Assembly (NCBI GenBank): GCA_964573245.1
Contig: CAZNJA010000002.1
Location: 1-46,714 of the forward strand
Direction of reading: 5' to 3'
From: an uncultured bacterium
Lineage (GTDB): Bacteria > CAIJMQ01
DNA: 46,714 nucleotides
Shown: piece by piece, positions 1 through 46,714 of the stretch
Numbering within the stretch: position 1 is the first letter of the stretch
Layout of the letters: the number at the start of each line of letters is the position of its first letter
The notes under the pieces: generated by a model
What the model was told of the DNA's origin: nothing
The model's input: the letters and a program-made list of their open reading frames with translations, nothing else
The model's database searches: none
Program-made: the position numbers and the translations under genes

Positions 1-1734
1 CGAATCGAAACTTAATTCATAAGCGCCGATATCAGTATAATTAGGATAGCCTGTTCCAGTATTAGGGACATTTTCAATGTCTGTTCGTGTGGTTCCCAGG
101 ATATCTTTTAAGGGCGCGACGCTTCCATAATATCCGCCATTAGCGGCATCAAGGCAGGGACTTTCTATACTAAGTTTTAAGCCGTCGTCTATAGTATAAA
201 ATAAGCCGTCAGCGCCTGCGGGATTAGTTGGATTTAAAAACAGCGGATTTTCGTCAATGTTACCGCCTTCATCTATGCCATAGTTAGAATCCCAACTTAC
301 GCTGCCGCCCGAGCTGTCTATGTCACTGTACCAGAAACGCGGAGACGAACTCACATTAAATATTCCGTCAGTTCCACTACCCCAAAGGATACAATTATTC
401 AATATCGGAGAAGAAGCCCAGCAATTGTATAAGTCGTCACCATACTCTGCGGTATTTCCCCAAAAGACACAGTTGTTTAACGCCACAACACTGACACGAT
501 TGAGTATACCACCGCCATAATAAGCATAATTTCCGACAAAAAGGCAGCTAATCAACACAGGATGATAAGGATAATAAGCTTCATTGATATATATACCTCC
601 GCCATAATCGGCATAGTTTCCGACGAAAATGCAATTAGTCAATTTCGGCGATGAGTTCCCAAATATGTACATACCGCCAAGTTCTCCATAATTATCTCTA
701 ATAATACATTTATTAATTTTGGGGCTGCTATTATTACAAATTATTCCAACTCCATCATTTGCTCCTCTAATTGTAAAGCCGTCCAAAGTATAATCACTAG
801 TACCAGTTACAACATTGAAACTATTGTCACCATAGTTAGTGAAATCCGGACCATCATCACCATTTAAATCTCCGTTTAAGATTGTTGGATTAGTTACTGA
901 ATTGCGGACTTTCCATAGACCACCACCAGAAGGAAACCCGCCATATACTGATACATTCTCTACAAGCTGGAAGGCCATTGTTTTGTCGCCGGTTGTAATG
1001 CCACTACCCTGGTCCGGTTTATAGACCCCAGATGTTACCCGTATCTCATCACCTGCTAAAATTTCGGGATTATTAATAGCATCCTGTAAATATTTAAAAG
1101 CAGAATCCCATGATACACCATCTCCTCCTGTGCCAATACTTGAATCAACATAGTAAATCTTTTTAGGAATAAGCGGATTAGTTCCATTCTCATATTCTTG
1201 AAGATTCGTGAAACCATCATTGTCAGGGTCTTCACTTGCGTCATCGGGATCAAAACGGTCTAATCCGTATTGAATTTCCCACCAGTCGGGCATACCATCA
1301 CAATCAGAATCACCCCAGCAAGGGGGGTCATCGTCCATATCTGTATCTATGTCAGTGTCTGCATCAGTATCTGTGTCGGCATCAGTATCAGTATCAGTGT
1401 CAGTATCGGTATCAGTGTCTGTATCCGTATCTGTATCAGCTGGGGGAGGAGGAGGCGGTGGGTCATCATCACTGTCGCTGTCAGCATCTGAATCCGCATC
1501 GGCGTCACTGTCGCTATCATCGTCACCAGGCGGTGGAGGAGGACATGCTTCTGTTATATCTGTAGAAAAAGAAGTCAAAACTTGTTGGATAATATTTTTA
1601 ATACCGCTGTTATCTTTAACCCTGAAATTAATTAATGACGAGCGAAAACTTAAAAAAGGCAGTAATACAAAGAAAATTAAGAAAACTACAAAAACAATTT
1701 GCAGCCCTTTGGTTATATTTCTATTTGTTACCAT
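1..1734 (-). CDS. Surface/secreted right-handed beta-helix repeat protein, N-terminal 578 codons only (runs off window start). It has a membrane anchor or signal, a poly-Pro plus acidic (DS/DT)n linker, and TSP3-like Ca-binding motifs.
   Basis: Absent from the ORF track because it has no stop in the window. My translation from ATG 1734..1732: MVTNRNITKGLQIVFVVFLIFFVLLPFLSF...PPPPPGDDDSDSDADADSD...PPPPPPADTDTDTDTDTDTD...DSDCDGMPDWWEIQYGLDRFDPDDASEDPDNDGFTNLQEYENGTNP. This is followed by repeated turns such as NKCIIRDNYGELGGMYIF / TNCIFVGNYADYGGGIYI / ISCLFVGNYAYYGGGIL / NNCVFWGNTAEYG / NNCILWGS, typical of the pectate-lyase-fold beta-helix. The frame stays open to position 1. Confidence 0.75.
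   Translation of the reverse strand, partial: MVTNRNITKGLQIVFVVFLIFFVLLPFLSFRSSLINFRVKDNSGIKNIIQQVLTSFSTDITEACPPPPPGDDDSDSDADADSDADSDSDDDPPPPPPPADTDTDTDTDTDTDTDTDTDADTDTDADTDIDTDMDDDPPCWGDSDCDGMPDWWEIQYGLDRFDPDDASEDPDNDGFTNLQEYENGTNPLIPKKIYYVDSSIGTGGDGVSWDSAFKYLQDAINNPEILAGDEIRVTSGVYKPDQGSGITTGDKTMAFQLVENVSVYGGFPSGGGLWKVRNSVTNPTILNGDLNGDDGPDFTNYGDNSFNVVTGTSDYTLDGFTIRGANDGVGIICNNSSPKINKCIIRDNYGELGGMYIFGNSSPKLTNCIFVGNYADYGGGIYINEAYYPYHPVLISCLFVGNYAYYGGGILNRVSVVALNNCVFWGNTAEYGDDLYNCWASSPILNNCILWGSGTDGIFNVSSSPRFWYSDIDSSGGSVSWDSNYGIDEGGNIDENPLFLNPTNPAGADGLFYTIDDGLKLSIESPCLDAANGGYYGSVAPLKDILGTTRTDIENVPNTGTGYPNYTDIGAYELSFDS
1333..1527 (-). repeat. In-frame hexanucleotide (GAYACN / GAYAGY) low-complexity tract encoding (DT)n and (DS/DA)n, separated by a poly-Pro block
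   Basis: The plus strand reads gtatctgtatctatgtcagtgtctgcatcagtatctgtgtcggcatcagtatcagtatcagtgtcagtatcggtatcag... The antisense artefact ORF 1349..1810 (SVSASVSV...) is its mirror image. Confidence 0.9.
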
Positions 1735-1735
1735 T

Positions 1736-4155
1736 TTACTCCAAATTCAGATTACTCAGCCCGCGCATAGCACGCACAATCGATTTATTATCCACATTTC
1801 TTTTTTCTAGGACAGCGATTAAAGCCTGCTCTATTTGGGGGTTCGCTTCTGATACTGTAACAGTCCCAGATTTTACCAATTTCTTATAGGAACTGGCTGT
1901 TAGTAATTGTACATAATGAGTGTATGAATAATCAGGCCAGTTATTAACTACTTTTTGACAGTTTTGCAAAGCATTCGCATAATTACCTAATTGATAATCA
2001 CAGTAAGCCACATAAAGAAGCCCCTCTGATACAACTGAAGAGGGGATGTGTTCTGGCGAGTTAACTATCTTTTCATCAACAATGCTTTTTATAATTTGAA
2101 ACATTTCTTTAGCTTTTTCATTATCACTTTGTGAATCTGCTGTTTTATAAAGCTCCAATTGGGCAAATCAGGATGTCCTGCAAAATTTTTAAGGAAATTA
2201 TCAATATCCATTTTTACTTGATAATCATATTCTCCTAATTTTACAAGAGATAACATCATTTCCGACATTGTCAAACCTAGATTTGCCTTTGAGGCATAGG
2301 AGCTTTCGCAATAATTCTGTATTATTTGCTGATAGATATTTTTTGATTCTTCGTATTTGTTTAACCATCCGTATATTTGTGCGATGTTATATAGCGCTTC
2401 CGGTAAATCAGGATTGATAGAAAATCCATCAATAAGTTCATTAATAGCTATCTTGGCTTGGCTATAGTTTTCAGACACCATAAGAGATAAAATATTCATC
2501 CTTAAGGAACTTACTTTTGCTTTGTTAGCGAATGAACTATTAGGATAGTTCTCAAATATTTGCTGATAGACAATTTTTGCTTCGTCAAAGTTATCCGACC
2601 ATTCATATCTTCTTGCCACATTATAAAGTGTTTCCAGAAAATCAGGGTTTTCCGAAAAATTTACTGTCATCTCTCCAATCGCCGTTCTTGCTTCATCCCA
2701 TTGTCCCGTTATAATTAAGTAGCAGATATCATTCCTTGAAACACCAAACAACGCTGGCTGAAACTTATCACTATCAGAATACTTTTGTACTATCTTTTGA
2801 TAAACGCAACTTGCATCTTCATATCTATTTGCCCATTCATACCTTCTTGCAACTTCATAAAGAGTCTCTGTTAAATCAATGTTTCCAGAGAAATTGCTGA
2901 CAAGTTCATCAACAGCTTTTCTGCTTTCGGTGTACTTATGCGACAAGATAAGAGAAAGAACGTTAGTACTTGAAACACCCAATAATGATTTCTGGGCATA
3001 TGAACTATTAGGGTAATACTGTATCACTTGCTGATAAAACTTATTCGCATCTTCATATTTACGCGCCCAGCTGTATCTCTCCGCAATCCAGTAAAGAGTC
3101 GCTGGGAAATCAGGGTGTTCATAGAAAGTTGACGTTAATTCAGCAATAGCTTGTTTCGCTTGTTCATATTCTCCAGATACAATAAGAGAGAGAATATTTG
3201 TTTTATAAAAATCTAATTCTGATTTAATTGCATAGGAGCTTTCGGGGTAATTCTGAATTATCTGTTGAAATATATCTCTGGCTAGCTCATATTCATCTGA
3301 CCATCCATACCTTTGACCAATCCAGTAAAGTGTATCAGGTAAATCGGGATGTTCATGGAAATCAGATGTTATTTTGTTTATCTCTGCCTGAGCTGCTTCT
3401 ATCTGTCCAGATATGATAAAAGAATATATATCCATTCTTGAGATACCTAACTGCGCTCTTTCAGCCTCTTTACTCTGGGGATACTGCTGAACTATTTGCT
3501 GAAAGATGTTCTTTGCTTCATCAAACTTATCCGACCATTCATATCTTCGCCCAATCCAGTAAAGAGTATCAGGCAAGTCAGGGTGTCCATTGAAATCTGA
3601 AGTTAATTCAGTAATAGCTTGTTCGACCTGTTCGTATTCTCTGGAGAGAATAAGAGAGTGAATGCTTGCTCTGAAAAAACCTAACTCTGCATTGCTTACA
3701 TCTATATTCATATTGCCGAAATTATTTTGCATTATTTGCTGGTACGAGTTTTTTGCATCTTCAAACCTATCTAACCATTCATAGCTACGTACGATATTGC
3801 AAAGTGTCTCTATTAATTCGGGGTGTTTTGAGAAATTACTGATTAGTGCATCCCTAACCTCTTCCGAGGCCTGGATATTATTCAATTCAATGTATAATGA
3901 TGCCAAATTTCCATAAGCCCTCAATGCATAATCAGTGCTTGAATATTCTTTAATAATAGTTTGATAGACTTGTTCAGCTTCGACATATTGGTGATTTTCA
4001 CGATAGTCTTTTGCCTTCTGTTCAAGAGCATCAGCTTGCTTGTTTGTTATTATCTGCGCAGAAGTATTTAAAACCCAGAAGATGATACCTAAAAATGCGA
4101 TAACACCAAGAATTTTGATGCCTACTTTACCAACCTGCCAAATTAGCTTAACCAT
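1736..4155 (-). pseudogene. Membrane-anchored TPR-like repeat protein of about 806 aa, split by a 1-nt frameshift near 2158-2167 (true pseudogene or assembly error)
   Basis: ORFs 2089..4155 and 1736..2158 overlap in different frames. The 78-aa repeat (F..HPDLPDTLYWIG.RYEWSD.FDEAKNIFQQI.Q.YP.S...) continues across the junction. Frame A reads ...FAGHPDLPNWSF and frame B reads LELYKTADSQSDNEKAKEMFQIIKS. Frame B has a TGA at 2170..2168, so the frame switch must lie within 2158-2167. Confidence 0.7.
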
Positions 4156-4280
4156 GGTTTTAACTCCTTGGTTAATTTTTTGATTGTATTGTTGGACTGA
4201 AGAGAAAAACTAACAGAGATTTTTTGATAGTCTAGCATTTTGCTAATAGGTTTTAGCTCTATACTTAAACTTAGCGTTTC

Positions 4281-4309
4281 TTTATATACAGTTGCCAAAG
4301 ATTTGTCAA
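4281..4309 (-). promoter_or_regulatory. Candidate sigma70-type promoter for the TPR/beta-helix operon
   Basis: On the minus strand: TTGACA (4309..4304), 17 nt spacer, TATAAA (4286..4281). It sits about 125 nt upstream of the TPR start, which has an AAGGAG RBS. Confidence 0.3.
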
Positions 4310-4410
4310 GTGTGGGTCTAGAGTTAGTTATATGCTCTTATGTGTTCTGTAGAAATAAAACAAGAAATAGTAATTAACGTGATTACACCTTCAGACAGAT
4401 TAACTATAAT

Positions 4411-5943
4411 TTACACCTCAAGGGCTCTATCTAAGACCCTATATTGGATAGCTTCGGCTATGTGAGGGGATTTGATGTGTTCCTCGCCTTCTAAATCGGC
4501 TATTGTGCGGGCAACCTTTAGGATTTTGTGATACGCGCGGGCGCTTAACCCCAATTTTGTCATTGCTTGTTTTAATAGGTTCTCGCCGTCTTCGTCTATT
4601 TTACAGTATGTATTGATATCTTTGTTGCTCATGAAAGCATTGCTAAAATATTTTTTATTCTTAAACCGCTCGAACTGAACTTTTCTTGCTTTGTTGATTC
4701 TTTCCCTTATATTTTGGGATTGTTCGGTTTGGCTATTATCCGAAACTTCCGCAAATTTTACCGGCGGCACTTCTATGTGAATGTCTATTCTGTCCAGTAA
4801 AGGTCCGGAAATTTTGGAGCGGTATTTCTGAATTTGGTGCGGTGTGCAAACGCATTGTTTTTCGGGATGGGTAAAATATCCGCAGGGGCACGGGTTCATC
4901 GCACCAACAAGCGTAAACCGGGATGGGTAACTTAAAGAACCGCTTGCTCTTGATATGTTAACTTCACCGTCTTCTAGCGGCTGGCGAAGAGCTTCCAACA
5001 CATTTCTATTGAACTCGGGAAGCTCATCTAAAAAGAGAACTCCGTTATGCGCCAAACTGATTTCTCCCGGATGCGGATATTGCCCGCCGCCGACTAATGC
5101 CACATCGGATGTCGTATGATGCGGTGAACGGAAAGGCCTTATCGCTATCAAAGGCTTATTCGAGGGCATCAATCCCGCAACGGAATGGATTTTGGTCGTT
5201 TCGATTGCTTCTTCGAGCGTAATGTCCGGCATAATAGTGGGAAGCCGTCTTGCAAGCATTGTTTTCCCGGCACCGGGAGGCCCAATCATAATTACATTAT
5301 GCCCGCCGGCAATTGCCACTTCCAACGCTCTTTTTATGTGTTCCTGTCCTTTTACTTCGGAAAAATCTACGGGATATGAATGTATTTTACTAAAAATTTC
5401 TTCGAGGTTTATTTCAACAGGTTGGAGTTCTTCCTCGTCGTTTAAAAATCTCACGCATTGAATTAAATTCCTTACAGGATATACTTTTAAATCTTCGATT
5501 ATTCCCGCTTCAAGCCTGTTCTCATATGGAACAATAAGAGAAAAACCTTTTTCTTTTGAAAATAAAGATATTGGCAAAATGCCTTTTGCATTTCTTAACG
5601 CGCCCTCCAAAGCCAGTTCCCCGACAAAAACAAAAGAGGAAATCTTGTCTTTATTTTTGAGCTGTCCTGTGGCTGAAAGAACACCAAGCGCTATGGGAAG
5701 GTCAAACCCTGCACCTTCTTTTTTTACATCCGCAGGGGCTAAGTTTATTGTTATTCTGCGGTTCGGGAAATCAAACCCGGAGTTTTTTATTGCAGATTTA
5801 ACTCTGTCCTTTGATTCTTTTACAGCCGCATCCGGAAGGCCTACTATATTTATTGCCGGAAGCCCTCTTCCAACGTCAACTTCTATTTCGACCGGTTTTG
5901 CGGCTATCCCTACAACAACCGAAGAATATATTTTAGAAAGCAT
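4411..5943 (-). CDS. comM: YifB/ComM family Mg-chelatase-like AAA+ ATPase
   Basis: 510 aa. The N-terminus [27 protein letters not shown]...IVGLPD..VKES..RV is characteristic of the family. Walker [16 protein letters not shown]; C-terminal ChlI-like domain. Confidence 0.9.
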
Positions 5944-6045
5944 ATTTTAATAAACGATTTCAGGGATTAAAAAACAGATTCCAACGATTAATAATCTTTA
6001 TATAATTCACAGCTATACCTAATAATAACTCATATTTATCCAAAC

Positions 6046-6077
6046 CCCGTTACCTGCCTCGCCGGCAAGGCGGGGAA
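6046..6077 (-). terminator. GC-rich hairpin directly downstream of the isomerase gene (possible terminator; related to the GC-clamp hairpin class)
   Basis: Plus strand: CCCCG-TTA-CCTGCC-TCGCC-GGCAAGG-CGGGG. On the transcribed minus strand it is followed by TTTGG, a weak U-tract. Confidence 0.35.
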
Positions 6078-6088
6078 ATTAAATTTCT

Positions 6089-7573
6089 TTACGGGGTAAA
6101 CGGATTTTCTTTGGGATATGGGATTTCTTTTGGTTGGTTGTAATAAATATCGTTAGCGCCGAGCATTTTTAAAGCCGCGAAAAGTGCCTTGCCCGCATGT
6201 TTGAACGCAACGCCTGTGTGGTGCGGGAATTTCTGCTGGATTAAAACATGTCGGTAGAAACGCCCCATTTCTTTAACCGCAATTACTCCTATACTGCCGA
6301 AAGATTTGGGGTCTATATCAAGAATCTCGCCTTCTGCCATATATGATTTAAGAATAGTATCTGCAGTGCTCTGGAGCCTGAAAAGTGTTATATCGCCCGG
6401 CCTAATCCTGCCTTCCAAAGTGCCGCGGGTAATATTCGGTTCCTTGCCGCCTTCCATTAAACGATGCATTATAAGCTGATATTTCATGCTTATATTTTTC
6501 ATGCAGGAGGAAGCCGTATTACCGCAATGAAAACCCATAAACAAATCACTTAGTTTATAATTTTTGACTTTTTTCTTGGACTGCTTGTACATATCGGCAG
6601 GAACAGTGTTATTTATATCCAGTATTGTGGCAGGAAGTTCTGTTGCGCAGGTTATCATGTATTCGCTTAAAGCGCCGTAAATATCCACCTCGCACGATAT
6701 AGGAATTCCTTTACCTGCCATACGTGAATTTACATAGCAGGGAACAAAGCCAAAGTATTTTTCAAAAGAGGGCCAGCATTTGTTTGCAAAAACAGCAAAT
6801 TTACTGGCGCCGAGATTTTCTTCCATGAATGCTGTTAAAGCAACTTCGTATTGGGCTAATTTTTCAAGAAGTTCCGGATATGCATTGCCTTTGCCTAACT
6901 CCTTTACCATCTCTTTAGCTACCTTTTTTATCTTGGGATTACCTTTTGCAGAAAGGTAAATATCGTAAAGGTCAAGCTCGCTGTTTTCCATTATCTCCAC
7001 ACCCAAATCGTACAAAGGTTTTATAGGCGCGTTACACGCAAGGAAGTCCTGGGGACGCGGCCCGAACGAGAAAATCTTTAAGTTCTTTATACCGAGAATA
7101 ATTTTTGCCACGGGAATAAAATCTTTTATTTTCTCGGCTACCTCTTCAGCAGTGCCAACGGGATATTCGGGTATATGTGGTTTTAGCTTTCTCAAACCCA
7201 AGTTATAAGACGCATTGAGCATGCCGCAATATGCGTCTCCTCTGCCGTTTATAAGGTTTTTACCCGTTTCTTCGGACGCTGCAACAACCATGGCAGGCCC
7301 ATTAAATTTTTCTACCAGCATAGTTGCAGGGCCTTCTGGGCCGAAATTGCCAAGATATACTACAAGCGTATTTACTTTCTTCTTATTAATTTCTTCAAGC
7401 GCAAGAATAACATCCTTCTCGTTTTCTACTATTGTTTTAATTTTTACAACCGGAACTTTTTTGCTTTTGCACTTTTCTACAAGCTTTACCCTGCGTTTTT
7501 TAGAAAGCTCAATCGGGAAACAATCTCTGCTAACAGCAATAACGCCTATTTTAATCTCGGGAATATTTTTCAT
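6089..7573 (-). CDS. L-fucose/L-arabinose isomerase family protein (FucI-like fold); candidate L-arabinose isomerase by gene context
   Basis: 494 aa. Motifs include ...ISCEVDIYGALSEY... and ...MGFHCGNTAS..., as seen in FucI-like sugar isomerases. AGGAG-type RBS. It lies immediately downstream of araB-araD. Confidence 0.65.
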   Translation of the reverse strand: MKNIPEIKIGVIAVSRDCFPIELSKKRRVKLVEKCKSKKVPVVKIKTIVENEKDVILALEEINKKKVNTLVVYLGNFGPEGPATMLVEKFNGPAMVVAASEETGKNLINGRGDAYCGMLNASYNLGLRKLKPHIPEYPVGTAEEVAEKIKDFIPVAKIILGIKNLKIFSFGPRPQDFLACNAPIKPLYDLGVEIMENSELDLYDIYLSAKGNPKIKKVAKEMVKELGKGNAYPELLEKLAQYEVALTAFMEENLGASKFAVFANKCWPSFEKYFGFVPCYVNSRMAGKGIPISCEVDIYGALSEYMITCATELPATILDINNTVPADMYKQSKKKVKNYKLSDLFMGFHCGNTASSCMKNISMKYQLIMHRLMEGGKEPNITRGTLEGRIRPGDITLFRLQSTADTILKSYMAEGEILDIDPKSFGSIGVIAVKEMGRFYRHVLIQQKFPHHTGVAFKHAGKALFAALKMLGANDIYYNQPKEIPYPKENPFTP

Positions 7574-7596
7574 AAGATATTCTCCTTTTTAGAAAT

Positions 7597-8292
7597 CTAT
7601 TTCTGCCCGTAATAAGAACCCTTGCCGTGTTTACGGTTATAGTGTTTTTGTATAAGGGCTTTCTTTATGGGAGTTATTTGCGGATTTATTTTTAATGTCA
7701 AAAATACCGACTTCGCCAAGTCTTCAAGCATAACACTGTTATAAACCGCCTCTTCAGCAGTAGCGCCCCATGTGAAAGGGCCATGACAGGCAACCAATGT
7801 CATCTTTACATCTTCGTAGGATATGTTTTTAAAAACTTCTAAAATCTGGCTTCCTGTTGCTTTTTCATAGTCGCCTTTTATTTGCTCATCGCTCATAACT
7901 TTTGTGCAGGGAACTTCCTGCGGCAATAAGTCCGCATGGGTTGTGCCCAATATCGGAATCGGTTTGACTGCCTGAGCCCACGCAGTAGCGTAAGTGGAAT
8001 GAGTGTGCGCAACACCGCCTATTCCGGAAAAATTTTTGTAAAGGATTGCGTGTGTTTTTGTGTCCGAGGACGGCTTCAATTTGCCTTCAACAACGTTATT
8101 TTCAAAATCAACAACCACCATATCACCGGCTTTTAGTTTGCCATAAGAAACACCGCTGGGTTTAATAGCAAACACACCTTTTGAGTTATCCGAAGCGCTT
8201 ACATTTCCGAATGTGTAAATAACGAGTTTATGCTTAACAAGCTTCAGATTTGCTTCGTACGCTTTATCTTTTAATTCTTTATAAGGATTCAT
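7597..8292 (-). CDS. araD: L-ribulose-5-phosphate 4-epimerase (class II aldolase/adducin family)
   Basis: 231 aa, collinear with E. coli AraD as I recall it: TFGNVSA...GVF.IKPSGV.Y...MVVV......VEG..KPSSDT.TH..LY..F..IGG..HTHS..AT.WAQA...IP..GTTHAD......PCT..M...........HGPF.WG..AE.AV.N...LE......KHY.RKHG...YYGQ. Confidence 0.93.
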   Translation of the reverse strand: MNPYKELKDKAYEANLKLVKHKLVIYTFGNVSASDNSKGVFAIKPSGVSYGKLKAGDMVVVDFENNVVEGKLKPSSDTKTHAILYKNFSGIGGVAHTHSTYATAWAQAVKPIPILGTTHADLLPQEVPCTKVMSDEQIKGDYEKATGSQILEVFKNISYEDVKMTLVACHGPFTWGATAEEAVYNSVMLEDLAKSVFLTLKINPQITPIKKALIQKHYNRKHGKGSYYGQK

Positions 8293-9947
8293 TTTTTAAC
8301 CTTATCCGTAAAATCTTTTTCAATAAATTCAGCAAGTTTTGAATATTTATTATACAACTTTTTGTAATATTGATGGTTCTCTTTTTTGGGCTTGTATTCT
8401 TTTTCAAAACCGTTACCCATGTTTTTCTGAGCATCGGGGACTGTTTTATAAACTCCGCTCACTAAGGCAGCGCACATTGCCGCCCCCAAAGCACAAGCTT
8501 CATTAGAACGGGCGATTTTAATATTCACACCCAAAATATCCGACAAAACCTGCATCACAAAAGGTGATTTTTTGGCAACACCGCCGAGTGCAATGATGCC
8601 TTTTATATCAATACCTTCTTCTTCGAACCTGTCAATTATTTTCTTGGCCCCGAACGCCGTTGCTTCTACGAGTGCCCGAAATATATCCACAGTACTACTG
8701 CCGATATTCAAACCCGCAATAACGCCCTTAAGATTTTGGTTTGCATAAGGAGTCCGCCTGCCGTTTATCCAGTCAAGAGCAACAATGCTTAAATCTTTGG
8801 GGGCTTTTTTTGCGGCTGCTTTTGATAACTTCGGGATTATATCTTCCATTATTTTGCCTTTTTTATTGGGAGGTAAACCCTCAAGCGGCCAAGAAATTAT
8901 ATTTTTAAACCAGGCATATACATCACCAAAAGCCGATTGGCCTGCTTCCAATCCAACCATACCGGGAATAACTGAGCCATCTACCTGTCCGCAGATTCCT
9001 TTTATAAGTTTGTCTCTTATATCTTTTTTGGGAGCGACAAGAATATCGCAAGTGGAAGTTCCTATGACTTTACAGAGCACACTCGGTTTAATTTCCGCGC
9101 CGACAGCACCTATGTGCGCATCAAAAGAACCGGCACCGACGCAAACACTCTCGGGTAATCCCAGACACTTAGCCCATTGTTTGGACAAGGTTCCGACTTT
9201 ATAGTCAACTGTATATGTATCTTTATAAAGGTGTTCTTTTAGTCCTTTTAAAAGAGGGTCTATTTTCGTTAAAAACTTCTCTGATGGTAATCCTCCAAAA
9301 GACTCATTCCACATTGCCTTGTGTCCGGCAGCACACCTGCTTCTTCTTAAAAGGCGCACATCATTAACTCCCGTAAGCAGGGCAGGTATCCAATCGCAAT
9401 GTTCAACCCAGGAAAAAGCCGCATCCCTGACTTTTTTATCCTCTCTTAAAATATGTAAAATTTTCGCCCAAAACCATTCCGAAGAATACACTCCGCCGCT
9501 ATATTTAGTGTAATCTTCCCCGCCCCAGGACTTTGCGATTAGATTTATTTTATCCGCCTCAGCTACTGCAGTATGGTCTTTCCAAAGCACAAACATTGCG
9601 TCGGGGTTGTTTTTAAACTCATCCTTAAGCGCAAGGGGTGTTCCTGTTTTATCCACCGGGCAAGGAGTAGAACCTGTAGTATCTACAGAGATACCGACAA
9701 TTTTAGATACTTTACTTGCCGGGATTTTGGAAAGTGTTTCTTTTACGGATTCTTCAAGTGATTCTATGTAGTCGAGAGGATGCTGGCGAAATTGATTCTT
9801 TTGAGTGGAGCAATATTTTCCTTCTTTCCAGCGTTTATAAAAACTAACCGTTCCTGCTAATTCCCTGCCATTCCGGACATCAACAACTATTGTTCTAACA
9901 GAGTCGGTTCCAAAATCTACGCCGATAGTATATTTTTCTGAACTCAT
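8289..9947 (-). CDS. araB: Ribulokinase (FGGY family)
   Basis: Strong collinearity with E. coli AraB as I recall it: IG.DFG.DSVR, NQFR.HP.DYIES, VLWKDHTA..EA, GG.YSSEWFWAKILH, KVIGTSTCDIL, KGICGQVDGSV.PG..GLEAGQSAFGD.YAWF, LDW.NGRRTP.ANQ.LKGVI. The first ATG is at 9947 (MSSEKYTIGVDFG). The ORF track's TTG at 9959 is less likely. It overlaps araD by 4 nt. Confidence 0.93.
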   Translation of the reverse strand: MSSEKYTIGVDFGTDSVRTIVVDVRNGRELAGTVSFYKRWKEGKYCSTQKNQFRQHPLDYIESLEESVKETLSKIPASKVSKIVGISVDTTGSTPCPVDKTGTPLALKDEFKNNPDAMFVLWKDHTAVAEADKINLIAKSWGGEDYTKYSGGVYSSEWFWAKILHILREDKKVRDAAFSWVEHCDWIPALLTGVNDVRLLRRSRCAAGHKAMWNESFGGLPSEKFLTKIDPLLKGLKEHLYKDTYTVDYKVGTLSKQWAKCLGLPESVCVGAGSFDAHIGAVGAEIKPSVLCKVIGTSTCDILVAPKKDIRDKLIKGICGQVDGSVIPGMVGLEAGQSAFGDVYAWFKNIISWPLEGLPPNKKGKIMEDIIPKLSKAAAKKAPKDLSIVALDWINGRRTPYANQNLKGVIAGLNIGSSTVDIFRALVEATAFGAKKIIDRFEEEGIDIKGIIALGGVAKKSPFVMQVLSDILGVNIKIARSNEACALGAAMCAALVSGVYKTVPDAQKNMGNGFEKEYKPKKENHQYYKKLYNKYSKLAEFIEKDFTDKVKK

Positions 9948-9977
9948 GAAGGTTATCAAAAAATTACCCAGAAGAAC

Positions 9978-10559
9978 TTATATCTCAACGTTCTTCCTGC
10001 TGCCTAAATAATTCATAGGGATACCTTGTTCGCATAAAGGGCAGGATTGTTTCGGATAATTTTGGATTTCAAGATTTAAGAGCGAAAATTTTTTTATGCC
10101 GAAATCGGCTTTGTCCCCGCTTCTATCAACAAGCGAACCCACACCGATGACATGACATCCTTTTTCTTTCGCAAGTTTTATAATTTCTTTCAAAGACCCG
10201 CCGGTAGTGATAACATCCTCAACCGCCAAGACATTTTCTCCTCTCTTTAATTCAAAACCTCTTCTTAAAACCATTTTCCCGTCAACTCTTTCTACAAATA
10301 TAGCGCGTGTTTTTAAAGCCCGAGCAACTTCATGCCCGACTATTATTCCGCCTACGGCAGGAGAAATCACAACATTCACATTATCTTTTGAGAAGTGTTT
10401 TATAAGTTGGCTGCATAATTTCTCGGCTATATCTGGATACTGCAGGACCTTAGCGCACTGTAGATACGCAGAGGAATGAAGACCGCTGGTAAGCAGGAAA
10501 TGGCCTTCCAAAAGAGCGTTTTTCTCTTTGAAAATATTATAAATTTGTTTTTCTTCCAT
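9978..10559 (-). CDS. pyrE: Orotate phosphoribosyltransferase
   Basis: 193 aa. GHF.L.SG.HS..Y..C..... at the N-terminus; PRPP-binding loop VLAVEDVITTGGS. Confidence 0.88.
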   Translation of the reverse strand: MEEKQIYNIFKEKNALLEGHFLLTSGLHSSAYLQCAKVLQYPDIAEKLCSQLIKHFSKDNVNVVISPAVGGIIVGHEVARALKTRAIFVERVDGKMVLRRGFELKRGENVLAVEDVITTGGSLKEIIKLAKEKGCHVIGVGSLVDRSGDKADFGIKKFSLLNLEIQNYPKQSCPLCEQGIPMNYLGSRKNVEI

Positions 10560-10606
10560 CGTTAAAAGGGGATTTTAGCAAACTAAAGTTAAATTAACAA
10601 AACCGT

Positions 10607-12091
10607 TTAATTATTGCGATTGTCAGATGTCATCTTTATATCCAGCGCCAAAGTTGTGATAGAACGCGGAGGGAGATTTAATGTTGCACCTTCCCTAAAT
10701 AGTCCGAGGTATTTTCCGCGCTCGTTTTCCGAAGTCCTAAATATTCCGCCCCTGACAATTCTAAAATCCGCATCCTCCATTGAAATTTCGCAATCTTTAT
10801 TTGAAACATTAAGCATTACTATTGTCATAGCATTCTTTGCAGGATTTAGATACGCAGAAATTTTTAAACCATCCGAATCCGTTTCCGCAAAGATGCGTTT
10901 ATAGCCAGGAGAAATAAATTTGGAATATTGTCTAAACGCATAATAATAAGGAGTAAGTTTATAACCTTCAGATGTCGTCCACTGTGACGGATTAGCTATA
11001 TTTTCTATCTCTATTAAAGCCTTTTCGCCTTGCCATACCAAAGCCCAATATAGATACGCAGAAACATTGCCGTGGACAAGGCAGTTATGCATAATCCAAG
11101 CTGTATTGAACCAGTCGCCTCTATCATATTCTGTTTGAAAAATCGGCTTATCAGAATAGTTTTTCGCAATGCTCTTAAGACGCGGAATAAATAAATCCGG
11201 GTCATGATTGTCATTTACCTTGTCAGACTCTCCGTGATATAGATGATAAGCATAACCATAAACCAAGTCTTTATTGAAATATCTCGTAAAATTTTGGAAG
11301 ATGTTATATCCTATGCCATGCTCTTCCGGCGCCAAAACCTTGGGACGTGTCTGTAAAGACTGCAAGGCTTTAGAAACTGATGCTAAAGCTTTGTCATAAC
11401 CGGCTGTATCGGCAGATTCACGTTCATGCAAAAAGCAGCTCTCCCATTCTCCATGTGAGGGTTCGTTTTGAATACTGATATAATCGGGAACAATTCCCAT
11501 TTTTTTATAAGCTTTCAATGAATCAACCCAATATTGGGCAAAAGCATCATACATATATTCCCCGTTTGCATCCCTTTTCAATGTCCCACCTCTATTATTG
11601 TTGTTGCTTTTCAAATCGTTGGGGGGAGACCACAAACTCATAAGTATTTTGGGGTCGCGGTTTGAATATTTATACAGATTTCTTACGATTTCCGACAAAC
11701 TCGGATTAAAATTCTCCTCTGTTTGGTAATAATATCCATTTTTTATCCTAAGTATACTTAAACCGAGATTCTGAAAAGCATGATAGTAAAGATCCTCTCG
11801 ATTAGGATGCTGAGCAAACGGAATTTCATACCAGGCAACGGAAGCACCGAATCCCTCGATGGTTTGGTAAGTTTCCCTCGGACGAACTGCAATTGTTACG
11901 GGCAGTCGTTCTGCTGTTTCAGGCGATACGTCAGACGGGTCCACTATATAATCTTTATGACCTATATCCTGATTATCGATTCTGTCGTCTGAATATTCGG
12001 CGGAAAACAGATTAGCCGCTAAAGTCGCATATCCGCAAATTAAAATTAAACCCGCAAAAAGAGCCAACAGTTTTTGCCGTTTCTTTAACAT
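10607..12091 (-). CDS. Secreted glycoside hydrolase family 30 (O-glycosyl hydrolase; beta-1,6-glucanase/glucosylceramidase-like)
   Basis: QTIEGFGAS near the N-terminus; acid/base motif SIQNEPSHG and nucleophile motif FQTEYD. I set the start at ATG 12091 (MLKKRQKLLALFAGLILICGYATLAAN, a signal peptide). The 45-codon upstream extension in the ORF track overlaps mtnP. Confidence 0.8.
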   Translation of the reverse strand: MLKKRQKLLALFAGLILICGYATLAANLFSAEYSDDRIDNQDIGHKDYIVDPSDVSPETAERLPVTIAVRPRETYQTIEGFGASVAWYEIPFAQHPNREDLYYHAFQNLGLSILRIKNGYYYQTEENFNPSLSEIVRNLYKYSNRDPKILMSLWSPPNDLKSNNNNRGGTLKRDANGEYMYDAFAQYWVDSLKAYKKMGIVPDYISIQNEPSHGEWESCFLHERESADTAGYDKALASVSKALQSLQTRPKVLAPEEHGIGYNIFQNFTRYFNKDLVYGYAYHLYHGESDKVNDNHDPDLFIPRLKSIAKNYSDKPIFQTEYDRGDWFNTAWIMHNCLVHGNVSAYLYWALVWQGEKALIEIENIANPSQWTTSEGYKLTPYYYAFRQYSKFISPGYKRIFAETDSDGLKISAYLNPAKNAMTIVMLNVSNKDCEISMEDADFRIVRGGIFRTSENERGKYLGLFREGATLNLPPRSITTLALDIKMTSDNRNN

Positions 12092-12105
12092 AATATCCCC
12101 ACGAA

Positions 12106-12990
12106 TTAAGAGATTTGTTCTTTTACATATTTGCCTATAATCAACTTCAGTTCTTTTTTCTTCTTTTCCGGTATGAGCTTGGGGTCGGTAATGATTGCGT
12201 TTTTTAAAGCCTCCGAGCAAAGACAATGTCTTTCTATGGGTATTTGCGAAACCATATTTTTTATAATTTCCTTTACCATTTTCACGTTTTTATTCAGGTT
12301 CTGGATTATCATATCAACCGTAACTACCGACTCTTCTTCGTACCAAGCGTCATAATCCGTCACCATCGCCACTGTGGCAAAACACATTTCTGCTTCTCTG
12401 GCTAATTTTGCCTCCGGCATATTTGTCATGCCGATTACATCCATGCCCCAGCTTTTATAAAGAAATGATTCTGCTTCGGTTGAAAATGCGGGGCCTTCCA
12501 TATTCAAATAAGTCCCGCCTTTATGTACGGTAACATTATTCTGGACAGCCAACTTGTTAGCTGTTGAAAACAAAACATCCGAAAGGACAGGGCATACCGG
12601 CTCGGCAAAAGCGATATGCGCCACGACCCCATCCCCGAAAAATGTCATTTTTCTCGCCTGATTGGTTCTGTCAACGAACTGGTCTATTATAACGATATCA
12701 AGTGGTTTTATTTCTTTTTTGAAAGAGCCGACAGTTGAAATGGAGATAAGCCACTGCACGCCCAATTTCCTCATTCCGAAAATGTTTGCTCTATAATTGA
12801 GTTCCGACGGCATTATTTTATGACCGCGGCCGTGCCGCGGAAGGAAAGCTATTTCCTCGCCGTTTATTTTTCCGATTAAATATTCGTCGGAAGGTTCGCC
12901 AAAAGGGGTATCGACCCGAACCCAGTTTTTATTTTCGAACCCTTCGATTTCGTAAAGACCACTTCCTCCAATTATTCCGATTCTTGGCAT
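12106..12990 (-). CDS. mtnP: S-methyl-5'-thioadenosine phosphorylase
   Basis: MPRIGIIGGSGLY....F.......V.TPFG.PS........G.E.AFLPRHGRGH...PSE.NYRANI is the MTAP signature. ATG 12990 is preceded by AGGTGA; the track start at GTG 12999 is less likely. Confidence 0.9.
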   Translation of the reverse strand: MPRIGIIGGSGLYEIEGFENKNWVRVDTPFGEPSDEYLIGKINGEEIAFLPRHGRGHKIMPSELNYRANIFGMRKLGVQWLISISTVGSFKKEIKPLDIVIIDQFVDRTNQARKMTFFGDGVVAHIAFAEPVCPVLSDVLFSTANKLAVQNNVTVHKGGTYLNMEGPAFSTEAESFLYKSWGMDVIGMTNMPEAKLAREAEMCFATVAMVTDYDAWYEEESVVTVDMIIQNLNKNVKMVKEIIKNMVSQIPIERHCLCSEALKNAIITDPKLIPEKKKKELKLIIGKYVKEQIS

Positions 12991-13057
12991 TTTTCTCACC
13001 TATATATTTTTGATTATATCAATTTCAAAACGAGTCTATTATAATATAAAAGTCAAG

Positions 13058-14479
13058 ATGATTATAAAAAAAGAAGCTGAACAAATTATAAGTTATTTGG
13101 AAGACACATCCAATTTGAAGTTCGGTAGTGCGGATGTGGTTTATGTTCCTAAAAACGAAGCGGAAGTTTTACAGGCAATAAAAGAAGCAAGGAAAGACAA
13201 TATGCCGCTCACTGCTTCAGGGGCGGGGACAGGCACGACAGGCGGAAGAATTCCTCTAAGCGGAGCAATTGTATCGCTCGAGAAGATGAACAATATTATT
13301 TCAATCGATAAAAGTAAATTTGCAGCGACCTTGCAATCAGGCGTAATAGTGGATGATTTTTTAAAAGAACTGGAAAAAGACAATCTCTTTTATCCCCCGT
13401 TTCCAACCGAGAGAATGGCTTTTATCGGCAGTAATGTCGCTACAAACGCTTCCGGCGAATATAGTTACAGATTCGGCGCAACAAGAAAATATGTCGAAAG
13501 AATAAAAGTCGCTCTGTCAACTGAAAACATACTGGATATAAGAAGGGGAGAATATACCGCAGACGAACAGGGCTTAATTACTTCGCCGTTTTTTAAAGTA
13601 AAAATCCCCGCATACAGAATTCCGGATGTAAAAAATGCCGCCGGCTATTTCTCGCGTCCAGGAATGGATCTAATCGATTTATTCATCGGTTCGGAGGGGA
13701 CTTTGGGAATCATCACAGAAGTTGAAGTTAAACTTATACCCGCGCTTCCAAAGCGTTCGATTATGATTTTATTCCTTCAAAAAAATGAAGACACTTTAGA
13801 CATCATTAAAAAAATCAGGAATAATAAAAAGTTAAATATTTATTCCTTAGAATATTTCGAAAAAAACAGTTTGGGAATTTTAAAAAAAGCCTTCCCGAAT
13901 ATTCCGGACTGCGAGTCGGCTTTGTATATAGAGCAGGAGGCAAAAAATTTGGACGAGTGGCTGGAACTGTTGGAAGAATATTCCCTGGCAGATACATGGG
14001 TCGGCGAAAATGAGCGCGATCACAATAAACTGATAGATTTCAGGCACAAACTCCCCGAACTTATAAACGAGTATTTCAGAGAAATAAAACAAACTAAGGT
14101 TTCGTTGGATATAGCCGTGCCGGAAGATTATTTCCCGACATTTTTTGATTTTTATCAGGAAATGGCGAACAAAACGGCAATTGAATACGTTATCTTCGGG
14201 CATATCGGAGAAAATCATCTACACTTTAATTTTTTTCCGAAAAACGACGAAGAAAAAGAAAGAGCGCAATCGGCTTACATAGAGGCGGTAAAAAAAGCGG
14301 TCGCAAATGGCGGGACTGTCTCTGCAGAACACGGCATAGGCAAATTAAAACACAAATATCTAAAAATGATGTACGGACAAGAAGGCATTATGGAAATGGT
14401 TAGAGTGAAAAAAACAATAGACCCGTTTTATATATTCGGACTGAATAATATATTCCCGAAAGAACTGTTGCAATTGTAA
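13058..14479 (+). CDS. FAD-binding oxidoreductase (GlcD / D-lactate dehydrogenase-like, PCMH-type FAD domain)
   Basis: Has ...PLTASGAGTGTTGG..P, a GSEGTLGIITE FAD-binding segment, and C-terminal SAEHGIGKLK. The first ATG is at 13058; the track uses TTG 13010. Confidence 0.8.
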   Translation: MIIKKEAEQIISYLEDTSNLKFGSADVVYVPKNEAEVLQAIKEARKDNMPLTASGAGTGTTGGRIPLSGAIVSLEKMNNIISIDKSKFAATLQSGVIVDDFLKELEKDNLFYPPFPTERMAFIGSNVATNASGEYSYRFGATRKYVERIKVALSTENILDIRRGEYTADEQGLITSPFFKVKIPAYRIPDVKNAAGYFSRPGMDLIDLFIGSEGTLGIITEVEVKLIPALPKRSIMILFLQKNEDTLDIIKKIRNNKKLNIYSLEYFEKNSLGILKKAFPNIPDCESALYIEQEAKNLDEWLELLEEYSLADTWVGENERDHNKLIDFRHKLPELINEYFREIKQTKVSLDIAVPEDYFPTFFDFYQEMANKTAIEYVIFGHIGENHLHFNFFPKNDEEKERAQSAYIEAVKKAVANGGTVSAEHGIGKLKHKYLKMMYGQEGIMEMVRVKKTIDPFYIFGLNNIFPKELLQL

Positions 14480-14500
14480 GAGCATTATTTAGTATCTGGT

Positions 14501-15418
14501 TTATCTATCAGAATTCGCCGGATTCTTGCGGGTTACAACCATCCTTTTTGCCAATCCACACAATCCCAACATTATAAAAATAGCTAAAACCTGCCATCCC
14601 CAACCAATAATTTCCATTACTGGTTCATTTAGAACCTTCATGCTATATATTGCATCCTTTGACGCTTCGCCGAATGCAGGACTTGCTACAATTGTATATT
14701 GAAATACACCAAGGAACGCATGATATAGGGAAACTCCATACAATTCTCTGGTTGTTAAATATAAAATGCAAATTGGCACTGCTGAAATCCCGTGAGCTAA
14801 TAACATGATTCCTACCGAACCCCATCCTTGCTTTGCAGCTCCACCTGAATATATAGAGAAATAGGCAGGAAGGTGCCATAATCCAAATATGGCCGAGCAT
14901 AAAATTATAGCCTTAACTCCGCCAAAGATTTCCTCAAGTTTTGGCAAAATATAACCGCGGAAGGCAAGTTCTTCCCCCAAAAGACAGGCGATAAACATAA
15001 TGGCTCCACCAAAAACAATTATTATAGAGACTGTTAACATAAGGGGTACATCTTTAACAACCGCTGGAGAACCTTCGTTAAGCGTAACCTCAATAAGACC
15101 TAATCGCAGTGGTATCCAAAAATGAAGAATGAGCACGATAGCTGTGAATAGAAGACCTATACTTAGACCAATGGCTGCATTACGATTCAATCGAAATCCC
15201 ATGTCTACAAAAGTTCCATGATGAAACTTCTTCTGACATACAATTGCTCCTATTCCCATCGCAAATATAGCAAATGACAAATAAATACTGGATACCCTTG
15301 GAGAAAAAAAGATAGCTACTGACATGAGGACAAATATGAATATGATGTAGCCGATAAGAATCTTGAGAGTTCTTTTCATAGGAATTTCAAATGGAATTGG
15401 TTTTAAAAAACTATCCAA
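14501..15418 (-). CDS. CPBP (CAAX) family intramembrane glutamic endopeptidase
   Basis: Multi-TM protein with GEELAFRGYILP (EExxxR), FGLWHL (FxxxH) and a later YHAF motif. The start is uncertain: TTG 15418 overlaps the upstream gene by 8 nt, while ATG 15379 gives MKRTLKILIGYI. Confidence 0.8.
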   Translation of the reverse strand: MDSFLKPIPFEIPMKRTLKILIGYIIFIFVLMSVAIFFSPRVSSIYLSFAIFAMGIGAIVCQKKFHHGTFVDMGFRLNRNAAIGLSIGLLFTAIVLILHFWIPLRLGLIEVTLNEGSPAVVKDVPLMLTVSIIIVFGGAIMFIACLLGEELAFRGYILPKLEEIFGGVKAIILCSAIFGLWHLPAYFSIYSGGAAKQGWGSVGIMLLAHGISAVPICILYLTTRELYGVSLYHAFLGVFQYTIVASPAFGEASKDAIYSMKVLNEPVMEIIGWGWQVLAIFIMLGLCGLAKRMVVTRKNPANSDR

Positions 15419-16541
15419 ACGCTTCTTCTACTATTTGTTCAAGCAAAGTGCCGTTTATATCTATAATTTTTAGTTCTCTTTTTGCGCTTTCAACCGAATC
15501 GGAAGCATGGACTCCGTTTTTCATTATGTCGTGCCCGAATTCTCTTCTTATAGTGCCGGGCGCCGCTTCAAGCGGGTCGGTTGCTCCGATTTTCTTCCTT
15601 ATTCTGTCCAAAGCAAAAGGACCTTGATACACCAGCGCCAAAGATTGTTGTTGTCTTCCGCCATACGCTTCTTTTTTCTCCACCTCGGAAATTTCATAAG
15701 GGTTAAATCCTGTCATAAATTTTATTATTTCGGCAAACGCTTTTTTGCCGTTTTGTTCGCCGTATCGTCCTATTAATTTCTCTTCTATGGGCTGATAAAA
15801 TTCTACGGCTTCTTCTATTGACATATTCACCGCTTTAACACCTATTACTTTTAACCCGGGTCCTGCAAGCGCGTCGATTATAGCGCCGACTCTGTGCGAC
15901 TTTTTATAGATATTATCGGGCTTAATAAGGACAAGCGTCTGTTGGATATTTTCAAGCATCTCTTTGGATGTGGAAGTAATATCATCTCTATGCTTCAACG
16001 CTTCATATTCATGTATATCCCATTTTGCAAGCAACGCCTTCCAATCCACGAAATCATCAAGCAATCCTCCATCCGACCGACTATATCCAGCCCATAAACT
16101 AATAACATCTTTAGCACACTCTTTTTCGGGAATAATTATAACGACAGGTTCTATGAAACCAATAATATTTCCGTCTTTATCTTCTTTAAATTCCGCAAAC
16201 GAATTCCGCAAAGTTCCGTCAACCCTTCTGCTTATGGGACCTACAATACCTTTTATCTGCGATATAGCGTCTTCTCCTTTAAAAAGGAGCAGCATCATTC
16301 TTTTTCTCAATAACCCTTTATTTTTCTCGACATATTCCCTTTCCAAATAATCTTTAAACGATTCGTCCATCATCAATTCAATATATTGCCGAATCAGTTT
16401 ATCGCTTGGGGCAAACATTCTCGCTTCGAGAAGTTCCAAGGGTTTTACGCCGCGCGAAAAGACCTCTTTTATTATATGCCCCGTAAGCGAACGGCTAAGC
16501 GATTTTTCGGTTATAAGAACCAATCCGAGTTGTTCTTCCAT
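15411..16541 (-). CDS. Tandem nucleoside-diphosphate-kinase-like protein (degenerate N-terminal NDK-like half plus an apparently intact C-terminal NDK domain)
   Basis: The C-terminal half has TLVLIKPDNIY..., GATDPLEAAPGTIRREFG and NGVHASDSVESAKRELK (catalytic His context). The N-terminal half has LVLITEKSL...GHIIKEVFSRG but no NxxH.SD motif. ATG 16541 is preceded by GAGGGA; the track start 16553 abuts the upstream stop. Confidence 0.7.
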   Translation of the reverse strand: MEEQLGLVLITEKSLSRSLTGHIIKEVFSRGVKPLELLEARMFAPSDKLIRQYIELMMDESFKDYLEREYVEKNKGLLRKRMMLLLFKGEDAISQIKGIVGPISRRVDGTLRNSFAEFKEDKDGNIIGFIEPVVIIIPEKECAKDVISLWAGYSRSDGGLLDDFVDWKALLAKWDIHEYEALKHRDDITSTSKEMLENIQQTLVLIKPDNIYKKSHRVGAIIDALAGPGLKVIGVKAVNMSIEEAVEFYQPIEEKLIGRYGEQNGKKAFAEIIKFMTGFNPYEISEVEKKEAYGGRQQQSLALVYQGPFALDRIRKKIGATDPLEAAPGTIRREFGHDIMKNGVHASDSVESAKRELKIIDINGTLLEQIVEEAFG

Positions 16542-16553
16542 TATTTCCCTCAT

Positions 16554-17609
16554 TTATATTTTCTTGGGTAAACTTTTTAAATACCCTTCAATCTGCGGTA
16601 ATAATAAAGGCAACTGCTTATTAATAACCAAGCCAAATATTACTGCTATTAAAACGATTATAAGTATAAAAGGAATTAAAACTATTAAGTATTCAGCGGA
16701 ACTCGTTCGCAAATGTTTTTCGGATATGCGGTTTGTGCGGATACGGTAATAAAGAGACGCAATAGCTATATTCGCAAGAGGTATGGTAACAAGAAGTCCT
16801 ATACCTAAAAATAATATTCCTAATAGCGTGCATACTATCTGAACCGATAAGATTCTCCACTTGTAGCCCTTGGTAATATCGTAACTTGCTTTCATCCCTT
16901 CCCAAGGTCCCTTGTTTTCATCAAAAATGAAGAAGTAGGTAAGAAGATATGCAAAGGTAAGATAGAATCCCCAAATTCCAAAAGAAACAAGACTTGCAAG
17001 AGCAGTTAATAAAACTATTAATAAATAACCTCCGAAAGCATGCCAGAGATATTGTCCCCTAAAACCTTCAAAAATCGAGCCGACATTAACCGTTTCTTTA
17101 CGGGCTATTTTTAAAGAATATGCCGACCATCCTAAAGTTAAAGCGGCAACAATAAGATACCAGATAAAATTTGATACTAAACTGCTTATGATGTTGACTG
17201 GAAGATTCCGAATAATCCCCATTAAAAGCATAGACCCCGCCATAGCCACTATTGCCGTCATAAAAATAGCGCCTATAATCGACCATATTCCTTTGGCAAG
17301 CATTGCGCGCCACGCGTCAGCAATAACTTGGTCGGTAAGTATCGATTTGTCGTCGCTAAGAAAATCGGACAAATCTTTCGGCGCAGGAACTTGTGTTTCG
17401 GCAGTTTCCTGCTTTTTTAATGGGGGGACATTTCCCTTAAATAAGGATTGTAATTCCGGAATTGATTTTATAACTACCCACTCGCTTTTGTCTTGCACCC
17501 AAACGAAATCTTCGTCCAGAACTCTTTTCTCCTGAACCCATTTGCTCAATGTTTCCGAATCAACCGGTCCGTAAATAGCGCCTTCTTTTGTTTTTATTTG
17601 CCAACCCAT
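16554..17609 (-). CDS. GYF_2 (DUF4339)-domain integral membrane protein with a DUF975-like polytopic C-terminal region
   Basis: MGWQIKTKEGAIYGPVDSETLSKWVQEKRVLDEDFVWVQDKSEWVVIKSIPEL matches the bacterial GYF-2 pattern, followed by about 6 TM segments. ATG 17609 is preceded by AAGGAGAG. The track's 37-codon extension lacks an RBS. Confidence 0.65.
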   Translation of the reverse strand: MGWQIKTKEGAIYGPVDSETLSKWVQEKRVLDEDFVWVQDKSEWVVIKSIPELQSLFKGNVPPLKKQETAETQVPAPKDLSDFLSDDKSILTDQVIADAWRAMLAKGIWSIIGAIFMTAIVAMAGSMLLMGIIRNLPVNIISSLVSNFIWYLIVAALTLGWSAYSLKIARKETVNVGSIFEGFRGQYLWHAFGGYLLIVLLTALASLVSFGIWGFYLTFAYLLTYFFIFDENKGPWEGMKASYDITKGYKWRILSVQIVCTLLGILFLGIGLLVTIPLANIAIASLYYRIRTNRISEKHLRTSSAEYLIVLIPFILIIVLIAVIFGLVINKQLPLLLPQIEGYLKSLPKKI

Positions 17610-17728
17610 AGCTCTCTCCTTATTTCGTTTAGTAAATTCTATACCAAATTCTATGAAATTTCTATTGATGTTATAATAATACATCCCCATACTAAATATA
17701 TTGGTGTAGGGATAAACCAATTTAAAAA

Positions 17729-19270
17729 TTGAAGAACAATATCGTTCCTGTCGTTTTATCGGTGTCCTCTGCCACGCTTTTGACCTTTTCTTTTCATCCT
17801 TTCAACCTTTCATTTTTGGCGTGGATAGCGTTGGTCCCTTTGTTCTGCATTCCCCAAAAAATATCGCCTAAAAAAATATTTATCCTTTATTATTCTGCCG
17901 GGATTATTTTCTGGTTATCTCATATTTGGTGGCTGATTTATGTAACTCCTTTAGGTTATGTTCTTTTGTCTTTTTATCTTGCCCTATTTTTCGGGCTTTT
18001 GGGATTACTTATTAAATTTTCGAGAGAAAAGACAGGTTATCCTCTCTTGTTTCTCGCCCCGCCTATTTGGGTTATGCTCGAGTTTGCAAGAACTTATATG
18101 TTAATAAGCTTTCCCTGGTCTTTGCTGGGTTATTCGCAATGGCACAATACCGCGCTTATACAAATCTCTTCCATAACAGGTGTTTACGGCGTTTCTTTTT
18201 TGATTGTTATGTTCAATGCGGCAGCATCCGATTTGGTTCTGTTAAAAACAAAAAAGCACTTTCGAAATCTTTTATTATCTTTTCTGACAATAATAAATGT
18301 TATCGTATGGGGCTGGCATGCAATTCCTTTAGAGCAAGAAGGGTACGCCTGCCAGAAAATAAAAATTTCTGTGATTCAAGGAAACATTCCGCAGAACATC
18401 AAATGGGACGAAGAATATTCGAAAGAAATTATAAATACTTATGCGGAGCTAAGCATTTACGCAGGGACAGACCATGATGTTTCTTTAATCGTTTGGCCCG
18501 AAACTTCATATCCGGATTATATTAGCGTTGAAAGCGAATTGTTCCAAAAAGTGCGCAATTTGACTTATTATCTAGACACGCATTTGTTGTTTGGCGCGGT
18601 TACAAGCCAAAATAACAGAGATTACAACTCTGCTTTGCTACTATTATCTCCCGAGGCAGAGATAGAGCAAGTTTATAATAAGTTGCGTCTTGTCCAGTTT
18701 GCCGAATATCTTCCCCTTAAAAAACTTTTATTTTTTTTAAGCGACATTTTCCCGCAAATAGGCGATTTTAGCAAAGGCACGGAATACACTATATTCAATA
18801 TCAAAAATCAAATATCAAATATCAAATATAACTTCGCAACATTGATTTGTTTCGAGGATTTGTTTCCGGATTTGGCAAGGGACTTTACCAATAACGGAGC
18901 ACAGTTTTTAGTCAATATCACTAACGACGCGCACTTTAAAGAATCCCCTGCTTTATGGCAACATTTTGCTCATTCAATTTTCAGAGCCGTAGAAAACAGA
19001 AGACCAATAGTAAGAGCGGCAAACAACGGTATAAGCGCGTTTATAAATTCTTACGGAAAACCGATTGAAATATTAACAGACGCCAACGGCAAAGCACGCG
19101 GAGCACGAGGGTACGCAACCGCGCAAATTAGCCCTTCCAACACTAAAACTTTTTATACCCGTTTCGGAGATTTATTCATTTACATCAACTTGCTTTACCT
19201 GTTTGCTTTATCTATTTATCCTATCCGACAACAAAGAAAAAAAGGAAAACAGGGAGTAAAGAAATTATAA
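17729..19270 (+). CDS. lnt: Apolipoprotein N-acyltransferase
   Basis: 513 aa with an N-terminal polytopic domain and a CN-hydrolase domain. Catalytic-triad contexts: IVWPETSYP, YNKLRLVQFAEYLP, TLICFEDLFP. TTG start. Confidence 0.88.
   Translation: MKNNIVPVVLSVSSATLLTFSFHPFNLSFLAWIALVPLFCIPQKISPKKIFILYYSAGIIFWLSHIWWLIYVTPLGYVLLSFYLALFFGLLGLLIKFSREKTGYPLLFLAPPIWVMLEFARTYMLISFPWSLLGYSQWHNTALIQISSITGVYGVSFLIVMFNAAASDLVLLKTKKHFRNLLLSFLTIINVIVWGWHAIPLEQEGYACQKIKISVIQGNIPQNIKWDEEYSKEIINTYAELSIYAGTDHDVSLIVWPETSYPDYISVESELFQKVRNLTYYLDTHLLFGAVTSQNNRDYNSALLLLSPEAEIEQVYNKLRLVQFAEYLPLKKLLFFLSDIFPQIGDFSKGTEYTIFNIKNQISNIKYNFATLICFEDLFPDLARDFTNNGAQFLVNITNDAHFKESPALWQHFAHSIFRAVENRRPIVRAANNGISAFINSYGKPIEILTDANGKARGARGYATAQISPSNTKTFYTRFGDLFIYINLLYLFALSIYPIRQQRKKGKQGVKKL
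18795..18830 (+). repeat. Heptanucleotide tandem array (TCAATA TCAAAAA TCAAATA x3) inside the lnt CDS
   Basis: Direct reading. It encodes FNIKNQISNIKYN just upstream of the catalytic-Cys strand. The 19-mer AATATCAAAAATCAAATAT (18797-18815) is identical to 27836-27854. Confidence 0.85.
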
Positions 19271-19315
19271 ATTGTCTATGTTAAAATAGGCATAAATCAA
19301 ACATAACTATTCAAT

Positions 19316-20536
19316 ATGGATACAAATCTTGTTCTCCTCCTCAGCAGTTTTCTTATAGGGCTATATGTGGCATGGAATATTGGTGCAAACGATGCGGCAA
19401 ATTCCATGGGCTCTTCTGTAGGAGCAAAAGCCATCACCTTCAAACAGGCAATATTTATAGCGTCCATCCTTACTTTCGTTGGAGCTACATTCATAGGTTC
19501 ACATGTTACTGACACGGTTAGAAAAGGAATTGTAGACCCTGCTTTCATAAAAAATCCCGAGGTGGCAATTATTGGATTCATATCTGCACTTCTTGCTTCT
19601 GGATTATGGATTACTTTTGCTACTTGGAAATCTCTGCCCATATCAACCACTCATTCCATTATCGGTTCGCTGATAGGTTTTGGTCTTATTTACGGAGGCA
19701 TAGACATGGTCAACTGGCTAAAGGTGGGGGAGATTACACTTTCATGGATAACTTCTCCTATATTTGCGGGATTGCTTGCTTTTATAATTTTTAAGTTTAT
19801 AGTGAAATTCATTTTAAAATCAAAGGATAGAAGAAAGGCAATCGCAGTAGCTTCTCCACTCTTCATAATTGTTACAGTTTCTATCATATTTTTTTCCCTC
19901 ATGTTTAAAACCAAATTAGGCAGTTCACTACAGGGAGAGAAATTACTAATTGCTATATTCATAGCAATAGCAACTATGATTTTATTATGGTTATGGAATA
20001 GGCAACTTACGGTAAAAGTCGGAAGAGTAGAGCGTATTTTCAGAAGACTTCAAATAATGACAGCTGCTTATATGGCTTTATCAATCGGCTCCAACGATGT
20101 AGCGAATGCTGTCGGTCCTGTGGCCGCCATATATTCCATAATAAAGACCGGAGAAATGGGTTCCCAAGTAGCTGTGCCTATATGGCTTTTGGCTTTCGGG
20201 GGAATAGGTATTGCGCTTGGTATCAGCACCTGGGGTTACAAAGTAATACAAACGATAGGGCACAAAATTACAAAACTAAGCAATACCCGGGGATTTACCC
20301 TGGAATTTTCAGCGGCTACTTCAGTATTAATTGCATCAAAACTTGGTATGCCTGTATCTACCACGCATGCGATAGTCGGCGCGGTTGTTGGTATCGGGCT
20401 TGCAAAAGGGTTAGATGCAATAGATTTGGGAGTAGTAAAGAAAATAATCTATTCTTGGTTTCTTACGGTTCCGGTGACCGCTATATTGACTATTCCCGTA
20501 TATTTATGTTTAATGAAATTATTTAACCCCGTTTAG
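19316..20536 (+). CDS. Inorganic phosphate transporter, PiT family
   Basis: 406 aa, polytopic. Duplicated GANDAANSMG / GSNDVANAVGP signature motifs. Confidence 0.92.
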   Translation: MDTNLVLLLSSFLIGLYVAWNIGANDAANSMGSSVGAKAITFKQAIFIASILTFVGATFIGSHVTDTVRKGIVDPAFIKNPEVAIIGFISALLASGLWITFATWKSLPISTTHSIIGSLIGFGLIYGGIDMVNWLKVGEITLSWITSPIFAGLLAFIIFKFIVKFILKSKDRRKAIAVASPLFIIVTVSIIFFSLMFKTKLGSSLQGEKLLIAIFIAIATMILLWLWNRQLTVKVGRVERIFRRLQIMTAAYMALSIGSNDVANAVGPVAAIYSIIKTGEMGSQVAVPIWLLAFGGIGIALGISTWGYKVIQTIGHKITKLSNTRGFTLEFSAATSVLIASKLGMPVSTTHAIVGAVVGIGLAKGLDAIDLGVVKKIIYSWFLTVPVTAILTIPVYLCLMKLFNPV

Positions 20537-20603
20537 AGATTAAAAAGAAAGGTTATGTTATATATAAATTTACTAAGAATAAATAAGAAGTTTTTATATA
20601 TCA

Positions 20604-20652
20604 ACCCCGTGTTTACGCTCCGACGTAACGTCGGAGCTATCTCTAACGGGGT
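20604..20652. repeat. Nested GC-rich palindromic element (outer ACCCCGT/ACGGGGT, inner GCTCCGACGT-A-ACGTCGGAGC)
   Basis: Direct reading. The inner 21-nt palindrome is shared with the copy inside folC (22737-22757). It ends 4 nt before the AGGAGG RBS of the DUF47 gene. Confidence 0.85.
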
Positions 20653-20671
20653 AAATAGGAGGTGATATTAT

Positions 20672-21343
20672 ATGCCGCGTATACCTATAGTGGGAGCATT
20701 GAGAGTTTCACCTTTTGATAAACTCTTGGAGCATGCTAAAAAGACAAAAGAAGGCATGGCAGTTTTAAAAGATTGCATAACAACTTATTGCGAAGGAGAT
20801 TACGAAAAAAGCGAAAAGTTAAGCCAAAAAGTTGCCGAACTGGAACATGAAGCAGACCTTATAAAAGGCAACATCACGGCACACCTGCCAAAAGAAATTC
20901 TTCTTTCGGTGGACGTAGGCGTATTCCTGCGACTCTTAAACGAGCAGGATTCAATATTGGATTTTGCGGAAAACGCCGTTGTATGGATGCATTTCCGCCA
21001 AACAAAAGTGCCTGCGGAAATTAAAGGCGACCTATTGAGCCATCTTTATAAAGTTATAGAATGCATTGAATCGTTTGAAAAAGTGATAATACACGTGAAA
21101 GAGCTTATTTCCTTTACCGGTTCAGACAAACTCCGCGACCAGATAAAAGAAATCATCAAAGAAGTCCACCTAAAAGAATGGGAAGATGACCAGATAGGAA
21201 AAGTTTTCGCAAAAAAGGCATTCAATCTTCCTGTTGACCCTTTATCAGTATATCATCTGCTAAAATTGGGCAACCTCATCGGACAAATCGCCAAACACGC
21301 CGAAAACGCCGCCGATAGAGTAAGAACGATGATAGCGAGGTAG
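20672..21343 (+). CDS. DUF47 / TIGR00153 family protein (PhoU-like partner of PiT transporters)
   Basis: 223 aa, helical. F..L..HA.........L.......GD......L...V..LE.EAD..K is typical of DUF47. Strong AGGAGGTG RBS. Adjacent to the PiT gene. Confidence 0.8.
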   Translation: MPRIPIVGALRVSPFDKLLEHAKKTKEGMAVLKDCITTYCEGDYEKSEKLSQKVAELEHEADLIKGNITAHLPKEILLSVDVGVFLRLLNEQDSILDFAENAVVWMHFRQTKVPAEIKGDLLSHLYKVIECIESFEKVIIHVKELISFTGSDKLRDQIKEIIKEVHLKEWEDDQIGKVFAKKAFNLPVDPLSVYHLLKLGNLIGQIAKHAENAADRVRTMIAR

Positions 21344-21344
21344 T

Positions 21345-21398
21345 AACTCGCAACTACAGAAAACGGTTATCGGTTTTCGGTTATCGGTGTTCGTTAAA
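21345..21398. repeat. Heptanucleotide direct array (AACTCGC AACTACA ... CGGTTAT CGGTTTT CGGTTAT CGGTGTT CGTTAAA)
   Basis: Direct reading. It fills the convergent spacer between the DUF47 gene and the orphan gene and overlaps the orphan gene's stop codon (21394-21396). Confidence 0.8.
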
Positions 21399-22038
21399 AT
21401 TTTGCTTGCTGTATAGAATTTTTTAATTCTTCATCCATCTTAATTAATGCATTTGGATTCTCATACAAGTAATTTTTAAACCTATCACTGTAAAAAACCA
21501 CAGCTTGCAGTTTCTCCCACTTAGGGGGCTTCTCACCTTGAAATCTACTATGAAACATTTCATATGTTGCATCATCAAAATTAGAATGGTGAGTTCCCCA
21601 TGCATCCGTAAGAAGAAAAACAATATTCAAACAATCTTTATTTAATTTTAGTTGTTTGTAAGCTTCCCCGATTTTATCTATGATTGTTTTCAAAGTTGAA
21701 AATTCTGAGGGAATTTCATTAATTAAAGCTTCTTCTTCTGGTAAATGATTAATATCCACTTTCCTAGTGAAAGGTGGGTTATTCAGTATCTTTTGTCTCT
21801 GGGTGAAATAGATTGTCTTTACTTCAGCACTATATGTCTTGTTTTTGTATTCAAAAACTATGTCATGAGAACACTCCATACATTTTATTTCTAAATTTTC
21901 CAAGTGGCTTAACATCTTGGCTATAACAAGCTGATTAATATAATCTTGTTTTTGTTTTTCGTTATTTGCAATTTTCTTTTTCACCTTATCAAAACCAGAG
22001 GTGTTACTTAAACAATTAAAAGCATCCAAATTTTCCAT
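21394..22038 (-). CDS. Hypothetical protein; possible PD-(D/E)xK nuclease-fold orphan
   Basis: 214 aa with no family I can name. The segment ...SHDIVFEYKNKTYSAEVKTI... fits D-x(n)-E-x-K spacing on predicted beta strands. Two 60-nt samples I counted gave 22% and 32% GC, against 37% in a folC sample. No SD sequence upstream. Confidence 0.45.
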   Translation of the reverse strand: MENLDAFNCLSNTSGFDKVKKKIANNEKQKQDYINQLVIAKMLSHLENLEIKCMECSHDIVFEYKNKTYSAEVKTIYFTQRQKILNNPPFTRKVDINHLPEEEALINEIPSEFSTLKTIIDKIGEAYKQLKLNKDCLNIVFLLTDAWGTHHSNFDDATYEMFHSRFQGEKPPKWEKLQAVVFYSDRFKNYLYENPNALIKMDEELKNSIQQAKF

Positions 22039-22059
22039 TTTGATTTTTAATTGGTTTTA

Positions 22060-23469
22060 TTATTCCTGTTTCTTCTTCAATAGTATACTTCTAGCCTCTC
22101 CTACCAAATACAAAGAGCCGCAGACAAGGATAATATCATTACTCCCTTTATTTTTCTTAAGTTTTTTTATGGTTGATGAAAGATTCTTGCTTGTTGTTAT
22201 GTTTGCATTGTAAGTTTCCCCATCTTTCTTCAGTTCCTCCAAAGAAACAGCTCTTTCGGTATTGGGTTTAGCTAAAATTATCTCATTTGCCAGGGGGAAA
22301 ATTTCTCGCATGATTTCCTCTCTGTCTTTATCTTTAAGTATTCCGAAAAGAATAGTAATTTTTTTATCTTTTTTTAATTTCAAGATTTCTTCTCTCAACA
22401 TCCCTGCCGCCTGCGGATTATGCGCTCCGTCGAGAATAAATATGGGGGGTTTTTTTCCAACACCAAAATTTTCCTGCCCGCCAAGATTTGGCAGGCGGGG
22501 GTGTGGGGACAGGCCTATGACCTCCAGTCTTCCTGACCAGGTAGTTTTCTGCAAGCCTTTATATATATGTTCTTTTTTAATTTTGAATTTTTCGGATAAT
22601 ATTTCGGATGCGGCAACAGCCAAACTTGCGTTCGTATGCTGCCATTTGCCTTTTAAATTTATTACAACATTCGGATAAGAACCTTTTATACCCTTAATAT
22701 TTAATGTTTGACCCAAGAAATACTCCCCGCCTGCTTGCTCCGACGTTACGTCGGAGCGGGCAGGTTTGTATTTTTTCACGAAAAAATCTTTACCGTATAT
22801 AAAAATAGGCGATTTTTTTTCTTTTGCAAGTTCGTTCAGAGTACCAAGCGCTTCTCCTTCAGCGCCCGTAACCAGAGGAGTGTTTTTCCTTATGATCCCG
22901 CCCTTTTCTTTTGCGATGGACGAAACGGTTTTTCCCAGATAATTCGTATGCTCAAGCCCAATACTCGTTATTACCGAAAGGATTGGTTCGGATACATTCG
23001 TGGCATCAAGCCGTCCGCCAAGACCCACTTCATAAACAGCGGCGTTTATTTTTTCCTTCCTGAAATATAAAAATGAAAGCGCTGTCAACACTTCGAAAAA
23101 AGTCGGTCGCGAATAAGGCGGGCAATCGAAGATTTTTTTGATTTCTTTTTTCAATTCGTCCGTAAGGCAAGCAAAAGCCATCCGCGGTATATCCGTTTTT
23201 TTATCACCTCGAAGTATACTGATTCTTTCTCTTATTGTTATAAGATGCGGAGAAGTGTATAGGCCGATTTTCAATCCTGTTTCTCGCAAGATATGAGCAA
23301 TAAAAGAAGCAACAGAACCCTTGCCATTTGTGCCGGCTACCAGAATGACAGGATACGAAAGATGCGGACTATCAAAATGTTCAAGGAGTTTTCTGATATT
23401 GGAAAGACCTAATTTAATTCCCTGCCCTTCTAAACCATAAAGCCAGTTGAGGGATTGTTTGTAAGTCAT
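22060..23469 (-). CDS. folC: Bifunctional folylpolyglutamate synthase / dihydrofolate synthase
   Basis: 469 aa. Mur-ligase P-loop VAGTNGKGSV, TSPHL, typical N-terminus LNWLY......GIKLGL.N...LL. It contains two GC-rich hairpin segments in-frame. Confidence 0.9.
   Translation of the reverse strand: MTYKQSLNWLYGLEGQGIKLGLSNIRKLLEHFDSPHLSYPVILVAGTNGKGSVASFIAHILRETGLKIGLYTSPHLITIRERISILRGDKKTDIPRMAFACLTDELKKEIKKIFDCPPYSRPTFFEVLTALSFLYFRKEKINAAVYEVGLGGRLDATNVSEPILSVITSIGLEHTNYLGKTVSSIAKEKGGIIRKNTPLVTGAEGEALGTLNELAKEKKSPIFIYGKDFFVKKYKPARSDVTSEQAGGEYFLGQTLNIKGIKGSYPNVVINLKGKWQHTNASLAVAASEILSEKFKIKKEHIYKGLQKTTWSGRLEVIGLSPHPRLPNLGGQENFGVGKKPPIFILDGAHNPQAAGMLREEILKLKKDKKITILFGILKDKDREEIMREIFPLANEIILAKPNTERAVSLEELKKDGETYNANITTSKNLSSTIKKLKKNKGSNDIILVCGSLYLVGEARSILLKKKQE
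22472..22518. repeat. GC-clamp hairpin segment inside folC (CCTGCCCGCC-AAGATTT-GGCAGGCGGGGG plus GTGTGGGGACAGG)
   Basis: Direct reading. CCCGCC/GGCGGG or CCTGCC/GGCAGG can pair. The flanks match those of the 22725-22765 element in the opposite orientation. It encodes ...LSPHPRLPNLGGQEN... Confidence 0.6.
22725..22765. repeat. 41-nt GC-rich palindromic element inside folC, in-frame
   Basis: CCCCGCCTGCTTGCTCCGACGTTACGTCGGAGCGGGCAGGT, 29/41 G+C. It shares 33/41 identity with 29135-29175. It encodes KPARSDVTSEQAGGE. Confidence 0.85.
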
Positions 23470-23481
23470 ATCTATGAAAAT

Positions 23482-23562
23482 GGATACTCGATGCTTGATA
23501 CTAGATTCTAGTTAATAAATCCTCCTGCTTTTACGAGTATCGAGAATCCAGTATCTAGTATC
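23482..23562. repeat. Inverted pair of heptamer arrays: (NGATNCT)x4, 21-nt loop, (GAGTATC GAGAATC CAGTATC TAGTATC)
   Basis: Left arm GGATACT CGATGCT TGATACT AGATTCT at 23482-23509. Right arm at 23535-23562. The 30-nt arms are 22/30 complementary in register. Confidence 0.85.
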
Positions 23563-23570
23563 ATTGTAAG

Positions 23571-24299
23571 TTATTCTTTTTGATTTAAGATTATTTCCCC
23601 TTCTCCTGAGATTTTTCCCTCGTTCAAACTTGCGGAGAAATTCTTCAATATAATTTGATTGTCAAACCAAACAAGGGACATTTCCACACTGTTCATAAGA
23701 ACCGAATATAAAGCCGCTTCCTGAAAAATAGTCATTATTTCAAATGGGCCGTTAGGCAAAAATCCTTTGACATCAAACTGAGCCTCGGCGGGGAGTTTAA
23801 AAGCGCTGTAATCTTTCAGGAAAGGGAAAAAAGAAGATATTTCTTCGAGGAGTACGCCTTCTGCTTTTACATTTACTTGAAAAGGATAAGGCACAACTAA
23901 ATCCATCTCTGCTTGCGCATCAAAAGGAGCAGTGCCCAATTCCCCCTTCAGCGGACCTATATTCAGTTTTTTATCTTTTACGGTAAAACTCCCGTTAAGA
24001 TGATTAATTTCCTTATCCCATTCGTTCAAAAGAATTCTGCCTTCGTTTATATTGCCTTCGGCTTTTAACAAAACTTCTTCAGAAAGTTCGGATTTATAAA
24101 AAAGAAAAAACACGTTGGCTCGCCCATCTAACACTTGGATTCTTGTGTCCAACAAAGGAATTTCAGATAGTGGAATGTCTTCCCACTTTATGCTGAATTG
24201 CCAATTGACATTATTTTCGGAAGGTTGGCATAGAACCAAAGTGTTGGACAATATAAAAAAGCATACAAAGAAGATTATATTTCTAAAGAGATTTTTCAC
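23571..24299 (-). CDS. Hypothetical secreted/periplasmic protein (possibly AsmA/TamB-like fragment)
   Basis: 242 aa with signal peptide MKNLFRNIIFFVCFFILSNTLVLCQPS and a beta-rich sequence. GTG start. The family assignment is tentative. Confidence 0.5.
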   Translation of the reverse strand: MKNLFRNIIFFVCFFILSNTLVLCQPSENNVNWQFSIKWEDIPLSEIPLLDTRIQVLDGRANVFFLFYKSELSEEVLLKAEGNINEGRILLNEWDKEINHLNGSFTVKDKKLNIGPLKGELGTAPFDAQAEMDLVVPYPFQVNVKAEGVLLEEISSFFPFLKDYSAFKLPAEAQFDVKGFLPNGPFEIMTIFQEAALYSVLMNSVEMSLVWFDNQIILKNFSASLNEGKISGEGEIILNQKE

Positions 24300-24306
24300 T
24301 TTAAAA

Positions 24307-24338
24307 GTAAAAAGACCGCCACTTTTTAAATGGAGGCC
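24307..24338 (-). terminator. Rho-independent terminator candidate after clpC
   Basis: The minus strand reads GGCCUCCA-UUUAAAAAG-UGGCGGUC followed by UUUUUAC. The stem has 7 of 8 pairs including one G-U. It starts 10 nt after the clpC stop. Confidence 0.5.
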
Positions 24339-24347
24339 ACTTGTTGG

Positions 24348-26915
24348 TTATGTAGTCATTAACGGTTTTTTACCATGCCCCCGCCCAAGAGAACGAGTGC
24401 GTCCTTGCATGTTAGCTTTGCTGTGATATTGCCCAGATAAACGAGCAGTTTTCTTCGAAAAACTCCTGCTTACAAATCTCAATTCGTTGTTCTCCACTTT
24501 AATTTCTACAGTGGAGCCTAAAGAAATTTCGCCTTTCAATATCTTTTCAGCAAGCGGGTCTTCTATAAATTTTTGTATCGCCCTTCTTAAAGGCCGCGCG
24601 CCGTAGATTTTGTCATAACCTTTTTCAATCAAAAATTCGTTGACTTTAGGCGTGTGCTTCAAATCCAGTTTATACTCTTTTAGGCGAATTTTTACTTTTT
24701 CAAGCATTATATCTACGATATGTTTCAAATTATCTTTCGTAAGCGAATGAAAAACCACAATTTCATCTACTCTGTTTACAAATTCAGGCTTGAAAGTTTT
24801 CTTTAATTCGCCCATCAGTTTGTCTTTCATTTGTTGATGTTCTGCCACATCGTCGCAAGAAGATTGAAAACCCAAACTTGAACCTTTTGTCAAAGTATCG
24901 CTTCCTATATTGGAAGTCATTATCAAAACCACATTACGGAAATCTACGGTATGGTTTAGACTATCGGTCAACCTCCCATCTTCCATTACTTGTAACAGGA
25001 TATTGAACGCATCAGGATGCGCCTTTTCAATTTCGTCCAATAAGACGACAGAGTAGGGTTTTCTCCTTACTTTCTCCGTCAATTCGCCGCCCTCTTCATA
25101 ACCAACATATCCCGGAGGAGCGCCGACAAGCCGCGAAACCGCAAACTTTTCCATGAATTCGGACATATCAAGCCTTATCAAAGCTTCTTCGTTTCCAAAC
25201 AAAAATTCGGCTAATGCCCTCGCAAGCTCGGTTTTACCTACACCTGTGGGCCCAAGAAAAACAAATACTCCTATAGGACGCATCGGGTCTTTAAGCCCTG
25301 AACGAGAGCGTCTTATGGTTTTTGCCAAAATCTCAATTGCTTCATTTTGCCCGATTACTCTTTTGTGTATTGCTTCTTCCATTTTAAGCAATCTTCCCGT
25401 TTCCTCTTCTTGAAGTTGCTGTATCGGAACCCCTGTCCATTTGGATATGACTTCCGCAATATCCTGAACATCTACTACAACCCTTCTTTTAAGTTCTATT
25501 TGCTCTTTTAAAATTCGCTCTTTGTCTCTAAGTTGCGCGGCTTTTTCAAAGTCCTGTAATCTTACAGCTTCGCTTTTATCTTTTTGAATGCGAGAAAGTT
25601 CTTCTTCCAATTTAGCGTCTATTTTTGACGGGCTCTTTTTGAATAATTTGGCTTTTGAACAGGACTCGTCTATAACATCTATTGCTTTATCGGGTAAAAA
25701 CCTTTCGGATATATAACGTTCCGCAAAAACAGAGGCTGCCCATACAGAATCATCGGGAATAATAACTTTATGGTGACTTTCATATTTTGTTTTCAATCCT
25801 TTTAATATTTCAACGGTCTCTGCAACAGATGGGGGCTGAACCATAATCGGCTGGAATCTTCTTTCCAGCGCAGAGTCTTTCTCTATATATTTCCTGTATT
25901 CGTTAGGTGTTGTGGCGCCGATACACTGCATTTCTCCTCTTGCAAGAGACGGCTTTAATATGTTGGAAGCGTCAATGGCGCCTTCTGCGGCGCCTGCCCC
26001 TACTAAAGTATGTATTTCGTCAATAAATATAATCACATTGGTGTCCTGCCTTATTTCGTTAAGGACTGCCTTGATCCTTTCTTCAAATTGCCCACGATAT
26101 TTCGTCCCTGCCACCATTAACGCCAAATCAAGAGCAATAATCCTTTTTAACATTAAATCTTCGGGGACATTCCTTCGAACGATTTCCTGCGCCAAACCTT
26201 CCACAATTGCCGTTTTGCCCACACCAGCATCTCCGATAAGGACAGGATTATTCTTTTTTCTTCTACATAAAATCTGCAAAATTCTCTCTATCTCTTCCTT
26301 TCTTCCTATAACAGGGTCTAACCTATTTTCCCTTGCCAACTGCGTAATATCTCTTCCAAAAATACCTAAAGCAGAAGTTTTAGATTTTTTCTGCTGTTGA
26401 GATGAACCGAAAGGGCCGCCTCTTCCAGGTTCCTGTCCACTTCCCAAAGGAAAACGAGTATCGTTGGCGGAAGAAACAAACCCACCTTGAATTTTAATAA
26501 CTTCTTCTCTTGCTTTTTCTACACTTATACCTAAATCGCCAAGGATCTGCGCACCAATACCTTCTTTTTCGCGCAAAACGCCAAGAAGCAAATGCTCAGT
26601 ACCGACATAACTATGCCCCAAAGTCCGCGATTCTTCCACCGCCAATTCTAAAACTCTTCTTGCTTTTGGAGTAAAAGATATTTCTCCAAAACTAAGAACA
26701 TTGGAACCTTTGCCCATTATTTCTTCGGTCGCTTCTTTAAGCAAATCCGCCTTCAGGTTCATTTTTTGTAAAACGGCAAGCGCAACGCCGGAGCCTTCCC
26801 TTAAGATTCCCAAAACGATATGTTCCGTGCCTACAAAGTCGTGGCCTAACCTTCTTGCCTCTTCCTTTGCCAAGGTCAAAACTCTTCTTGCTCTTTCTGT
26901 AAATCTATTATACAT
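24348..26915 (-). CDS. clpC: ATP-dependent Clp protease ATP-binding subunit ClpC (class I Hsp100)
   Basis: 855 aa. Duplicated Clp_N repeats; two AAA modules (GDAGVGKTAIVEGLA and GPTGVGKTELARALA); UVR-like middle motif (...FEKAAQLRDKE...). It carries an unusual basic tail of about 35 aa. Confidence 0.92.
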   Translation of the reverse strand: MYNRFTERARRVLTLAKEEARRLGHDFVGTEHIVLGILREGSGVALAVLQKMNLKADLLKEATEEIMGKGSNVLSFGEISFTPKARRVLELAVEESRTLGHSYVGTEHLLLGVLREKEGIGAQILGDLGISVEKAREEVIKIQGGFVSSANDTRFPLGSGQEPGRGGPFGSSQQQKKSKTSALGIFGRDITQLARENRLDPVIGRKEEIERILQILCRRKKNNPVLIGDAGVGKTAIVEGLAQEIVRRNVPEDLMLKRIIALDLALMVAGTKYRGQFEERIKAVLNEIRQDTNVIIFIDEIHTLVGAGAAEGAIDASNILKPSLARGEMQCIGATTPNEYRKYIEKDSALERRFQPIMVQPPSVAETVEILKGLKTKYESHHKVIIPDDSVWAASVFAERYISERFLPDKAIDVIDESCSKAKLFKKSPSKIDAKLEEELSRIQKDKSEAVRLQDFEKAAQLRDKERILKEQIELKRRVVVDVQDIAEVISKWTGVPIQQLQEEETGRLLKMEEAIHKRVIGQNEAIEILAKTIRRSRSGLKDPMRPIGVFVFLGPTGVGKTELARALAEFLFGNEEALIRLDMSEFMEKFAVSRLVGAPPGYVGYEEGGELTEKVRRKPYSVVLLDEIEKAHPDAFNILLQVMEDGRLTDSLNHTVDFRNVVLIMTSNIGSDTLTKGSSLGFQSSCDDVAEHQQMKDKLMGELKKTFKPEFVNRVDEIVVFHSLTKDNLKHIVDIMLEKVKIRLKEYKLDLKHTPKVNEFLIEKGYDKIYGARPLRRAIQKFIEDPLAEKILKGEISLGSTVEIKVENNELRFVSRSFSKKTARLSGQYHSKANMQGRTRSLGRGHGKKPLMTT

Positions 26916-26936
26916 TTTTTAATTTGTTATCCTATT

Positions 26937-27812
26937 TTATAAATACGGAGTTCCGTCCGCATCTACCAATTTTTTAAACACGTCGCGGATTTTATTGGTG
27001 ATATTTCCCACTTTGCCGCTGCCTATAGTCCTGCCATCGACCTTCACAATGGGAATTATTTCCGCCGCGGTGCCGGTAAGAAAACATTCCTGTGCGTTAA
27101 ACAAATTATACCTGGAAATAGTTCCTTCCTTTACTTCGATAGATATTTTTTTTGCAATTTCCATGACAACTCCCCTTGTTATCCCGTCAAGAACACCCAT
27201 ATGCGTGGAGGGGGTTTTTAAAACATCATTCTCGATTATAAAAACATTATCTGCCGTGCATTCGGTTACAAAACCTTCCCGATTTAACATTATCGCCTCT
27301 TTAAAACCGGCATTTTTTGCCTCTATATTCGCCAATACATTATTTAGATAATTCAGGGATTTCACCTGAGGGTCTAAGTTCTGCGAATTGTTTCGTTGGG
27401 TAGGAACCGTAATTATCTCAATACCTCCTCTGCAAAATTTCTCAGGATACAGTTCTATCTTACCTACAATAACAAATATCGTCGCATTTTTACACTTCTC
27501 GGGAGCAAGCCCCAAATCGCCTTCACCTCTTGTTACCACAATTCTTATATAACAGTCCTTTTGACCGTTGATACGCGCTGTTTTTATAGTAGCTTCAATA
27601 AGTTTTTCTTTTGTAAACGGTATATTGAGGCAAATATATTTTGCGGATTTATATAATCTGTCTATATGTTCCCGCAATTTAAATATTCTGCCGTTATACG
27701 TCCTTAATCCTTCAAAAACACCGTCTCCGTAAAGAAGACCGTGGTCATAAACGGAAATTTTTGCTTCTCCTCTTGAGACAAATTCGCCGTTCAAATATAT
27801 TTTCTGGTCCAT
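26937..27812 (-). CDS. ilvE: Branched-chain amino acid aminotransferase (PLP fold type IV)
   Basis: Y.NGEF.....A..SV.DHG.LYGDGVFEG.R.YNG..F.L..H..RL..SA is the class IV signature. ATG 27812 is preceded by AAGGGG; the track's GTG 27818 is less likely. Confidence 0.85.
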   Translation of the reverse strand: MDQKIYLNGEFVSRGEAKISVYDHGLLYGDGVFEGLRTYNGRIFKLREHIDRLYKSAKYICLNIPFTKEKLIEATIKTARINGQKDCYIRIVVTRGEGDLGLAPEKCKNATIFVIVGKIELYPEKFCRGGIEIITVPTQRNNSQNLDPQVKSLNYLNNVLANIEAKNAGFKEAIMLNREGFVTECTADNVFIIENDVLKTPSTHMGVLDGITRGVVMEIAKKISIEVKEGTISRYNLFNAQECFLTGTAAEIIPIVKVDGRTIGSGKVGNITNKIRDVFKKLVDADGTPYL

Positions 27813-27833
27813 CTTCACCCCTTATTTTAAAAT

Positions 27834-28007
27834 TAAATATCAAAAATCAAATATTAAAATTTAAATAGGAAAACCCGCGCTGACAAAGTTCTGTTATTAG
27901 CTTTTTCTGGTATCGAGCATTTAGTATCAAGAATCCAGTTTCTCATTTTGAACTTTAATTTGTCATTTTGCATTTTTACTTTTTAATTTTTACTTTTGCC
28001 TTTAGAT
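27834..28007. repeat. Composite heptamer-periodic spacer: (YAAAWAT)x5, a 41-nt non-periodic core, then 14 consecutive heptamers (GTATCGA GCATTTA GTATCAA GAATCCA GTTTCTC ATTTTGA ... TTTTTAC TTTTGCC TTTAGAT)
   Basis: Direct reading. It occupies nearly all of the 196-202 bp rpiB-ilvE spacer. It shares the words GTATCGAG, TAGTATCAAG and GAATCCAG with the array at 23482-23562. Confidence 0.85.
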
Positions 28008-28014
28008 TATACCT

Positions 28015-28473
28015 CTAACAGCATTTATTTTCTATTTCACTTATTAAATCAACCCTTCTTTGATGCCTTCCGCCGTCGAATGGGGTCGAAAGCCACATAT
28101 CAACAATCTGAATTGCCAGCTCAAGTGAAATGGTTCTCTGTCCAATTGCAAGAACATTCGCGTTATTGTGACCTCTCGCCCATTTTGCCGTGTCATAACT
28201 CCAGCATAAGGAGCAACGAATGCCTTTGATTTTGTTAGCAACAATAGCTTCTCCGTTGCCGGAACCACCGAATACAATGCCGTAATCCGCCTTCCCCTTT
28301 GCAACCGCTTCCGCCGTCGGTCTGACAAAATTCGGATAATCGCACGGCTGGTCCGAATCAGTACCGAAATCTAGCACTTCAATACCCTTTTCAATTAGAT
28401 ATTTCTTAATCGCCTCCTTGTATTTGAATCCGGCATGGTCGCTTCCCAAAGCAACGGAAATATTAGTGTCCAT
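28015..28473 (-). CDS. rpiB: Ribose-5-phosphate isomerase B
   Basis: 152 aa. ...GSDHAGF..K..I..YL...G.EV.D.G...... followed by GI...G.GNGE.I.ANK..GIR. Confidence 0.9.
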   Translation of the reverse strand: MDTNISVALGSDHAGFKYKEAIKKYLIEKGIEVLDFGTDSDQPCDYPNFVRPTAEAVAKGKADYGIVFGGSGNGEAIVANKIKGIRCSLCWSYDTAKWARGHNNANVLAIGQRTISLELAIQIVDMWLSTPFDGGRHQRRVDLISEIENKCC

Positions 28474-28487
28474 TGTAAAATATCCTC

Positions 28488-29117
28488 CTATACATTAATT
28501 ATTCTTTCTATATCCTCTTTTTTTATTTTACCTTCTCTGATTAATTTTGGCGAATTTCCCGTGCAGTCAATTACTGTGGAAGGCATCCCCCAAATTGTTT
28601 GCCCCCCGTCTAAAATCAGGTCGATCTTACCATCAAAATACCCTTTGACTTCTTCTGTGTTTAAAGCATCTTTTTCACCCGAAGTATTTGCGCTTGTCGA
28701 AACCAACGGGCTGTATTCTTTTAATAAAGCAAGCGGCACAAAATGGTCCGGGATTCTAAATCCCAACGCTTCGGTTTGAAAGGGTACATCCAGTCCGATT
28801 TTTTTCTTAAGCACCACCGTTAAAGGTCCCGGACAAAATGTTCTCATTAACTTATATGCAAAATCCGGCAACTTTTCAACATATAAACTCACGCTTTCGA
28901 TGTCCGGAACAAAAACAGACAAAGGTTTGGAAAAATTCCTGCTCTTGATTTTATATATTTTTCTCACCGCCTTCTTAGAAAACAGGTCTCCTGCCAGGCC
29001 GTAGACCGTTTCCGTAGGCAAAGCTACTACTCCGCCGTTTTTCAGGACCGATACGGCTTTTGAAACTACATCCTTCTCCAACTTTTTAGAATCTATTTTT
29101 ATATAATCCATAACCAT
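28488..29117 (-). CDS. tsaC: L-threonylcarbamoyladenylate synthase (YrdC/TsaC domain)
   Basis: 209 aa. G.VVALPTETVYGLA.D......V..I...K.R...KPL and GPLT.V are YrdC-family motifs. Confidence 0.85.
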   Translation of the reverse strand: MVMDYIKIDSKKLEKDVVSKAVSVLKNGGVVALPTETVYGLAGDLFSKKAVRKIYKIKSRNFSKPLSVFVPDIESVSLYVEKLPDFAYKLMRTFCPGPLTVVLKKKIGLDVPFQTEALGFRIPDHFVPLALLKEYSPLVSTSANTSGEKDALNTEEVKGYFDGKIDLILDGGQTIWGMPSTVIDCTGNSPKLIREGKIKKEDIERIINV

Positions 29118-29134
29118 ATTATCTTTTTAAAAAT

Positions 29135-29173
29135 CCCCGCCTGCTTGTCCCAACGTAACGTCGGGATGGGCAG
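29135..29173. repeat. Intergenic copy of the GC-rich palindromic element (prfB-tsaC spacer)
   Basis: CCCCGCCTGCTTGTCCCAACGTAACGTCGGGATGGGCAG. It has the same 13-nt left flank as the folC copy. On the minus strand it is followed by GGGGATTTTTAAAAAG. Confidence 0.85.
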
Positions 29174-29184
29174 ATGTGTAATCA

Positions 29185-30283
29185 TTATTTAATTTTCTTC
29201 CCTCTTAGATAATCAAAAATAAAGGGGTCTATATTCCCATCTAACACATCGTCGGCATTCGTCTGCTCGGTGCCGGTGCGATGGTCTTTAACCAGCGTAT
29301 AAGGATAAAGGACATAACTTCGTATTTGATTTCCCCACTGGATATCTTTTTTTTCACCGACAAGTTTCTTCTGTTTCTCTTTTTCGAGCGCCTGAAAATG
29401 CTGATAAAGCCGCGATTTCAGCATTTCCATAGCAATATGCTTATTCTGGTGCTGGGATTTTTCTGATTGAGCACTAGCGACTATGCTTGTTGGGGTATGT
29501 GTTATCCTGACCGCGGAATCGGTTTTGTTCACATGCTGACCCCCAGGGCCAGAAGAGCGAAAAGTATCGATTTTCAAGTCAGCGTCATTGATTTCTACTT
29601 CCAACCCCTCATCGATTTTTGGAATAACTTCAACCGCCGCAAAAGAAGTATGCCTTCTCTTGGCGGCGTCAAACGGAGAAATTCTAACCAACCTGTGTAT
29701 CCCTTTTTCGCTTTTCAAATAACCGTAAGAGAAATCCTTTGGAAATCGCAAACTTGCATATTTAATCCCCGCTTCATCTCCCAGGCTGACATCCACAACT
29801 TCCGCTGACATATCGTTTCGCTCCGCCCATCTTATATACATCCGAAGCAGCATCTGTGCCCAGTCGCAGGATTCCGTGCCTCCCGCTCCGGGTTTTATCA
29901 TAAGGAAACAGCCATTTTTATCGTAAGTGTCAGCCAATAAAACTTCTAACTGCCATCTTTCAATTTCCTTTTCTATTTTTGCAAGTTCGGCTGAAACTTC
30001 CTGCGATGTTTCTTTATCTTCTTCTTCTTGCGCTAATTGATTTAAAACTTCCACATCTTCTATTTTTTTGTGCAATTTATTCCATTTAATTTGTTCTCCT
30101 TTAAGCGAATCAAGTTTTTTCATTACCTTTTTCGCGCTCTCAACATCCTGCCAAAGGCCATCTTTTTCAGACTCCTTGCTTAACCGGTCAATTTCCTTTC
30201 CCTTGTTTCCTAAGTCAAAGAAGCCCCCGTATGTCTCTTAACTTATCTTTAAAACTTGCCAATTTAGCTCTTATATCATCCAT
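29185..30283 (-). CDS. prfB: Peptide chain release factor 2, expressed through a programmed +1 frameshift: complement(join(29185..30216,30218..30283))
   Basis: Frame 0 reads ATG(30283) MDDIRAKLASFKDKLRDIRGLL then TGA(30217..30215). The +1 frame continues DLGNKGKEIDRLSKESEKDGLWQDVESAKKVMKKLDSL... into ORF 29185..30123. The SPF (RISPFDA) and GGQ (GPGGQHVNKTDSAV) motifs are present. The joined product is 365 aa. Confidence 0.93.
30214..30228 (-). promoter_or_regulatory. RF2 autoregulatory +1 frameshift site
   Basis: The minus strand reads GGGGG CTT CTT TGA C: an SD-like G-run, a 3-nt spacer, the CUU slippery codon, then the UGA-C stop context. This is the same architecture as E. coli prfB (AGGGGG UAU CUU UGA C). 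Confidence 0.9.
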
Positions 30284-30341
30284 AGTGCGCTAATTTTAAC
30301 ACAAGGTCTGTATCATTATAAACTCCCCTTTGTTTAGCCGC

Positions 30342-30370
30342 TTGACTAAAAAGGATTTATTCCTGATAAT
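30342..30370 (+). promoter_or_regulatory. Candidate sigma70-type promoter for the dehydrogenase gene
   Basis: TTGACT (30342-30347), 17 nt spacer, GATAAT (30365-30370). It lies 46 nt upstream of ATG 30417, which has a GAGAGGGA RBS. Confidence 0.4.
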
Positions 30371-30416
30371 ATCGGCTTAAAAATAAAGTCTGCAAGGTAA
30401 AAAAGAGAGGGAATAT

Positions 30417-31475
30417 ATGAAAAAATACAAAGTTGCGGTTATTCCGGGAGATGGAACAGGACCCGAAGTTATCAGGGAAGGAATAAAAGTAATAGAAGCG
30501 GCAAGCAAGAAGTTTGGATTTGATTACGAAACAAAAACATTTGATTTTGGCGGTGAAAGGTATCTGAAAACCGGTAAGACATTGGACAAAGAGGATATCG
30601 AGGAATTAAAACAATATTCTGCGATATATTTGGGTGCCATAGGCCACCCCGATGTAAAACCTGGGATACTGGAGACTGGAATCCTTTTGAATTTGAGATT
30701 TTCTTTGGACCAGTATATAAATCTTCGCCCCATAAAACTTTATAATGAAACATTTTGTCCGTTGAAAGACAAGAAACCTGAAGATATCGATTTTGTCGTT
30801 GTGAGGGAAAATTCCGAAGGACTTTATAAAAGCATAGGCGAATTCAAGAATAAAGGAACTAAAGAGGAAGTGGCAACACAGATTTCATATAATACCCGCA
30901 AGGGGGTTGAACGCTGTATACGATATGCTTTCGAATTTACGAGAAAAAGGAACAAGGGCAAAAAACTTACATTATGCGGCAAAACGAACGTTCTAACTTT
31001 CGCATGGGACCTTTGGATGAGGACTTTCAACGAAGTGGCAAAAGAATATCCCGATATTAAAACCGATTACGCGCATGTTGACGCTACAACAATGTGGTTC
31101 GTTAAAAATCCCGAGTGGTTCGATGTTATCGTTACTGATAATATGTTCGGTGACATAATAACTGATTTGGGCGCTATGATTCAGGGCGGAATGGGAATCG
31201 CCGCAGGCGGCAACATTAACCCTGAAGGCATTTCTATGTTCGAACCGATTGGCGGAAGCGCTCCTAAATATACGGGAAAAAACGTAATAAATCCTTTGGC
31301 TGCAATCTGTGCCGGGGCTATGATGCTGGAAACTTTGGGACAGATAAAAGCCGCCCAAGCAATAGAGAATGCCGTAATAAAGATTGTCCGCGAAAAACTA
31401 AAATCATTAAGTGCTGGGAAAATGGGATATACAACTTCTGAAGTAGGCGATTTGGTAGCGAAACACCTGGTGTGA
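30417..31475 (+). CDS. Isocitrate/isopropylmalate dehydrogenase family enzyme (3-isopropylmalate dehydrogenase or tartrate dehydrogenase-like)
   Basis: 352 aa. [18 protein letters not shown]; RP..LY; VRENSEGLY; [12 protein letters not shown]...GG.G.A..GNI. Confidence 0.8.
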
Positions 31476-31476
31476 A

Positions 31477-31599
31477 TTCCAAATCACAGGCACCAAACCA
31501 CAAATAAATTCCAATATTCAAAAGTATCCGTTTGGAATTTTGGTTATTGATTATTGGATATTATTTGATGATTAGTACTTGGAATTTATGATTTGGAAG
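31477..31599. repeat. Inverted heptamer-periodic arms in the dehydrogenase-phoH spacer
   Basis: TTCCAAATCA (31477-31486) pairs with TGATTTGGAA (31589-31598). AAATTCCAA (31506-31514) pairs with TTGGAATTT (31579-31587, also 31532-31540). The right arm is in 7-nt register: TTGGTTA TTGATTA TTGGATA (4-nt slip) TTGATGA TTAGTAC TTGGAAT TTATGAT TTGGAAG. Confidence 0.75.
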
Positions 31600-31607
31600 C
31601 TATACAG

Positions 31608-31636
31608 TTGACTTATCTTCGTCTCTTTTCTAATAT
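31608..31636 (+). promoter_or_regulatory. Candidate sigma70-type promoter immediately upstream of phoH (would give a near-leaderless mRNA)
   Basis: TTGACT (31608-31613), 17 nt spacer, TAATAT (31631-31636). Only 11 nt separate the -10 element from ATG 31648, and there is no SD sequence. Confidence 0.35.
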
Positions 31637-31647
31637 CTTATTGAACG

Positions 31648-32655
31648 ATGCTAAAAACAACCACGCAAAAAATTTCTCTTGCCAATAAAGAACAGACTTT
31701 AAAAATACTTGGAAGAAACGATAAACTATTGCATCGTTTGGAAAAAGAATTCAATATCTCCATTATAGGCAGAGGCGACGACATAGCCATAAAAGGAAAA
31801 CCCGAAGATGTATCCAAAACCAAAGAATTTATAAACAGGATGCTGTCCTTATACAAAAACGCCAATTTCATAACGGAAGATGATATCCTTTTCGCTATGC
31901 AAGAAACGAATACAAAAGAGAAAGGAACCAATTTGGAAGAAATATTAAAAGACAAGATAGAGGTTTCTACAAATCCCGTCGGAAACTCACTCCCTTACGG
32001 GACCAACAAGAAATATATTGTTCCCAAAAATTTAGCCCAAAAAAAATATGTGGAAGCAATGAAGGAAAACGAAATTGTTTTCTCTATAGGCCCGGCCGGA
32101 ACAGGCAAAACATATCTCGCAATGGCTATGGCAGTGAATTATTTGGCAAATAAAAAAACGGGTAGAGTAATTCTGGTGCGTCCCGCAGTGGAAGCCGGAG
32201 AAAAACTGGGTTTTCTCCCCGGCGACTTGCAAGAAAAAATAAATCCGTATCTTCGCCCGCTTTACGATGCTCTATATGAAATGCTGGAAGCAGAAAAATT
32301 GCATCAATATTTGCAGAGAAATATAATAGAAATAGCTCCACTTGCATACATGAGAGGTAGAACCTTCAACGACTCTTTTATTGTTCTGGACGAAGCGCAA
32401 AACTCCACGCCCGAACAAATGAAAATGTTTTTAACACGTCTTGGTTTTGATTCCAAAGTCATAGTTACCGGAGATATTACGCAAATCGATTTATCTGAAG
32501 GCATCGCTTCTGGACTTGTAGAAGTTCAATATATTCTTCAAGACATAAAAGGCATCGAATTCGTATATTTTACGGAAAAAGACGTTGTTAGACACAAGTT
32601 AGTGCAGGAAATTATAAGAGCTTATGACAAACAAAAAAACAACAAATCAAGTTAA
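31648..32655 (+). CDS. phoH: PhoH family ATPase (PhoH/YbeZ-like)
   Basis: 335 aa. Walker A GPAGTGKTYLAMAMA, RPAVEAGEKLGFLPGD, LDEAQN...QMKMFLTRLG, VTGD.TQ.DL. Confidence 0.9.
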   Translation: MLKTTTQKISLANKEQTLKILGRNDKLLHRLEKEFNISIIGRGDDIAIKGKPEDVSKTKEFINRMLSLYKNANFITEDDILFAMQETNTKEKGTNLEEILKDKIEVSTNPVGNSLPYGTNKKYIVPKNLAQKKYVEAMKENEIVFSIGPAGTGKTYLAMAMAVNYLANKKTGRVILVRPAVEAGEKLGFLPGDLQEKINPYLRPLYDALYEMLEAEKLHQYLQRNIIEIAPLAYMRGRTFNDSFIVLDEAQNSTPEQMKMFLTRLGFDSKVIVTGDITQIDLSEGIASGLVEVQYILQDIKGIEFVYFTEKDVVRHKLVQEIIRAYDKQKNNKSS

Positions 32656-34177
32656 TACAAGACTTGCCCGTTCAAGAGACGGAGCAATAGGAAAAATTTA
32701 CTCTACCATAAAGAAAAGACTTAAATTTTTCAGAAAACCACTGGAGTCCATAAGAAAAATCAACTTGTGGCTAATCAGTATCATTTTTTATATAGCCACG
32801 TTTGCGCTTGTCTTATTGTCAATGGGCCTACTGCAAAATATCACCCAAAACATTTTCCGAATATTAGCAGTGGTATTTTATGTATTTCTTTTATCTTTTA
32901 TATCAGTGTTTCATCTTCACAAATACAACATTTTAATTGCACGACAGCCGCGTAAACTTTTCACTTTTTGTCTCATCAATTTCAGCATTCTTTTAATAGC
33001 GCGCGGAATTCTTTACGCAAACATTTCCGAATATGCCATCCCTGCGACTTTGGCTGGAATGCTTCTCGCCTCGTTTGTAAATGGGCACACGGCGCTGGTG
33101 TGCATAATAATGTTGGGTGGGCTTATCGGGTTTATATCAAATTTCAGAATAGATATTGTCTTAAATTTTATGATAATGGGCACAGTGGCTTCTTTAGCAA
33201 TGTCACTAATAAAAAAACAAAAGGATTTATTTAAGATAGGCATAGCAACGGGAATTATGGGCGCAGTATTCATAACAAGTTGGGGATTTTTGCACCAATG
33301 GACTGCAGAAAAGATATCCATACAATGTTTATATGTAATAGGCAGCGCTTTGATTTCATCTTTTCTTGCGTTGGAAATCCTTCCGTTCTTGGAAAACTTT
33401 TCGGGGAAAATCACCAATGCGAAACTTATTGAATTATTACATCTAAATCATCCTCTTTTGATGAACTTGAGAGAAAAAGCGCCGGGGAGTTATCAATCAT
33501 GTTTAATGGTTGCAAATCTGGCAGAGGCAGCGGCAGAAAAAGTAAATGCAAACTCACTGCTTGCTAAAATCGGCGCCTATTATCATGACATAGGGAAAGT
33601 AAAAAATCCGCCTTATTTCGTAGAAAATCTAAGTCTAAATTCCAAGAGCAAACACGAAAAAGTAAACCCCGCGCTTTCCAGTTTGATCCTCATTTCTCAT
33701 GTAAAAGAAGGAGTCCAACTGGCAAATAAATATAAACTGCCAAAAGAAATTCGAGATATTATACAGCAACATCACGGAACAACCTTTACTTCTTTTTTCT
33801 ATCAAGAAGCCCTAAAAAAAGATTCCAACGGCATGGTCAAAGAAGAATCTTTTCGCTACCCTGGCCCCAAACCTCAAAGTAAAGAAGCCGCAATCGTAAT
33901 GCTGGCAGATATAGTAGAGGCGGCTTCGCGTACACTTGAAGACCCGTCGCCGACGAGAATAAGAAATCTGGTGGAGAACTTGATAAAAGAAAAACTCACT
34001 GCAAGACAGCTGGACGAATCGCAACTTAACCTTAATGACTTAGATGCGATCCAAAAAAGTTTTATTCAGACCCTCACGGGGACTTTTCATAGCCGAATCA
34101 AATATCCGTCTTCAGAACAAATAAATGGGCAAAAAGATGCAACTGATAAAGGCAACCATTCAAATACAAAGAAATAA
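32624..34177 (+). CDS. 7TM-receptor-like membrane HD/HDIG phosphohydrolase (YqfF/PgpH type)
   Basis: 517 aa. Polytopic N-terminal half followed by an HD domain (GAYYHDIGKV...; QQHHGT). Sits in the conserved phoH-HD-ybeY gene order. Confidence 0.85.
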   Translation: MTNKKTTNQVNTRLARSRDGAIGKIYSTIKKRLKFFRKPLESIRKINLWLISIIFYIATFALVLLSMGLLQNITQNIFRILAVVFYVFLLSFISVFHLHKYNILIARQPRKLFTFCLINFSILLIARGILYANISEYAIPATLAGMLLASFVNGHTALVCIIMLGGLIGFISNFRIDIVLNFMIMGTVASLAMSLIKKQKDLFKIGIATGIMGAVFITSWGFLHQWTAEKISIQCLYVIGSALISSFLALEILPFLENFSGKITNAKLIELLHLNHPLLMNLREKAPGSYQSCLMVANLAEAAAEKVNANSLLAKIGAYYHDIGKVKNPPYFVENLSLNSKSKHEKVNPALSSLILISHVKEGVQLANKYKLPKEIRDIIQQHHGTTFTSFFYQEALKKDSNGMVKEESFRYPGPKPQSKEAAIVMLADIVEAASRTLEDPSPTRIRNLVENLIKEKLTARQLDESQLNLNDLDAIQKSFIQTLTGTFHSRIKYPSSEQINGQKDATDKGNHSNTKK

Positions 34178-34586
34178 AGAAGCCGAAAAATACAGAAATA
34201 TAATAGTTGAAGCCTGTGAAAAAGTTTTATCTTTTATGAGACAAAAAGACAAAACTTTTAATATTCTTATAACAAATGAGCAAAAAATACGAGAACTTAA
34301 CAAAAAGTTTAGAAATACCGATAGCCCCACGGATGTGCTCGCTTTCCCTTTTGGGGAAAAACGTTCTCCGTATCTGGGGGACATCGCGATTTCATTCACT
34401 CAAGCAAAAGAGCAAGCAAAAACATATAAGGAAAAATTAGAGGATGAGATTTCAAGGTTGGTAATTCACGGCGTTCTACATCTTTTGGGACAGACCGATG
34501 ACAACTCCAGTGCGAAAAAAAGGATGTGGAACAAGCAGGAAAAAATTCTTGCGTTATTAAAAGAGGCAAGGCAAAAAAATAAATAG
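34125..34586 (+). CDS. ybeY: rRNA maturation endoribonuclease YbeY
   Basis: Has TDVL.FP and the metal motif HGVLHLLGQTD. Conserved position after phoH and the HD gene. An alternative start is ATG 34137. Confidence 0.85.
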   Translation: MGKKMQLIKATIQIQRNKEAEKYRNIIVEACEKVLSFMRQKDKTFNILITNEQKIRELNKKFRNTDSPTDVLAFPFGEKRSPYLGDIAISFTQAKEQAKTYKEKLEDEISRLVIHGVLHLLGQTDDNSSAKKRMWNKQEKILALLKEARQKNK

Positions 34587-34607
34587 GTTTTTCGGAGGAA
34601 AATTAAA

Positions 34608-35249
34608 ATGGAACAAAAAGTCGGCGGACATATAACAAGAGGATTAAGAAACAATTTTATAACAGGGTTATTCATAATTTTTCCTATAGCCGTTACCCTT
34701 TGGGTTTTATGGTTTTTTTCATCCAAGATTGTTTTACTTTCGCTGAAGTTGCTTCCTGCAAATACATCTTTGTTCACAAAGGCTTTCTGGTCAATACTCA
34801 TAATTATTTTAAGTATTTTCGTGGTAATTATGATAGGCATTACCGCAAGAAACGTTTTTGGTAAGAAACTGCTGAATCTAACGGAAAAACTCATATATAG
34901 AATCCCTGTCGTAAAATGGGTATATGAAACTGTAAAGAAAATGTCCCAAATTTTCTTGGGACAAAAATTAAAAGTTCTTCAGAAAGTTGTTCTATTGGAA
35001 TACCCTCACAAGGGCATATATTATATAGGGTTTATAACGTCGACTATAAAAAATGGAATCTCTTCCAAAAGCGATGAACCTCACATAAGTGTTTTTCTGC
35101 CCACATCTCCTAATCCAACAAGTGGGTTTTTGCTTATACTGCCGGAAAAAGATGTTATCCCTCTTGACATTTCCGTAGAAGATGCGATGGGATTTATTAT
35201 TTCTGTGGGAGCAATACTCCCCAACTCAAAAATCATAAAAAGTGAATAA
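34608..35249 (+). CDS. DUF502 domain membrane protein
   Basis: 213 aa with two N-terminal TM segments. PLVKWVY-like IPVVKWVYETVKK and PTSPNPTSGFLL..P motifs. Confidence 0.75.
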   Translation: MEQKVGGHITRGLRNNFITGLFIIFPIAVTLWVLWFFSSKIVLLSLKLLPANTSLFTKAFWSILIIILSIFVVIMIGITARNVFGKKLLNLTEKLIYRIPVVKWVYETVKKMSQIFLGQKLKVLQKVVLLEYPHKGIYYIGFITSTIKNGISSKSDEPHISVFLPTSPNPTSGFLLILPEKDVIPLDISVEDAMGFIISVGAILPNSKIIKSE

Positions 35250-35796
35250 AAAAACATCCAAGGTTCAAAAATTTTTAATTTTTAATAAAGTTGTATTTTT
35301 ATATCTTTTTTTACTTCCGCCTTTATCCTTAACCTTGCTTTTTGCTCAATCTGTAACCGAAGGGTTCAGGGCAAGAAAAATGGAAGGAGAAGTTATCAAA
35401 TGGAAGATTGAAGCTGACTGGGCAAGATTCGAAGAAAATCAAAAAATACTTAAAGGGGTAAAAGTGCAATTCTATCCCGAAGACAAAGACTCTTTCACGA
35501 TAAAAGCGGATGATGGGTTGGTGAAAGAAAATGTTTCATTAGATAATCCAACCATTAATGCAACAGGCAAAAAAGATGAAATATATTTAGAGAACAATGT
35601 ACAGATAATAGGCTATTTGGATGCAAACATAAAATGTGAAAGTTTATTATGGGATTCTGTATCCGAAACGATGCGCAGCCAAGACAAAGTAGAAGTAGAA
35701 TCGGAAAAATGGCTCATTAAAGGCAAAGGGATAGAATTTGCACCATCCGGAGACATTCTGTTTATCAAGAATGATGTTACAATGCGGATTAATTAA
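35242..35796 (+). CDS. lptC: LPS export system protein LptC-like
   Basis: 184 aa with one N-terminal TM and a beta-jellyroll-like sequence. It lies immediately upstream of lptA-lptB. GTG start overlapping the DUF502 gene by 8 nt. The call rests mainly on gene context. Confidence 0.6.
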   Translation: MNKKTSKVQKFLIFNKVVFLYLFLLPPLSLTLLFAQSVTEGFRARKMEGEVIKWKIEADWARFEENQKILKGVKVQFYPEDKDSFTIKADDGLVKENVSLDNPTINATGKKDEIYLENNVQIIGYLDANIKCESLLWDSVSETMRSQDKVEVESEKWLIKGKGIEFAPSGDILFIKNDVTMRIN

Positions 35797-35798
35797 CG

Positions 35799-36287
35799 AT
35801 GAAAAAAAATTATATCTTAATATTTTCGATACTGGCTTTTGTTTTATGCGCTTTATCTATAACACACGCCGAAGATATTTCAATAACAGATAAAAAAATC
35901 TTACCTAAGCGCCAGATTAGTGCGGATTCTCTAAGATGGGAATATGATGCCAAAACGGCCATATTCACTGGCAATGTTATTATGAAAGGCGAGGAGGGAG
36001 AAATCGGCTGCCTGAAAATGACTATATTTTTTAATGAAAAAGATGAAGTAGAAAAAATCATGGCAGAGGGGAATGCCATCTTGACAAGAGAAAAACAAAA
36101 AGGCAGTGGGAAAATAATAGAGATACACCCTAGTCAAAATCTCCTTATCCTGAAACAAGAAGCATGGATTTCCTCCGATAAGGCAACCTTTAACGGAGAA
36201 GAAATCATCTTTGACACAGAAAAAGAAATTATCAATATTACAAAAGGGGTAAGAGGAGAAATTCAGGCGGGCAGCGAAAAAGAATAA
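35799..36287 (+). CDS. lptA: LPS transport periplasmic protein LptA (OstA N-terminal-like)
   Basis: 162 aa with a signal peptide. I.ADSL.......A.FTGNV.........I....M.......... pattern. Position between lptC and lptB. Confidence 0.7.
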   Translation: MKKNYILIFSILAFVLCALSITHAEDISITDKKILPKRQISADSLRWEYDAKTAIFTGNVIMKGEEGEIGCLKMTIFFNEKDEVEKIMAEGNAILTREKQKGSGKIIEIHPSQNLLILKQEAWISSDKATFNGEEIIFDTEKEIINITKGVRGEIQAGSEKE

Positions 36288-36290
36288 CTT

Positions 36291-36360
36291 TAGATAATAG
36301 ACACTAGACCACAGACTAAAAGAAAGTCCAATATCTAATGTCTATGGTCTAATAACTATG
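36291..36360. repeat. Inverted heptamer arrays (TAGATAA TAGACAC TAGACCA CAGACTA ... ATCTAAT GTCTATG GTCTAAT AACTATG) in the lptA-lptB spacer
   Basis: Direct reading. TAGACCACAGAC (36305-36316) is complementary to GTCTATGGTCTA (36340-36351) with one mismatch. The right arm runs into the lptB start codon. Confidence 0.8.
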
Positions 36361-37086
36361 ATAACTATGCAACTGGAAGGCAAAAACCTTATTAAATTTC
36401 TAGGAAGGAAAAAGATAGTTAACGATGTATCTTTAAAAGTTAATAAAGGCGAAATCGTCGGGCTTTTGGGCCCCAACGGCGCAGGAAAAACAACTACCTT
36501 CCGATTGATGGTGGGGCTCTACAAGCCAGATAGCGGAGAAGTTAGATTAAACGATAAAAATCTTTCACAGTTTCCTTTATATTTAAGAGCGCGAAAAGGA
36601 GTAGGCTATCTTCCGCAGGAAAGTTCCGTATTTAGAAAATTAAGTGTAGAACAAAATTTTAAAGCAATATTAGAATTTCTGCCATTATCCAAAGCCAAAA
36701 AGCAGGAAAAAATGCAAGATAAACTCAAAGAGATGGGGCTTGAAAAGATAAGACAACGAATATCATACCTTCTCTCAGGAGGCGAAAGGCGAAAAGTCGA
36801 GATTGGAAGAATTCTTCTCTTGGGACCTAAATTCCTCTTGCTTGATGAACCGTTTACAGGAATAGACCCTCTTGGAGTTCAGGACATACAAAACATTCTC
36901 AACTCACTTAAAAATAAAGGCATGGGCATACTTATCACCGACCATAATGTACAGGACACACTAAAAATTACCGACAGAGCATATCTTATTTCCGGAGGCA
37001 GTATAACCTGTGAAGGCCATCCAAAAGAACTCCTTGCCAACCAAAAAGCTCGAGAGTTATACTTCGGGAATAGTTTTAATATGTAA
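36358..37086 (+). CDS. lptB: LPS export ABC transporter ATP-binding protein LptB
   Basis: 242 aa. GLLGPNGAGKTT, LSGGERRKVEI, LLLDEPF.GIDP. Start at ATG 36358 or ATG 36367. Confidence 0.9.
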   Translation: MITMQLEGKNLIKFLGRKKIVNDVSLKVNKGEIVGLLGPNGAGKTTTFRLMVGLYKPDSGEVRLNDKNLSQFPLYLRARKGVGYLPQESSVFRKLSVEQNFKAILEFLPLSKAKKQEKMQDKLKEMGLEKIRQRISYLLSGGERRKVEIGRILLLGPKFLLLDEPFTGIDPLGVQDIQNILNSLKNKGMGILITDHNVQDTLKITDRAYLISGGSITCEGHPKELLANQKARELYFGNSFNM

Positions 37087-37087
37087 G

Positions 37088-38809
37088 ATGATTGAAAGAA
37101 AACAACTTGCTTTAATTGTAGTCCTTGGTATTACATCAGTACTTTTTCTCCAAGGATGCTCTCATCTTTCCGCTGTTAAAGAAACAACACCAAATGTTAA
37201 TTCTTATCTTGCTTCCCGCTATCCGGCATCTTTCCCCCCCCTTCGTGAAAAAGCTGAACAGCGTATTCCCCTAATTGATGGCTATGATTTAGAGGAATAC
37301 GAACTATCCTATTCTGAGAAAGATTTTTACCGCTTGAAGAACTGGTCATGGGAACCAGCAGAGAATCTAAAGATAGAACTGGAGGATGGGTACCTTCTAA
37401 TCGGCTATACTCCTCGCGGAGCTACAGCTGCCGTTATTCTGCCTAAAAGAAAGCTATTAGTCTTTGCAAAAGAGTCAACCGGATGGAAGAAAATACCAGC
37501 GATTAGTCTCTATACGCGTTTTCATACCGATGAACTGGGCAATATATTCTCCGGAGCATTTATAGAAAATTCTGAAAACAGTGAACAATTTTCTCAAGCT
37601 GTTAAGGTTGTTAAATATAAAATCTGGAACTGGTGCTGTTCTAGCGCAGGGAAAGGTACTTGGAATGTCCTTATCCCAAAACCTGCAAACTATTCTATAG
37701 ATATAGATACTCCTCAAGGAAAACGTTTCAGTTGTTGGGTGAAAGACAATAATGCCCAAGACCCATTTTCATTTTTAAAATCAGGTGAGAAAAGTCCTCT
37801 AGGGCTTTTTTCCCTTGGAGCTCTATCTGCTCCTTCTCTCCTTGATATTAAAATTGACCCTTCTCAAGCAAAAGAAAACTTTGAACTCATCTGGTCTAAT
37901 TTTGACCGAATCTATCCTTCCTTTGTGAGAAAAGGTATTGACTGGAATGTTATTAAGGAACAGTATGAGTCTCGAGCTTCACAGGCAACGACAGTGAGTG
38001 AATTTCTCGACATTATCAAAGAAATGCTCTCTCAACTTAAAGATGAACATATCTGGATAAATACACCTGAAGGGCAACGGGATACTTATGATACTTACAA
38101 CCCAGAAATAAATTATAGTAATTATAATTTAAAATCCTTACGCAAATATATGGAATCCATTGAACAAGTTGGTAATAGTATATTACTTGGAAAAACCAAC
38201 GATAGCCTCGTTTATGTTGCTTTTACTTCTTGGAATACGGGCATAGAAAATGATATTGAAGAATTTAAAAAGCTTTTTCCCGATATCATTAATTTCAGAG
38301 GTATGATTGTTGATGTTCGCGCTAACTATGGAGGAAACGAACCTTTGGCAAGGGAAGTAGCAGCTTTATTTACGGATAAACCTGTAGTCTATGCAAGGAG
38401 CCAATTCCGTAATGGGCCCCTTCATACCGATCTAACCGAACCCTATGACCGTATCTTGGAACCCAATGAAGAAGGAATTTATTACTCTAAGCCGATTATT
38501 CTCCTTATCGGTCAAGGCTGTGCCAGTAGTAACGAATCCTTTGTCTCGGCTTTAAATGAACTTCCTCAGGTAACTCTTGTGGGAGACCGCACCGCTGGCT
38601 CTTCAGGAAACCCTACATTCATAGAGCTTAACTTACCTGTTAAGGTATCTGTTGGTATTCCTCAATGGATAGATTTATTGCCTGATGGAACTCCGTTAGA
38701 AGAAAAAGGAATTCAGCCGGATATTTTTGTCAAAGCATCCAAAGAGGATTTTTCTGGAGATAACGACCCGGGTTTAAAAAAGGGATTAGAACTATTCCAA
38801 AATCAATAA
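37088..38809 (+). CDS. S41 family peptidase lipoprotein (tail-specific-protease-like)
   Basis: Start set at ATG 37088, giving MIERKQLALIVVLGITSVLFLQGC (lipobox LQGC). S41-like core IVDVRANYGGN ... LIGQGCASSNESFV. The track's earlier start lies inside lptB. Confidence 0.7.
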   Translation: MIERKQLALIVVLGITSVLFLQGCSHLSAVKETTPNVNSYLASRYPASFPPLREKAEQRIPLIDGYDLEEYELSYSEKDFYRLKNWSWEPAENLKIELEDGYLLIGYTPRGATAAVILPKRKLLVFAKESTGWKKIPAISLYTRFHTDELGNIFSGAFIENSENSEQFSQAVKVVKYKIWNWCCSSAGKGTWNVLIPKPANYSIDIDTPQGKRFSCWVKDNNAQDPFSFLKSGEKSPLGLFSLGALSAPSLLDIKIDPSQAKENFELIWSNFDRIYPSFVRKGIDWNVIKEQYESRASQATTVSEFLDIIKEMLSQLKDEHIWINTPEGQRDTYDTYNPEINYSNYNLKSLRKYMESIEQVGNSILLGKTNDSLVYVAFTSWNTGIENDIEEFKKLFPDIINFRGMIVDVRANYGGNEPLAREVAALFTDKPVVYARSQFRNGPLHTDLTEPYDRILEPNEEGIYYSKPIILLIGQGCASSNESFVSALNELPQVTLVGDRTAGSSGNPTFIELNLPVKVSVGIPQWIDLLPDGTPLEEKGIQPDIFVKASKEDFSGDNDPGLKKGLELFQNQ

Positions 38810-41160
38810 TGCTTTCTAAAAACAAACCATTCTCTTTTGTCGATATTATCTCCAAGTTAGAGCGGCCTTTTCGACTTGAACAGAAATATAATTTTAATAA
38901 TCATTCCTGCAGTCCTTCGTTTAGTCATTATGTAAATCACTGGTTGGATAAAGCGTTGGAGTTGCCGCAACCCAGGTCTTCGTTAAAAAGGTTGAGAAGT
39001 TTAAAAACTATTTTCAAAGATTACGCTTTGCAGAACATAGACGCGCGGGAAAAAATATTCCAAAAAAGCAAAAAATTATTAAACGAAGCCAAATCATTGG
39101 TTTTTTTGGAAAAAGACATTCAGTATGTTAAAGGTGTAGGACCAAAAAGGGCCGCCATTTTAAAAAAAATGGGAATTAACATGGCCAGAGATTTATTGAC
39201 GCATTTTCCTTATCGGTATGAAGACCGCTCAAAATTCATCAAGATTGCGGAAACAAAGGTAGGGGATTATGTTACTCTAAAGGGAGAAATAAGGGCAAGG
39301 GATGATAGTATCAGATATGGAAGAACTAAACTTACAAAAGCAATTATTGACGACGGCAGCGGCAAAATTACAGGCGTATGGTTTAACCAACCGTATATGA
39401 AAAATCTGCTCCCCATGGGTAAAGAGATAATTTTGTCCGGTAGAGTGACAGATTTTACAGGCAAACAAATAGCGCATCCTACCTTTGAATTATCGGAAAA
39501 GAACGACCCTGTGCATACGGGAAGAATTGTGCCTTTATATCCCCTCACCAAAGGCATAGGAATGCGATACTTGAGAACTTTGGTGGACAGAGTGCTTAAA
39601 GAATCAGAAGATTTTCTGGCAGAATACCTGCCTGCAAATTTGGTTAAGACAAGAGAACTTATGGACTTTAAAGAATCTACAAGACAAATACATTTTCCCG
39701 ATAGTATAGAAGAGGAGGAAAAAGCGCGAAGTAGATTTATATACGAAGAATTCCTGTTTCTGCAGTTGGGGCTTTTGTTTATGAGAAAGATGAAAAAAGA
39801 ATTTAAAAAAACGAAATTTGAAGACGGCGGCGATTTAATAAGAAAGATGGAAGAAATCCTGCCGTTTTCTTTAACCGGTTCCCAGAAAAAAGTCCTAAGC
39901 AGAATAAAAGAAGATATGACTTCAGAACAACGTATGATAAGACTCCTGCACGGTGAAGTCGGCTCAGGCAAAACGGTAATAGCACTTGGAGCAATGCTGC
40001 TTGCAAAAGACAGCGGTTATCAATCCGCAATAATGGCTCCCACAGCGGTCCTTGCCGAACAGCACTATTTAACACTGCAAAGATTTGCTGTGCCCTTGGG
40101 GATGGAAATCGGGGTTCTCATAGCCGGACAAAAAGAAAAGGAGAGAAAAAACATTTTCAAAAAGTTGCGGGAAGGAAATATAGATATTTTAATCGGAACC
40201 CATGCTTTACTGCAAGAAAATGTTAAATTTAAAAATTTGGGAGTCGCAGTAATAGACGAAGAGCATAAATTCGGCGTATTACAAAGAGCGCATTTTGAGG
40301 AAATATTCAAACAAAAGCCGGAGATATTAATAATGAGCGCAACGCCAATTCCACGTTCGTTGGCCTTGGCCTTATATGGGGATATGGATATATCAACACT
40401 TAATGAGTTGCCCCCGGGCCGAACCCAAACCTTAACCTTCTGGCTCGAGGAAAGTAATAAGGATAAAGTCTACGATTTTATAAAAGAAGAATTGGATAAA
40501 AGGCATCAGGCGTTTATAGTAACGCCGCTTATCGAGAAATCCGAAAAACTGCAAGCCGATGCCGCCACCAAAACTTTCGAATTTCTTAAAGAAAATATTT
40601 TCCCTTCCTATAAACTTTCTCTTTTACACGGCAGAATAAAAAAAGACCAGCAACAAAAAATAATGAAAGGTTTCCGCAACAAAAAAACAGATATCCTTGT
40701 GGCAACATCTCTAATAGAAGTGGGGATAGATATTCCTTCGGCAACTGTAATGGTTGTTCTGAACGCCGAAAGGTTCGGGCTTGCCCAACTTCATCAACTG
40801 CGCGGCAGAGTAGGAAGAGGCGAATATAACTCTTACTGCATCCTCGTTTCCACCCCAAAAACGGAAGAAGGCAGAAAGCGGCTTAAAGCAATGACTTCTA
40901 CTTCAGACGGATTTGAAATTGCGCAGGAAGATTTGCAAATTCGCGGACCAGGGGAAATGCTCGGGACAAAACAACACGGCTTCCCGGAAATAAAATTGGG
41001 CGACATATCAAAAGACCTTAAACTGCTTGAACAAGCGCGGGAAGATGCGGAAAGTTTATTGAAAGAAAATCCTAAACTCGAAAATTACGAAACGATGAAA
41101 GATATCTTATATGGTAAATTCCCTTACATAAAAAAATTGTTTTTCAACAAAAAAGGATGA
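38809..41160 (+). CDS. recG: ATP-dependent DNA helicase RecG
   Basis: 783 aa. LKGVGPKRA..L.K.GI....DLL.HFPYRYEDR wedge region; helicase motifs GEVGSGKT, VIDEEHKFGV, SATPIPRS, QLHQLRGRVGRG. The N-terminal extension of about 100 aa leaves the start uncertain. Confidence 0.9.
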   Translation: MLSKNKPFSFVDIISKLERPFRLEQKYNFNNHSCSPSFSHYVNHWLDKALELPQPRSSLKRLRSLKTIFKDYALQNIDAREKIFQKSKKLLNEAKSLVFLEKDIQYVKGVGPKRAAILKKMGINMARDLLTHFPYRYEDRSKFIKIAETKVGDYVTLKGEIRARDDSIRYGRTKLTKAIIDDGSGKITGVWFNQPYMKNLLPMGKEIILSGRVTDFTGKQIAHPTFELSEKNDPVHTGRIVPLYPLTKGIGMRYLRTLVDRVLKESEDFLAEYLPANLVKTRELMDFKESTRQIHFPDSIEEEEKARSRFIYEEFLFLQLGLLFMRKMKKEFKKTKFEDGGDLIRKMEEILPFSLTGSQKKVLSRIKEDMTSEQRMIRLLHGEVGSGKTVIALGAMLLAKDSGYQSAIMAPTAVLAEQHYLTLQRFAVPLGMEIGVLIAGQKEKERKNIFKKLREGNIDILIGTHALLQENVKFKNLGVAVIDEEHKFGVLQRAHFEEIFKQKPEILIMSATPIPRSLALALYGDMDISTLNELPPGRTQTLTFWLEESNKDKVYDFIKEELDKRHQAFIVTPLIEKSEKLQADAATKTFEFLKENIFPSYKLSLLHGRIKKDQQQKIMKGFRNKKTDILVATSLIEVGIDIPSATVMVVLNAERFGLAQLHQLRGRVGRGEYNSYCILVSTPKTEEGRKRLKAMTSTSDGFEIAQEDLQIRGPGEMLGTKQHGFPEIKLGDISKDLKLLEQAREDAESLLKENPKLENYETMKDILYGKFPYIKKLFFNKKG

Positions 41161-41162
41161 AA

Positions 41163-41753
41163 CTACAATAAAGACAAAAGTTCTGCTTTGAATTGTTCTG
41201 TGTTTTCAAACAAGATTGTATTCATTCCCAAATCTTTTGCCGCAAGAATATTTTCTTCTTTATCGTCTATGAAAACCGCTTCATGCGGTTTCACCCGCAA
41301 TTTTCCTAAAGTATGCTCGTAAATTTTTTTATCGGGTTTAATCACGCCTTCAACGCAGGAAAAAACCGTCAAATCGAAAAAACCATAATTTTTGTCGCGG
41401 AAAAAATCCACCATAGGCGTTTCTGTATTCGATAAAAGCGCGATTCTATATCCTTTGTCTTTCAAGGAAGAAACAAATGAAATAACGTCATCCTTTTCCG
41501 AATAAACAGAACTGAACGCTTCGCTTAAGAGTGAATCAATGAACGGTTCTGCAACATTTAGGCATAAACAAACCTTTTTCCAAAATGTATTTTCGGTAAT
41601 TTTTCCCTTTGCAAAATCCTCGTAGAATCTTGAAGCTGTTTTAATGAAAACTTTTTCGGGCACGTTAAAATATTTGGAACAATACGCCATAAATCCTGGC
41701 ACGGGATTTTCAATCAATACTCCACCCCAATCCAAAATAATCGCTTTAATCAT
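41163..41753 (-). CDS. HAD-IA family hydrolase
   Basis: 196 aa. Motif I IILDWGGVL, motif II LLSNT, motif IV FIDD. Confidence 0.75.
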   Translation of the reverse strand: MIKAIILDWGGVLIENPVPGFMAYCSKYFNVPEKVFIKTASRFYEDFAKGKITENTFWKKVCLCLNVAEPFIDSLLSEAFSSVYSEKDDVISFVSSLKDKGYRIALLSNTETPMVDFFRDKNYGFFDLTVFSCVEGVIKPDKKIYEHTLGKLRVKPHEAVFIDDKEENILAAKDLGMNTILFENTEQFKAELLSLL

Positions 41754-41756
41754 AAA

Positions 41757-42470
41757 TCAATTACGGTTTCTTTTTGAAAGTAGAATTACTCTTCTAAAAT
41801 CCTCGGTTGTTTCTGCCCTTAAACACCTTTCTTTAAATTCTTTGTCTTGGGCTATTTGGGCAATAGACGCAAGGGCTTTAAGATGAAAATTCCTTTCGTC
41901 CCTTGTCCCTATAAGTATAAATGCTATATTCACAGGAGGAGATTCTTTGCTGAAAATTATGCCTTTTTTGCATCTTGCCAAAACCACGTCAAATATATTT
42001 TTGCCGGGAATTATAAGATGCGGGATGGCCAAACCCGGAATAATAGCCGTTGAGAAATGTCTTTCCCTTATCCATAACAATTTACAAATTCTATTATGGT
42101 CTATATTCAATCTACTGTTTAAAACATGTGCAACTTTGTCGAAAAATTCATCCAGAGTAATATTTTCTTCAAAATCCAAAATTGGACAATTCTGTATTAA
42201 CCTATTGAATCTGTCTAAAACTACTTTATTTTTTTCTCTGATTATCCGTCTTATTTCCCTTCTTCTGATGCTTTTTGCCAAGCGGCGGGGTAAAAGTTTA
42301 ATAACCGTGCGAATTATTTTTGACTCTTTGTGTGCTTTATGACGGATAAAAATGAAAAAGAAGACAAGCCCAAGTAAAACAATAAGCAGACAGCAAGTAA
42401 CGGGTGGAACATCAGACCTTAAAAAAGGTAAAAAGTCACAACACATATTTAGGTAACACCTTCTTAGCAA
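41757..42470 (-). CDS. Membrane-anchored PTS EIIA type-2 (PtsN/fructose-type) domain protein
   Basis: N-terminal TM (CCLLIVLLGLVFFFIFI), a basic linker, then GLAIPHLIIPG...VNIAFILIGTRDE...HLKALASIAQ, matching the EIIA-2 active-site His context. The start codon is uncertain. Confidence 0.6.
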   Translation of the reverse strand: MLRRCYLNMCCDFLPFLRSDVPPVTCCLLIVLLGLVFFFIFIRHKAHKESKIIRTVIKLLPRRLAKSIRRREIRRIIREKNKVVLDRFNRLIQNCPILDFEENITLDEFFDKVAHVLNSRLNIDHNRICKLLWIRERHFSTAIIPGLAIPHLIIPGKNIFDVVLARCKKGIIFSKESPPVNIAFILIGTRDERNFHLKALASIAQIAQDKEFKERCLRAETTEDFRRVILLSKRNRN

Positions 42471-42568
42471 AACCTTATAAAGTTATAATTTTCGACTCTT
42501 GTAAAAAGAATCTATTTTTATTTTTTATAATATTTCAGTATGCCTTTCTAACCCAACCAAATTATTTT

Positions 42569-45088
42569 CTACAAAGCAAATATTTTCTCGAAAACTTGAC
42601 CGATTTCTTCCACTAATACGAAATTGATATTCTTTTTTATATAAGCGGGAATTTCTATCAAATCTTTCTCGTTTTCTCTGGGAAGAATTATATCTTTAAT
42701 CCCGTTTCGGTAAGCCGCCAAAACCTTGCCTTTTATGCCTCCCACGGGAAGAACCTTGCCTCTTAACGTAATTTCTCCCGTCATAGCCACTTTTTTCCTG
42801 ACGTATTTTTTAGCCAGCGCCGAAGCTATCGCAACTGCCATTGCAATGCCGGCGGAAGGACCATCTTTGGGAATAGCACCCTCCGGAACATGGACATGAA
42901 TATCTATATCTTTATAAAAACCCTTCTTCAGTTTCAACTTTCCTTTATGCGAACGAATATATGACAAAGCCGCTTGAGCAGATTCTTGCATTACTTCCCC
43001 TAATTGTCCCGTTAGTATAAGTTTTCCCCTGCCTTCCATAACAGTTGCTTCAACAGGAAGAATCTCTCCTCCGGTTTGGCTTACAGCAAGGCCGATGGCA
43101 ACTCCCTTTTCGTCTTTCTCCTCCGCTACAAGATGATGATAACGTGGAGGCAATAGAAGTTTTTCAACCATCTTTTCGTCAATAGCAAACTTTCTTTTAT
43201 GCTTTGTTTCTACTTTTATTCTCGCTATTTTTCTTAAAATAGCAGAAAGTTCTCTTTCCAAATTTCTTACTCCGGCCTCGCGCGTATAATATCTTATTAT
43301 TTTACGGAGTGCTTCGTTAGATATGACTATTTCATTTTTCTTGAAACCGTGCGCTTTTTGTAATTTCGGCATTAGAAACTTAAGAGCAATATGTTTTTTT
43401 TCTTCTTCGGAATATCCGTCGAAATCCATTATTTCCATGCGGTCCAAAAGAGAATACGGTATAGAATACTCGGTATTGGCAGTGGTTATAAACATAACTT
43501 TTGAAAGGTCTAAATCAACATTTAAATAGTGGTCACCGAATTGGTTGTTCTGTTCTGGGTCAAGCACTTCCAGTAGCGCTGCAGAAGGATCACCCCTAAA
43601 ATCCATGCTCATTTTATCTATTTCATCCAATAAAAAAACAGGATTTTTGCTGCCTGCTTTTGCCATTGATTGCGCTATTTTACCCGGCAAAGAGCCAATA
43701 TAAGTTCTCCTATGTCCGCGTATCTCAGCTTCGTCCCTAACACCACCCAAAGAAATTCGCACGAATTTTCTGCCTAAAGCTCTGGCAATAGATTTGGCAA
43801 TGGATGTTTTTCCGACTCCGGGAGGTCCTGCGAAACACAAAATCGGGCCTTTGGGTTCTCCGACAAGTTTTCTAACCGCCAAATATTCCAGGATTCTTTC
43901 TTTCGCCTTTTCTAGTCCATAATGGTCTTCGTTTAGAATTTTCTTAGCTCTTTTGATATCAAGATTATCCTTTGTTTCTTTTTTCCAAGGCATATTAATT
44001 AGCCATTCAATATAATTGCGGATAACCGTAGCTTCGGGGGAAATGCTCATCATTTTAGAAAGTTTTTCAACTTCAGCAAAAGCCCTCTTTTCCACTTCTT
44101 TGGGCATTGCACTTTTGCGTATTTTGTCTTTTAGGGAGGAAATATCAGGGTCGTCTTCTTTTCCCAACTCTTTTTGAATAGCTTTCATCTGTTCCTGCAG
44201 ATAAAATTCTTTTTGAGTTCTAAGTATCTTATCCTTAACTGCTCCGTGGATTTTTTCTTCAACTTGCACAACTTCAATTTCAGTTTTTAACAGTTCTAAG
44301 ACTTTATTCAATCTCATGTAAACAGAGAACATCTCAAGTAACTTTTGTTTAGTCTGAGTTTTTAATGGAAGATATGAGGAAACTACATCTGCCAGTTTTC
44401 CTGCGCTCTCTATTTGCTGAATAGAATTCACATAATCGCCCCCGCCCTGTCCCGATAAAGGAATTCGCGGGGATGACATTTTTGCATTTAGTTTGGCATA
44501 GCGTTTAAATTCGTTTTTCACCTGATTGACAAGCAACTTTTCTTTTGTGGTATATGACGAAGGACTAACGGTATGAATAGAGGAATCCAGCATCTGATAA
44601 GACATGACGGCTTCTTCATAAGATACTTCCACCGTTATCGGCTGTTCTTTTTTCTTTCCGTTGGAAAAGGATTTTATTCTCACTCTTCTTAATCCTTCCA
44701 CAAGGATCTTCAAATATCCCTCATCCATTCTAACAACCTGGATTATTTTCCCCAAAGTCCCAACCCTATATAAATTTTGGGGCATAATATTTTCTATAGA
44801 TGGATTCTTTTGGCTAACGAGAACTATTTTTTTGCTTTTATTGGACCATGCCATATCTACGGCGTTGATAGACATTTTACGGCCAACAAGAAGCGGGACA
44901 AGCATGTAAGGGAATACAACCACGTCTCTTAAAGGAAGAATGGGGAAAACGTCCAAAGTTCGGTTAATGCCATTATCATCTTTAGCCGAATCACCTCGAA
45001 AATTTTGCGGCGGGATGGAAGTATTCTTATCTTTTCGACTATTGAGAGACTGATTTTTAAAAGACAACTCAAAAACCTCCTCTATCAA
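42569..45088 (-). CDS. lon: ATP-dependent protease Lon (endopeptidase La)
   Basis: [42 protein letters not shown] (catalytic Ser), GGIK.K. The track start is TTG 45088. TTG 45067, after GAGGAGG, is an alternative. Confidence 0.93.
44440..44472. repeat. 33-nt GC-clamp hairpin inside lon, in-frame
   Basis: CCCCGC (44440-44445), 21 nt, GCGGGG (44467-44472). It encodes part of [14 protein letters not shown]. Confidence 0.6.
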
Positions 45089-45189
45089 GGATTAAAATAA
45101 ATTGGGGTAAGGAGACAGAATTCGTGAATTTACAAATATTTTCAATCTCTTGCTTATGTGATATCAAATTTATTACACCAACGCCTTTC

Positions 45190-45732
45190 TTATTCGGAAA
45201 TATTTTCCTCTTGAGATAATCGTTCCTTTCTTGTGGCAATTCTTTGCACATAAACTTTTATAGAAGTAATGCTGTCTATGCCCATTACGTCCTTGACATA
45301 TCGCGACACTAAATCTTGAAATTTAGAAGTAAGTTCGGGAAGGTTTACGTCTCTTTCTACGACCAAACGCGCATGAATTTCGATGCCATCTCTGCCTGCG
45401 ACTACCTGCGGTTTGGCATCTTTTATTTCGTGAATCTCCGAACTTAAACTTTTTACGTACCCTTCAAGTGCGTCATACGCAACCCTTACTTCTCCCAAGG
45501 GATTACTAAACGCCACTACAGGCATCTTGTTTAAATTTTTTACCGAGATAATTATCTCTATGATTCCCAACAAAACAAAACTAATGCCGACAATGAGAAT
45601 TTTTATGCCATGCTGTTTGACCAAGGAATCTATAGTAATTACGTCCATGCTGAATAAAATCATACTTACTCCCAGCAATATAAAAACCACTGTTGCTAAG
45701 AACAACATAAAACCGTTATATACTCTCATCAT
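45190..45732 (-). CDS. Asp23/Gls24-family membrane-anchored protein (AmaP-like alkaline shock response anchor)
   Basis: 180 aa with two N-terminal TM segments, then ...EVRVAYDALEGYVKSL...GIEIHARLVVERDVNLPELTSKFQDLV..YVKDVMGI, typical of Asp23-like domains. GGAGGG RBS. Confidence 0.6.
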   Translation of the reverse strand: MMRVYNGFMLFLATVVFILLGVSMILFSMDVITIDSLVKQHGIKILIVGISFVLLGIIEIIISVKNLNKMPVVAFSNPLGEVRVAYDALEGYVKSLSSEIHEIKDAKPQVVAGRDGIEIHARLVVERDVNLPELTSKFQDLVSRYVKDVMGIDSITSIKVYVQRIATRKERLSQEENISE

Positions 45733-45782
45733 AACCCTCCTTTCCCGCCGCTAAAACAGCGGCAAGGATTTATCCGCCTATT

Positions 45783-46714
45783 TTACAGGTCGGAAGCTTT
45801 TTTTTGCCTGCTTAAAATTTTGTCGAGAAGTTCCGAATAGTCATCTCCTTTGACAAAAAGGGGATGCGATATAAGCTGCTTATGAAATGGGATTGTTGTC
45901 CTTACCCCCTCTATACGAAATTCATCCAAAGCTCTTCTCATACGGGCAATAGCTTCATTTCTGTTTCTGCCCCACACAATTAATTTCGCCAACAAAGAAT
46001 CATAATAAGAAGGAATGACATAACCATTATAAACATGAGTATCAACTCTTACAAAAGGTCCTCCCGGCAGACGAAGGTCTGTTACCTTGCCCGGAGAAGG
46101 CATAAAATCCGCATGGACATCTTCAGCGTTTATTCTGCATTCTATAGCCCATCCTTTGGGCTGGATCGCATCGGCAGAATATCTTATAAGTTCGCCCAAA
46201 GCTACGCGAACTTGTTCTTTTACTATATCTATATTACAAACCATCTCTGTTACGGGATGCTCTACTTGCAACCTTGTATTCATCTCCATAAAGTAGAACC
46301 GCCCCGCTTTATCCATGAGAAATTCCACAGTTCCCGCGTTTGTATAATTTATAGCTTTAACCGCCTCCGCCGCATATTTGAAAAGTTTCTTTCTTGCTTT
46401 GGCATTTACAACAGGCGAGGGGGACTCTTCCAATAATTTCTGGTATCTTCTCTGAATTGAGCAATCCCTTTCTCCAAGAGTAAGCACGTTTCCTTTCTTG
46501 TCTGCCAGCACTTGGACCTCTATATGACGGGAAGTGGGCATAAATTTTTCGATATAAAGACTCGCGTCTCCAAACGCTACTTCTACTTCTCTTTGGCAGG
46601 CAATAAATAAAGAAACAAGCCTACCATCGTTGTAAGCTATCCTCATTCCTTTGCCGCCCCCGCCTTTTGCGGCTTTGATAATAACCGGGTAACCAATCTT
46701 TCTAGCAAGTTTCA
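45783..46714 (-). CDS. accC: Acetyl-CoA carboxylase biotin carboxylase subunit, C-terminal ~310 codons (5' end outside window)
   Basis: The frame is open to the window end: ...KLARKIGYPVIIKAAKGGGGKGMRIA...; EKF....RHIEVQVLAD..GN...LGERDCS.QRR.QK..EE.P; MNTR.QVEHPVTE. Confidence 0.92.
   Translation of the reverse strand, partial: KLARKIGYPVIIKAAKGGGGKGMRIAYNDGRLVSLFIACQREVEVAFGDASLYIEKFMPTSRHIEVQVLADKKGNVLTLGERDCSIQRRYQKLLEESPSPVVNAKARKKLFKYAAEAVKAINYTNAGTVEFLMDKAGRFYFMEMNTRLQVEHPVTEMVCNIDIVKEQVRVALGELIRYSADAIQPKGWAIECRINAEDVHADFMPSPGKVTDLRLPGGPFVRVDTHVYNGYVIPSYYDSLLAKLIVWGRNRNEAIARMRRALDEFRIEGVRTTIPFHKQLISHPLFVKGDDYSELLDKILSRQKKASDL

Follow-up and report, generated by a model that had tools for sequence, protein, structure and literature searches.

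A heptanucleotide tandem array read in frame within lnt of an uncultured Omnitrophota-like bacterium, with arrays recurring at the same Lnt loops across the phylum

The STRR heptamers of cyanobacteria are among the repeats comparable with those described here. Heptanucleotides are the most abundant class of simple sequence repeats (SSRs) with units of 5 to 11 nt in most prokaryotic genomes, and an origin by polymerase slippage has been proposed for them (Mrazek et al. 2007, as summarized in PMC4679880). According to the same summary, Mrazek, Guo and Shah reported unit lengths that are a multiple of three as the likeliest in coding regions. Heptamer direct repeats with the unit TAACTGA have been described from marine Beggiatoaceae, cyanobacteria, and Bacteroidetes (PMC4679880). 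In Haemophilus influenzae, phase-variable heptanucleotide SSRs include those of the hmw1A and hmw2A promoters, an intragenic (AATTTTG)14 tract, and (AACAACC)8-13; the heptamer tracts proposed or shown to be phase variable mostly have 8 to 38 units, with one upstream tract of 1 to 7 (PMC2651432).

The array considered here lies in an uncultured Omnitrophota/Ratteibacteria-like metagenome-assembled genome (MAG), on a 46,714-nt stretch that was analysed as a whole (the window). Judged by its sequence, the gene that carries it is lnt, encoding an apolipoprotein N-acyltransferase (Lnt) predicted to N-acylate apolipoproteins (Table 1); in one database record the start is placed further downstream, and the product has 479 amino acids. 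The product has the domain order of the family, an N-terminal multihelix membrane domain (LNT_N; E value, 1.4e-35) followed by a carbon-nitrogen hydrolase domain (CN_hydrolase; E value, 4.9e-24). Lnt chains in the PDB match residues 77 to 505 (6e-44), and the AlphaFold model (mean pLDDT, 86.9) has helices across residues 6 to 198 and a C-terminal helix at 482 to 512. The catalytic Glu-Lys-Cys triad (E258, K318, and C374) is invariant among 34 sequences and aligns with the WPE, YNK, and AIC motifs of Escherichia coli Lnt. In E. coli numbering the triad is presumably E267, K335, and C387, with C387 as the Cys of the AIC motif. Both the two-domain architecture and the catalytic residues are common to the window's Lnt and those of E. 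coli and Pseudomonas aeruginosa (PDB 5vrg, 5n6h, 5xhq, and 6nwr).

Table 1. Coordinates of lnt, its heptamer array, and other features of the window
Feature	Positions	Strand	Remarks
lnt, apolipoprotein N-acyltransferase	17729-19270	+	513 aa, TTG start
Heptanucleotide tandem array AATATCA AAAATCA AATATCA AATATCA AATAT	18797-18829	+	Tandem Repeats Finder (TRF)
Twelve codons, Lnt residues 357-368 (NIKNQISNIKYN)	18797-18832	+	Codon layout
Catalytic Cys374 TGT codon, in LICFED	18848-18850	+	C-terminal end of strand 365-373
Intergenic heptamer array, CGGTTAT type	21359-21395	+	Between convergent genes
Inverted heptamer array pair, GATACTN (23483-23511) and NAGTATC (23533-23563)	23483-23563	+	Both in one spacer
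Class IV aminotransferase, ilvE-like	26937-27818	-	
Period-7/14 array of the rpiB-ilvE spacer, with the shared 19-mer	27824-27866	+	TRF
Second heptamer array of the rpiB-ilvE spacer, TTTTTAC type	27958-28005	+	Just past the rpiB stop
rpiB	28015-28473	-	

As the first-pass annotation of this DNA had written it, positions 18795 to 18830 read TCAATA TCAAAAA TCAAATA TCAAATA TCAAATA TA, with three perfect TCAAATA units and two imperfect ones. TRF agreed with this reading and reported period 7, 4.7 copies, 92% matches, and a score of 59, and the lag-7 signal around the array spans positions 18789 to 18836. No period-7 array as strong arose in 30 to 40 Markov simulations of the window; the tract thus has the three to four or more head-to-tail 7-nt copies, beyond chance, by which a heptanucleotide SSR is recognized. 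The loop region is low in GC (0.14); units of the array fall in each of the three phases, and no plus-strand frame of the array contains a stop codon. Its placement in a loop ahead of the catalytic-Cys strand was likewise borne out, as the repeat-encoded residues directly precede FATLICFED, which contains Cys374. An assembly artefact was ruled out, since the sequence is the same in independent assemblies from NCBI, JGI, and Logan and the arrays lie in frame at structural loops. A transposon footprint or target-site duplication was dismissed by reasoning, as the expected remnant is two copies rather than four or five.

In the AlphaFold model, the repeat-encoded residues form a β-hairpin extension, with one strand at residues 356 to 360, a turn at 361 to 364, and a second strand at 365 to 373. 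Modelling of the loop relative to the active site, as had been proposed earlier, places the hairpin on the surface with its tip far from Cys374, at the opposite end of the second strand and about 10 residues away as read from the secondary-structure string of the model. A hairpin also precedes the catalytic-Cys strand in the E. coli and P. aeruginosa enzymes; the E. coli segment is five residues shorter, the window's hairpin being lengthened by the repeat-encoded residues. In the modelled fold, the 21 extra bases correspond to seven added residues lengthening a two-stranded β-hairpin, and the insertion is tolerated and likely to be near-neutral. Viewed on its own, the lengthening of a hairpin by seven tolerated residues in a housekeeping enzyme is ordinary.

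Relatives for comparison were taken from a profile scan of species-representative genomes. A search of such genomes with the exact protein gave a best match of 25% identity, and relatives from a metagenome scan reached at most 45% identity among the matches listed. Loop lengths at 172 lnt loci included 5 aa (10 loci), 6 aa (76 loci, mostly from outgroups, whose loops are 6 aa), 12 aa (22 loci), 19 aa (3 loci), and 26 aa (1 locus). Two close relatives carry two units and 5-aa loops, namely L210 (AATATTA AAAATAAT; loop NIKNN) and L211 (AAAATCA AAAACAGG; loop KIKNR), and the window and relatives L003 to L005 carry five units and 12-aa loops. Relatives therefore differ by whole units (two versus five), as SSRs do, and the clustering of lengths at 5, 12, 19, and 26 aa agrees with the earlier proposal that the frame is kept only if units change in threes. 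The accompanying suggestion of an insertion relative to orthologues stood in part: about seven residues are added over a minimal loop of 5 to 6 aa, as seen in outgroups, E. coli, and the two close relatives, but 12 aa is the length in most clade members and in many Omnitrophota, 19 and 26 aa being rare, and an insertion relative to all orthologues was dropped. The first-pass annotation had named loops of equal length and similar residues, encoded without heptamer repeats, as the observation that would speak against it; heptamer repeats in the DNA, however, encode the similar 12-aa loops KIKNQKLKIKNR and EIQNQKSKIKNK as well.

Among Omnitrophota, this loop is heptamer-periodic at the DNA level in no fewer than 19 independent lnt genes. 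Units vary from species to species (AATATCA, AAAATTA, AAAATCM, ACCGATA, ATCGGCY, AGCCTTC, CACCCTT, AAGCCGC, CTACTAC, ACGAACG, and others), and the peptides that they encode are unrelated. Among 78 loops of at least 10 aa, lag-7 identity was at least 0.70 in 21, against 0.9 expected, and other lags reached this level in 0 to 3. Coding heptamer arrays number 47 in 89 Omnitrophota-like lnt genes, where they fall at four loop positions, and four in 81 outgroup lnt genes; single genes hold four to five near-perfect arrays by TRF. The process behind these arrays has repeatedly struck this loop and three other Lnt loops in Omnitrophota, and the repeat units are lineage specific and turn over together. 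In L044 and L057, the unit is a copy of conserved upstream codons, which speaks for a local origin. The window's lnt array belongs to a known class of repeat; what is new is the recurrence at loop hot spots.

These comparisons bear on whether the periodicity belongs to the DNA or to the protein. Selection for a hairpin of alternating K, N, and I residues in an AT-rich genome, with A-rich codons that merely look periodic, would account for the resemblance between the window's loop and the two related 12-aa loops, for the low GC content, and for the regular hairpin in the model. The period is 7 nt, however, and neither 21 nor 3 nt, and in GC-rich species the same loop is built of GC-rich heptamers encoding P/S/A-rich peptides. 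Substitutions between the window and L003 also track heptamer phase across amino-acid contexts, with eight of the nine differences at unit positions 3 and 6 (about 1e-5 by our own estimate, or about 3e-4 allowing for the post hoc choice of two positions), and the second unit of L003 to L005 departs from the consensus precisely at the site where an unbroken repeat would put TAA in frame. The clustering of these differences also speaks for unit turnover since the window and L003 diverged. Convergence at the protein level is already largely refuted by the diversity of units and the specificity for lag 7, and we consider it very improbable.

The lnt array is probably a heptanucleotide SSR that arose by replication slippage and was kept in frame by selection. 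Replication or repair slippage would multiply a local 7-nt seed, which in this clade may be AAAATYA AAAAT, already encoding K/N-I-K-N. Seven not being divisible by three, the lnt frame survives a change in copy number only when it amounts to three units (21 nt, 7 aa), and selection would therefore pass just the two- and five-unit states and, rarely, those of 8 or 11 units. Several points weigh against slippage. Slippage events were not directly observed, and we infer the cause; a single in-frame jump from one or two to four or five units is hard to picture mechanistically, and stepwise gain of units would traverse frameshifted alleles. Simple insertion also fails for two other Lnt hot spots, at which the arrays are without clear net length change. 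Moreover, a neutral genome-wide process leaves the frequent hits on this loop unexplained, so that permissiveness of the loop or selection for a longer hairpin has to be added.

As far as the survey of long prokaryotic SSRs by Mrazek, Guo and Shah (2007) is summarized in PMC4679880, the window resembles the genomes covered there in its head-to-tail 7-nt units, its excess of period 7, the proposed origin by slippage, and the mostly intergenic location of its arrays (five of six). Unlike the repeats described in that summary, the non-triplet arrays of lnt are read in frame as part of a conserved enzyme, change in three-unit steps, and reappear at the same loops in different members of a phylum. 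It is this comparative pattern that is less ordinary, with non-triplet repeats persisting in frame inside conserved, probably essential genes through three-unit changes only and with the same structural loops affected across the phylum. The pattern supplies a concrete, countable signature of 7-nt slippage among uncultured bacteria, together with a mechanism by which loop length evolves.

Slippage of a non-triplet unit inside an open reading frame could also serve as a switch. Gain or loss of one unit would then toggle lnt, so that subpopulations vary in lipoprotein triacylation, and the repetitiveness would be maintained by second-order selection for mutability. Such a contingency locus would fit the intragenic position and the unit length, the perfect four- to five-copy arrays in relatives, and the homogenization of units within arrays together with their difference from one species to the next, a combination that implies repeated slippage. 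Frameshifting intragenic heptanucleotide tracts do exist in H. influenzae (PMC2651432), and the lnt array shares with the SSRs of that species the 7-nt unit, an intragenic location, and the shift of frame upon a one-unit change. The H. influenzae tracts, however, are mostly long (8 to 38 units), perfect, strain variable, and linked to surface proteins, whereas the lnt tract has three perfect and two imperfect units, is invariant in assemblies, and lies in the gene for a housekeeping enzyme that is no surface antigen. Many unrelated housekeeping proteins also contain such arrays. The lnt locus is present in 14 runs, among them the salt-marsh metagenome SRR9705735, as assembled contigs, in which minority variants below the consensus escape; the consensus contigs from four salt-marsh samples spanning the array (X1, X2, X4, and X5) contained no indel or length variant. 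Four database copies of the Lnt protein are identical, and about 170 lnt loci were free of frameshifts at the loop. The first-pass annotation had envisaged slippage that inactivates lnt, and neither such an allele nor evidence of ongoing slippage was found in these contigs, protein copies, or loci. Phase variation is unlikely, given a short, imperfect tract and contigs from four samples that agree in its length, and the array gives no sign of an on/off switch. Assemblies can break at heptamer arrays, as in run X3.

The window contains six period-7 arrays, compared with none in 40 simulations. Apart from 7 and its harmonic 14, which gave two arrays, periods from 4 to 24 stay at or close to background, with two arrays of period 6. 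Like the TAACTGA repeats (PMC4679880), which come in two to six copies, the window's arrays are short sets that lie for the most part between genes, often immediately ahead of a start codon; where their orientation is free of stops, TAACTGA repeats are now and then translated into a repeat of 7 residues. The TAACTGA and STRR families, however, favour one unit per genome. Within the 46.7 kb of the window, the six arrays have at least four units, of the types AATATCA (twice), CGGTTAT, NAGTATC, and TTTTTAC; as units vary from one array and one species to the next, they do not constitute a single sequence family.

The two AATATCA-type arrays share a 19-mer, AATATCAAAAATCAAATAT, which recurs exactly at 18797 to 18815 and 27836 to 27854, as noted in the first-pass annotation; the second of these sites falls within the 196-nt spacer that separates rpiB from the ilvE-like gene. 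The identity weakly exceeds chance, with exact repeats of at least 19 nt in 1 of 40 simulated windows of order 1 and in 4 of 40 each of orders 3 and 5. Were the two arrays copies of one dispersed element, or had they exchanged sequence by gene conversion, the exactness of the match, variant unit AAAATCA included, would be expected, and an identical 30- to 33-nt array does occur between unrelated flanks on other contigs of the same metagenomes, with several AATATCA-type ((ATCAAAW)n) arrays in some genomes. Against this, the identity is confined to 19 nt and flanked by mismatches at either end, repeats of this length arise in 2.5 to 10% of simulated windows, the other four arrays of the window differ in unit, (ATCAAAW)4 arrays occur in more than 120 genomes of many phyla, and 6 of 120 unrelated (ATCAAAW)n arrays hold the identical 19-mer. 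A dispersed element or conversion is accordingly quite unlikely, and the specific link drawn earlier between the two arrays was not upheld, the type being a common one of low complexity. The match would reflect two arrays of one common A/T-rich unit type with no functional link.

The spacer array lies directly upstream of the minus-strand start of the ilvE-like gene, and a weak promoter-like −10 site falls partly or wholly within it. This position of an A/T-rich heptamer array, together with the discussion of heptamer repeats as binding sites of CspB (PMC4679880), would be in keeping with a regulatory element embedded in lnt, whether an internal promoter, protein-binding iterons, or an RNA site for heptamer-binding proteins, e.g., cold-shock proteins. 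Promoter-like sites between 18600 and 19400 are nevertheless at chance level (3 versus 2.7 expected), and an internal promoter was rejected on these grounds. Rfam and tRNA scans of the window returned no match, and unit sequences are not conserved between orthologues, which makes sequence-specific binding unlikely. A regulatory role for the lnt array is therefore highly improbable.

Slippage held in frame by selection may extend beyond this gene. A tentative extension, which we hold as possible, is that Omnitrophota, and possibly Patescibacteria, Saccharibacteria, and others, systematically remodel protein loops by expansion and contraction of triple heptamers. A lineage-wide 7-nt slippage step would place short in-frame arrays at each permissive loop, and unit sequences would be homogenized and replaced faster than species diverge. 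If so, non-triplet SSRs would be a main source of loop-length evolution in such genomes, and their replication or repair machinery would be unusual. For annotation, K/N/I-rich or P/S-rich 7-residue pseudorepeats in MAG proteins may represent DNA-level repeats rather than functional motifs. In the 8-kb neighbourhoods of arrays from other genomes, 265 arrays had period 7, compared with 30, 15, and 13 for periods 8, 6, and 9, respectively. Arrays of (ATCAAAW)n are in frame in 59 unrelated proteins from several phyla, with at most 5.7 units in all but one, and noncoding arrays of this type reach 12 units.

The window reads TCAATA TCAAAAA TCAAATA TCAAATA TCAAATA TA at 18795-18830, and Tandem Repeats Finder (TRF) delimited the array at 18797-18829 (period 7, 4.7 copies, 92% matches). 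Its host is an ORF of 513 aa (17729-19270, + strand) that matched the Pfam families LNT_N (1.4e-35) and CN_hydrolase (4.9e-24), and its product matched solved Lnt structures at 6e-44; residues E258, K318, and C374 were invariant in an alignment with 34 relatives. Twelve codons (18797-18832) encode NIKNQISNIKYN, immediately followed by FATLICFED, and no stop codon occurs in any of the three sense-strand frames of the unit. The array observation of the first-pass annotation was confirmed in all details (sequence, TRF, ORF, Pfam, and 19-mer positions). The lnt start (17729-17830) differed among public records, with an NCBI and one JGI record starting 34 codons later (479 aa) and another JGI record and Logan giving 513 aa from a TTG at 17729. 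In the longer form, residues 14-165 matched LNT_N profile positions 1-159.

Six period-7 arrays of the strength of the lnt array were found in the window, and none in 30 to 40 Markov simulations of it. Periods of 4 to 24 were otherwise at background, except for 6 (two arrays) and 14 (two arrays), the latter a harmonic of 7. Only the lnt array is coding, with the other five of the six being intergenic. A second exact copy of a 19-mer of the lnt array, AATATCAAAAATCAAATAT, lies at 27836-27854, in the intergenic region that separates rpiB from a class IV aminotransferase gene (ilvE-like), and had been taken to link the two arrays. As a repeat of at least 19 nt arose somewhere in 2.5 to 10% of simulated windows, this identity is much weaker evidence against chance than the lnt array itself. 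More than 120 (ATCAAAW)4 arrays were found across very diverse phyla when a single genome was scanned for each species, and 6 of the 120 listed carried the identical 19-mer. The proposed link is therefore unsupported, and in our reading the match means that both arrays belong to a common A/T-rich unit type, with no specific relationship between them.

The proteins nearest to the window Lnt carry the names Candidatus Ratteibacteria or Omnitrophota, and the runs bearing the locus were salt-marsh metagenomes. The loop, a hairpin segment between YTIF and F..LICFED, was 12 aa in many of the 34 aligned relatives, several with sequences resembling that of the window (e.g., KIKNQKLKIKNR and EIQNQKSKIKNK). 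In the DNA retrieved for 172 lnt loci, loops of 5 aa (n = 10), 6 aa (n = 76), 12 aa (n = 22), 19 aa (n = 3), and 26 aa (n = 1) were identified; outgroup loops (records labeled Nitrospirota, Geobacter, and similar) were 6 aa, some Omnitrophota had 5 aa, and E. coli Lnt has 5 residues fewer across this stretch. The insertion raised by the first-pass annotation thus stands relative to the loops of 5 to 6 aa but not relative to most of the clade, where 12 aa is common. Its argument that unit number must change in threes was right, since the series upward from 5 aa (12, 19, and 26 aa) proceeds in 7-aa steps, each equal to three heptamers.

Orthologous loops were, unexpectedly, also heptamer periodic in their DNA, with differing units (see table). 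Lag-7 identity was ≥0.70 in 21 of 78 loops of at least 10 aa, against an expectation of 0.9 loops derived from regions elsewhere in these lnt genes, and the remaining lags from 4 to 12 gave zero to three loops at this threshold. The encoded peptides were unrelated among species, being K/N/I-rich in some and P/S/A-rich in others; together with the lag-7 specificity, this places the signal in the DNA rather than the protein. In a neighbor-joining tree, several subclades contained heptamer loops interspersed with 5-aa loops.

Heptamer arrays in the window and in lnt loci of other genomes (L-numbers)
Feature	Location	DNA units	Peptide	Length or number
Intergenic array	21359-21395
Intergenic array	23483-23511
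Intergenic array	23533-23563
Intergenic array	27824-27866
Intergenic array	27958-28005
Window loop		AATATCA AAAATCA AATATCA AATATCA AATATAAC		12 aa
L003 loop		AAAATTA AAAATCA AAAATTA AAAATTA AAAATAGG		12 aa
L006 loop		GAAATCC AAAATCA AAAATCC AAAATCA AAAATAAA		12 aa
L009 loop		ACCGATA x3		11 aa
L013 loop		ATCGGCY x4		12 aa
L044 and L284 loops		AGCCTTC		12 aa
L057 loop		CACCCTT		12 aa
L212 loop		AAAAYTC x5		12 aa
L217 loop		AAGCCGC x4		14 aa
L218 loop		CTRCTAC		12 aa
L242 loop		ACGAACG x6		19 aa
L257 loop		two arrays		26 aa
L210 (window's subclade)		AATATTA AAAATAAT	NIKNN	two units
L211 (window's subclade)		AAAATCA AAAACAGG	KIKNR	two units
lnt array site	reference residues about 100-105			13 arrays
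lnt array site	reference residues about 170-180			9 arrays
lnt array site	reference residues about 200-206			6 arrays
lnt array site	reference residues about 350-368			19 arrays

Other unit lengths were seen in the loops of L060 (8-nt array, ATCCACCT x3.9; 14 aa, as 6 + 8 aa) and L008 (9-nt array, TCGGAGTCA x2.6; 19 aa). GC-rich double-hairpin (REP/MITE-like) inserts were present in frame in lnt loops of L069, L004, and L008, at about window-Lnt residue 176 in the latter two; in the hairpin loop of L069, the ∼30-nt insert interrupts a CAAATTC heptamer array (RNAfold, −19.5 kcal/mol). Similar ...FG(Q/R)GGQ peptides occurred in the relatives' Lnt proteins P0002, P0008, and P0014 and, in weaker form, in P0011 and P0012; P0008 and P0010 additionally have a KGGQ peptide in their hairpin loops.

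The window and L003-L005 carry five units, versus two in L210 and L211. Between the window and L003, eight of nine differences fell at unit positions 3 and 6, with unit 2 identical (chance of ∼1e−5, or ∼3e−4 with post hoc choice of positions, by our own count), which indicates that units were homogenized or re-expanded since the species split. The second unit of L003-L005 has C or G where a perfect AAAATTA would give an in-frame TAA. In L044 and L057 the unit is a copy of conserved upstream codons, favoring a local origin of the array.

Arrays were not confined to this loop: 89 Omnitrophota-like lnt genes held 47 heptamer arrays (28 genes with at least one), compared with four in 81 outgroup genes, while periods 5, 8, 10, and 11 gave 0, 4, 1, and 0 arrays, respectively. 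An AlphaFold model assigns each of the four sites to a loop or linker, and at two of them arrays occurred without obvious net length change, so simple insertion fails as an explanation there. TRF identified near-perfect arrays within or just upstream of Omnitrophota lnt, four in L213 (1-1747) and five in L218 (1-2079), each with a different unit (4.3 to 5.4 copies, 92 to 100% matches); one per locus sits just upstream of the start codon. Beyond lnt, 59 of 120 (ATCAAAW)n arrays were in frame within long ORFs of unrelated proteins, with at most 5.7 units in all except one, versus up to 12 in noncoding arrays. Near-identical in-frame (AAAATCA)4-5 arrays (L090-L209; e.g., L091, L095, L103, L138, and L168) encode KSKIKNQ or SNIKYQI peptides in unrelated proteins of Patescibacteria, Saccharibacteria, Planctomycetota, Acidobacteriota, Gammaproteobacteria, and others, and the surrounding 8-kb stretches held 145 further period-7 arrays of other units.

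The AlphaFold model of the window Lnt (mean pLDDT, 86.9; pTM, 0.88) placed a strand (356-360), a turn (361-364, QISN), and a second strand (365-373) at the repeat, which is thus predicted to encode a β-hairpin extension. Cys374 is the first residue of the following helix, and the modeled hairpin tip is about ten residues along the strand from this catalytic Cys. By analogy, the tip probably points away from the membrane-side active site, an orientation that we take to follow the nitrilase fold of solved Lnt structures.

Heptanucleotide tracts of H. influenzae for which phase variation is proposed or shown mostly have 8 to 38 perfect units (PMC2651432), whereas the window tract has three. A slippage-driven on/off switch of lnt is not supported: array-spanning contigs assembled from four salt-marsh samples (X1, X2, X4, and X5) had no indel, the assembly of a fifth (X3) ending at the array; four database Lnt copies, at least three from independent assemblies, were identical except for the called start; and none of ∼170 lnt loci had a loop frameshift. 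The risk of ongoing inactivation raised by the first-pass annotation therefore found no support. Promoter-like sites were at chance level, and Rfam and tRNA scans of the window were empty.

According to Mrazek et al. (2007, as summarized in PMC4679880), heptanucleotides are the commonest class of 5- to 11-nt simple sequence repeats (SSRs) in most prokaryotic genomes, polymerase slippage is the proposed cause, 7 nt being the length of DNA contacting the enzyme, and triplet-multiple units are most likely in coding regions. TAACTGA repeats of Beggiatoaceae are short heptamer sets chiefly upstream of start codons (PMC4679880). The window array is a member of this general class; however, lnt arrays are nontriplet yet in frame within a conserved enzyme, appear repeatedly at the same loops throughout a phylum, and shift by three-unit steps with concerted unit turnover. 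The most likely explanation, and one we consider quite probable, is that slippage would generate heptanucleotide repeats in lnt, with reading frame and loop permissiveness acting as the filters. The array by itself appears functionally ordinary, and the comparative pattern of loop arrays moderately novel.

Other repeats were seen in the window. A GC-rich palindrome, GCTCCGACGTAACGTCGGAGC, has two copies with a 22-nt match, at 20616-20637 and 22737-22758; one lies in the spacer upstream of a PhoU_div gene, with an outer CCCCGT...ACGGGG stem, and the other within a Mur-ligase ORF. A relative, CCCAACGTAACGTCGGG, lies at about 29149-29165 in the spacer 29118-29184. These palindromes had no match in Rfam and could represent a REP-like or terminator hairpin family. 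Spacers at 23483-23563, 31476-31647, and 36288-36357 contain inverted pairs of heptamer-periodic arrays (GATACTN/NAGTATC, CCAA-type/TTGG-type, and TAGACNN/NNGTCTA) with the potential to form long, imperfect hairpins. Their NAG-N4 spacing is reminiscent of sites bound by ring-shaped RNA-binding proteins, such as HutP. A repeat of period 6/12/24 (TCAGTA/TATCAGTATCTG; about 8 to 15 copies, 73 to 78% matches) at 1338-1439 lies partly upstream of and partly inside a listed + strand ORF (1349-1810).

Follow-up and report, generated by a model that had tools for sequence, protein, structure and literature searches.

The folC gene of an uncultured bacterium contains a short, GC-rich palindrome within its reading frame, which raises the question of whether this segment is part of the gene proper or arrived there from elsewhere. 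The stretch of DNA that was analysed, referred to here as the window, spans 46,714 nt. A first-pass annotation had recorded a 41-nt palindrome at 22725-22765 with 29 of its 41 positions G or C, and had described it as in frame and stop-free within folC; our recount agrees. The plus strand reads CCCCGCCTGCTTGCTCCGACGTTACGTCGGAGCGGGCAGGT, and the translation, KPARSDVTSEQAGGE, contains no stop. The features concerned are as follows.

22060..23469, minus strand: folC, bifunctional folylpolyglutamate/dihydrofolate synthase, an intact open reading frame of 469 aa.
22726..22764, plus strand: copy A, long form, 39 nt, in-frame insert in folC, which is encoded on the opposite strand; its parts are CCCGCCTGC-TT-GCTCCGACGT-T-ACGTCGGAGC-GGGCAGG.

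The folC reading frame carries Mur_ligase_M and Mur_ligase_C domains, and its product of 469 aa compares with 434-437 aa in insert-free relatives. An exact-sequence look-up of the window FolC returned no record, and the best-matching named proteins are folylpolyglutamate/dihydrofolate synthases from Candidatus Ratteibacteria. By these nearest FolC relatives, the host is a member of Candidatus Ratteibacteria.

Copy A has a GC fraction of 0.72, as compared with 0.385 for the window and 0.35-0.43 for the 1-kb segments around it. When the DNA is aligned with two related Candidatus Ratteibacteria genomes (L001 and L004), whose FolC proteins are 76-77% identical to that of the window, a clean 39-nt gap is observed at the orthologous site. 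The junction flanks, read on the gene strand, are TACAAA|GAG, with no target-site duplication. The encoded peptide, PARSDVTSEQAGG, corresponds to FolC residues 236-248, and these residues have no counterpart in any of the 22 other aligned FolC proteins (42-82% identity to the window protein), as expected of the lineage-specific insertion that had been suspected; the alignment with T. maritima FolC (crystal-structure sequence 1o5z) is loose and gapped over the variable stretch that holds the insert. Because the gap is clean in two genomes and the residues are missing from 22 other FolCs, copy A is, on the alignment evidence, an insertion and not ancestral sequence. The original 41-nt extent thus locates the element correctly but overstates the inserted DNA, which comprises 39 nt, the outer C and T belonging to folC codons.

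The same gene holds a second insert, which has a composite structure.

22473..22499, minus strand: copy C, short form, 27 nt, in frame in folC, where an older hairpin element holds it in its loop; its parts are CCCGCCTGCC-AAATCTT-GGCGGGCAGG, and the whole copy is CCCGCCTGCCAAATCTTGGCGGGCAGG.
22450..22509, minus strand: composite folC insert, 60 nt, SPHPRLPNLGGQENFGVGKK, made up of an outer hairpin and the nested copy C.
22500-22508 and 22457-22472, minus strand: the outer hairpin of the composite, CCCCACACC...GGTGTTGG.

Copy C, which the first-pass annotation had missed along with an intergenic copy at 6053-6074, reads in frame within folC as ..RLPNLGGQ.., and the nested pair as a whole would add a 20-residue loop to FolC. 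The folC gene of L001 has the outer hairpin without the copy C 27-mer, that of L004 has neither, and the composite is absent from T. maritima FolC 1o5z. Relatives of the outer hairpin occur in L007, both in an intergenic position (15977-16006) and in lnt, and the composite of copy C and outer hairpin is also present in the lnt gene of L135.

An AlphaFold model of the window FolC (mean pLDDT 87.7, pTM 0.89) is confident throughout except for two long stretches with pLDDT below 50, and these correspond to the two inserts. For copy A the stretch covers residues 239-250, between strands 229-235 and 254-259; for the composite it covers residues 322-335, between strands 316-318 and 343-347. In the model, copy A thus falls within a loop of low confidence that links two beta strands, as the proposal of a surface-loop insertion had anticipated. 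Both inserts are predicted to sit at permissive, inter-strand locations, and copy A probably adds a disordered, 13-residue surface loop at a beta-hairpin turn. Among FolC orthologues there are at least six insertion sites, every one of them occupied in frame, for the most part by GC-rich palindromes, and one beta-hairpin turn of the protein has been hit repeatedly.

Three further copies lie between genes of the window.

29136..29174, plus strand: copy B, intergenic, long form, 39 nt.
20605..20651, plus strand: copy D, the core palindrome within a different outer hairpin, CCCCGT...ACGGGG.
6053..6074, minus strand: copy E, intergenic, short variant, 22 nt, CCCGCCTTGCCGGCGAGGCAGG.

Copy B separates two minus-strand genes, a release-factor gene that stops at 29185 and a sua5-like gene that starts at 29117. 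At this junction the two genes overlap by 4 nt in L001, as against roughly 67 extra nt, copy B included, in the window. The match to copy A that had been reported for 29135-29175 (33 of 41 positions, with the first 13 nt identical) was reproduced, as was the recurrence of the 21-nt inner palindrome at 20617-20637. The latter sequence, GCTCCGACGTAACGTCGGAGC, is 100% self-complementary and forms the core of copy D, which occupies the spacer between a PHO4-type transporter gene and a PhoU-like gene; this spacer measures 135 nt in the window and 20-32 nt in L001, L006 and L007. Copy E sits inside another CCCCGT...ACGGGG hairpin, at about 6047-6095. With up to three mismatches allowed, the core CCGACGTWACGTCGG is found three times in the window versus 0.21 times expected, and none of 100 shuffles reached three.

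Comparison of the copies defines a family with the ends 5'-CCCGCCTG...CGGGCAGG-3', to which the long form adds the inner palindrome GCTCCGACGTWACGTCGGAGC; unit lengths range from 24 to 39 nt, equivalent to 8-13 residues. In 218 kb of related contigs, this terminus pair has 17 matches versus 0.3 expected from Markov shuffles (maximum 2), and the core motif has 10 versus 1.0 expected. The terminus-pair matches occupy non-orthologous sites, 14 of them genic, a figure that includes two false positives and overlapping matches, and three intergenic. The further copies that had been sought thus exist, and the hairpin repeats form a real multi-copy family, as judged from these counts. Because the long-form pattern has only one match among the GTDB species representatives (L129), a collection that evidently does not contain the window's own genome, genome-wide copy number is an extrapolation from the 218 kb. 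A scan of JGI metagenomes based on FolC returned three loci.

A broader view comes from a census of up to 10 genomes and 16 syntenic gene families, which yielded 31 private inserts 5 aa or longer; it registers in-frame inserts, the frequency of disruptive insertions lying outside its reach. The inserts have a mean GC fraction of 0.56 versus 0.38 in controls (23 of 31 at or above 0.5), and the hairpins of 14 of them exceed the 98th percentile of controls from the same gene. For the family as a whole, the host proteins include FolC, Lnt (with seven insertion sites), Sua5, an FAD oxidase and NDK, and also a portal-like protein of a phage. In 13 of the 16 catalogued copies the length is a multiple of three, and all genic copies found keep the frame and lack a stop in the frame used, statistics that are biased towards intact reading frames. 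Two frames dominate, yielding xRL..GGQ and PAR..GG. The related loci are 83-95% coding.

Other searches were less informative. A generic hairpin scan in sliding windows, run with a strict energy threshold, returned 0-4 islands per locus with nulls of about zero, and is too insensitive for a census; copy A is the strongest of its hits in the window. No match in the window was obtained with Rfam at gathering thresholds, and no meaningful match to the element in plasmid and phage GenBank collections. Concatenated element peptides matched no protein, the window FolC included, as peptides of 13 residues are too short for the sparse word index used. A loose terminus pattern run over viral contigs hit at least 120 of them with single matches each, which we read as chance and discarded. 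An assembly artefact is excluded because the family is present in independent assemblies from NCBI, ENA, JGI and Logan. The lack of regular spacing is inconsistent with a CRISPR repeat or array, and the element is far too short, and in frame, for an intein or intron.

The pairing potential of the repeats is pronounced. The sense strand of copy A folds as RNA at -29.5 kcal/mol (z -5.5) and copy D at -28.6 kcal/mol (z -5.2). Across seven copies, 92.9% of the cells of the inner stem pair, and two pairs have changed on both sides; between copies A and B, pairing of the stem is retained through two double changes. As these alignments indicate, the hairpin is conserved across copies.

Evidence for movement comes from sites that are filled in one genome and empty in another, and from closely matching units at unrelated positions. 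Near-identical 27-mers occur in three genomes at three unrelated sites, namely the window folC, folC site 1 of L131, where the 27-mer lies inside a core palindrome, and a spacer in L005:

L005 14354-14380: relative of copy C, 27-mer, intergenic.

Five pairs of filled and empty sites have exact boundaries, and none exhibits a target-site duplication. An apparent 7-bp GATAACC repeat at the lnt copy of L001 was rejected as such a duplication, being already present in the empty sites. The junction cccacacc|element|aaaa, which marks nesting of one element in another, is found in two different genes, folC and lnt, and nesting also occurs inside two other outer palindromes. These comparisons show that copies have been inserted precisely and without target-site duplication at many unrelated places, among them spacers between genes, other hairpin repeats (in their loops or arms) and protein-coding genes. 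In addition, a phage portal-like gene carries the 27-mer in frame at two positions, one of them empty in L139, and this suggests that phage are one route of spread between hosts. A single subtype of the hairpin repeats was seen in a phage gene. There are also 24-mer matches in phage contigs of 66-67% GC, which could be chance.

Taken together, these observations are probably best explained by a family of very short, GC-rich, non-autonomous mobile hairpins that are selfish and are retained in frame where protein loops are permissive. In a genome that is about 92% coding, the insertions that survive would be those with a length divisible by three, no stop codon and a location in a structurally permissive loop. 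Given their frame and the absence of stops, surviving genic copies would be transcribed and translated along with the host gene, and the folC insert would be without function for FolC, a tolerated selfish passenger. The most speculative step concerns the means of movement. Given a hairpin unit, the absence of duplications and an apparent preference for hairpin loops as targets, we propose a route through single-stranded DNA and an HUH/tyrosine transposase of the RAYT or IS200/IS605 kind, which would be supplied in trans. No transposase or other mobilising gene was found in the window or linked to the elements at related loci, and no transposase domain in 20 scanned window proteins outside the syntenic block; an rve-type IS in L129 is an insertion target and not a parent. 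Copies share no conserved 5′ tetranucleotide of the type predicted for IS200/IS605-like targeting; their 5′ flanks vary (..CTC, ..ACC, ..ATC, ..GCA, ..TTG, ..AAT), with TC| preceding 6 of 13.

The repeats could instead be functional nucleic-acid signals, such as terminators or attenuators, mRNA-stabilising stem-loops or protein-binding sites, which spread or persisted through their use to the host, with the folC copy regulating expression or blocking antisense transcription. REPs in other bacteria are thought to act as such signals (PMC3733652), and copy A with its flank does score as an intrinsic terminator on the plus strand, antisense to folC, with a 17-bp stem containing 11 G-C pairs and the tail TTGTATTTTT. 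Likewise, GGGGATTTTTAAAA follows copy B when the transcribed minus strand is read, and the two genes on either side are co-directional. However, the T-run after copy A consists of Lys and Tyr codons of folC, and terminator-like sites are rarer in the 11-kb region than in shuffled sequence (6 versus 11.3). Most copies are genic, run in either orientation and occupy positions that are not conserved, and the sites are empty in close relatives, so that no conserved regulatory need is apparent. We consider a signalling role unlikely. Even less probable is that the inserts are present in DNA but not in protein, through removal from the mRNA or bypass by the ribosome. In some AT-rich yeast mitochondrial genomes this is the fate of GC-rich 'byp' elements in coding regions, and GC-rich hairpins in an AT-rich genome that form a stable mRNA structure (-29.5 kcal/mol for copy A) are reminiscent of them. 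If the segment were skipped, though, neither an open frame, nor freedom from stops, nor a bias towards particular frames would be required, whereas the genic copies keep the frame and are stop-free, 13 of 16 have lengths divisible by three, and two reading frames dominate.

An adaptive origin, in which the inserts are lineage-specific loops of FolC and other hosts and the palindromic DNA is incidental, would account for the recurrent peptides ..GGQ and PAR..GG of the preferred frames and for the beta-hairpin turn of FolC that is repeatedly hit. The DNA units nevertheless recur in intergenic DNA and in unrelated proteins, the modelled loops are of very low confidence, and conservation tracks DNA pairing and not peptide sequence, all of which leaves this account with very little probability. 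Palindromes might also be made de novo at fragile sites by template switching or fold-back synthesis, with convergent similarity among copies, and different palindromes are indeed present at recurrent sites (FolC sites 1, 2/3, 5 and 6; lnt column 477). Yet matches of 25-27 of 27 nt link unrelated loci, different genomes and phage, which rules out convergence, and the 17 terminus pairs seen compare with 0.3 expected by chance; we accordingly find de novo formation scarcely credible. Mobile hairpins that are tolerated in permissive loops thus remain the preferred reading.

Rickettsia and REP repeats offer precedents for this behaviour, although the hairpin family itself appears to be undescribed: no description was found in the limited collection of literature searched, in agreement with the first-pass annotation. 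That annotation had also likened the element to the Rickettsia palindromic elements (RPEs). The comparison holds for in-frame colonisation of unrelated housekeeping genes; RPE membership is not established. RPEs were described from Rickettsia and were about 150 bp as first reported (PMC10969869), and the short RPE-4 and RPE-6 of R. conorii end in a CGTC tag (PMC3733652). Like the repeats described here, RPEs are palindromic, are found in intergenic DNA and in frame inside unrelated housekeeping genes at fold-compatible positions, and include several coexisting families (PMC10969869; PMC3733652). In contrast, RPEs are roughly 100-150 bp and encode a conserved peptide of some tens of residues as against 24-39 nt here, the hosts here are Candidatus Ratteibacteria, another phylum, and phage, and the CGTC tag is missing. 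Nesting of element within element is prominent here, and Rfam yielded no match that would tie the sequences to RPEs.

REPs resemble the family in being imperfect palindromes of 20-40 nt with multiple copies and several families per genome, some of them intragenic. Some REP copies within open reading frames add residues to the protein, as in Opitutus terrae and R. conorii, and the CGTC type has no known dedicated transposase (Di Nocera et al. 2013, PMC3733652). CGTC REPs have a stem of 8-9 bp that starts with A-T pairs, a loop of 4-5 nt and a CCA tail (PMC3733652), whereas the repeats described here have other stem and loop dimensions and lack both an unpaired GTAG or CGTC tag and a CCA tail. 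Sixteen copies inspected with their flanks carry no terminal GTAG/CTAC, and CGTC occurs solely within the paired inner stem; as this CGTC of the core is paired and internal rather than a terminal tag, membership of the CGTC REPs was rejected. Further differences are that copies here are mostly genic while REPs are mostly extragenic and near the 3′ ends of open reading frames, that the organisation is nested and not one of head-to-head dimers, and that the copies stand out as GC-rich islands against a genome of 38% GC. Association with a RAYT (REP-associated tyrosine transposase) gene is a further REP feature; the 20 window proteins scanned here showed no transposase domain.

GC clusters of yeast mitochondria and other organelle hairpins are likewise short, GC-rich and mobile in compact, AT-rich genomes (PMC4478555; sponge RHE, PMC2800124), with substitutions mostly in loops and a conserved stem (PMC4478555; PMC2800124). 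Most GC clusters are intergenic, however, and yeast GC42 is flanked on each side by an AG target dinucleotide (PMC4478555), in contrast to the bacterial chromosome or phage location and the lack of a flanking AG repeat here. PATE-like hairpin elements of the IS200/IS605 type insert without duplication next to a conserved target of 4-5 nt; the copies here likewise lack duplications, while their 5′ flanks vary as described above. MITEs usually measure about 50-500 bp, so 24-39 nt lies below their range. They share a non-autonomous nature, inverted ends and occasional in-frame fusion to host reading frames (PMC10969869), and differ in that the five filled/empty pairs here show no target-site duplication and in that an IS with matching ends, as a parent would have, was not seen. 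A more ambitious interpretation, possible but doubtful at present, is that these repeats represent an undescribed and widespread class comprising the smallest known mobile DNA units, complete as a 27-nt hairpin, which prefer hairpin loops and coding DNA, are carried by phage between distant hosts and are moved by a mechanism other than RAYT/GTAG. Lengths divisible by three and freedom from stops would then be adaptations of the element to gene-dense genomes.

Should the selfish-hairpin interpretation be correct, the repeated rewriting of protein loops by selfish hairpin DNA, as in Rickettsia, Opitutus and yeast mitochondria, would extend to Candidatus Ratteibacteria, and at high density, with two inserts in a single FolC, at least six sites among FolC orthologues and seven in Lnt. 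In practice, proteins with such inserts come out longer, metagenome proteins acquire 'lineage-specific' motifs that are spurious, and annotation and phylogeny that rely on alignments can be led astray for uncultivated lineages. The filled/empty pairs and nested states constitute natural experiments, both in the movement of tag-less, REP-like repeats and in the tolerance of proteins to loop insertion. For some of the shared or composite states, the cause could be gene conversion among copies and not new insertion.

The 41 nt at positions 22725-22765 (plus strand) read CCCCGCCTGCTTGCTCCGACGTTACGTCGGAGCGGGCAGGT and include 29 G or C residues, against a GC content of 0.34-0.43 per 1-kb segment of the window. 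A copy at 29135-29175 differs from this sequence at 8 of 41 positions and has the first 13 nt in common with it, the 21-nt inner palindrome occurs a second time at 20617-20637, and the 15-nt core, with up to three mismatches allowed, is found three times in the window where 0.21 occurrences are expected. The host ORF (22060..23469, minus strand) encodes a 469-aa protein carrying Mur-ligase middle and C-terminal domains, whose closest named relatives are folylpolyglutamate/dihydrofolate synthases from Candidatus Ratteibacteria MAGs (57-77% identity), and its reading frame continues across the palindrome as KPARSDVTSEQAGGE. Each item in the first-pass annotation's description of the palindrome (sequence, G+C count, second copy, recurrence of the core and in-frame translation) is confirmed. 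The window contains the following copies:

22726-22764, plus strand: copy A, in folC
29136-29174, plus strand: copy B, intergenic
22473-22499, minus strand: copy C, in folC
20605-20651, plus strand: copy D, intergenic
6053-6074, minus strand: copy E, intergenic

The suggestion that FolC carries a lineage-specific insertion is borne out at the protein and DNA levels. Of 23 aligned FolC sequences, only the window protein has the 13 residues PARSDVTSEQAGG. The folC loci of the nearest two relatives, L004 and L001 (GCA_028715665.1; syntenic with window 15449-33294), align with the window DNA position by position to either side of one 39-nt gap, the junction on the gene strand reading TACAAA/CCTGCCCGC...GCAGGCGGG/GAG. 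This alignment indicates that copy A is an insertion of exactly 39 nt, and comparison with the two empty sites reveals no target duplication at its junction. The hairpin formed by the sense-strand mRNA has a calculated stability of -29.5 kcal/mol. On the strand antisense to folC, copy A and the adjoining T-rich Lys/Tyr codons (22729-22775, plus strand) score as a strong intrinsic terminator with a 17-bp stem and the tail TTGTATTTTT. This likeness is probably a by-product of a GC hairpin lying amid A/T-rich codons, although such a structure could block antisense transcription.

GC-island and motif scans revealed a 27-nt relative, copy C, at 22473-22499 (minus strand; CCCGCCTGCCAAATCTTGGCGGGCAGG). 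When seven folC genes are aligned by codon, the site is seen in three states: no insert in L004; a hairpin, CCCCACGCC-AAAACTGC-TGGTGTGGGG, in L001; and, in the window and the related locus L130, a hairpin of the L001 type plus a 27- or 24-nt CCCGCCTG...CGGGCAGG unit, placed precisely between the 5′ stem of the hairpin and its loop. An AlphaFold2 model of FolC built from the 23-sequence alignment (mean pLDDT 87.7, pTM 0.89) contains three runs of at least three residues with pLDDT below 50, at 18-21, 239-250 and 322-335, and the latter two are the FolC inserts. The model places the first insert between beta strands 229-235 and 254-259 and the second between strands 316-318 and 343-347, each as a low-confidence loop. 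The crystal-structure sequence of Thermotoga maritima FolC (1o5z) shows no more than a short variable turn where the first insert lies and has no equivalent of the second.

Copies beyond those originally noted were sought in 218 kb of DNA comprising the syntenic folC region of nine further assemblies (NCBI, ENA and JGI) and L129, the sole genome among species representatives matched by the long-form pattern. Requiring both termini, CCCGCCTG and CGGGCAGG, with at most one mismatch each and a spacing of 10-42 nt, yielded 17 matches versus 0.3 in Markov shuffles; two of these fall in a conserved coding stretch of ndk, a few are mutually overlapping, and the remainder are separate copies. They comprise window copies A and C, lnt copies in L001 and L135, copies in folC, sua5 and a spacer in both L005 and L130, and three copies in L129. 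Window copies B and E were missed by this filter, yet are clearly related. The core motif gave 10 matches versus 1.0 expected. Three 27-mers whose sequences differ at one or two bases occupy unrelated sites in three genomes: one lies within the older hairpin of the window folC, one in the L005 spacer between PHO4 and PhoU, and one at another folC site in L131, within a 21-nt core palindrome (GCTCCGA[CCTGCCCGCCAAAGATTGGCAGGCGGG]CGTTACGTCGGAGC). The three L129 copies lie within 850 nt (6021-6870), in or adjoining a decayed integrase/rve-type IS gene, and one of them encodes ..KKKPARSARQAG... The lnt insert of L135, FLTPATNSKAGRPSNDTTAGRPSNDTKAGRPAAGSM, is an in-frame tandem array of three units each ending in GGCGGGCAGGCCC (36 residues; fold -28.9 kcal/mol), and thus the family is also able to expand as short intragenic tandem arrays.

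An exact-pattern scan of IMG/VR detected the 27-mer in five related tailed-phage contigs (L136-L140; 53-59% GC), with 25-26 of 27 positions identical to copy C. It resides in frame at two sites of a portal-like gene (e.g. L140 4995-5021, minus strand; L136 4994-5020, plus strand). At site alpha it is in reverse orientation and encodes SPARQGLAGG, with an empty allele in L139 (ACATCA/AGGCAC); at site beta it is in forward orientation, encodes TRLPSLGGQ and, in L136, is nested in the loop of another palindrome (ATTGCGAGCGA[...]AGCGAAGCAAT). The short form is therefore carried by phages and is not limited to one phylum. Neither the long form nor the 21-nt core was found in viral contigs, and two matches to a 24-nt variant in phage contigs of 66-67% GC may be due to chance.

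The ends of the family are not simple reverse complements (5′ arm CCCG-CCTGCC versus CCTG-CCCGCC for the reverse complement of the 3′ arm), and these unequal arms allow two element orientations to be distinguished. Across seven copies of the long form, 92.9% of inner-stem cells pair, with two positions changed on both sides (CT..AG to TC..GA), and pairing falls to 27-44% in a control in which the partner strand was slid; the inner stem is conserved as a structure. Target duplication is absent from all five filled/empty comparisons with exact junctions, namely copy A, copy C, the L001 lnt copy, the nested L131 copy and phage site alpha. An apparent 7-bp flanking repeat at the L001 lnt copy was discarded as a target duplication because L007 and L006 already have it at their empty sites. 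Precise, duplication-free insertion and the presence of near-identical copies at unrelated sites are established. No clear target motif was found in common among the flanks of the copies. An identical junction within the CCCCACACC hairpin (cccacacc/.../aaaa) was used in two genes, folC (window and L130) and lnt (L135), and the hairpin occurs without a nested unit at both places (L001 folC and L007 lnt). This reflects either a preference for hairpin loops as targets or movement of the composite as one unit.

Among 16 catalogued copies, 13 have a length divisible by three and 10 are stop-free in all six frames; for random 27-mers the stop-free share is 51% at matched GC content and 2.4% at the GC of the genome. 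Genic copies are mostly read in two frames, forward xRL..GGQ and reverse PAR..GG.

A survey of 16 orthologous gene families, covering 44,799 aligned residues from as many as 10 loci, identified 31 private inserts, defined as at least five residues present in a minority of genomes. Their mean GC content is 0.56 versus 0.38 in same-gene control segments, with 23 at or above 0.5, and 14 surpass 98% of length-matched control segments from the same gene in folding, a count that is an underestimate because the alignment sometimes splits an element. Insertion sites number at least six in FolC, where all private inserts are in frame and the majority are GC-rich palindromes, and seven in Lnt. Within this survey, private inserts are absent from ClpB, PHO4, PhoU, isocitrate/isopropylmalate dehydrogenase, release factor, RpiB and class-IV aminotransferase, and the surveyed genes of the two most distant loci, L133 and L134, have no such inserts. 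These alignments point to in-frame hairpin insertion as general within this lineage. Many genes of L134 are split (sua5, lnt, ndk, FAD oxidase), which looks like frameshift error of long-read assembly rather than biology, and these were therefore left out as evidence for disruptive insertions.

Several further hairpin families recur both intergenically and in frame in genes: CCCCACACC..GGTGTGGGG, CCCGTTAGAAGT..ACTTCTAACGGG, AACCCCGCCC..GGGCGGGGT and GCACTCC..GGAGTGC. In lnt of L005 (15732-17435) and L135 (15330-15420), a 66-nt in-frame CCCGTTAGAAGT...ACTTCTAACGGG insert has ATTAGT(CC) on both sides. These flanks may represent a 6-8 bp target duplication, in which case this family would be MITE-like, unlike the main one. 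Another member lies between genes at L007 3044-3114, and the outer hairpin enclosing window copy D likewise belongs to this family. The window PhoH-like gene bears a private 11-residue insert, TNPVGNSLPYG (31969-32001, plus strand; 55% GC), with a CCCGT..ACGGG hairpin; most orthologues lack it, the corresponding position in L130 holds a different insert, and the window insert probably represents another hairpin family. Two L005 spacers, prfA-sua5 (3656-3842) and PhoU-PHO4 (14251-14469), measure ~190-220 nt versus -4 to 32 nt in relatives; nearly all of this length is made up of three or four distinct GC-rich hairpins, so the same repeat families have expanded intergenic DNA substantially. Short AT-rich repeats of the ATATCAAA type lie at window 18779-18842 (lnt) and 27818-27867 (intergenic), those in lnt at the same variable position as the GC-rich hairpin inserts of relatives.

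In-frame palindromic insertions are established for Rickettsia palindromic elements (RPEs; PMC10969869). Catalogues of short REPs lying within ORFs cover several species, with Opitutus terrae and R. conorii as notable cases (PMC3733652). The behaviour is also closely paralleled by the GC-rich hairpin clusters of AT-rich yeast mitochondrial DNA, which are mobile and merge with one another (PMC4478555). In behaviour the family described here resembles all three, but it belongs to none: it lacks the GTAG or CGTC tag of REPs, its units are 24-39 nt rather than the ~150 bp of RPEs, it generates no target duplication, and its hosts differ. Searches of the available literature turned up no account of Ratteibacteria repeats or of this motif. 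The RPE-like reading of the folC palindrome is upheld by the insertion, the family copies and the in-frame loops, and the family is a known sort of element, possibly a distinct variant, distinguished by its tiny unit, dense intragenic copies, nested architecture and occurrence in a phage gene.

In-frame retention in flexible loops, the conserved hairpin and nesting are likewise established. We propose that the elements are selfish and non-autonomous, and that in a genome that is ~92% coding, selection would retain only in-frame, stop-free copies in permissive loops, where they would be translated. Movement might, speculatively, proceed via single-stranded DNA and a hairpin-recognizing HUH/Y1 transposase acting in trans, a route that has been proposed for GTAG REPs but not settled for CGTC REPs (PMC3733652), and variants are probably also shuffled by gene conversion between copies.

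Otherwise the window is ordinary chromosome, with genes for a TPR protein, an Mg-chelatase-like ATPase, sugar kinases, Lpt proteins and RecG, among others. It contains no Rfam families, no transposase is present among 20 scanned window proteins outside the syntenic block, and plasmid and phage GenBank records gave no meaningful match to the element. A 32-nt AT-rich inverted pair (23483-23514 and 27911-27942; 78% complementary) is intergenic, upstream of folC and of the class-IV aminotransferase gene, and could be a common operator or another repeat. Seven 234-nt tandem units at 2323-3837, in the gene for a 688-aa TPR-repeat protein (2089..4155, minus strand), are ordinary protein repeats.

Follow-up and report, generated by a model that had tools for sequence, protein, structure and literature searches.

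The units of the cyanobacterial STRR repeats are CCCCAGT, TTGGTCA and CAACAGT. In enterobacteria, REP hairpins form stem-loops in the mRNA; these stop 3' exonucleases and thereby adjust how strongly neighbouring cistrons are expressed relative to each other. The family sequence of REPs is conserved, they contain no tandem sub-repeats and they are mobilised by RAYT transposases. The operators of the omega repressor of plasmid pSM19035 are contiguous WATCACW heptads, in direct and inverted orientation, which lie in promoters and have a cognate RHH protein. In cyanobacteria, the 7-bp STRR repeats form a hairpin between hupS and hupL; the function of STRRs is unproven, and a role in transcript stability or translational coupling has been proposed (PMC2670836). 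Heptanucleotides are described as the most abundant long simple repeat in prokaryotes, with polymerase slippage as the proposed cause (Mrazek 2007, as cited in PMC4679880 and PMC4692102). The heptameric SSRs include GGGAATC in Xanthomonas and GGGGAYT in Nostoc, and their units are degenerate, of a (GGGANTN)n type; at a given spacer, the Xanthomonas GGGAATC repeats differ in length and sequence among close relatives, and some of the arrays lie as pairs on opposite strands, from which stem-loops could form (PMC4692102). TAACTGA direct repeats occur in 2-6 intergenic copies in marine Beggiatoaceae, Cyanobacteria and Bacteroidetes (MacGregor 2015, PMC4679880), and their patchy distribution across phyla suggests transfer; no mechanism is known for these repeats (PMC4679880). 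The cyanobacterial STRR heptamers and the Xanthomonas and Nostoc heptameric SSRs are the closest known kinds to the feature described here.

The feature lies in the 101-nt intercistronic spacer (23470-23570) between two minus-strand genes, a hypothetical protein gene (hyp) and folC, in the window, which is the whole 46,714-nt stretch of DNA that was analysed. It is an inverted pair of short heptanucleotide tandem arrays of the STRR/LSSR type (Table 1). Both the sequence of 23482-23562 and its inverted heptamer arms are exactly as an earlier note on this DNA had given them. There are four 7-nt units per arm, with the pattern NGAT[A/G/T]CT on the left and AG[T/A/C]ATCN on the right. TRF reports the right arm at period 7 with 3.9 copies, and the arms match themselves at ±7, as an array of at least 3-4 imperfect head-to-tail 7-nt copies does. 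The first bases of the loop, CGTAAAA, are a decayed unit that is also found in the relative L006. The hairpin begins 7 nt from the hyp stop codon and its base is ~12 nt from the folC ATG; a Shine-Dalgarno sequence is absent between the hairpin and this ATG in the window and in every relative. The hairpin locus is not an assembly artefact: over 23300-23800 it is identical to an independent Logan contig, which comes from a salt-marsh run.

A mini-ORF of 18 codons (MILDTGFSILVKAGGFIN), which starts 6 nt past the upstream stop and spans the 5' arm, was dismissed because the relatives' units at this place are unrelated. The AGGAGG in the loop was rejected as a hidden ribosome-binding site because there is no start codon at a usable distance and L006 has no AGGAGG. 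The Pfam scan gave no match for the upstream 242-aa protein, and an exact-protein look-up of the window's folC protein returned no record.

Table 1. Positions of the hairpin, its neighbouring genes and the other heptamer arrays in the window
Feature	Position	Strand	Description
Left arm	23482..23511	+ (coordinates)	3' arm of the sense (minus-strand) RNA; units G GATACT / C GATGCT / T GATACT / A GATTCT, then AG
Loop/spacer	23512..23533		22 nt; minus strand reads ...CGTAAAAGCAGGAGGATTTATTAAC...; AGGAGG at 23521-23526
Right arm	23534..23563	+ (coordinates)	5' arm of the sense RNA; units GAGTATC / GAGAATC / CAGTATC / TAGTATC
Upstream gene (hyp)	23571..24299	-	lineage-restricted 242-aa hypothetical protein, signal-peptide-like N-terminus
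Downstream gene (folC)	22060..23469	-	Mur-ligase domains (Pfam); folylpolyglutamate/dihydrofolate synthase is the name in database sources
Third array of the NAG[T/A/C]ATC family	27909..27943	+	five units, one-armed; within the loop of the larger AAAATNA-type hairpin of the rpiB→ilvE spacer
Outer heptamer hairpin, rpiB→ilvE spacer	27824..28005		AAAATTA/AATATCA-type 27824-27866 pairs with TTTTGCA/TTTTTAC-type 27947-28005
CGGTTAT array	21359..21395		~4.5 copies; convergent spacer after the PhoU_div gene
Long imperfect hairpin	31476..31600		CCAAA…/…TTGG(T/A)T units; -31.7 kcal/mol, z = -2.9
Heptamer hairpin	36290..36352		AGACACT AGACCAC AGACTAA … GTCTATG GTCTAAT; by inspection; -19.6 kcal/mol, z = -4.7
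AATATCA array	18789..18836	+	~5 copies, in frame inside the apolipoprotein N-acyltransferase (LNT) ORF

The earlier note had pointed to words that the hairpin shares, in a different order, with a second site in the window, and had read them as a modular, shuffled repeat family rather than one conserved element. The second site is the third array of Table 1 (units GGTATC G AGCATT T AGTATC A AGAATC C AGTTTC), which has no partner arm and shows no fold (z = +1.5). Single words carry little signal, GTATCGAG occurring 2 times against 0.67 expected, TAGTATCAAG 2 times against 0.05 and GAATCCAG 3 times against 1.5, so that the 10-mer alone is significant and the 8-mers are unremarkable. The two-unit pattern AGNATCNAGNATC is found 7 times against 0.10 expected, a count reached in 0 of 100 shuffles, which argues against chance recurrence; all 7 matches fall within 23483-23562 and 27923-27935. 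Both sites are tandem arrays of one and the same degenerate heptamer, N-A-G-[T/A/C]-A-T-C, and this is why the words recur. The claim of a repeat family in place of a single conserved element is borne out, as other contigs from these salt-marsh metagenomes carry copies of each arm (~85-97% identity) between unrelated flanks. The shuffled modules have to be given up, as the different order of the words is merely variation at the N position and at position 4 of the one degenerate heptamer.

AGTATC hexamers at 1366-1407 were rejected as members of the heptamer family, as they lie inside an (Asp-Thr)n-coding repeat of period 6/12 in the ORF of a large secreted protein; the same repeat accounts for the period-6/12 AGTATC matches at 1338-1439. 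The protein is encoded by a partial ORF (window 1-1746, minus strand) and combines long acidic (DS/DA/DT)n repeats with a poly-Pro tract and with a region that is beta-helix-like.

The arms are complementary at 22/30 positions in register and at 18/30 at ±7, compared to 2-9/30 at all other offsets. The pairing in shifted registers suggested in the earlier note is therefore reproduced, and the energies favour +7: the predicted values for the sense RNA are -12.1 kcal/mol for register 0, -17.8 for +7, -13.1 for -7 and -13.0 for +14. The MFE of the sense (minus-strand) RNA is -22.9 kcal/mol (z = -2.4); the MFE structure makes up only ~1% of the Boltzmann ensemble, which is divided between the +7 and +14 registers. 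The folding model thus predicts that slipping between alternative registers is real. The plus-strand (antisense) RNA is slightly more stable than the sense RNA at -25.8 kcal/mol (z = -2.8), and the single-stranded DNA fold reaches -10.4 (z = -1.9). The five N positions of the arms are unpaired in all registers; therefore, the helix would consist of 6-bp blocks with 1×1 mismatches between them. Slippery pairing is general, as 39 heptamer hairpins have a complementarity of 85% in the best register and 78% at ±7. The order of purine-first and pyrimidine-first arms was dropped as an orientation test because a hairpin of such form is its own reverse complement.

The window has at least 8 period-7 arrays, with at least 6 unrelated unit types in 47 kb. 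TRF places CGGTTAT at 21364, AAAATCA at 27829, TTTTTAC at 27973, TTGGTTA at 31540 and AATATCA at 18797. Units related to the CGGTTAT array are present at the same spacer in L005, L006 and L009, and the long imperfect hairpin at 31476 occupies the spacer between an isocitrate/isopropylmalate dehydrogenase-family gene and phoH. Heptamer arrays also encode, in frame, a variable loop of LNT (ORF 17729-19270). In this loop, AATATCA-type units give the peptide NIKNQISNIKYN in the window and similar A/T-rich units give KIKNQKLKIKNR in L010 (15351-15394). A CGGTTAT-type array at L005:14860-14895 encodes RTPITDNRKPS in LNT, with close peptides at the same position in L003 and L004; the window CGGTTAT array is closer to this array in the L005 LNT gene than to the orthologous spacer. 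In L006 and L008 the LNT gene is split at the position of the variable loop.

A second repeat class consists of GC-rich palindromes with the cores CTCCGACGT(A/T)ACGTCGGAG and CCCCGCCTGCCAAATCTTGGCGGGCAGG, which are found at 22726-22764 and 22444-22509 (both inside folC), at 20608-20650 and 29129-29180, and in the ilvE→clpC spacer of L001. The two palindromes in folC are in frame and add 13 aa and 22 aa to the protein. The 13-aa insert is absent from all four aligned relatives; at the second insert site nothing is inserted in P0004, P0006 and P0007, the insert of P0002 is shorter, and other relatives have their own insertions at other folC positions. These insertions resemble the in-frame insertions of Rickettsia palindromic elements. 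One of the copies in spacers is followed by T5 and is terminator-like. L008, and no other of the genomes, has a HinfI-type restriction-modification pair (827-3189; PF09520 HinfI and an N6_N4 methyltransferase) which adjoins a fragmented isocitrate/isopropylmalate dehydrogenase-family gene. GANTC, the site of HinfI and CcrM, is included in the AGAATC unit, probably by coincidence.

In the species-representative collection, the nearest genome is a syntenic Candidatus Omnitrophota MAG with a folC 71% identical to that of the window, and other close relatives are labelled Omnitrophica or 'Ratteibacteria'. Judging from the syntenic relative, the window genome is assigned to Candidatus Omnitrophota; the window sequence is present in salt-marsh sediment metagenomes, and the locus was found in no RNA run. 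Self-matching arrays with periods of 2-15 were counted in the window and nine syntenic relatives (225 kb). The ten genomes have 29 period-7 arrays in 20.3 kb of non-coding DNA versus 4 in 205 kb of coding DNA, and the non-coding arrays at other periods number 0-3 each, save for 17 at the harmonic 14. Period 7 is thus over-represented on the level of the lineage, the window genome itself being represented by 46.7 kb. The heptamer arrays are a period-7-specific and spacer-specific phenomenon which is lineage-wide and involves many different units. Only about one third of the arrays are inverted pairs; about two thirds have no partner arm.

The best overall explanation, which we consider to have about an even chance of being correct, combines the identity of the repeat class with an origin by slippage and copying and with an intercistronic RNA stem-loop. 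Units would expand and contract in 7-nt steps through replication slippage. The second arm would result from inverted duplication, template switching or parallel expansion flanking a seed palindrome, and array types would afterwards be copied from spacer to spacer. Slippage, inverted copying and copying between spacers would together explain both the re-use of units within a genome and the unrelated units at the same spacer in relatives. Slippage in situ alone fails to explain the same units at unrelated sites and in genomes with a GC content from 33% to 70%.

The spacer would be transcribed within a minus-strand clpC-hyp-folC message, in which the arms may form a ~30-bp imperfect, register-slipping stem-loop. 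Since only ~12 nt separate the stem from a folC start codon that lacks a Shine-Dalgarno sequence, an intercistronic stem-loop is the most economical reading. The stem-loop could act as an intercistronic decay barrier or weak attenuator which uncouples the amount of the upstream message from folC, and the unit sequence as such would carry no information. By analogy with known hairpins this role is plausible, and we put it forward tentatively, at somewhat less than even chances.

A purely neutral origin is nearly as likely as the RNA role, although on its own it is also more doubtful than probable. The arrays would be neutral or selfish repeat DNA, a by-product of 7-nt-biased slippage or template switching that is tolerated in spacers, and the hairpin would have no selected function, with any effect on folC being incidental. 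The hyp→folC spacer bears on both possibilities. An inverted heptamer-array hairpin is present there in eight of the nine relatives (L001, L003, L005, L006, L007, L008, L009 and L010), and the L004 spacer is 36 nt long with no array. The units are GTAAATN in L001, AGTAGAG in L003, AAAATNA in L005 and L008, GGAAATA-like in L007, TTCCAAN in L009 and CGAANNT in L010. Only L006 shares the AGTATC type of the window; the start of its loop (GATACTCGTAAAA) is homologous and the unit numbers differ. Complete turnover of units at orthologous sites and the lack of an array in L004 are what neutral change would produce; the retention of an array or hairpin at the same spacer in eight of nine relatives, despite replacement of the sequence, speaks against it.

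Across the ten genomes, the rpiB→ilvE spacer shows five large hairpins, all different in unit type, beside five short A-rich arrays with one arm; in this spacer, the left arm of the window's hairpin is homologous to the one-armed array of L005. The flanks are the rpiB stop with AGGTATAAT on one side and GGGGTGAAA with the ilvE start on the other, and the arrays vary between these conserved flanks. The ilvE→clpC spacer follows the same pattern. At orthologous spacers it is the presence of an array that is conserved, and not its sequence. All ten genomes also have AGGTATAAT right after the rpiB stop (window 28006-28014, minus strand). This motif resembles a -10 box for ilvE; the rpiB→ilvE hairpins would then lie in a 5' UTR. 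The GGGGTGAAA before the ilvE start is present in eight of the ten genomes; the window has AAGGG and then GTG, and L008 is without it.

The spacer also differs at shorter distances. In a related strain from run X2, a different sequence of 126 nt replaces the 110 nt of window 23470-23579, and the 5' end of folC has 13 differences in 97 nt (~87% identical). The whole spacer has thus been replaced between these close relatives. Assembled contigs, on which the view of unit-step variation is based, gave an identical allele and one strain with a wholly different spacer, beside the difference in unit numbers between the window and L006. The replaced spacer adds to the case for neutrality, as do the prevalence of one-armed arrays, the degenerate arms (22/30) with no preferred register, the gradual decay at array edges and the occurrence of the same array types in very diverse genomes and phages. 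The literature on heptameric SSRs likewise reports no demonstrated function (PMC4679880, PMC2670836, PMC4692102). The unpaired arrays, the array-free L004 spacer and the replacement in the ~87% identical strain fit neutral turnover as well as selection, which weighs against the RNA role.

Three comparisons give weak hints at a role on the RNA level, and each of them is also a point against neutrality. Mismatches that are G·U-compatible number 22 in the sense and 11 in the antisense orientation, a sense bias that is itself weak (roughly p = 0.04-0.08). The density of arrays is 0.8 per kb in divergent spacers, a depletion relative to the 1.65-2.1 per kb of co-directional and convergent spacers. 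At variable unit positions, the arms pair in 69% of cases versus 50% in shifted-register controls, a comparison which is biased by the choice of the best register. Two properties of the hairpin itself count against an RNA role: the stem is poor (22/30, N positions unpaired, z -2.4 to -2.8), and the antisense strand is predicted to fold slightly better than the sense strand.

The AGWATC unit family is not specific to the window genome or its phylum. Metagenome contigs with three AGWATC units comprise at least 120 stretches, with a GC content of 33-70% and from many environments, and many of the listed contigs have the same architecture of left array, short loop and right array. Among the matches listed, the metagenome loci (695 kb) contain 284 period-7 arrays versus 4-41 at other periods, and the consensus units across all loci are of 157 different kinds. 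AGWATC arrays are found in at least 118 viral contigs, and period 7 is the leading period among the matches listed. The repeat is therefore dispersed, with a second locus in the window (27909-27943), copies on other salt-marsh contigs, and the metagenome and viral contigs counted above. The IMG/VR loci L131-L170, many of them from sample 3300045988, are related viral contigs with a conserved locus in which (C/G)AGAATC arrays lie beside short GC-rich palindromes.

Several findings suggest that arrays are copied from site to site. Two stretches of L001 that lie 8 kb apart, L001:1552-1652 and L001:9829-9929, match at 91% identity over 101 nt, and the hyp→folC hairpin is included in this match. 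In this ~100-nt composite repeat, the heptamer hairpin (GTAAATN/NATTTAC) is joined by a second hairpin, small and perfect (TTAGAGATTGC..GCAATCTCAA), and by the tail GGACTTTGGTCCCGGGAATCTTT. In the hyp→folC spacer, a 51-nt stretch is 100% identical between L005 and L008, although their coding DNA is only 65-75% identical, which speaks against neutrality. The sharing of unit types between arrays exceeded a composition-preserving null in 300 of 300 permutations. A possible, although unlikely, reading is that the arrays are a distinct, actively propagated class of structured micro-elements rather than passive microsatellites. A 7-nt-step copying or insertion process common to Omnitrophota, many other uncultured bacteria and their phages would seed inverted arrays into operon spacers and, in frame, into tolerant protein loops, and selection would keep a long register-slipping stem at given spacers whatever its units. 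If true, this would be a structure-only RNA element with fast sequence turnover.

It is less probable still, and in our view improbable, that the hairpins are non-autonomous mobile micro-elements, moved or copied into spacers and tolerant coding loops by an enzyme whose gene lies elsewhere, on the model of REPIN/RAYT pairs, MITEs or cyanobacterial small dispersed repeats. The long near-identical copies at non-orthologous sites, the identical arms in diverged genomes and the window arms on other contigs with unrelated flanks are consistent with such movement. Two unit families of spacers also encode the LNT variable loop in frame, and the viral contigs with arrays are a possible vehicle. However, the AGTATC-type matches between arrays are short (22-31 nt) and expected from common units alone, and the 157 consensus classes among the matches listed are many for an element of this kind. 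The ends of the arrays are undefined, with 71/153 decaying into degenerate units; only 9/153 end in CGTAAAA, so there is no general terminus. No target-site duplication is visible in comparisons of filled and empty orthologous spacers. For the AGTATC family, a MITE or other defined mobile element was rejected for lack of conserved termini, terminal inverted repeats and target duplication. The Pfam scan of ORFs in the 46.7-kb window gave no transposase, RAYT or reverse transcriptase; it covered the ORFs other than the partial secreted-protein ORF (1-1746) and the LNT gene (17729-19270).

Lastly, a DNA-level protein-binding array (operator- or centromere-like heptads, as for the omega repressor of pSM19035) or an RNA-level array for a multimeric RNA-binding protein is highly improbable, for although the strict 7-bp spacing, the direct and inverted orientations, the length of three units (21 bp, or two helical turns) and a unit vocabulary common to genomes beyond what composition predicts would suit it, the six or more unrelated unit types in 47 kb would need as many cognate proteins, divergent promoter spacers are depleted and not enriched, the arms are non-contiguous with a 22-nt loop between them, and no candidate binding-protein gene is adjacent among the Pfam-scanned window ORFs.

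Among the long simple repeats of prokaryotes, heptamers are the most strongly over-represented. The lineage studied here is an unusually clean comparative system, in which the same operon spacers have conserved flanks and units that are repeatedly replaced. It allows two questions to be addressed: whether structure and periodicity are selected independently of sequence, and whether arrays are made in place or copied. Three features deserve attention: units are replaced at fixed spacers, diverged genomes have identical arms, and the same arrays double as coding sequence, in frame, for a protein loop. Annotators should avoid labelling such hairpins as terminators or novel sRNAs; the hairpins also break assemblies and ORF calls in these genomes.

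The resemblance to a Rho-independent terminator is that of a stem-loop after a stop codon. A terminator was rejected, as the stem is AT-rich, ~30 bp long and interrupted, and is followed by UUUU only; the scan of 23470-23570 calls none. Across 24 oriented hairpins there are 6 T-runs on the sense side versus 8 on the antisense side, which is no enrichment. Rfam 15 at the gathering score gave 0 matches for the whole window on both strands. The REP, BIME and REPIN elements are similar in being dispersed, extragenic, imperfect palindromes, often within operons, with the same proposed way of working. They differ from the arrays described here, which have no full-length consensus, an internal 7-nt periodicity and no RAYT among the Pfam-scanned window ORFs. 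Membership in the REP/REPIN class was rejected because only the 6-nt core of the unit is conserved, in place of a 20-40 nt consensus palindrome. The omega operators share the 7-bp units in direct and inverted orientation. An operator of this type was rejected in view of the intercistronic position, the arms being 22 nt apart, the several unrelated unit types in one window and the lack of an RHH gene nearby among the Pfam-scanned ORFs.

The TAACTGA repeats have one dominant unit, are almost always direct (with one inverted case) and are located just upstream of start codons, whereas the arrays described here have many units, are often inverted pairs and lie at varying distances from the start codon. 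The Xanthomonas and Nostoc SSRs are closer, as period 7 is over-represented in intergenic DNA in both cases and their NNGAATC resembles the AGAATC variant. They are G-rich and have been studied as G-quadruplex formers, whereas the arrays here are AT-rich and without G-tracts, so that a quadruplex is impossible.

The likeness to STRRs extends to 7-nt units in short, imperfect, intergenic arrays, often between co-transcribed genes, and to several unit types per genome, many dispersed copies and inverted arrays that can form a hairpin. The STRRs are known from heterocystous cyanobacteria and the present arrays from Omnitrophota, and the units differ, those found here being NAGTATC, CGGTTAT, AAAATNA, AGACNNN and others. 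No description of complete unit replacement at orthologous spacers, as seen here, was found for STRRs, and no literature linking Omnitrophota with heptamer repeats was found. With its period of 7, its intergenic position, its dispersal and its over-representation, the hairpin has the features of the STRR and long SSR class. It brings a known class of heptamer repeats to a new phylum.

Follow-up and report, generated by a model that had tools for sequence, protein, structure and literature searches.

Heptanucleotide repeats have been noted since 2007 as the commonest long simple repeats, and they form the most abundant class of long simple sequence repeats (LSSRs) in many prokaryotes (Mrazek 2007, via PMC4679880 and PMC4692102). 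As far as these later accounts go, there are only proposals for their origins and roles, one of which ties slippage to the polymerase footprint, the stretch of DNA that the enzyme covers (Mrazek 2007, via PMC4679880 and PMC4692102). The STRR (short tandemly repeated repetitive) heptamers of heterocystous cyanobacteria consist of 7-nt units placed head to tail in intergenic DNA at many loci, are restricted to lineages and vary in length and sequence between close relatives; slippage is their proposed origin, and these accounts portray them as a small set of fixed units in each genome, in arrays that are long and fairly clean (PMC4679880, PMC4692102). Repeats of GGGAATC in Xanthomonas and of GGGGA(T/C)T in Nostoc occupy corresponding intergenic positions in related species, but with extensive variation in length and sequence; they include some inverted pairs with stem-loop potential, and are G-rich, quadruplex-forming and of one consensus per genome (PMC4692102). 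The TAACTGA repeats of marine Beggiatoaceae, some cyanobacteria and Bacteroidetes occur in 2-6 copies, often in the leader upstream of start codons, with one and the same unit throughout the genome (169 sets), in a uniform orientation with almost no inverted sets; they overlap the place of the ribosome-binding site, and a post-transcriptional role has been suggested, with S1, Csp and CsrA as candidate binders (PMC4679880). Two further systems bear on the present case. REP/BIME elements are dispersed in spacers after gene 3' ends, vary in presence between strains and form hairpins at many sites, each family having a conserved palindrome of 20-40 nt with no internal tandem periodicity (PMC3333891). 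The operators (parS) of omega (ParB), a ribbon-helix-helix (RHH) protein of pSM19035, are made of 7-10 contiguous copies of WATCACW wrapped in a left-handed spiral; they have one consensus, overlap the promoters of a partition and copy-control regulon and have the RHH gene adjacent (PMC9499535).

The window, by which we mean the whole stretch of 46,714 nucleotides analysed here, comes from a Candidatus Omnitrophota MAG, and the nearest matches of its IlvE are proteins of Candidatus Omnitrophota MAGs. The spacer between its rpiB and ilvE genes carries heptamer arrays, as do many spacers of its relatives. The likeness to cyanobacterial STRR heptamers, raised in the first-pass annotation, places these arrays in the right family of phenomena, namely intergenic head-to-tail 7-nt units at many loci, lineage-restricted and variable between close relatives. 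They depart from what is described of STRRs in lacking a single unit sequence, or a small fixed set, common to all arrays of a genome: the unit families number at least seven and are unrelated (AAAAGTA, GATACTN, AAAGACN, GAGTAGN, CGGTTWT, GTAATTN and TCGAAWW), families recur between spacers, and the arrays are short (3-14 units) and degenerate (63-93% match). Frequent alternation in 14-nt steps and the pairing of an array with its inverted copy into a hairpin, both seen here, also set them apart from STRRs as those accounts present them. With the Xanthomonas and Nostoc heptamers they have in common an intergenic position between the same genes and some inverted pairs, but they are mostly A/T- or purine-rich, without G-runs and with many consensus units. 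Like the TAACTGA repeats they often stand in a leader upstream of a start codon; unlike them, they leave the ribosome-binding site intact beside the array, and their units differ between spacers. The heptad arrays are a variant within the known heptanucleotide LSSRs, and stand out by their density in one clade and the diversity of their units.

Both genes that flank the spacer (27813-28014, 26% G+C) lie on the minus strand, within a gene order prfB-tsaC-rpiB-ilvE-clpB-hypothetical-folC that is kept among relatives. The spacer had been parsed as five heptamers (27834-27868), a 41-nt core (27869-27909) and fourteen further heptamers (27910-28007), which proved exact in every coordinate. Its features, in the direction of transcription of the genes, are as follows.

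28015-28473, minus strand: rpiB, ribose-5-phosphate isomerase B (NCBIfam), with its stop codon at 28015-28017
28006-28014, minus strand: -10-like box AGGTATAAT, immediately after the rpiB stop codon
27946-28008, minus strand: A-rich heptamer array on the gene strand, T-tract heptamers on the plus strand (lag-7 z = 4.8); gene-strand units AAAAGTA AAAATTA AAAAGTA AAAATGC AAAATGA CAAATTA AAGTTCA AAAATGAG...
27911-27945, no strand assigned: GTATC-type heptamer block (lag-7 z = 3.2), a half-element without partner arm; plus-strand units GTATCGA GCATTTA GTATCAA GAATCCA GTTTCTC
27869-27910, no strand assigned: non-periodic core (lag-7 z = -0.9)
27829-27868, no strand assigned: left heptamer array (lag-7 z = 2.9; TRF period 14, x2.8, 84% match); plus-strand units AAAATTA AATATCA AAAATCA AATATTA AAATTTA AATAG
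27815-27821, minus strand: Shine-Dalgarno GGGGTGA of ilvE, conserved in orthologous spacers (ATG at 27812-27810)
26937-27812, minus strand: ilvE, branched-chain amino acid aminotransferase IlvE (NCBIfam)

Self-matching at lag 7 over 27819-28014 was 0.524, against 0.314 +/- 0.032 in 2000 dinucleotide-preserving shuffles (z = 6.5), and the 7-nt period is therefore far above chance. Lags 14, 21 and 28 were also raised, and lags 3 and 9-11 were not, in keeping with a period that is non-coding and unrelated to the 10-11 bp phasing of the helix, as had been proposed. TRF located periods 7 and 14 at 27829-27867 and 27966-28003, with 14-nt super-units in both outer arrays (AAAATTAAATATCA x2.8 and TTTTGCATTTTTAC x2.7). 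The same proposal held that the entire spacer is written in one register, which had to be given up: there are three arrays in two phases around the non-periodic core, the left and right blocks being one base out of phase ((27910-27834) mod 7 = 6). We regard as refuted the explanation that the pattern is chance low-complexity sequence or an assembly artefact. A G+C content of 26% does raise the expected self-similarity, but the excess over dinucleotide shuffles is particular to lag 7 and its multiples, the spacer is identical in a Logan assembly made independently (L010, SRR9705735), and about one third of spacers are positive in six genomes.

The first and last blocks had also been described as rough reverse complements of each other. 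On one strand the left array is rich in A and the right array in T; within the best stretch of 30 nt, 23 bases are complementary where shuffles give 20.3 +/- 1.2 (p ~0.03), and the longest complementary pair in the spacer extends over 49 nt at 71% complementarity. The inverted likeness is thus weakly above chance, but it makes no stable hairpin: RNA of the gene strand folded worse than shuffles (z = +1.6), RNA of the other strand no better (z = -0.2), and the spacer as DNA no better either (z = +0.7), so that a hairpin or cruciform reading of the rpiB-ilvE spacer was rejected. A search with Rfam 15, including T-box and amino-acid leaders, gave no match at the gathering score in the whole window, and none at E <= 1 over 27700-28150; a scan for tRNA and tmRNA found none; and no intrinsic terminator (G+C-rich stem plus T-run) was found in 27813-28014, the sole match lying inside ilvE. 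The core had no Rfam match and no homologue among the other loci compared, and its weak promoter-like match TTGTCA-17-TAAATT (gene strand, 27886-27858, 9/12) was not above shuffles. Taken together with the fate of the segment in relatives, where the whole of it is absent or replaced, these results bring close to refutation the view that the spacer is a structured ilvE leader such as an attenuator, T-box, riboswitch or small leader peptide. Its position upstream of a branched-chain amino acid gene and a 40-codon ORF readable on the gene strand would invite that view, but no conserved ORF could accommodate a period of 7 nt.

Thirteen orthologous rpiB-ilvE spacers, of 30 to 202 nt, were collected and compared, as the first-pass annotation had suggested. 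Directly after the rpiB stop codon, [AC][GT]GTATAAT was present in 13/13, and a GGGGTGA-type ribosome-binding site was kept in all of them; everything between the two varies, from 12 nt to ~185 nt, with 12-36 nt in 6/13 relatives. The TATAAT box at the rpiB stop is putatively the ilvE promoter. A TAGAAA lies 17 nt upstream of it, inside rpiB, and TAGAAA-17-TATAAT scores 10/12 in a consensus scan; it is conservation on which the call is based, because promoter-like matches in the spacer did not exceed shuffle expectation (3 against 1.7 +/- 1.4). The fillings between the two conserved elements (with L numbers denoting the related loci) are listed below.

L053: 12 nt
L001, L018 and L052: 20-25 nt, A-rich, already reading in sevens
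L013: four AAAAAGT-type units
L022: five units
L011, L012 and L027: GAGTAGN x4-7 hairpin
L016: AAAGACN / GTCTTTN hairpin (-41 kcal/mol, z = -6.7)
L002 and L021: foldback with a 10-11 nt step (GGAAATAnnn / nnnTATTTCC)
window: ~185 nt

The filling of the ilvE leader does not track the gene tree. L002, L016 and L013 have IlvE proteins 92-95% identical, yet three unrelated fillings, and the filling of L002 is common to L021 (77% IlvE identity), not to L016 (95%). In the closest relative of the window, L013 (88% IlvE identity), TATAAT-C is followed by GAAAGTA AAGAGTA AAAAGTA AAAAGGC, and the A-rich array of the window has the same register and starting units, with ~9 units against 4, which is what expansion in situ would give. 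Likewise, the GTAATTN array counts ~14 units in L002 and 4-5 in L016, and one indel of 21 nt (3 x 7) separates these two loci. Apart from this indel and the presence or absence of GC-rich palindromes, the spectrum of indel lengths among L002, L016 and L013, which was inspected for multiples of 7, could not be interpreted, since the alignments cross non-homologous fillings. No unit-number polymorphism was found between near-identical assemblies (L016/L017, L018/L019, L022/L023 and window/L010), so slippage was not directly observed.

The lag-7 signal is not confined to this spacer or contig. In ~160 kb of clade loci, 24/74 spacers delimited by called genes, in six clade genomes from different samples, reached lag-7 z >= 3. 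A cruder ORF mask applied to seven clade loci gave 22/58 segments at z >= 3 for lag 7 and only 0-3 of the same 58 for lags 5, 6 and 8-11. When 8.6 kb of spacer DNA was pooled, the match excess was +0.056, +0.047 and +0.036 at lags 7, 14 and 21 and ~0 elsewhere; coding DNA showed only period 3 in the pooled lag analysis, and the heptad signal is thus restricted to spacers. TRF assigned period 7, 14 or 21 to 31/45 intergenic arrays in 10.2 kb, where shuffling yielded ~1 per replicate, and these arrays make up 9% of intergenic bases; ten further spacer arrays had period 10, 11 or 20. In more distant Omnitrophota (L024-L026, 62-70% IlvE identity), 0/20 spacers reached z >= 3 (Fisher p = 0.0014 for clade against distant relatives), L026 having a few weak TRF heptamer arrays. 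Judged from the small number of loci sampled, the signal has what looks like a sharp phylogenetic boundary, being present at IlvE identities of >= 75% and absent at <= 70%. Such a boundary makes the question 'why seven?' testable by comparative genomics, through gene families that appear with the repeats.

Within the window, five of the 16 spacers of >= 30 nt pass z >= 3, and all five have z >= 4: 27813-28014 itself and the four given here.

21344-21393, plus strand: direct (CGGTTWT)n array, right after the stop of a PhoU_div-type gene, in a convergent spacer (lag-7 0.65, z = 6.0-6.5)
23470-23570, no strand assigned: foldback GATACTN x4 / NAGTATC x4, between a gene for a 242-aa hypothetical protein and folC (lag-7 z = 4.5-5.3)
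31476-31647, plus strand: TTGGTTA/TTGATTA-type array in the leuB-phoH spacer (lag-7 z = 4.0; TRF periods 7 and 10)
36288-36357, plus strand: TAGACNN / GTCTANN foldback in the spacer between an lptA-like gene and an ABC ATPase gene (lag-7 z = 4.5-5.0; RNA fold z = -5.7)

Each locus had been thought to have a unit of its own. On the contrary, a limited set of families recurs at non-orthologous spacers and in other genomes, as set out next.

GATACTN: window 23470-23570 and 27911-27945; L022
AAAGACN: L016 at two spacers; L018
GAGTAGN: L011 and L012; L027 at two spacers; L022
CGGTTWT: after the phoU-like gene in the window, L016, L018 and L022
GTAATTN: L002 and L016
A-rich AAAATNN: window 27942-27990; arrays downstream of folC in L016 and L022

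Thus GTATCNA/GAATCCA units stand both at 27911-27945 and at 23536-23562, the latter being the right arm of the foldback before folC. Downstream of folC, in a different spacer, lie the matches of the A-rich array at 27942-27990: L016 11266-11311 (46 nt, 87% identity) and L022 15796-15830 (35 nt, 89%). Segment 27829-27851 of the left array is identical (22/22) to L021 20749-20770, just upstream of the ribosome-binding site of another gene, and identical also (19/19) to the orthologous spacer of L022, in which its orientation with respect to the genes is the reverse. ATATCAAAAATCAAATAT is found at 27836-27853 and again at 18797-18829, with an 18-mer in common; the second run was discarded as an intergenic array, as it sits inside lnt, in a variable loop. 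An exact-pattern scan of viral contigs returned 11 matches for (GAGTAGA)n and 13 for the A-rich 18-mer, all in unrelated contigs; short A-rich matches alone are therefore no evidence of homology.

The filling at rpiB-ilvE is best explained as local members of a clade-wide population of intergenic heptad arrays. We consider it somewhat more probable than not that the spacer is an ilvE leader inflated by a heptanucleotide repeat of the STRR/LSSR kind, which would be dispensable, dispersed and expanded by slippage. In steps of 7 and 14 nt, slipped-strand mispairing or unequal exchange would have acted on an A-rich leader already patterned in heptads; inverted duplication of arrays would have been added, giving true hairpins at other spacers, and array segments would have been copied between spacers. 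In this way the leader may have been stretched from the 12-36 nt seen in the shorter relatives to ~185 nt. The likeliest effect would be passive, namely a long unstructured leader, A-rich and then U-rich, the left array forming on the gene strand a U-rich segment just upstream of the ilvE ribosome-binding site; it may modulate the stability or translation of the ilvE mRNA. The filling is probably not required for ilvE, because TATAAT and the ribosome-binding site are conserved and everything between them is freely replaced. Slippage in situ would nevertheless be insufficient alone, because L002 shares its filling with the more distant L021 and not with L016; nor does slippage account for the step of 7, or for the second class of arrays with a step of 10-11. 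Pure drift is countered by the (CGGTTWT)n array after the phoU-like gene, at the orthologous place in L016, L018 and L022, and by the GATAC foldback before folC, which keep unit and position at ~76% IlvE identity; retention across ~24% protein divergence suggests constraint. For annotation, the implication is that a long leader or a 'structured' spacer in these MAGs is, in most cases, repeat filling that evolves fast and no conserved regulatory RNA.

Contiguous 7-bp units call for comparison with protein-binding arrays, read either as DNA by an omega/ParB-like RHH protein or as RNA by a protein with a ~7-nt footprint (cold-shock protein, S1 or HutP-like). The arrays have the geometry of omega operators, with at least four gapless units, direct and inverted, typically in 4-9 copies, and the omega system offers a physical precedent for a 7-bp step (PMC9499535). 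Moreover, the array reaches from just behind the -10-like box to the ribosome-binding site, orthologous sites retain some of the units, and Csp, S1 and CsrA have been proposed as binders of TAACTGA repeats (PMC4679880). Against this stand the number of unit families in few loci, at least seven and unrelated, which one protein cannot read, and the change or loss of the unit in the ilvE leader of close relatives. No RHH gene adjoins the arrays in the window, nor is there here the single consensus or the overlap with the promoters of a partition and copy-control regulon that characterises omega. The arrays are also absent from divergent promoter spacers: periodic spacers number 19/60 among co-directional, 5/6 among convergent and 0/8 among divergent ones (Fisher p = 0.048). 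We hold binding by such a protein to be quite improbable as the reason for the arrays.

The same distribution by orientation is REP-like, and suits another explanation, in which the spacers harbour mobile or copy-pasted foldbacks (REP/BIME-like or MITE-like) whose arms are tandem repeats, forming RNA or DNA hairpins at gene 3' ends or between cistrons. The spacer under study would then be a decayed or composite copy, and the elements would serve to stabilise mRNA, as processing sites or as non-canonical terminators. The claim of inverted arms, weak at rpiB-ilvE, gains substance elsewhere in the clade, where foldbacks with heptamer arms are common. Strong folding is seen in many arrays that have an inverted copy as partner, the lowest z being -7.5 (L027, z = -4.4 to -7.5), and strong hairpins occur at L016 and at 36288-36357 in the window; the foldback at 23470-23570 reaches -22.9 kcal/mol as RNA (z = -2.5) and is partly conserved in L022 (14380-14463). 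A single genome may use one family at more than one spacer: L021 has three copies of the GGAAATA/TATTTCC foldback and L027 two of GAGTAGA. Filling and gene tree disagree, turnover is very rapid, and whole spacers are swapped between close strains: L020 and L021, ~98% identical, have entirely different foldbacks between the hypothetical gene and folC.

Dispersal after gene 3' ends, strain-variable presence and hairpins at many sites are traits common to these arrays and to REP/BIME (PMC3333891). The stable hairpin, however, is found at sister and orthologous spacers and not at the rpiB-ilvE spacer of the window, whose fold is no better than shuffles and which has no terminator-like stem plus T-run, and several of the arrays with strong periodicity consist of direct repeats alone (window 21344-21393, L022 17539-17651 and L016 11252-11348). 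No transposase or RAYT is present among the annotated genes of the 46.7-kb window. Filled and empty sites, compared with each other, display neither the terminal inverted repeats with target-site duplication that mark a MITE nor any defined termini, everything between TATAAT and the ribosome-binding site being different; and the A-rich 18-mer, with its 13 exact matches in unrelated viral contigs, is not diagnostic. Mobile or copied foldbacks are accordingly a possibility that we take seriously but judge unlikely as the account of this spacer. A further regularity, a purine-rich arm first and a pyrimidine-rich arm second, was seen in 8/11 structured periodic spacers; it was not significant, and the cases are non-independent, and it was set aside.

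The site between the hypothetical gene and folC always holds some foldback, with six unrelated families in seven genomes, which looks like selection for structure or a targeted insertion site and not like neutral drift. It is conceivable, though we would call it rather improbable, that a clade-specific 'ruler' process independent of sequence is at work behind both the heptad arrays and the companion class with a 10-11 nt step, in which an enzyme or binding protein builds, copies and swaps foldback cassettes in fixed steps. Such a process would explain at once the single period of unrelated units, the constant foldback at the hypothetical gene-folC site and the different cassettes in strains 98% identical. 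If true, it would represent a new kind of non-autonomous intergenic element or a protein system that measures DNA or RNA, and not plain slippage. Whichever process made them, slippage-expanded repeats in our preferred reading, the arrays of this clade are an unusually dense and diverse case, with about one third of spacers periodic, many unit families, direct arrays alongside hairpin pairs, and replacement by cassettes.

As a separate observation, the same genomes contain classical GC-rich palindromes (CCTGCCCGC...GCGGGCAGG), which are present in some strains and absent from others.

The spacer between a gene for a 242-aa hypothetical protein and folC carries a foldback with tandem-repeat arms in all seven genomes (the window and six loci of related Omnitrophota, designated by L-numbers), and these foldbacks belong to six unrelated families. 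They are completely different even between L020 and L021, two strains that are ~98% identical. No recognisable Shine-Dalgarno sequence of folC was found in any of the seven genomes.

Foldbacks in the hypothetical gene-folC spacer
Window 23470-23570
L016 9643-9817
L018 14188-14337
L020 14316-14423
L021 14316-14464
L022 14380-14463
L027 11506-11586

A second class of intergenic foldbacks, present in several copies in each genome, has arms with a step of 10-11 nt and a super-unit of 20 nt, of the forms GGAAATAnnn / nnnTATTTCC and GGTTAAnnnn / nnnnTTAACC.

Foldbacks with a 10-11 nt step
L002 2854-3000
L011 1145-1306
L012 1607-1782
L020 14316-14423
L021 9851-10000, 10877-10982, 14316-14464, 20523-20876

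Small GC-rich palindromes of 24-42 nt (CCTGCCCGC...GCGGGCAGG) also differ in presence or absence among close strains, and one of them is nested within a foldback arm. In L016, clusters of GC-rich hairpins (ACTCCGCACTCC..GGAGTGC..GGGGGG) fill 2210-2723, 3753-3939 and 4612-4766. Both the palindromes and the hairpin clusters look like classical REP-type elements.

Small GC-rich palindromes
L020 8647 / L021 8644; 9297 / 9336
L002 2143, 3906, compared with L016
L021 20630-20665

Directly after the stop codon of a PhoU_div-type gene lies a (CGGTTWT)n array, made of direct repeats without an inverted partner, whose unit and position are kept between genomes at ~76% IlvE protein identity.

(CGGTTWT)n arrays
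Window 21344-21393
L016 13408-13675
L018 15652-15695
L022 17539-17651

A heptamer run was also observed within a coding sequence, where 4.7 copies of AATATCA (window 18797-18829) lie inside lnt (17729-19270, apolipoprotein N-acyltransferase) and have 18 nt in common with the left array of the rpiB-ilvE spacer. The run falls in a variable loop of the protein (NIKNQISNIKYN), and three heptamers make 21 nt, that is, seven codons. The Lnt of L021 has a 36-aa insert at a different point, and in L022 gene calling splits lnt in two, with 243 nt that include (TTTGGTA)n between the two called genes.

Elsewhere in the window, the spacer that separates an lptA-like gene from the gene of an ABC ATPase (36288-36357) holds a periodic TAGACNN/GTCTANN hairpin that folds better as RNA than shuffled sequence (z = -5.7), and the leuB/phoH spacer (31476-31647) is periodic, with a TTGGTTA/TTGATTA array. 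A repeat of period 6/12/24 (TATCAGTATCTG, 8.5 copies) at 1338-1439 falls where the only ORFs are short and unannotated, and its minus strand could encode an (Asp-Thr)n-like linker.

CTTTGAC, the motif for +1 programmed frameshifting in prfB, occurs at 30214-30220 (minus strand), upstream of the prfB ORF as called (29185-30123), which explains the conserved 'intergenic' sequence common to the window, L001, L002, L016, L018 and L022. Finally, the ilvE-clpB spacers of L052 (1420-1469) and L053 (2587-2626), relatives that lack repeat filling, contain a clean promoter-like pair, TTGATAG-N-TATAAT, a sequence feature which suggests that the genes of this cluster each have a promoter of their own.

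Follow-up and report, generated by a model that had tools for sequence, protein, structure and literature searches.

Rickettsia genomes carry RPE-1, a palindromic repeat of about 100–150 nt that is restricted to this genus, and in Neisseria and the Pasteurellaceae pairs of uptake sequences double as terminators. The Rickettsia palindromic elements (RPE), the group to which RPE-1 belongs, were reportedly described by Ogata et al. in 2000. REP elements are palindromes of 20–40 nt that include sub-families with alternative complementary stems, G.T pairs and in-frame intragenic copies, and some of their families are common to distant species (Di Nocera et al. 2013, PMC3733652). The hairpin analyzed here lies at positions 29134–29174 of the window (the whole stretch of DNA that was analyzed, 46.7 kb), between the genes prfB and tsaC. 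It is probably a REP/MITE-like repeat (small, palindromic, dispersed and non-autonomous), one copy of which was inserted here in the lineage of this Ratteibacteria-like genome, and not a terminator or attenuator that has been maintained at this junction.

The copy at the prfB-tsaC junction and its sisters

The window has a GC content of 38.7%, comes from salt-marsh metagenomes and contains housekeeping genes, and the closest protein relatives are labelled Candidatus Ratteibacteria or Omnitrophica; an exact-protein look-up of tsaC returned no record. The spacer between prfB and tsaC is 67 nt long and holds the copy that we call c3 (Table 1), which reads TCCCCG-CCTGCTT-GTCCCAACG-TAA-CGTCGGGAT-GGGCAGA on the + strand. 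The scaffold strand as written is antisense to prfB and tsaC. The core of c3, GTCCCAACG-TAA-CGTCGGGAT, corresponds to positions 22737–22757 of the copy in folC, GCTCCGACG-TTA-CGTCGGAGC. When the two cores are compared on the + strand, pair 2 has changed from C-G to T-A and pair 3 from T-A to C-G, pair 1 is a G.T and pair 6 is an A.C. On the transcribed - strand, pair 1 becomes an A.C mismatch and pair 6 a G.U wobble. The stem sequences that the earlier note had given for both copies are correct on re-reading, as are the changes of both partners at pairs 2 and 3 and the presence of one wobble and one mismatch in the c3 stem; which pair is which depends on the strand. The earlier note had, however, treated the folC copy as an extragenic sister, when it actually lies inside folC and is translated as part of FolC.

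With the shared flanks CCCCGCCTGCTT and GGGCAG included, c3 and the folC copy are 79% identical over 52 nt (family D7; 22719–22770 on the folC side). In a search with R1, a covariance model (CM) built in this analysis, c3 scored 27.9 bits (E = 6e-4) on the + strand and 23.6 bits on the - strand. The calculated folding energy of c3 is -18.7 kcal/mol on the - strand (z = -2.4) and -20.4 kcal/mol on the + strand, compared with -29.5 kcal/mol for the folC copy and about -29 kcal/mol for the other sister, and c3 is the most diverged among the type-B copies. It is present without any difference in contigs of four independent runs, and no allele lacking c3 was seen among the DNA contigs that cover the locus. 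An assembly or adaptor artefact was rejected as the source of the repeat, since some copies are decayed, others are in frame and others come from independent assemblies and runs.

Table 1. Positions of the repeat copies and neighboring features in the window
Feature	Position	Strand	Basis or remark
c3, 41-nt hairpin element, type-B scaffold with core	29134..29174	+	Homologous to the folC copy
Stem-loop core of c3 (nine pairs, loop of 3 nt), GTCCC/GGGAC-type stem	29147..29167	.	Sequence, CM R1, fold
Native A/T-rich spacer UUUUUAAAAA (mRNA strand), outside the repeat, just 3' of the element	29124..29133	-	Orthologous spacer TTTCTGAAAAAGAT of L109 without element; other type-B 3' flanks differ
prfB (RF2), upstream gene	29185..30283	-	Pfam PCRF and RF-1; +1 frameshift site CTT TGA C at 30214–30220
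tsaC (Sua5/YciO/YrdC family), downstream gene	28488..29117	-	Pfam PF01300, E = 8e-54
28-codon ORF from the ATG at the prfB stop (overlap TAATG), across the element to an out-of-frame end within the tsaC start region	29099..29185	-	Translation; the same ATG is the called tsaC start in L109
c2, 39 nt, CCCGCCTGCTT + GCTCCGACGTTACGTCGGAGC + GGGCAGG, in frame in folC, residues 236–248 (PARSDVTSEQAGG)	22726..22764	+	Sequence, translation, alignments
Core-less type-B scaffold, B0 hairpin CCCGCCTGCCAAATCTTGGCGGGCAGG, in frame in folC, residues 321–340	22450..22509	-	Sequence comparison
c1 in a type-A element of ~125 nt with 12–13-nt terminal inverted repeats (CCCCGTTTAGAGA ... TCTCTAACGGGG)	20527..20651	+	Core at 20617–20637, near the right end

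Seven related contigs, obtained through their folC homologues (57–77% identity), were used for a comparison of synteny. The gene order prfB-tsaC-rpiB-aminotransferase (ilvE)-clpB-hyp-folC is conserved in all seven, and c3 is absent from the prfB/tsaC junction in 7/7 of these syntenic Ratteibacteria relatives. The two genes abut or overlap in four of them (L100, L105, L106 and L108). In L109 the junction consists of a short coding spacer, the 33 nt of which are the tsaC N-terminus, and the tsaC ATG overlaps the prfB stop codon (TAATG); L103 and L107 carry other, unrelated hairpin inserts at this position. The boundaries of the insert were set by comparison with the empty junction of L109, which places the insertion point after TGATTACACA and before the native TTTTTAAAAAGAT, the counterpart of TTTCTGAAAAAGAT in L109. 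The sister copies c1 and c2 are likewise missing from the orthologous sites in the relatives. Judged by these alignments, c3 is a lineage-specific insertion and not a conserved feature of the junction. In the syntenic relative L072 (77–86% amino acid identity), a type-B copy is located upstream of lon, where the window has none. The elements found at the prfB/tsaC and pit/phoU junctions and at one position in folC differ from lineage to lineage, and no target-site duplication is visible at the folC, prfB-tsaC and pit-phoU sites.

The length of the 41-nt insert is not a multiple of three, and the ancestral overlap between the tsaC ATG and the prfB stop codon is broken. The reading frame that begins at the overlapping ATG now ends out of frame, so tsaC must start at a downstream ATG. 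This 28-codon ORF is a remnant of the ancestral coupled tsaC start. The type-A element with c1 has also altered a gene end, as the pit/PHO4 gene now stops at a codon within the left repeat of this element; the pit-phoU spacer measures 135 nt in the window versus 20–32 nt in five relatives.

Other copies are translated. The 13 residues that are encoded by c2 are absent from 17/17 aligned homologues, and the corresponding 39 nt are absent from 7/7 orthologous genes. In the AlphaFold (AF2) model of FolC, which has a mean pLDDT of 85.8, long segments with pLDDT < 50 occur only at residues 238–250 and 321–337, and these two segments are the two repeat-encoded inserts. Outside the window, an identical stretch of 39 nt that encodes the same 13 residues, PARSDVTSEQAGG, is found in frame in a homologue of zinc-dependent alcohol dehydrogenase (zinc-ADH, L093), two copies are present in an M20 peptidase (L092), one of which is read in another frame (LPAPTLRRSKQA), and a further copy lies in a long ORF of L046. 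When in-frame copies were sought by six-frame synthetic concatenation against 5.8 billion proteins, 223 word-sharing candidates were retrieved, none of them at E ≤ 10, with segments of 13–14 residues being too short for HMMER statistics.

Stem alleles and covariation

The earlier note had argued from the paired changes between c3 and the folC copy that the hairpin itself is maintained. All six stem differences between the two copies are transitions, and with six changes spread over 18 positions, two or more compensated pairs have a probability of 0.17 if only transitions are allowed, 0.04 if the transition fraction is 0.67 and 0.02 if it is 0.33. These pairwise statistics are weak, as two transitions in one pair, one per side, always leave it paired. 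A broader set comprised 17 distinct stems from copies that were collected by mismatch scan, apex anchor and CM R1 and were not ascertained by the exact 21-mer of the core. Across the 17 stems, 90.8% of the cells pair, compared with 83.8% in shuffles. Fourteen cells are changed on both sides (5.9 ± 2.4 in shuffles, 0/500 of which reach this value; 0–2 in slid controls). The covariation score is 0.284, versus 0.167 in shuffles (0/500), and the shuffle control keeps the relatedness among copies and may inflate these statistics, which show that complementary alleles exist and not how many independent events gave rise to them.

The covariation check that had been suggested earlier, for which a CM was built and shuffles were run, therefore came out positive for one part of the stem: both-sided changes exceed all 500 shuffles, but they are found only in the basal pairs 1–3 (GC/CG, CG/UA and CG/UA). 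The six apical pairs display identity, wobbles or breaks only, with no compensated change. The hairpin is composed of a sequence-constrained apex and a structure-constrained base.

The fully complementary alternative stems of the family are GCTCC/GGAGC, GTCCC/GGGAC, GCCCC/GGGGC and CCCCC/GGGGG. The first of these occurs in the type-A scaffold in c1 and in the type-B scaffold in c2, L072, L092:1566 and L093, and the second occurs in type A in L103 and L092 and in type B in c3. The stem GTCCCGACG...CGTCRGGAC is present in L103:3057–3077 and, with transitions, in L092:1886–1906, both in the type-A scaffold and in other genomes. L103 is a Ratteibacteria relative, and its GTCCC/GGGAC copy is located between icd and prfB. 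Both stems are thus found in both scaffolds, in all four combinations, which would be explained by copies exchanging sequence (through conversion or templated correction) or by parallel changes that occurred repeatedly. Under either explanation, the double change is a property of the family. From the distribution of these sequences, the 'paired double change' of c3 is one of two stem alleles in circulation within the family (the second of them), not a private compensation. The argument of the earlier note consequently holds for the family, which keeps its stem complementary (17 stems, 0/500 shuffles), but not for the locus, where the double change would not have arisen (L103 and L092 share the allele, and the pairwise P is 0.02–0.17).

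The second stem allele may have reached c3 by descent from another copy or conversion by it, and intrastrand templated correction would be an alternative route; the selection of four independent point mutations at the c3 locus is less likely. Relative to the GTCCC/GGGAC allele, c3 has a basal C>T, a G>A at pair 6 and a G>A in the outer stem, none of which is compensated. The pair-6 variant, which forms a G.U on the mRNA strand, is also found in L092:1896 and L105:16889, so part of the 'decay' of c3 may be inherited. c3 is a recently inserted, already decaying, ordinary member of a repeat family that is newly described here.

Anatomy of the family and explanations for its hairpin

The exact 21-mer GCTCCGACGTWACGTCGGAGC was found at 69 metagenome loci with about 60 different flanks and a GC content of 27–52%; the scan pattern specifies 20 bases, too many for chance matches to be expected. 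The core forms a perfect 10+1+10 palindrome whose 15-nt center, CCGACGTWACGTCGG, is practically invariant, and the central base of the core, A or T, flips independently of the orientation of the scaffold. Elements are 39–42 nt long. Three copies are located in the window, and about six more type-B copies were found in one run of the source metagenome. About 85–90% of the copies lie outside long ORFs, and the intergenic contexts are tandem in 27 cases, convergent in 12 and divergent in six. Half-sites almost never occur alone (148 in palindromes and two solo, versus five expected solo), and the idea of an uptake sequence was rejected on this ground. The low-GC loci belong to Elusimicrobiota (MurC is 73% identical to that of an Elusimicrobiota MAG), and the identical 21-nt palindrome is therefore present in at least two phyla (Ratteibacteria-like and Elusimicrobiota). 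An unpaired GTAGG directly 5' of the core is found in 6/59 flank types, all of them from low-GC Elusimicrobiota loci. A GTAG/CGTC tag is present on none of the three window copies, nor on any type-A or type-B copy.

The type-B scaffold, CCCGCCTGCTT...GGGCAGG, is a hairpin that bears the core at its apex, but it also exists without the core. The apices of such core-less forms are AAA (L065:7015), TTCTGCAAGAA (L109), CAAATCTTG (22473–22499 in the window, in the second in-frame folC insert) and a loop-inverted CAAGATTTG (L099). Type-A elements with the same terminal repeats carry quite different interiors, core-less ones included. Some copies have an internal loop followed by a CCCC.../...GGGG outer stem, and the intergenic regions of these genomes contain clusters of such GC-rich hairpins. 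Comparison of these elements shows that the core is nested in at least two different, unrelated scaffolds (A and B).

No transposase or RAYT-like gene was recognizable in the window, nor in the element-bearing loci, which cover about 650 kb. No recurrent protein family was detected beside the copies by ORF clustering over the 69 loci, where the neighbors are housekeeping genes only (e.g. Mur ligase, PBP and M24 peptidase), and a motif scan revealed no small HUH ORF next to the copies. We infer mobility from presence and absence of copies only. A scan of the genome collection with the pattern CCCGCCTGCTTG-N21-GGGCAG, in which the inner stem is left free, gave 30 matches, all of them single chance matches in high-GC genomes with a non-palindromic inner sequence. 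In viral contigs the 15-nt apex had 44 matches, none with an extended stem, and this chance-like result serves as a negative control. The 52-nt element gave two marginal partial matches in plasmids and zero in phages. Rfam contained nothing at the gathering score and only weak, chance-level matches at E ≤ 10, and the motif as a string is absent from the literature by full-text search.

A dispersed repeat with these properties could be copied or moved through a single-strand hairpin. Its spread would need this hairpin, hence complementarity would persist in the family. The hairpin would be recognized in trans by a protein for which the sequence of the invariant apex matters, but only the helical form of the base, and the obvious candidate for this protein, given the GTAG-tagged relatives, would be a Y1-HUH enzyme of the RAYT/IS200 type. 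The two arms may stay alike through the hairpin requirement, through conversion or through intrastrand templated repair. Individual copies would be free to drift once inserted, as c3 seems to have done, and any effect of c3 on transcription would be a by-product.

A role at the RNA level is unlikely, although several features of the family are compatible with it. The copies would still be of mobile origin, but they would be kept as transcribed hairpins, which would act as REP-like 3'-end protectors or processing sites and tune the relative expression of the neighboring genes, and REPs have been reported to behave in this way (PMC3733652). The covariation in the basal pairs, the G.T pairs that are conserved in the scaffold stem (CCTGCTTGC/GCGGGCAGG) and the excess of convergent (12) over divergent (6) intergenic copies would fit such a role, as would the finding that the helix is extended by at least four further Watson-Crick pairs of unrelated sequence in 16/60 distinct copies versus 1.4 expected, some of which resemble bidirectional terminators (aaaaaca[core]tgttttt). 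Relative to the gene strand, the type-B copies all point the same way (5/5), which could reflect either an RNA-level role or a strand-specific insertion mechanism. However, on the mRNA-sense strand two conserved T.G pairs become C.A mismatches in 5/5 type-B copies, other copies lie inside ORFs and upstream of start codons with no obvious 3'-end role, and c3 itself is the type-B copy that has diverged most.

The nesting of the core also allows a reading to which we give only a small chance, namely that the 21-nt palindrome (apex CCGACGTWACGTCGG) is itself the mobile or copied unit and would be among the smallest known. In that case, a conserved protein would recognize the single-strand hairpin, and the unit would spread between phyla (Ratteibacteria-like, Elusimicrobiota and others) with a preference for the apex of pre-existing hairpins, whether these belong to other repeats, to terminators or to REP scaffolds. 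Conversion or templated repair, and not selection acting on the individual copies, would keep the arms of the unit complementary.

It is improbable that c3 works as a Rho-independent terminator or attenuator between prfB and tsaC, the function that the earlier note had proposed. The underlying observation was accurate, as the hairpin on the - strand is followed by GGGGAUUUUUAAAAAG: a GC-rich hairpin of -18.7 kcal/mol does precede UUUUU, an alternative register, CUGCC/GGCGG, would bring the end of the stem to 2 nt before the U-run, and the insertion removed the overlap of the prfB stop and tsaC start. However, no terminator was called on the - strand by a consensus terminator scan. In the minimum-energy fold the U-run begins 6–7 nt past the main stem and is partly paired with upstream sequence, and the alternative register provides only five basal pairs, followed by a 1x5 internal loop. 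The GGGGA after the stem is the element's own, and all type-B copies end in ...GCAGGSGGGGA(G) on the - strand. The U-run, by comparison, is native flank that pre-dates the insertion (orthologue TTTCTGAAAAAGAT in L109). All seven relatives lack the hairpin, and the abutting or overlapping genes in four of them indicate an operon. Identical elements reside within full-length genes that keep their frame (folC, the dehydrogenase and the peptidase), where efficient termination would be lethal or costly. For an attenuator, neither a leader peptide nor an alternative antiterminator pairing was seen in c3, which is absent from 7/7 orthologous junctions and has no Rfam family. The consensus scan called the folC copy as a terminator on the antisense strand, and T-rich tracts flank 19/60 copies versus a background of 20%.

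A duplex site to which a conserved dimeric protein binds (as an operator, as a signal of the partition or uptake type, or in connection with restriction-modification) would suit the perfect 10+1+10 palindrome with its invariant 15-nt center across two phyla, but it is very improbable. Copies are found within unrelated genes, where they are in frame, as well as at 3' ends and inside other repeats, and not at the promoters of a common regulon. Half-sites are (almost) never alone, the basal pairs covary, and no neighboring gene recurs. The helix is often lengthened by flanks of unrelated sequence, and such an extension is relevant to a hairpin formed by a single strand but not to a duplex site.

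Implications and comparison with known systems

In c3, what looked like a plausible covariation argument proved to reflect membership in a repeat family, and comparisons of two paralogous copies commonly set this trap. In the annotation of these candidate-phylum MAGs, repeat-encoded loops of 13–25 residues are to be expected in essential enzymes, FolC having two, and repeats can rewrite stop codons or start regions, as seen for the pit stop and the tsaC start. Gene junctions can be hot spots that are struck independently by different hairpin elements across lineages. The more unusual aspects of the family are the occurrence of the 21-mer in two phyla, its nesting in different scaffolds and the two FolC loops. 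An identical 21-nt palindrome in two phyla and several scaffolds provides a handle for finding the protein that recognizes it and for testing REP-like propagation without an evident RAYT.

The family shares a GC-rich hairpin with intrinsic terminators, and some of its members are flanked by A- and T-tracts; unlike them, c3 does not have the U-tract at the required spacing (6–7 nt versus a criterion of 0–2 nt). It differs from uptake sequences in that its half-sites are not found singly. As in the RPEs, a palindromic repeat lies in frame in housekeeping genes, and its translation adds a surface loop to the protein but does not destroy it. The resemblance is one of behavior only, since the element described here is 39–42 nt long, unrelated in sequence and mostly intergenic, and it comes from free-living sediment bacteria with a Ratteibacteria-like host.

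Like bacterial MITEs (e.g. the Correia elements of Neisseria; see also PMC10969869), the repeat is non-autonomous and its presence or absence is polymorphic between relatives. The type-A scaffold, with terminal inverted repeats of 12–13 nt and a length of 70–125 nt, is similar to MITEs as well, and one copy gives the neighboring gene its stop codon. In contrast to MITEs, neither a target-site duplication nor a parent IS that shares the ends was found in the sequences examined, and the type-B element is shorter than a usual MITE and forms one continuous hairpin.

With REP/REPIN elements, the family has in common a short, GC-rich, imperfect palindrome that is dispersed and mostly intergenic, alternative complementary stems, in-frame copies and a tendency to cluster with other hairpins, and in the Elusimicrobiota loci also an unpaired GTAG(G) before the core. 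It departs from them in that the window copies are without a GTAG/CGTC tag and no RAYT gene was seen in the sequences examined. It is further distinguished from REP/REPIN elements by the conservation of the apex and not of the whole stem, by a core that is placed in two unrelated scaffolds and by an identical 21-mer in two phyla.

Decay of the core and inserts in folC

Copies of the core, the 21-nt palindrome of the dispersed REP/MITE-like repeat, have decayed for the most part through CG>CA/TG transitions at the CpG dinucleotides of the core, as seen in the window copy at 29147 and in five copies on metagenome contigs (L037:2830, L042:588, L103:3057, L092:1886 and L105:16889). Cytosine methylation of the motif could be the cause of these transitions.

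The DNA that encodes the second in-frame insert of folC, SPHPRLPNLGGQENFGVGKK, is a type-B scaffold hairpin that lacks the core, CCCGCCTGCCAAATCTTGGCGGGCAGG. Two FolC homologues of the protein alignment (P0002 and P0005) carry related inserts close to the same position, and in other homologues there are more short inserts at different positions (TRLRSSSFG..., NPAPRKVPFLRTRGGV and LLAYGKQAG).

Coordinates of features in the window and in related contigs
Feature	Position	Strand	Description
Gene for 688-aa TPR protein	2089-4155	-	seven tandem 234-nt DNA repeats
GC-rich hairpin CCCCGTTACCTGCCTCGCCGGCAAGGCGGGG	6045-6075		CCCCG...CGGGG kind; spacer between Mg-chelatase-like and fucose-isomerase-like genes
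14-nt AT-rich tandem unit, ATATCAAAAATCAA-like	18779-18842; 27818-27867		two far-apart sites
~125-nt element	20527-20651		terminal inverted repeats CCCCGTTTAGAGA/TCTCTAACGGGG
214-aa ORF	21394-22038	-	phoU-like/folC slot
Second folC insert	22450-22509	-	in frame; FolC residues 321-340
prfB	29185-30283	-	canonical programmed +1 frameshift site CTT TGA C at 30214-30220
prfB/tsaC and pit/phoU junction inserts in relatives	L103:4270-4370; L107:3660-3840, 14250-14470; L109:13037-13101		
L106 features of note	L106:827-3189; 4506-5091		

Variable junctions in relatives

The pit (PHO4) gene takes its TAG stop from the left terminal repeat of the ~125-nt element, and this repeat also alters the final residues of the gene product relative to those of relatives. 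Elements with the same ends and different interiors are present in L038, L093, L099, L105 and L109. At the prfB/tsaC and pit/phoU junctions, the hairpin or TIR inserts are unrelated and differ from relative to relative, which makes these junctions either hot spots of repeated insertion or else the only sites that tolerate inserts.

The content of the slot between the phoU-like gene and folC also varies between the window and syntenic relatives (L100-L109). The window ORF in this slot has no match in Pfam; L103 has an unknown 293-aa protein, L105 a HATPase_c_3 protein and L109 a methyltransferase, and in L100 the slot is empty. In the relative L106, inserted genes for a restriction enzyme of the HinfI type and for an N6/N4 methyltransferase separate icd from prfB. 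The gene calls for icd and tsaC in this relative are both split in two, which may reflect either pseudogenes or sequencing frameshifts.

Tandem repeats and the prfB frameshift site

The repeats of the TPR protein gene are 62–72% identical (n = 7). One of the AT-rich tandem sites lies within the lnt ORF region and the other past the aminotransferase gene. In prfB, a G-run (GGGGG) precedes the frameshift site, and because of this site the ORF list entry comprises only the 312-codon downstream part.
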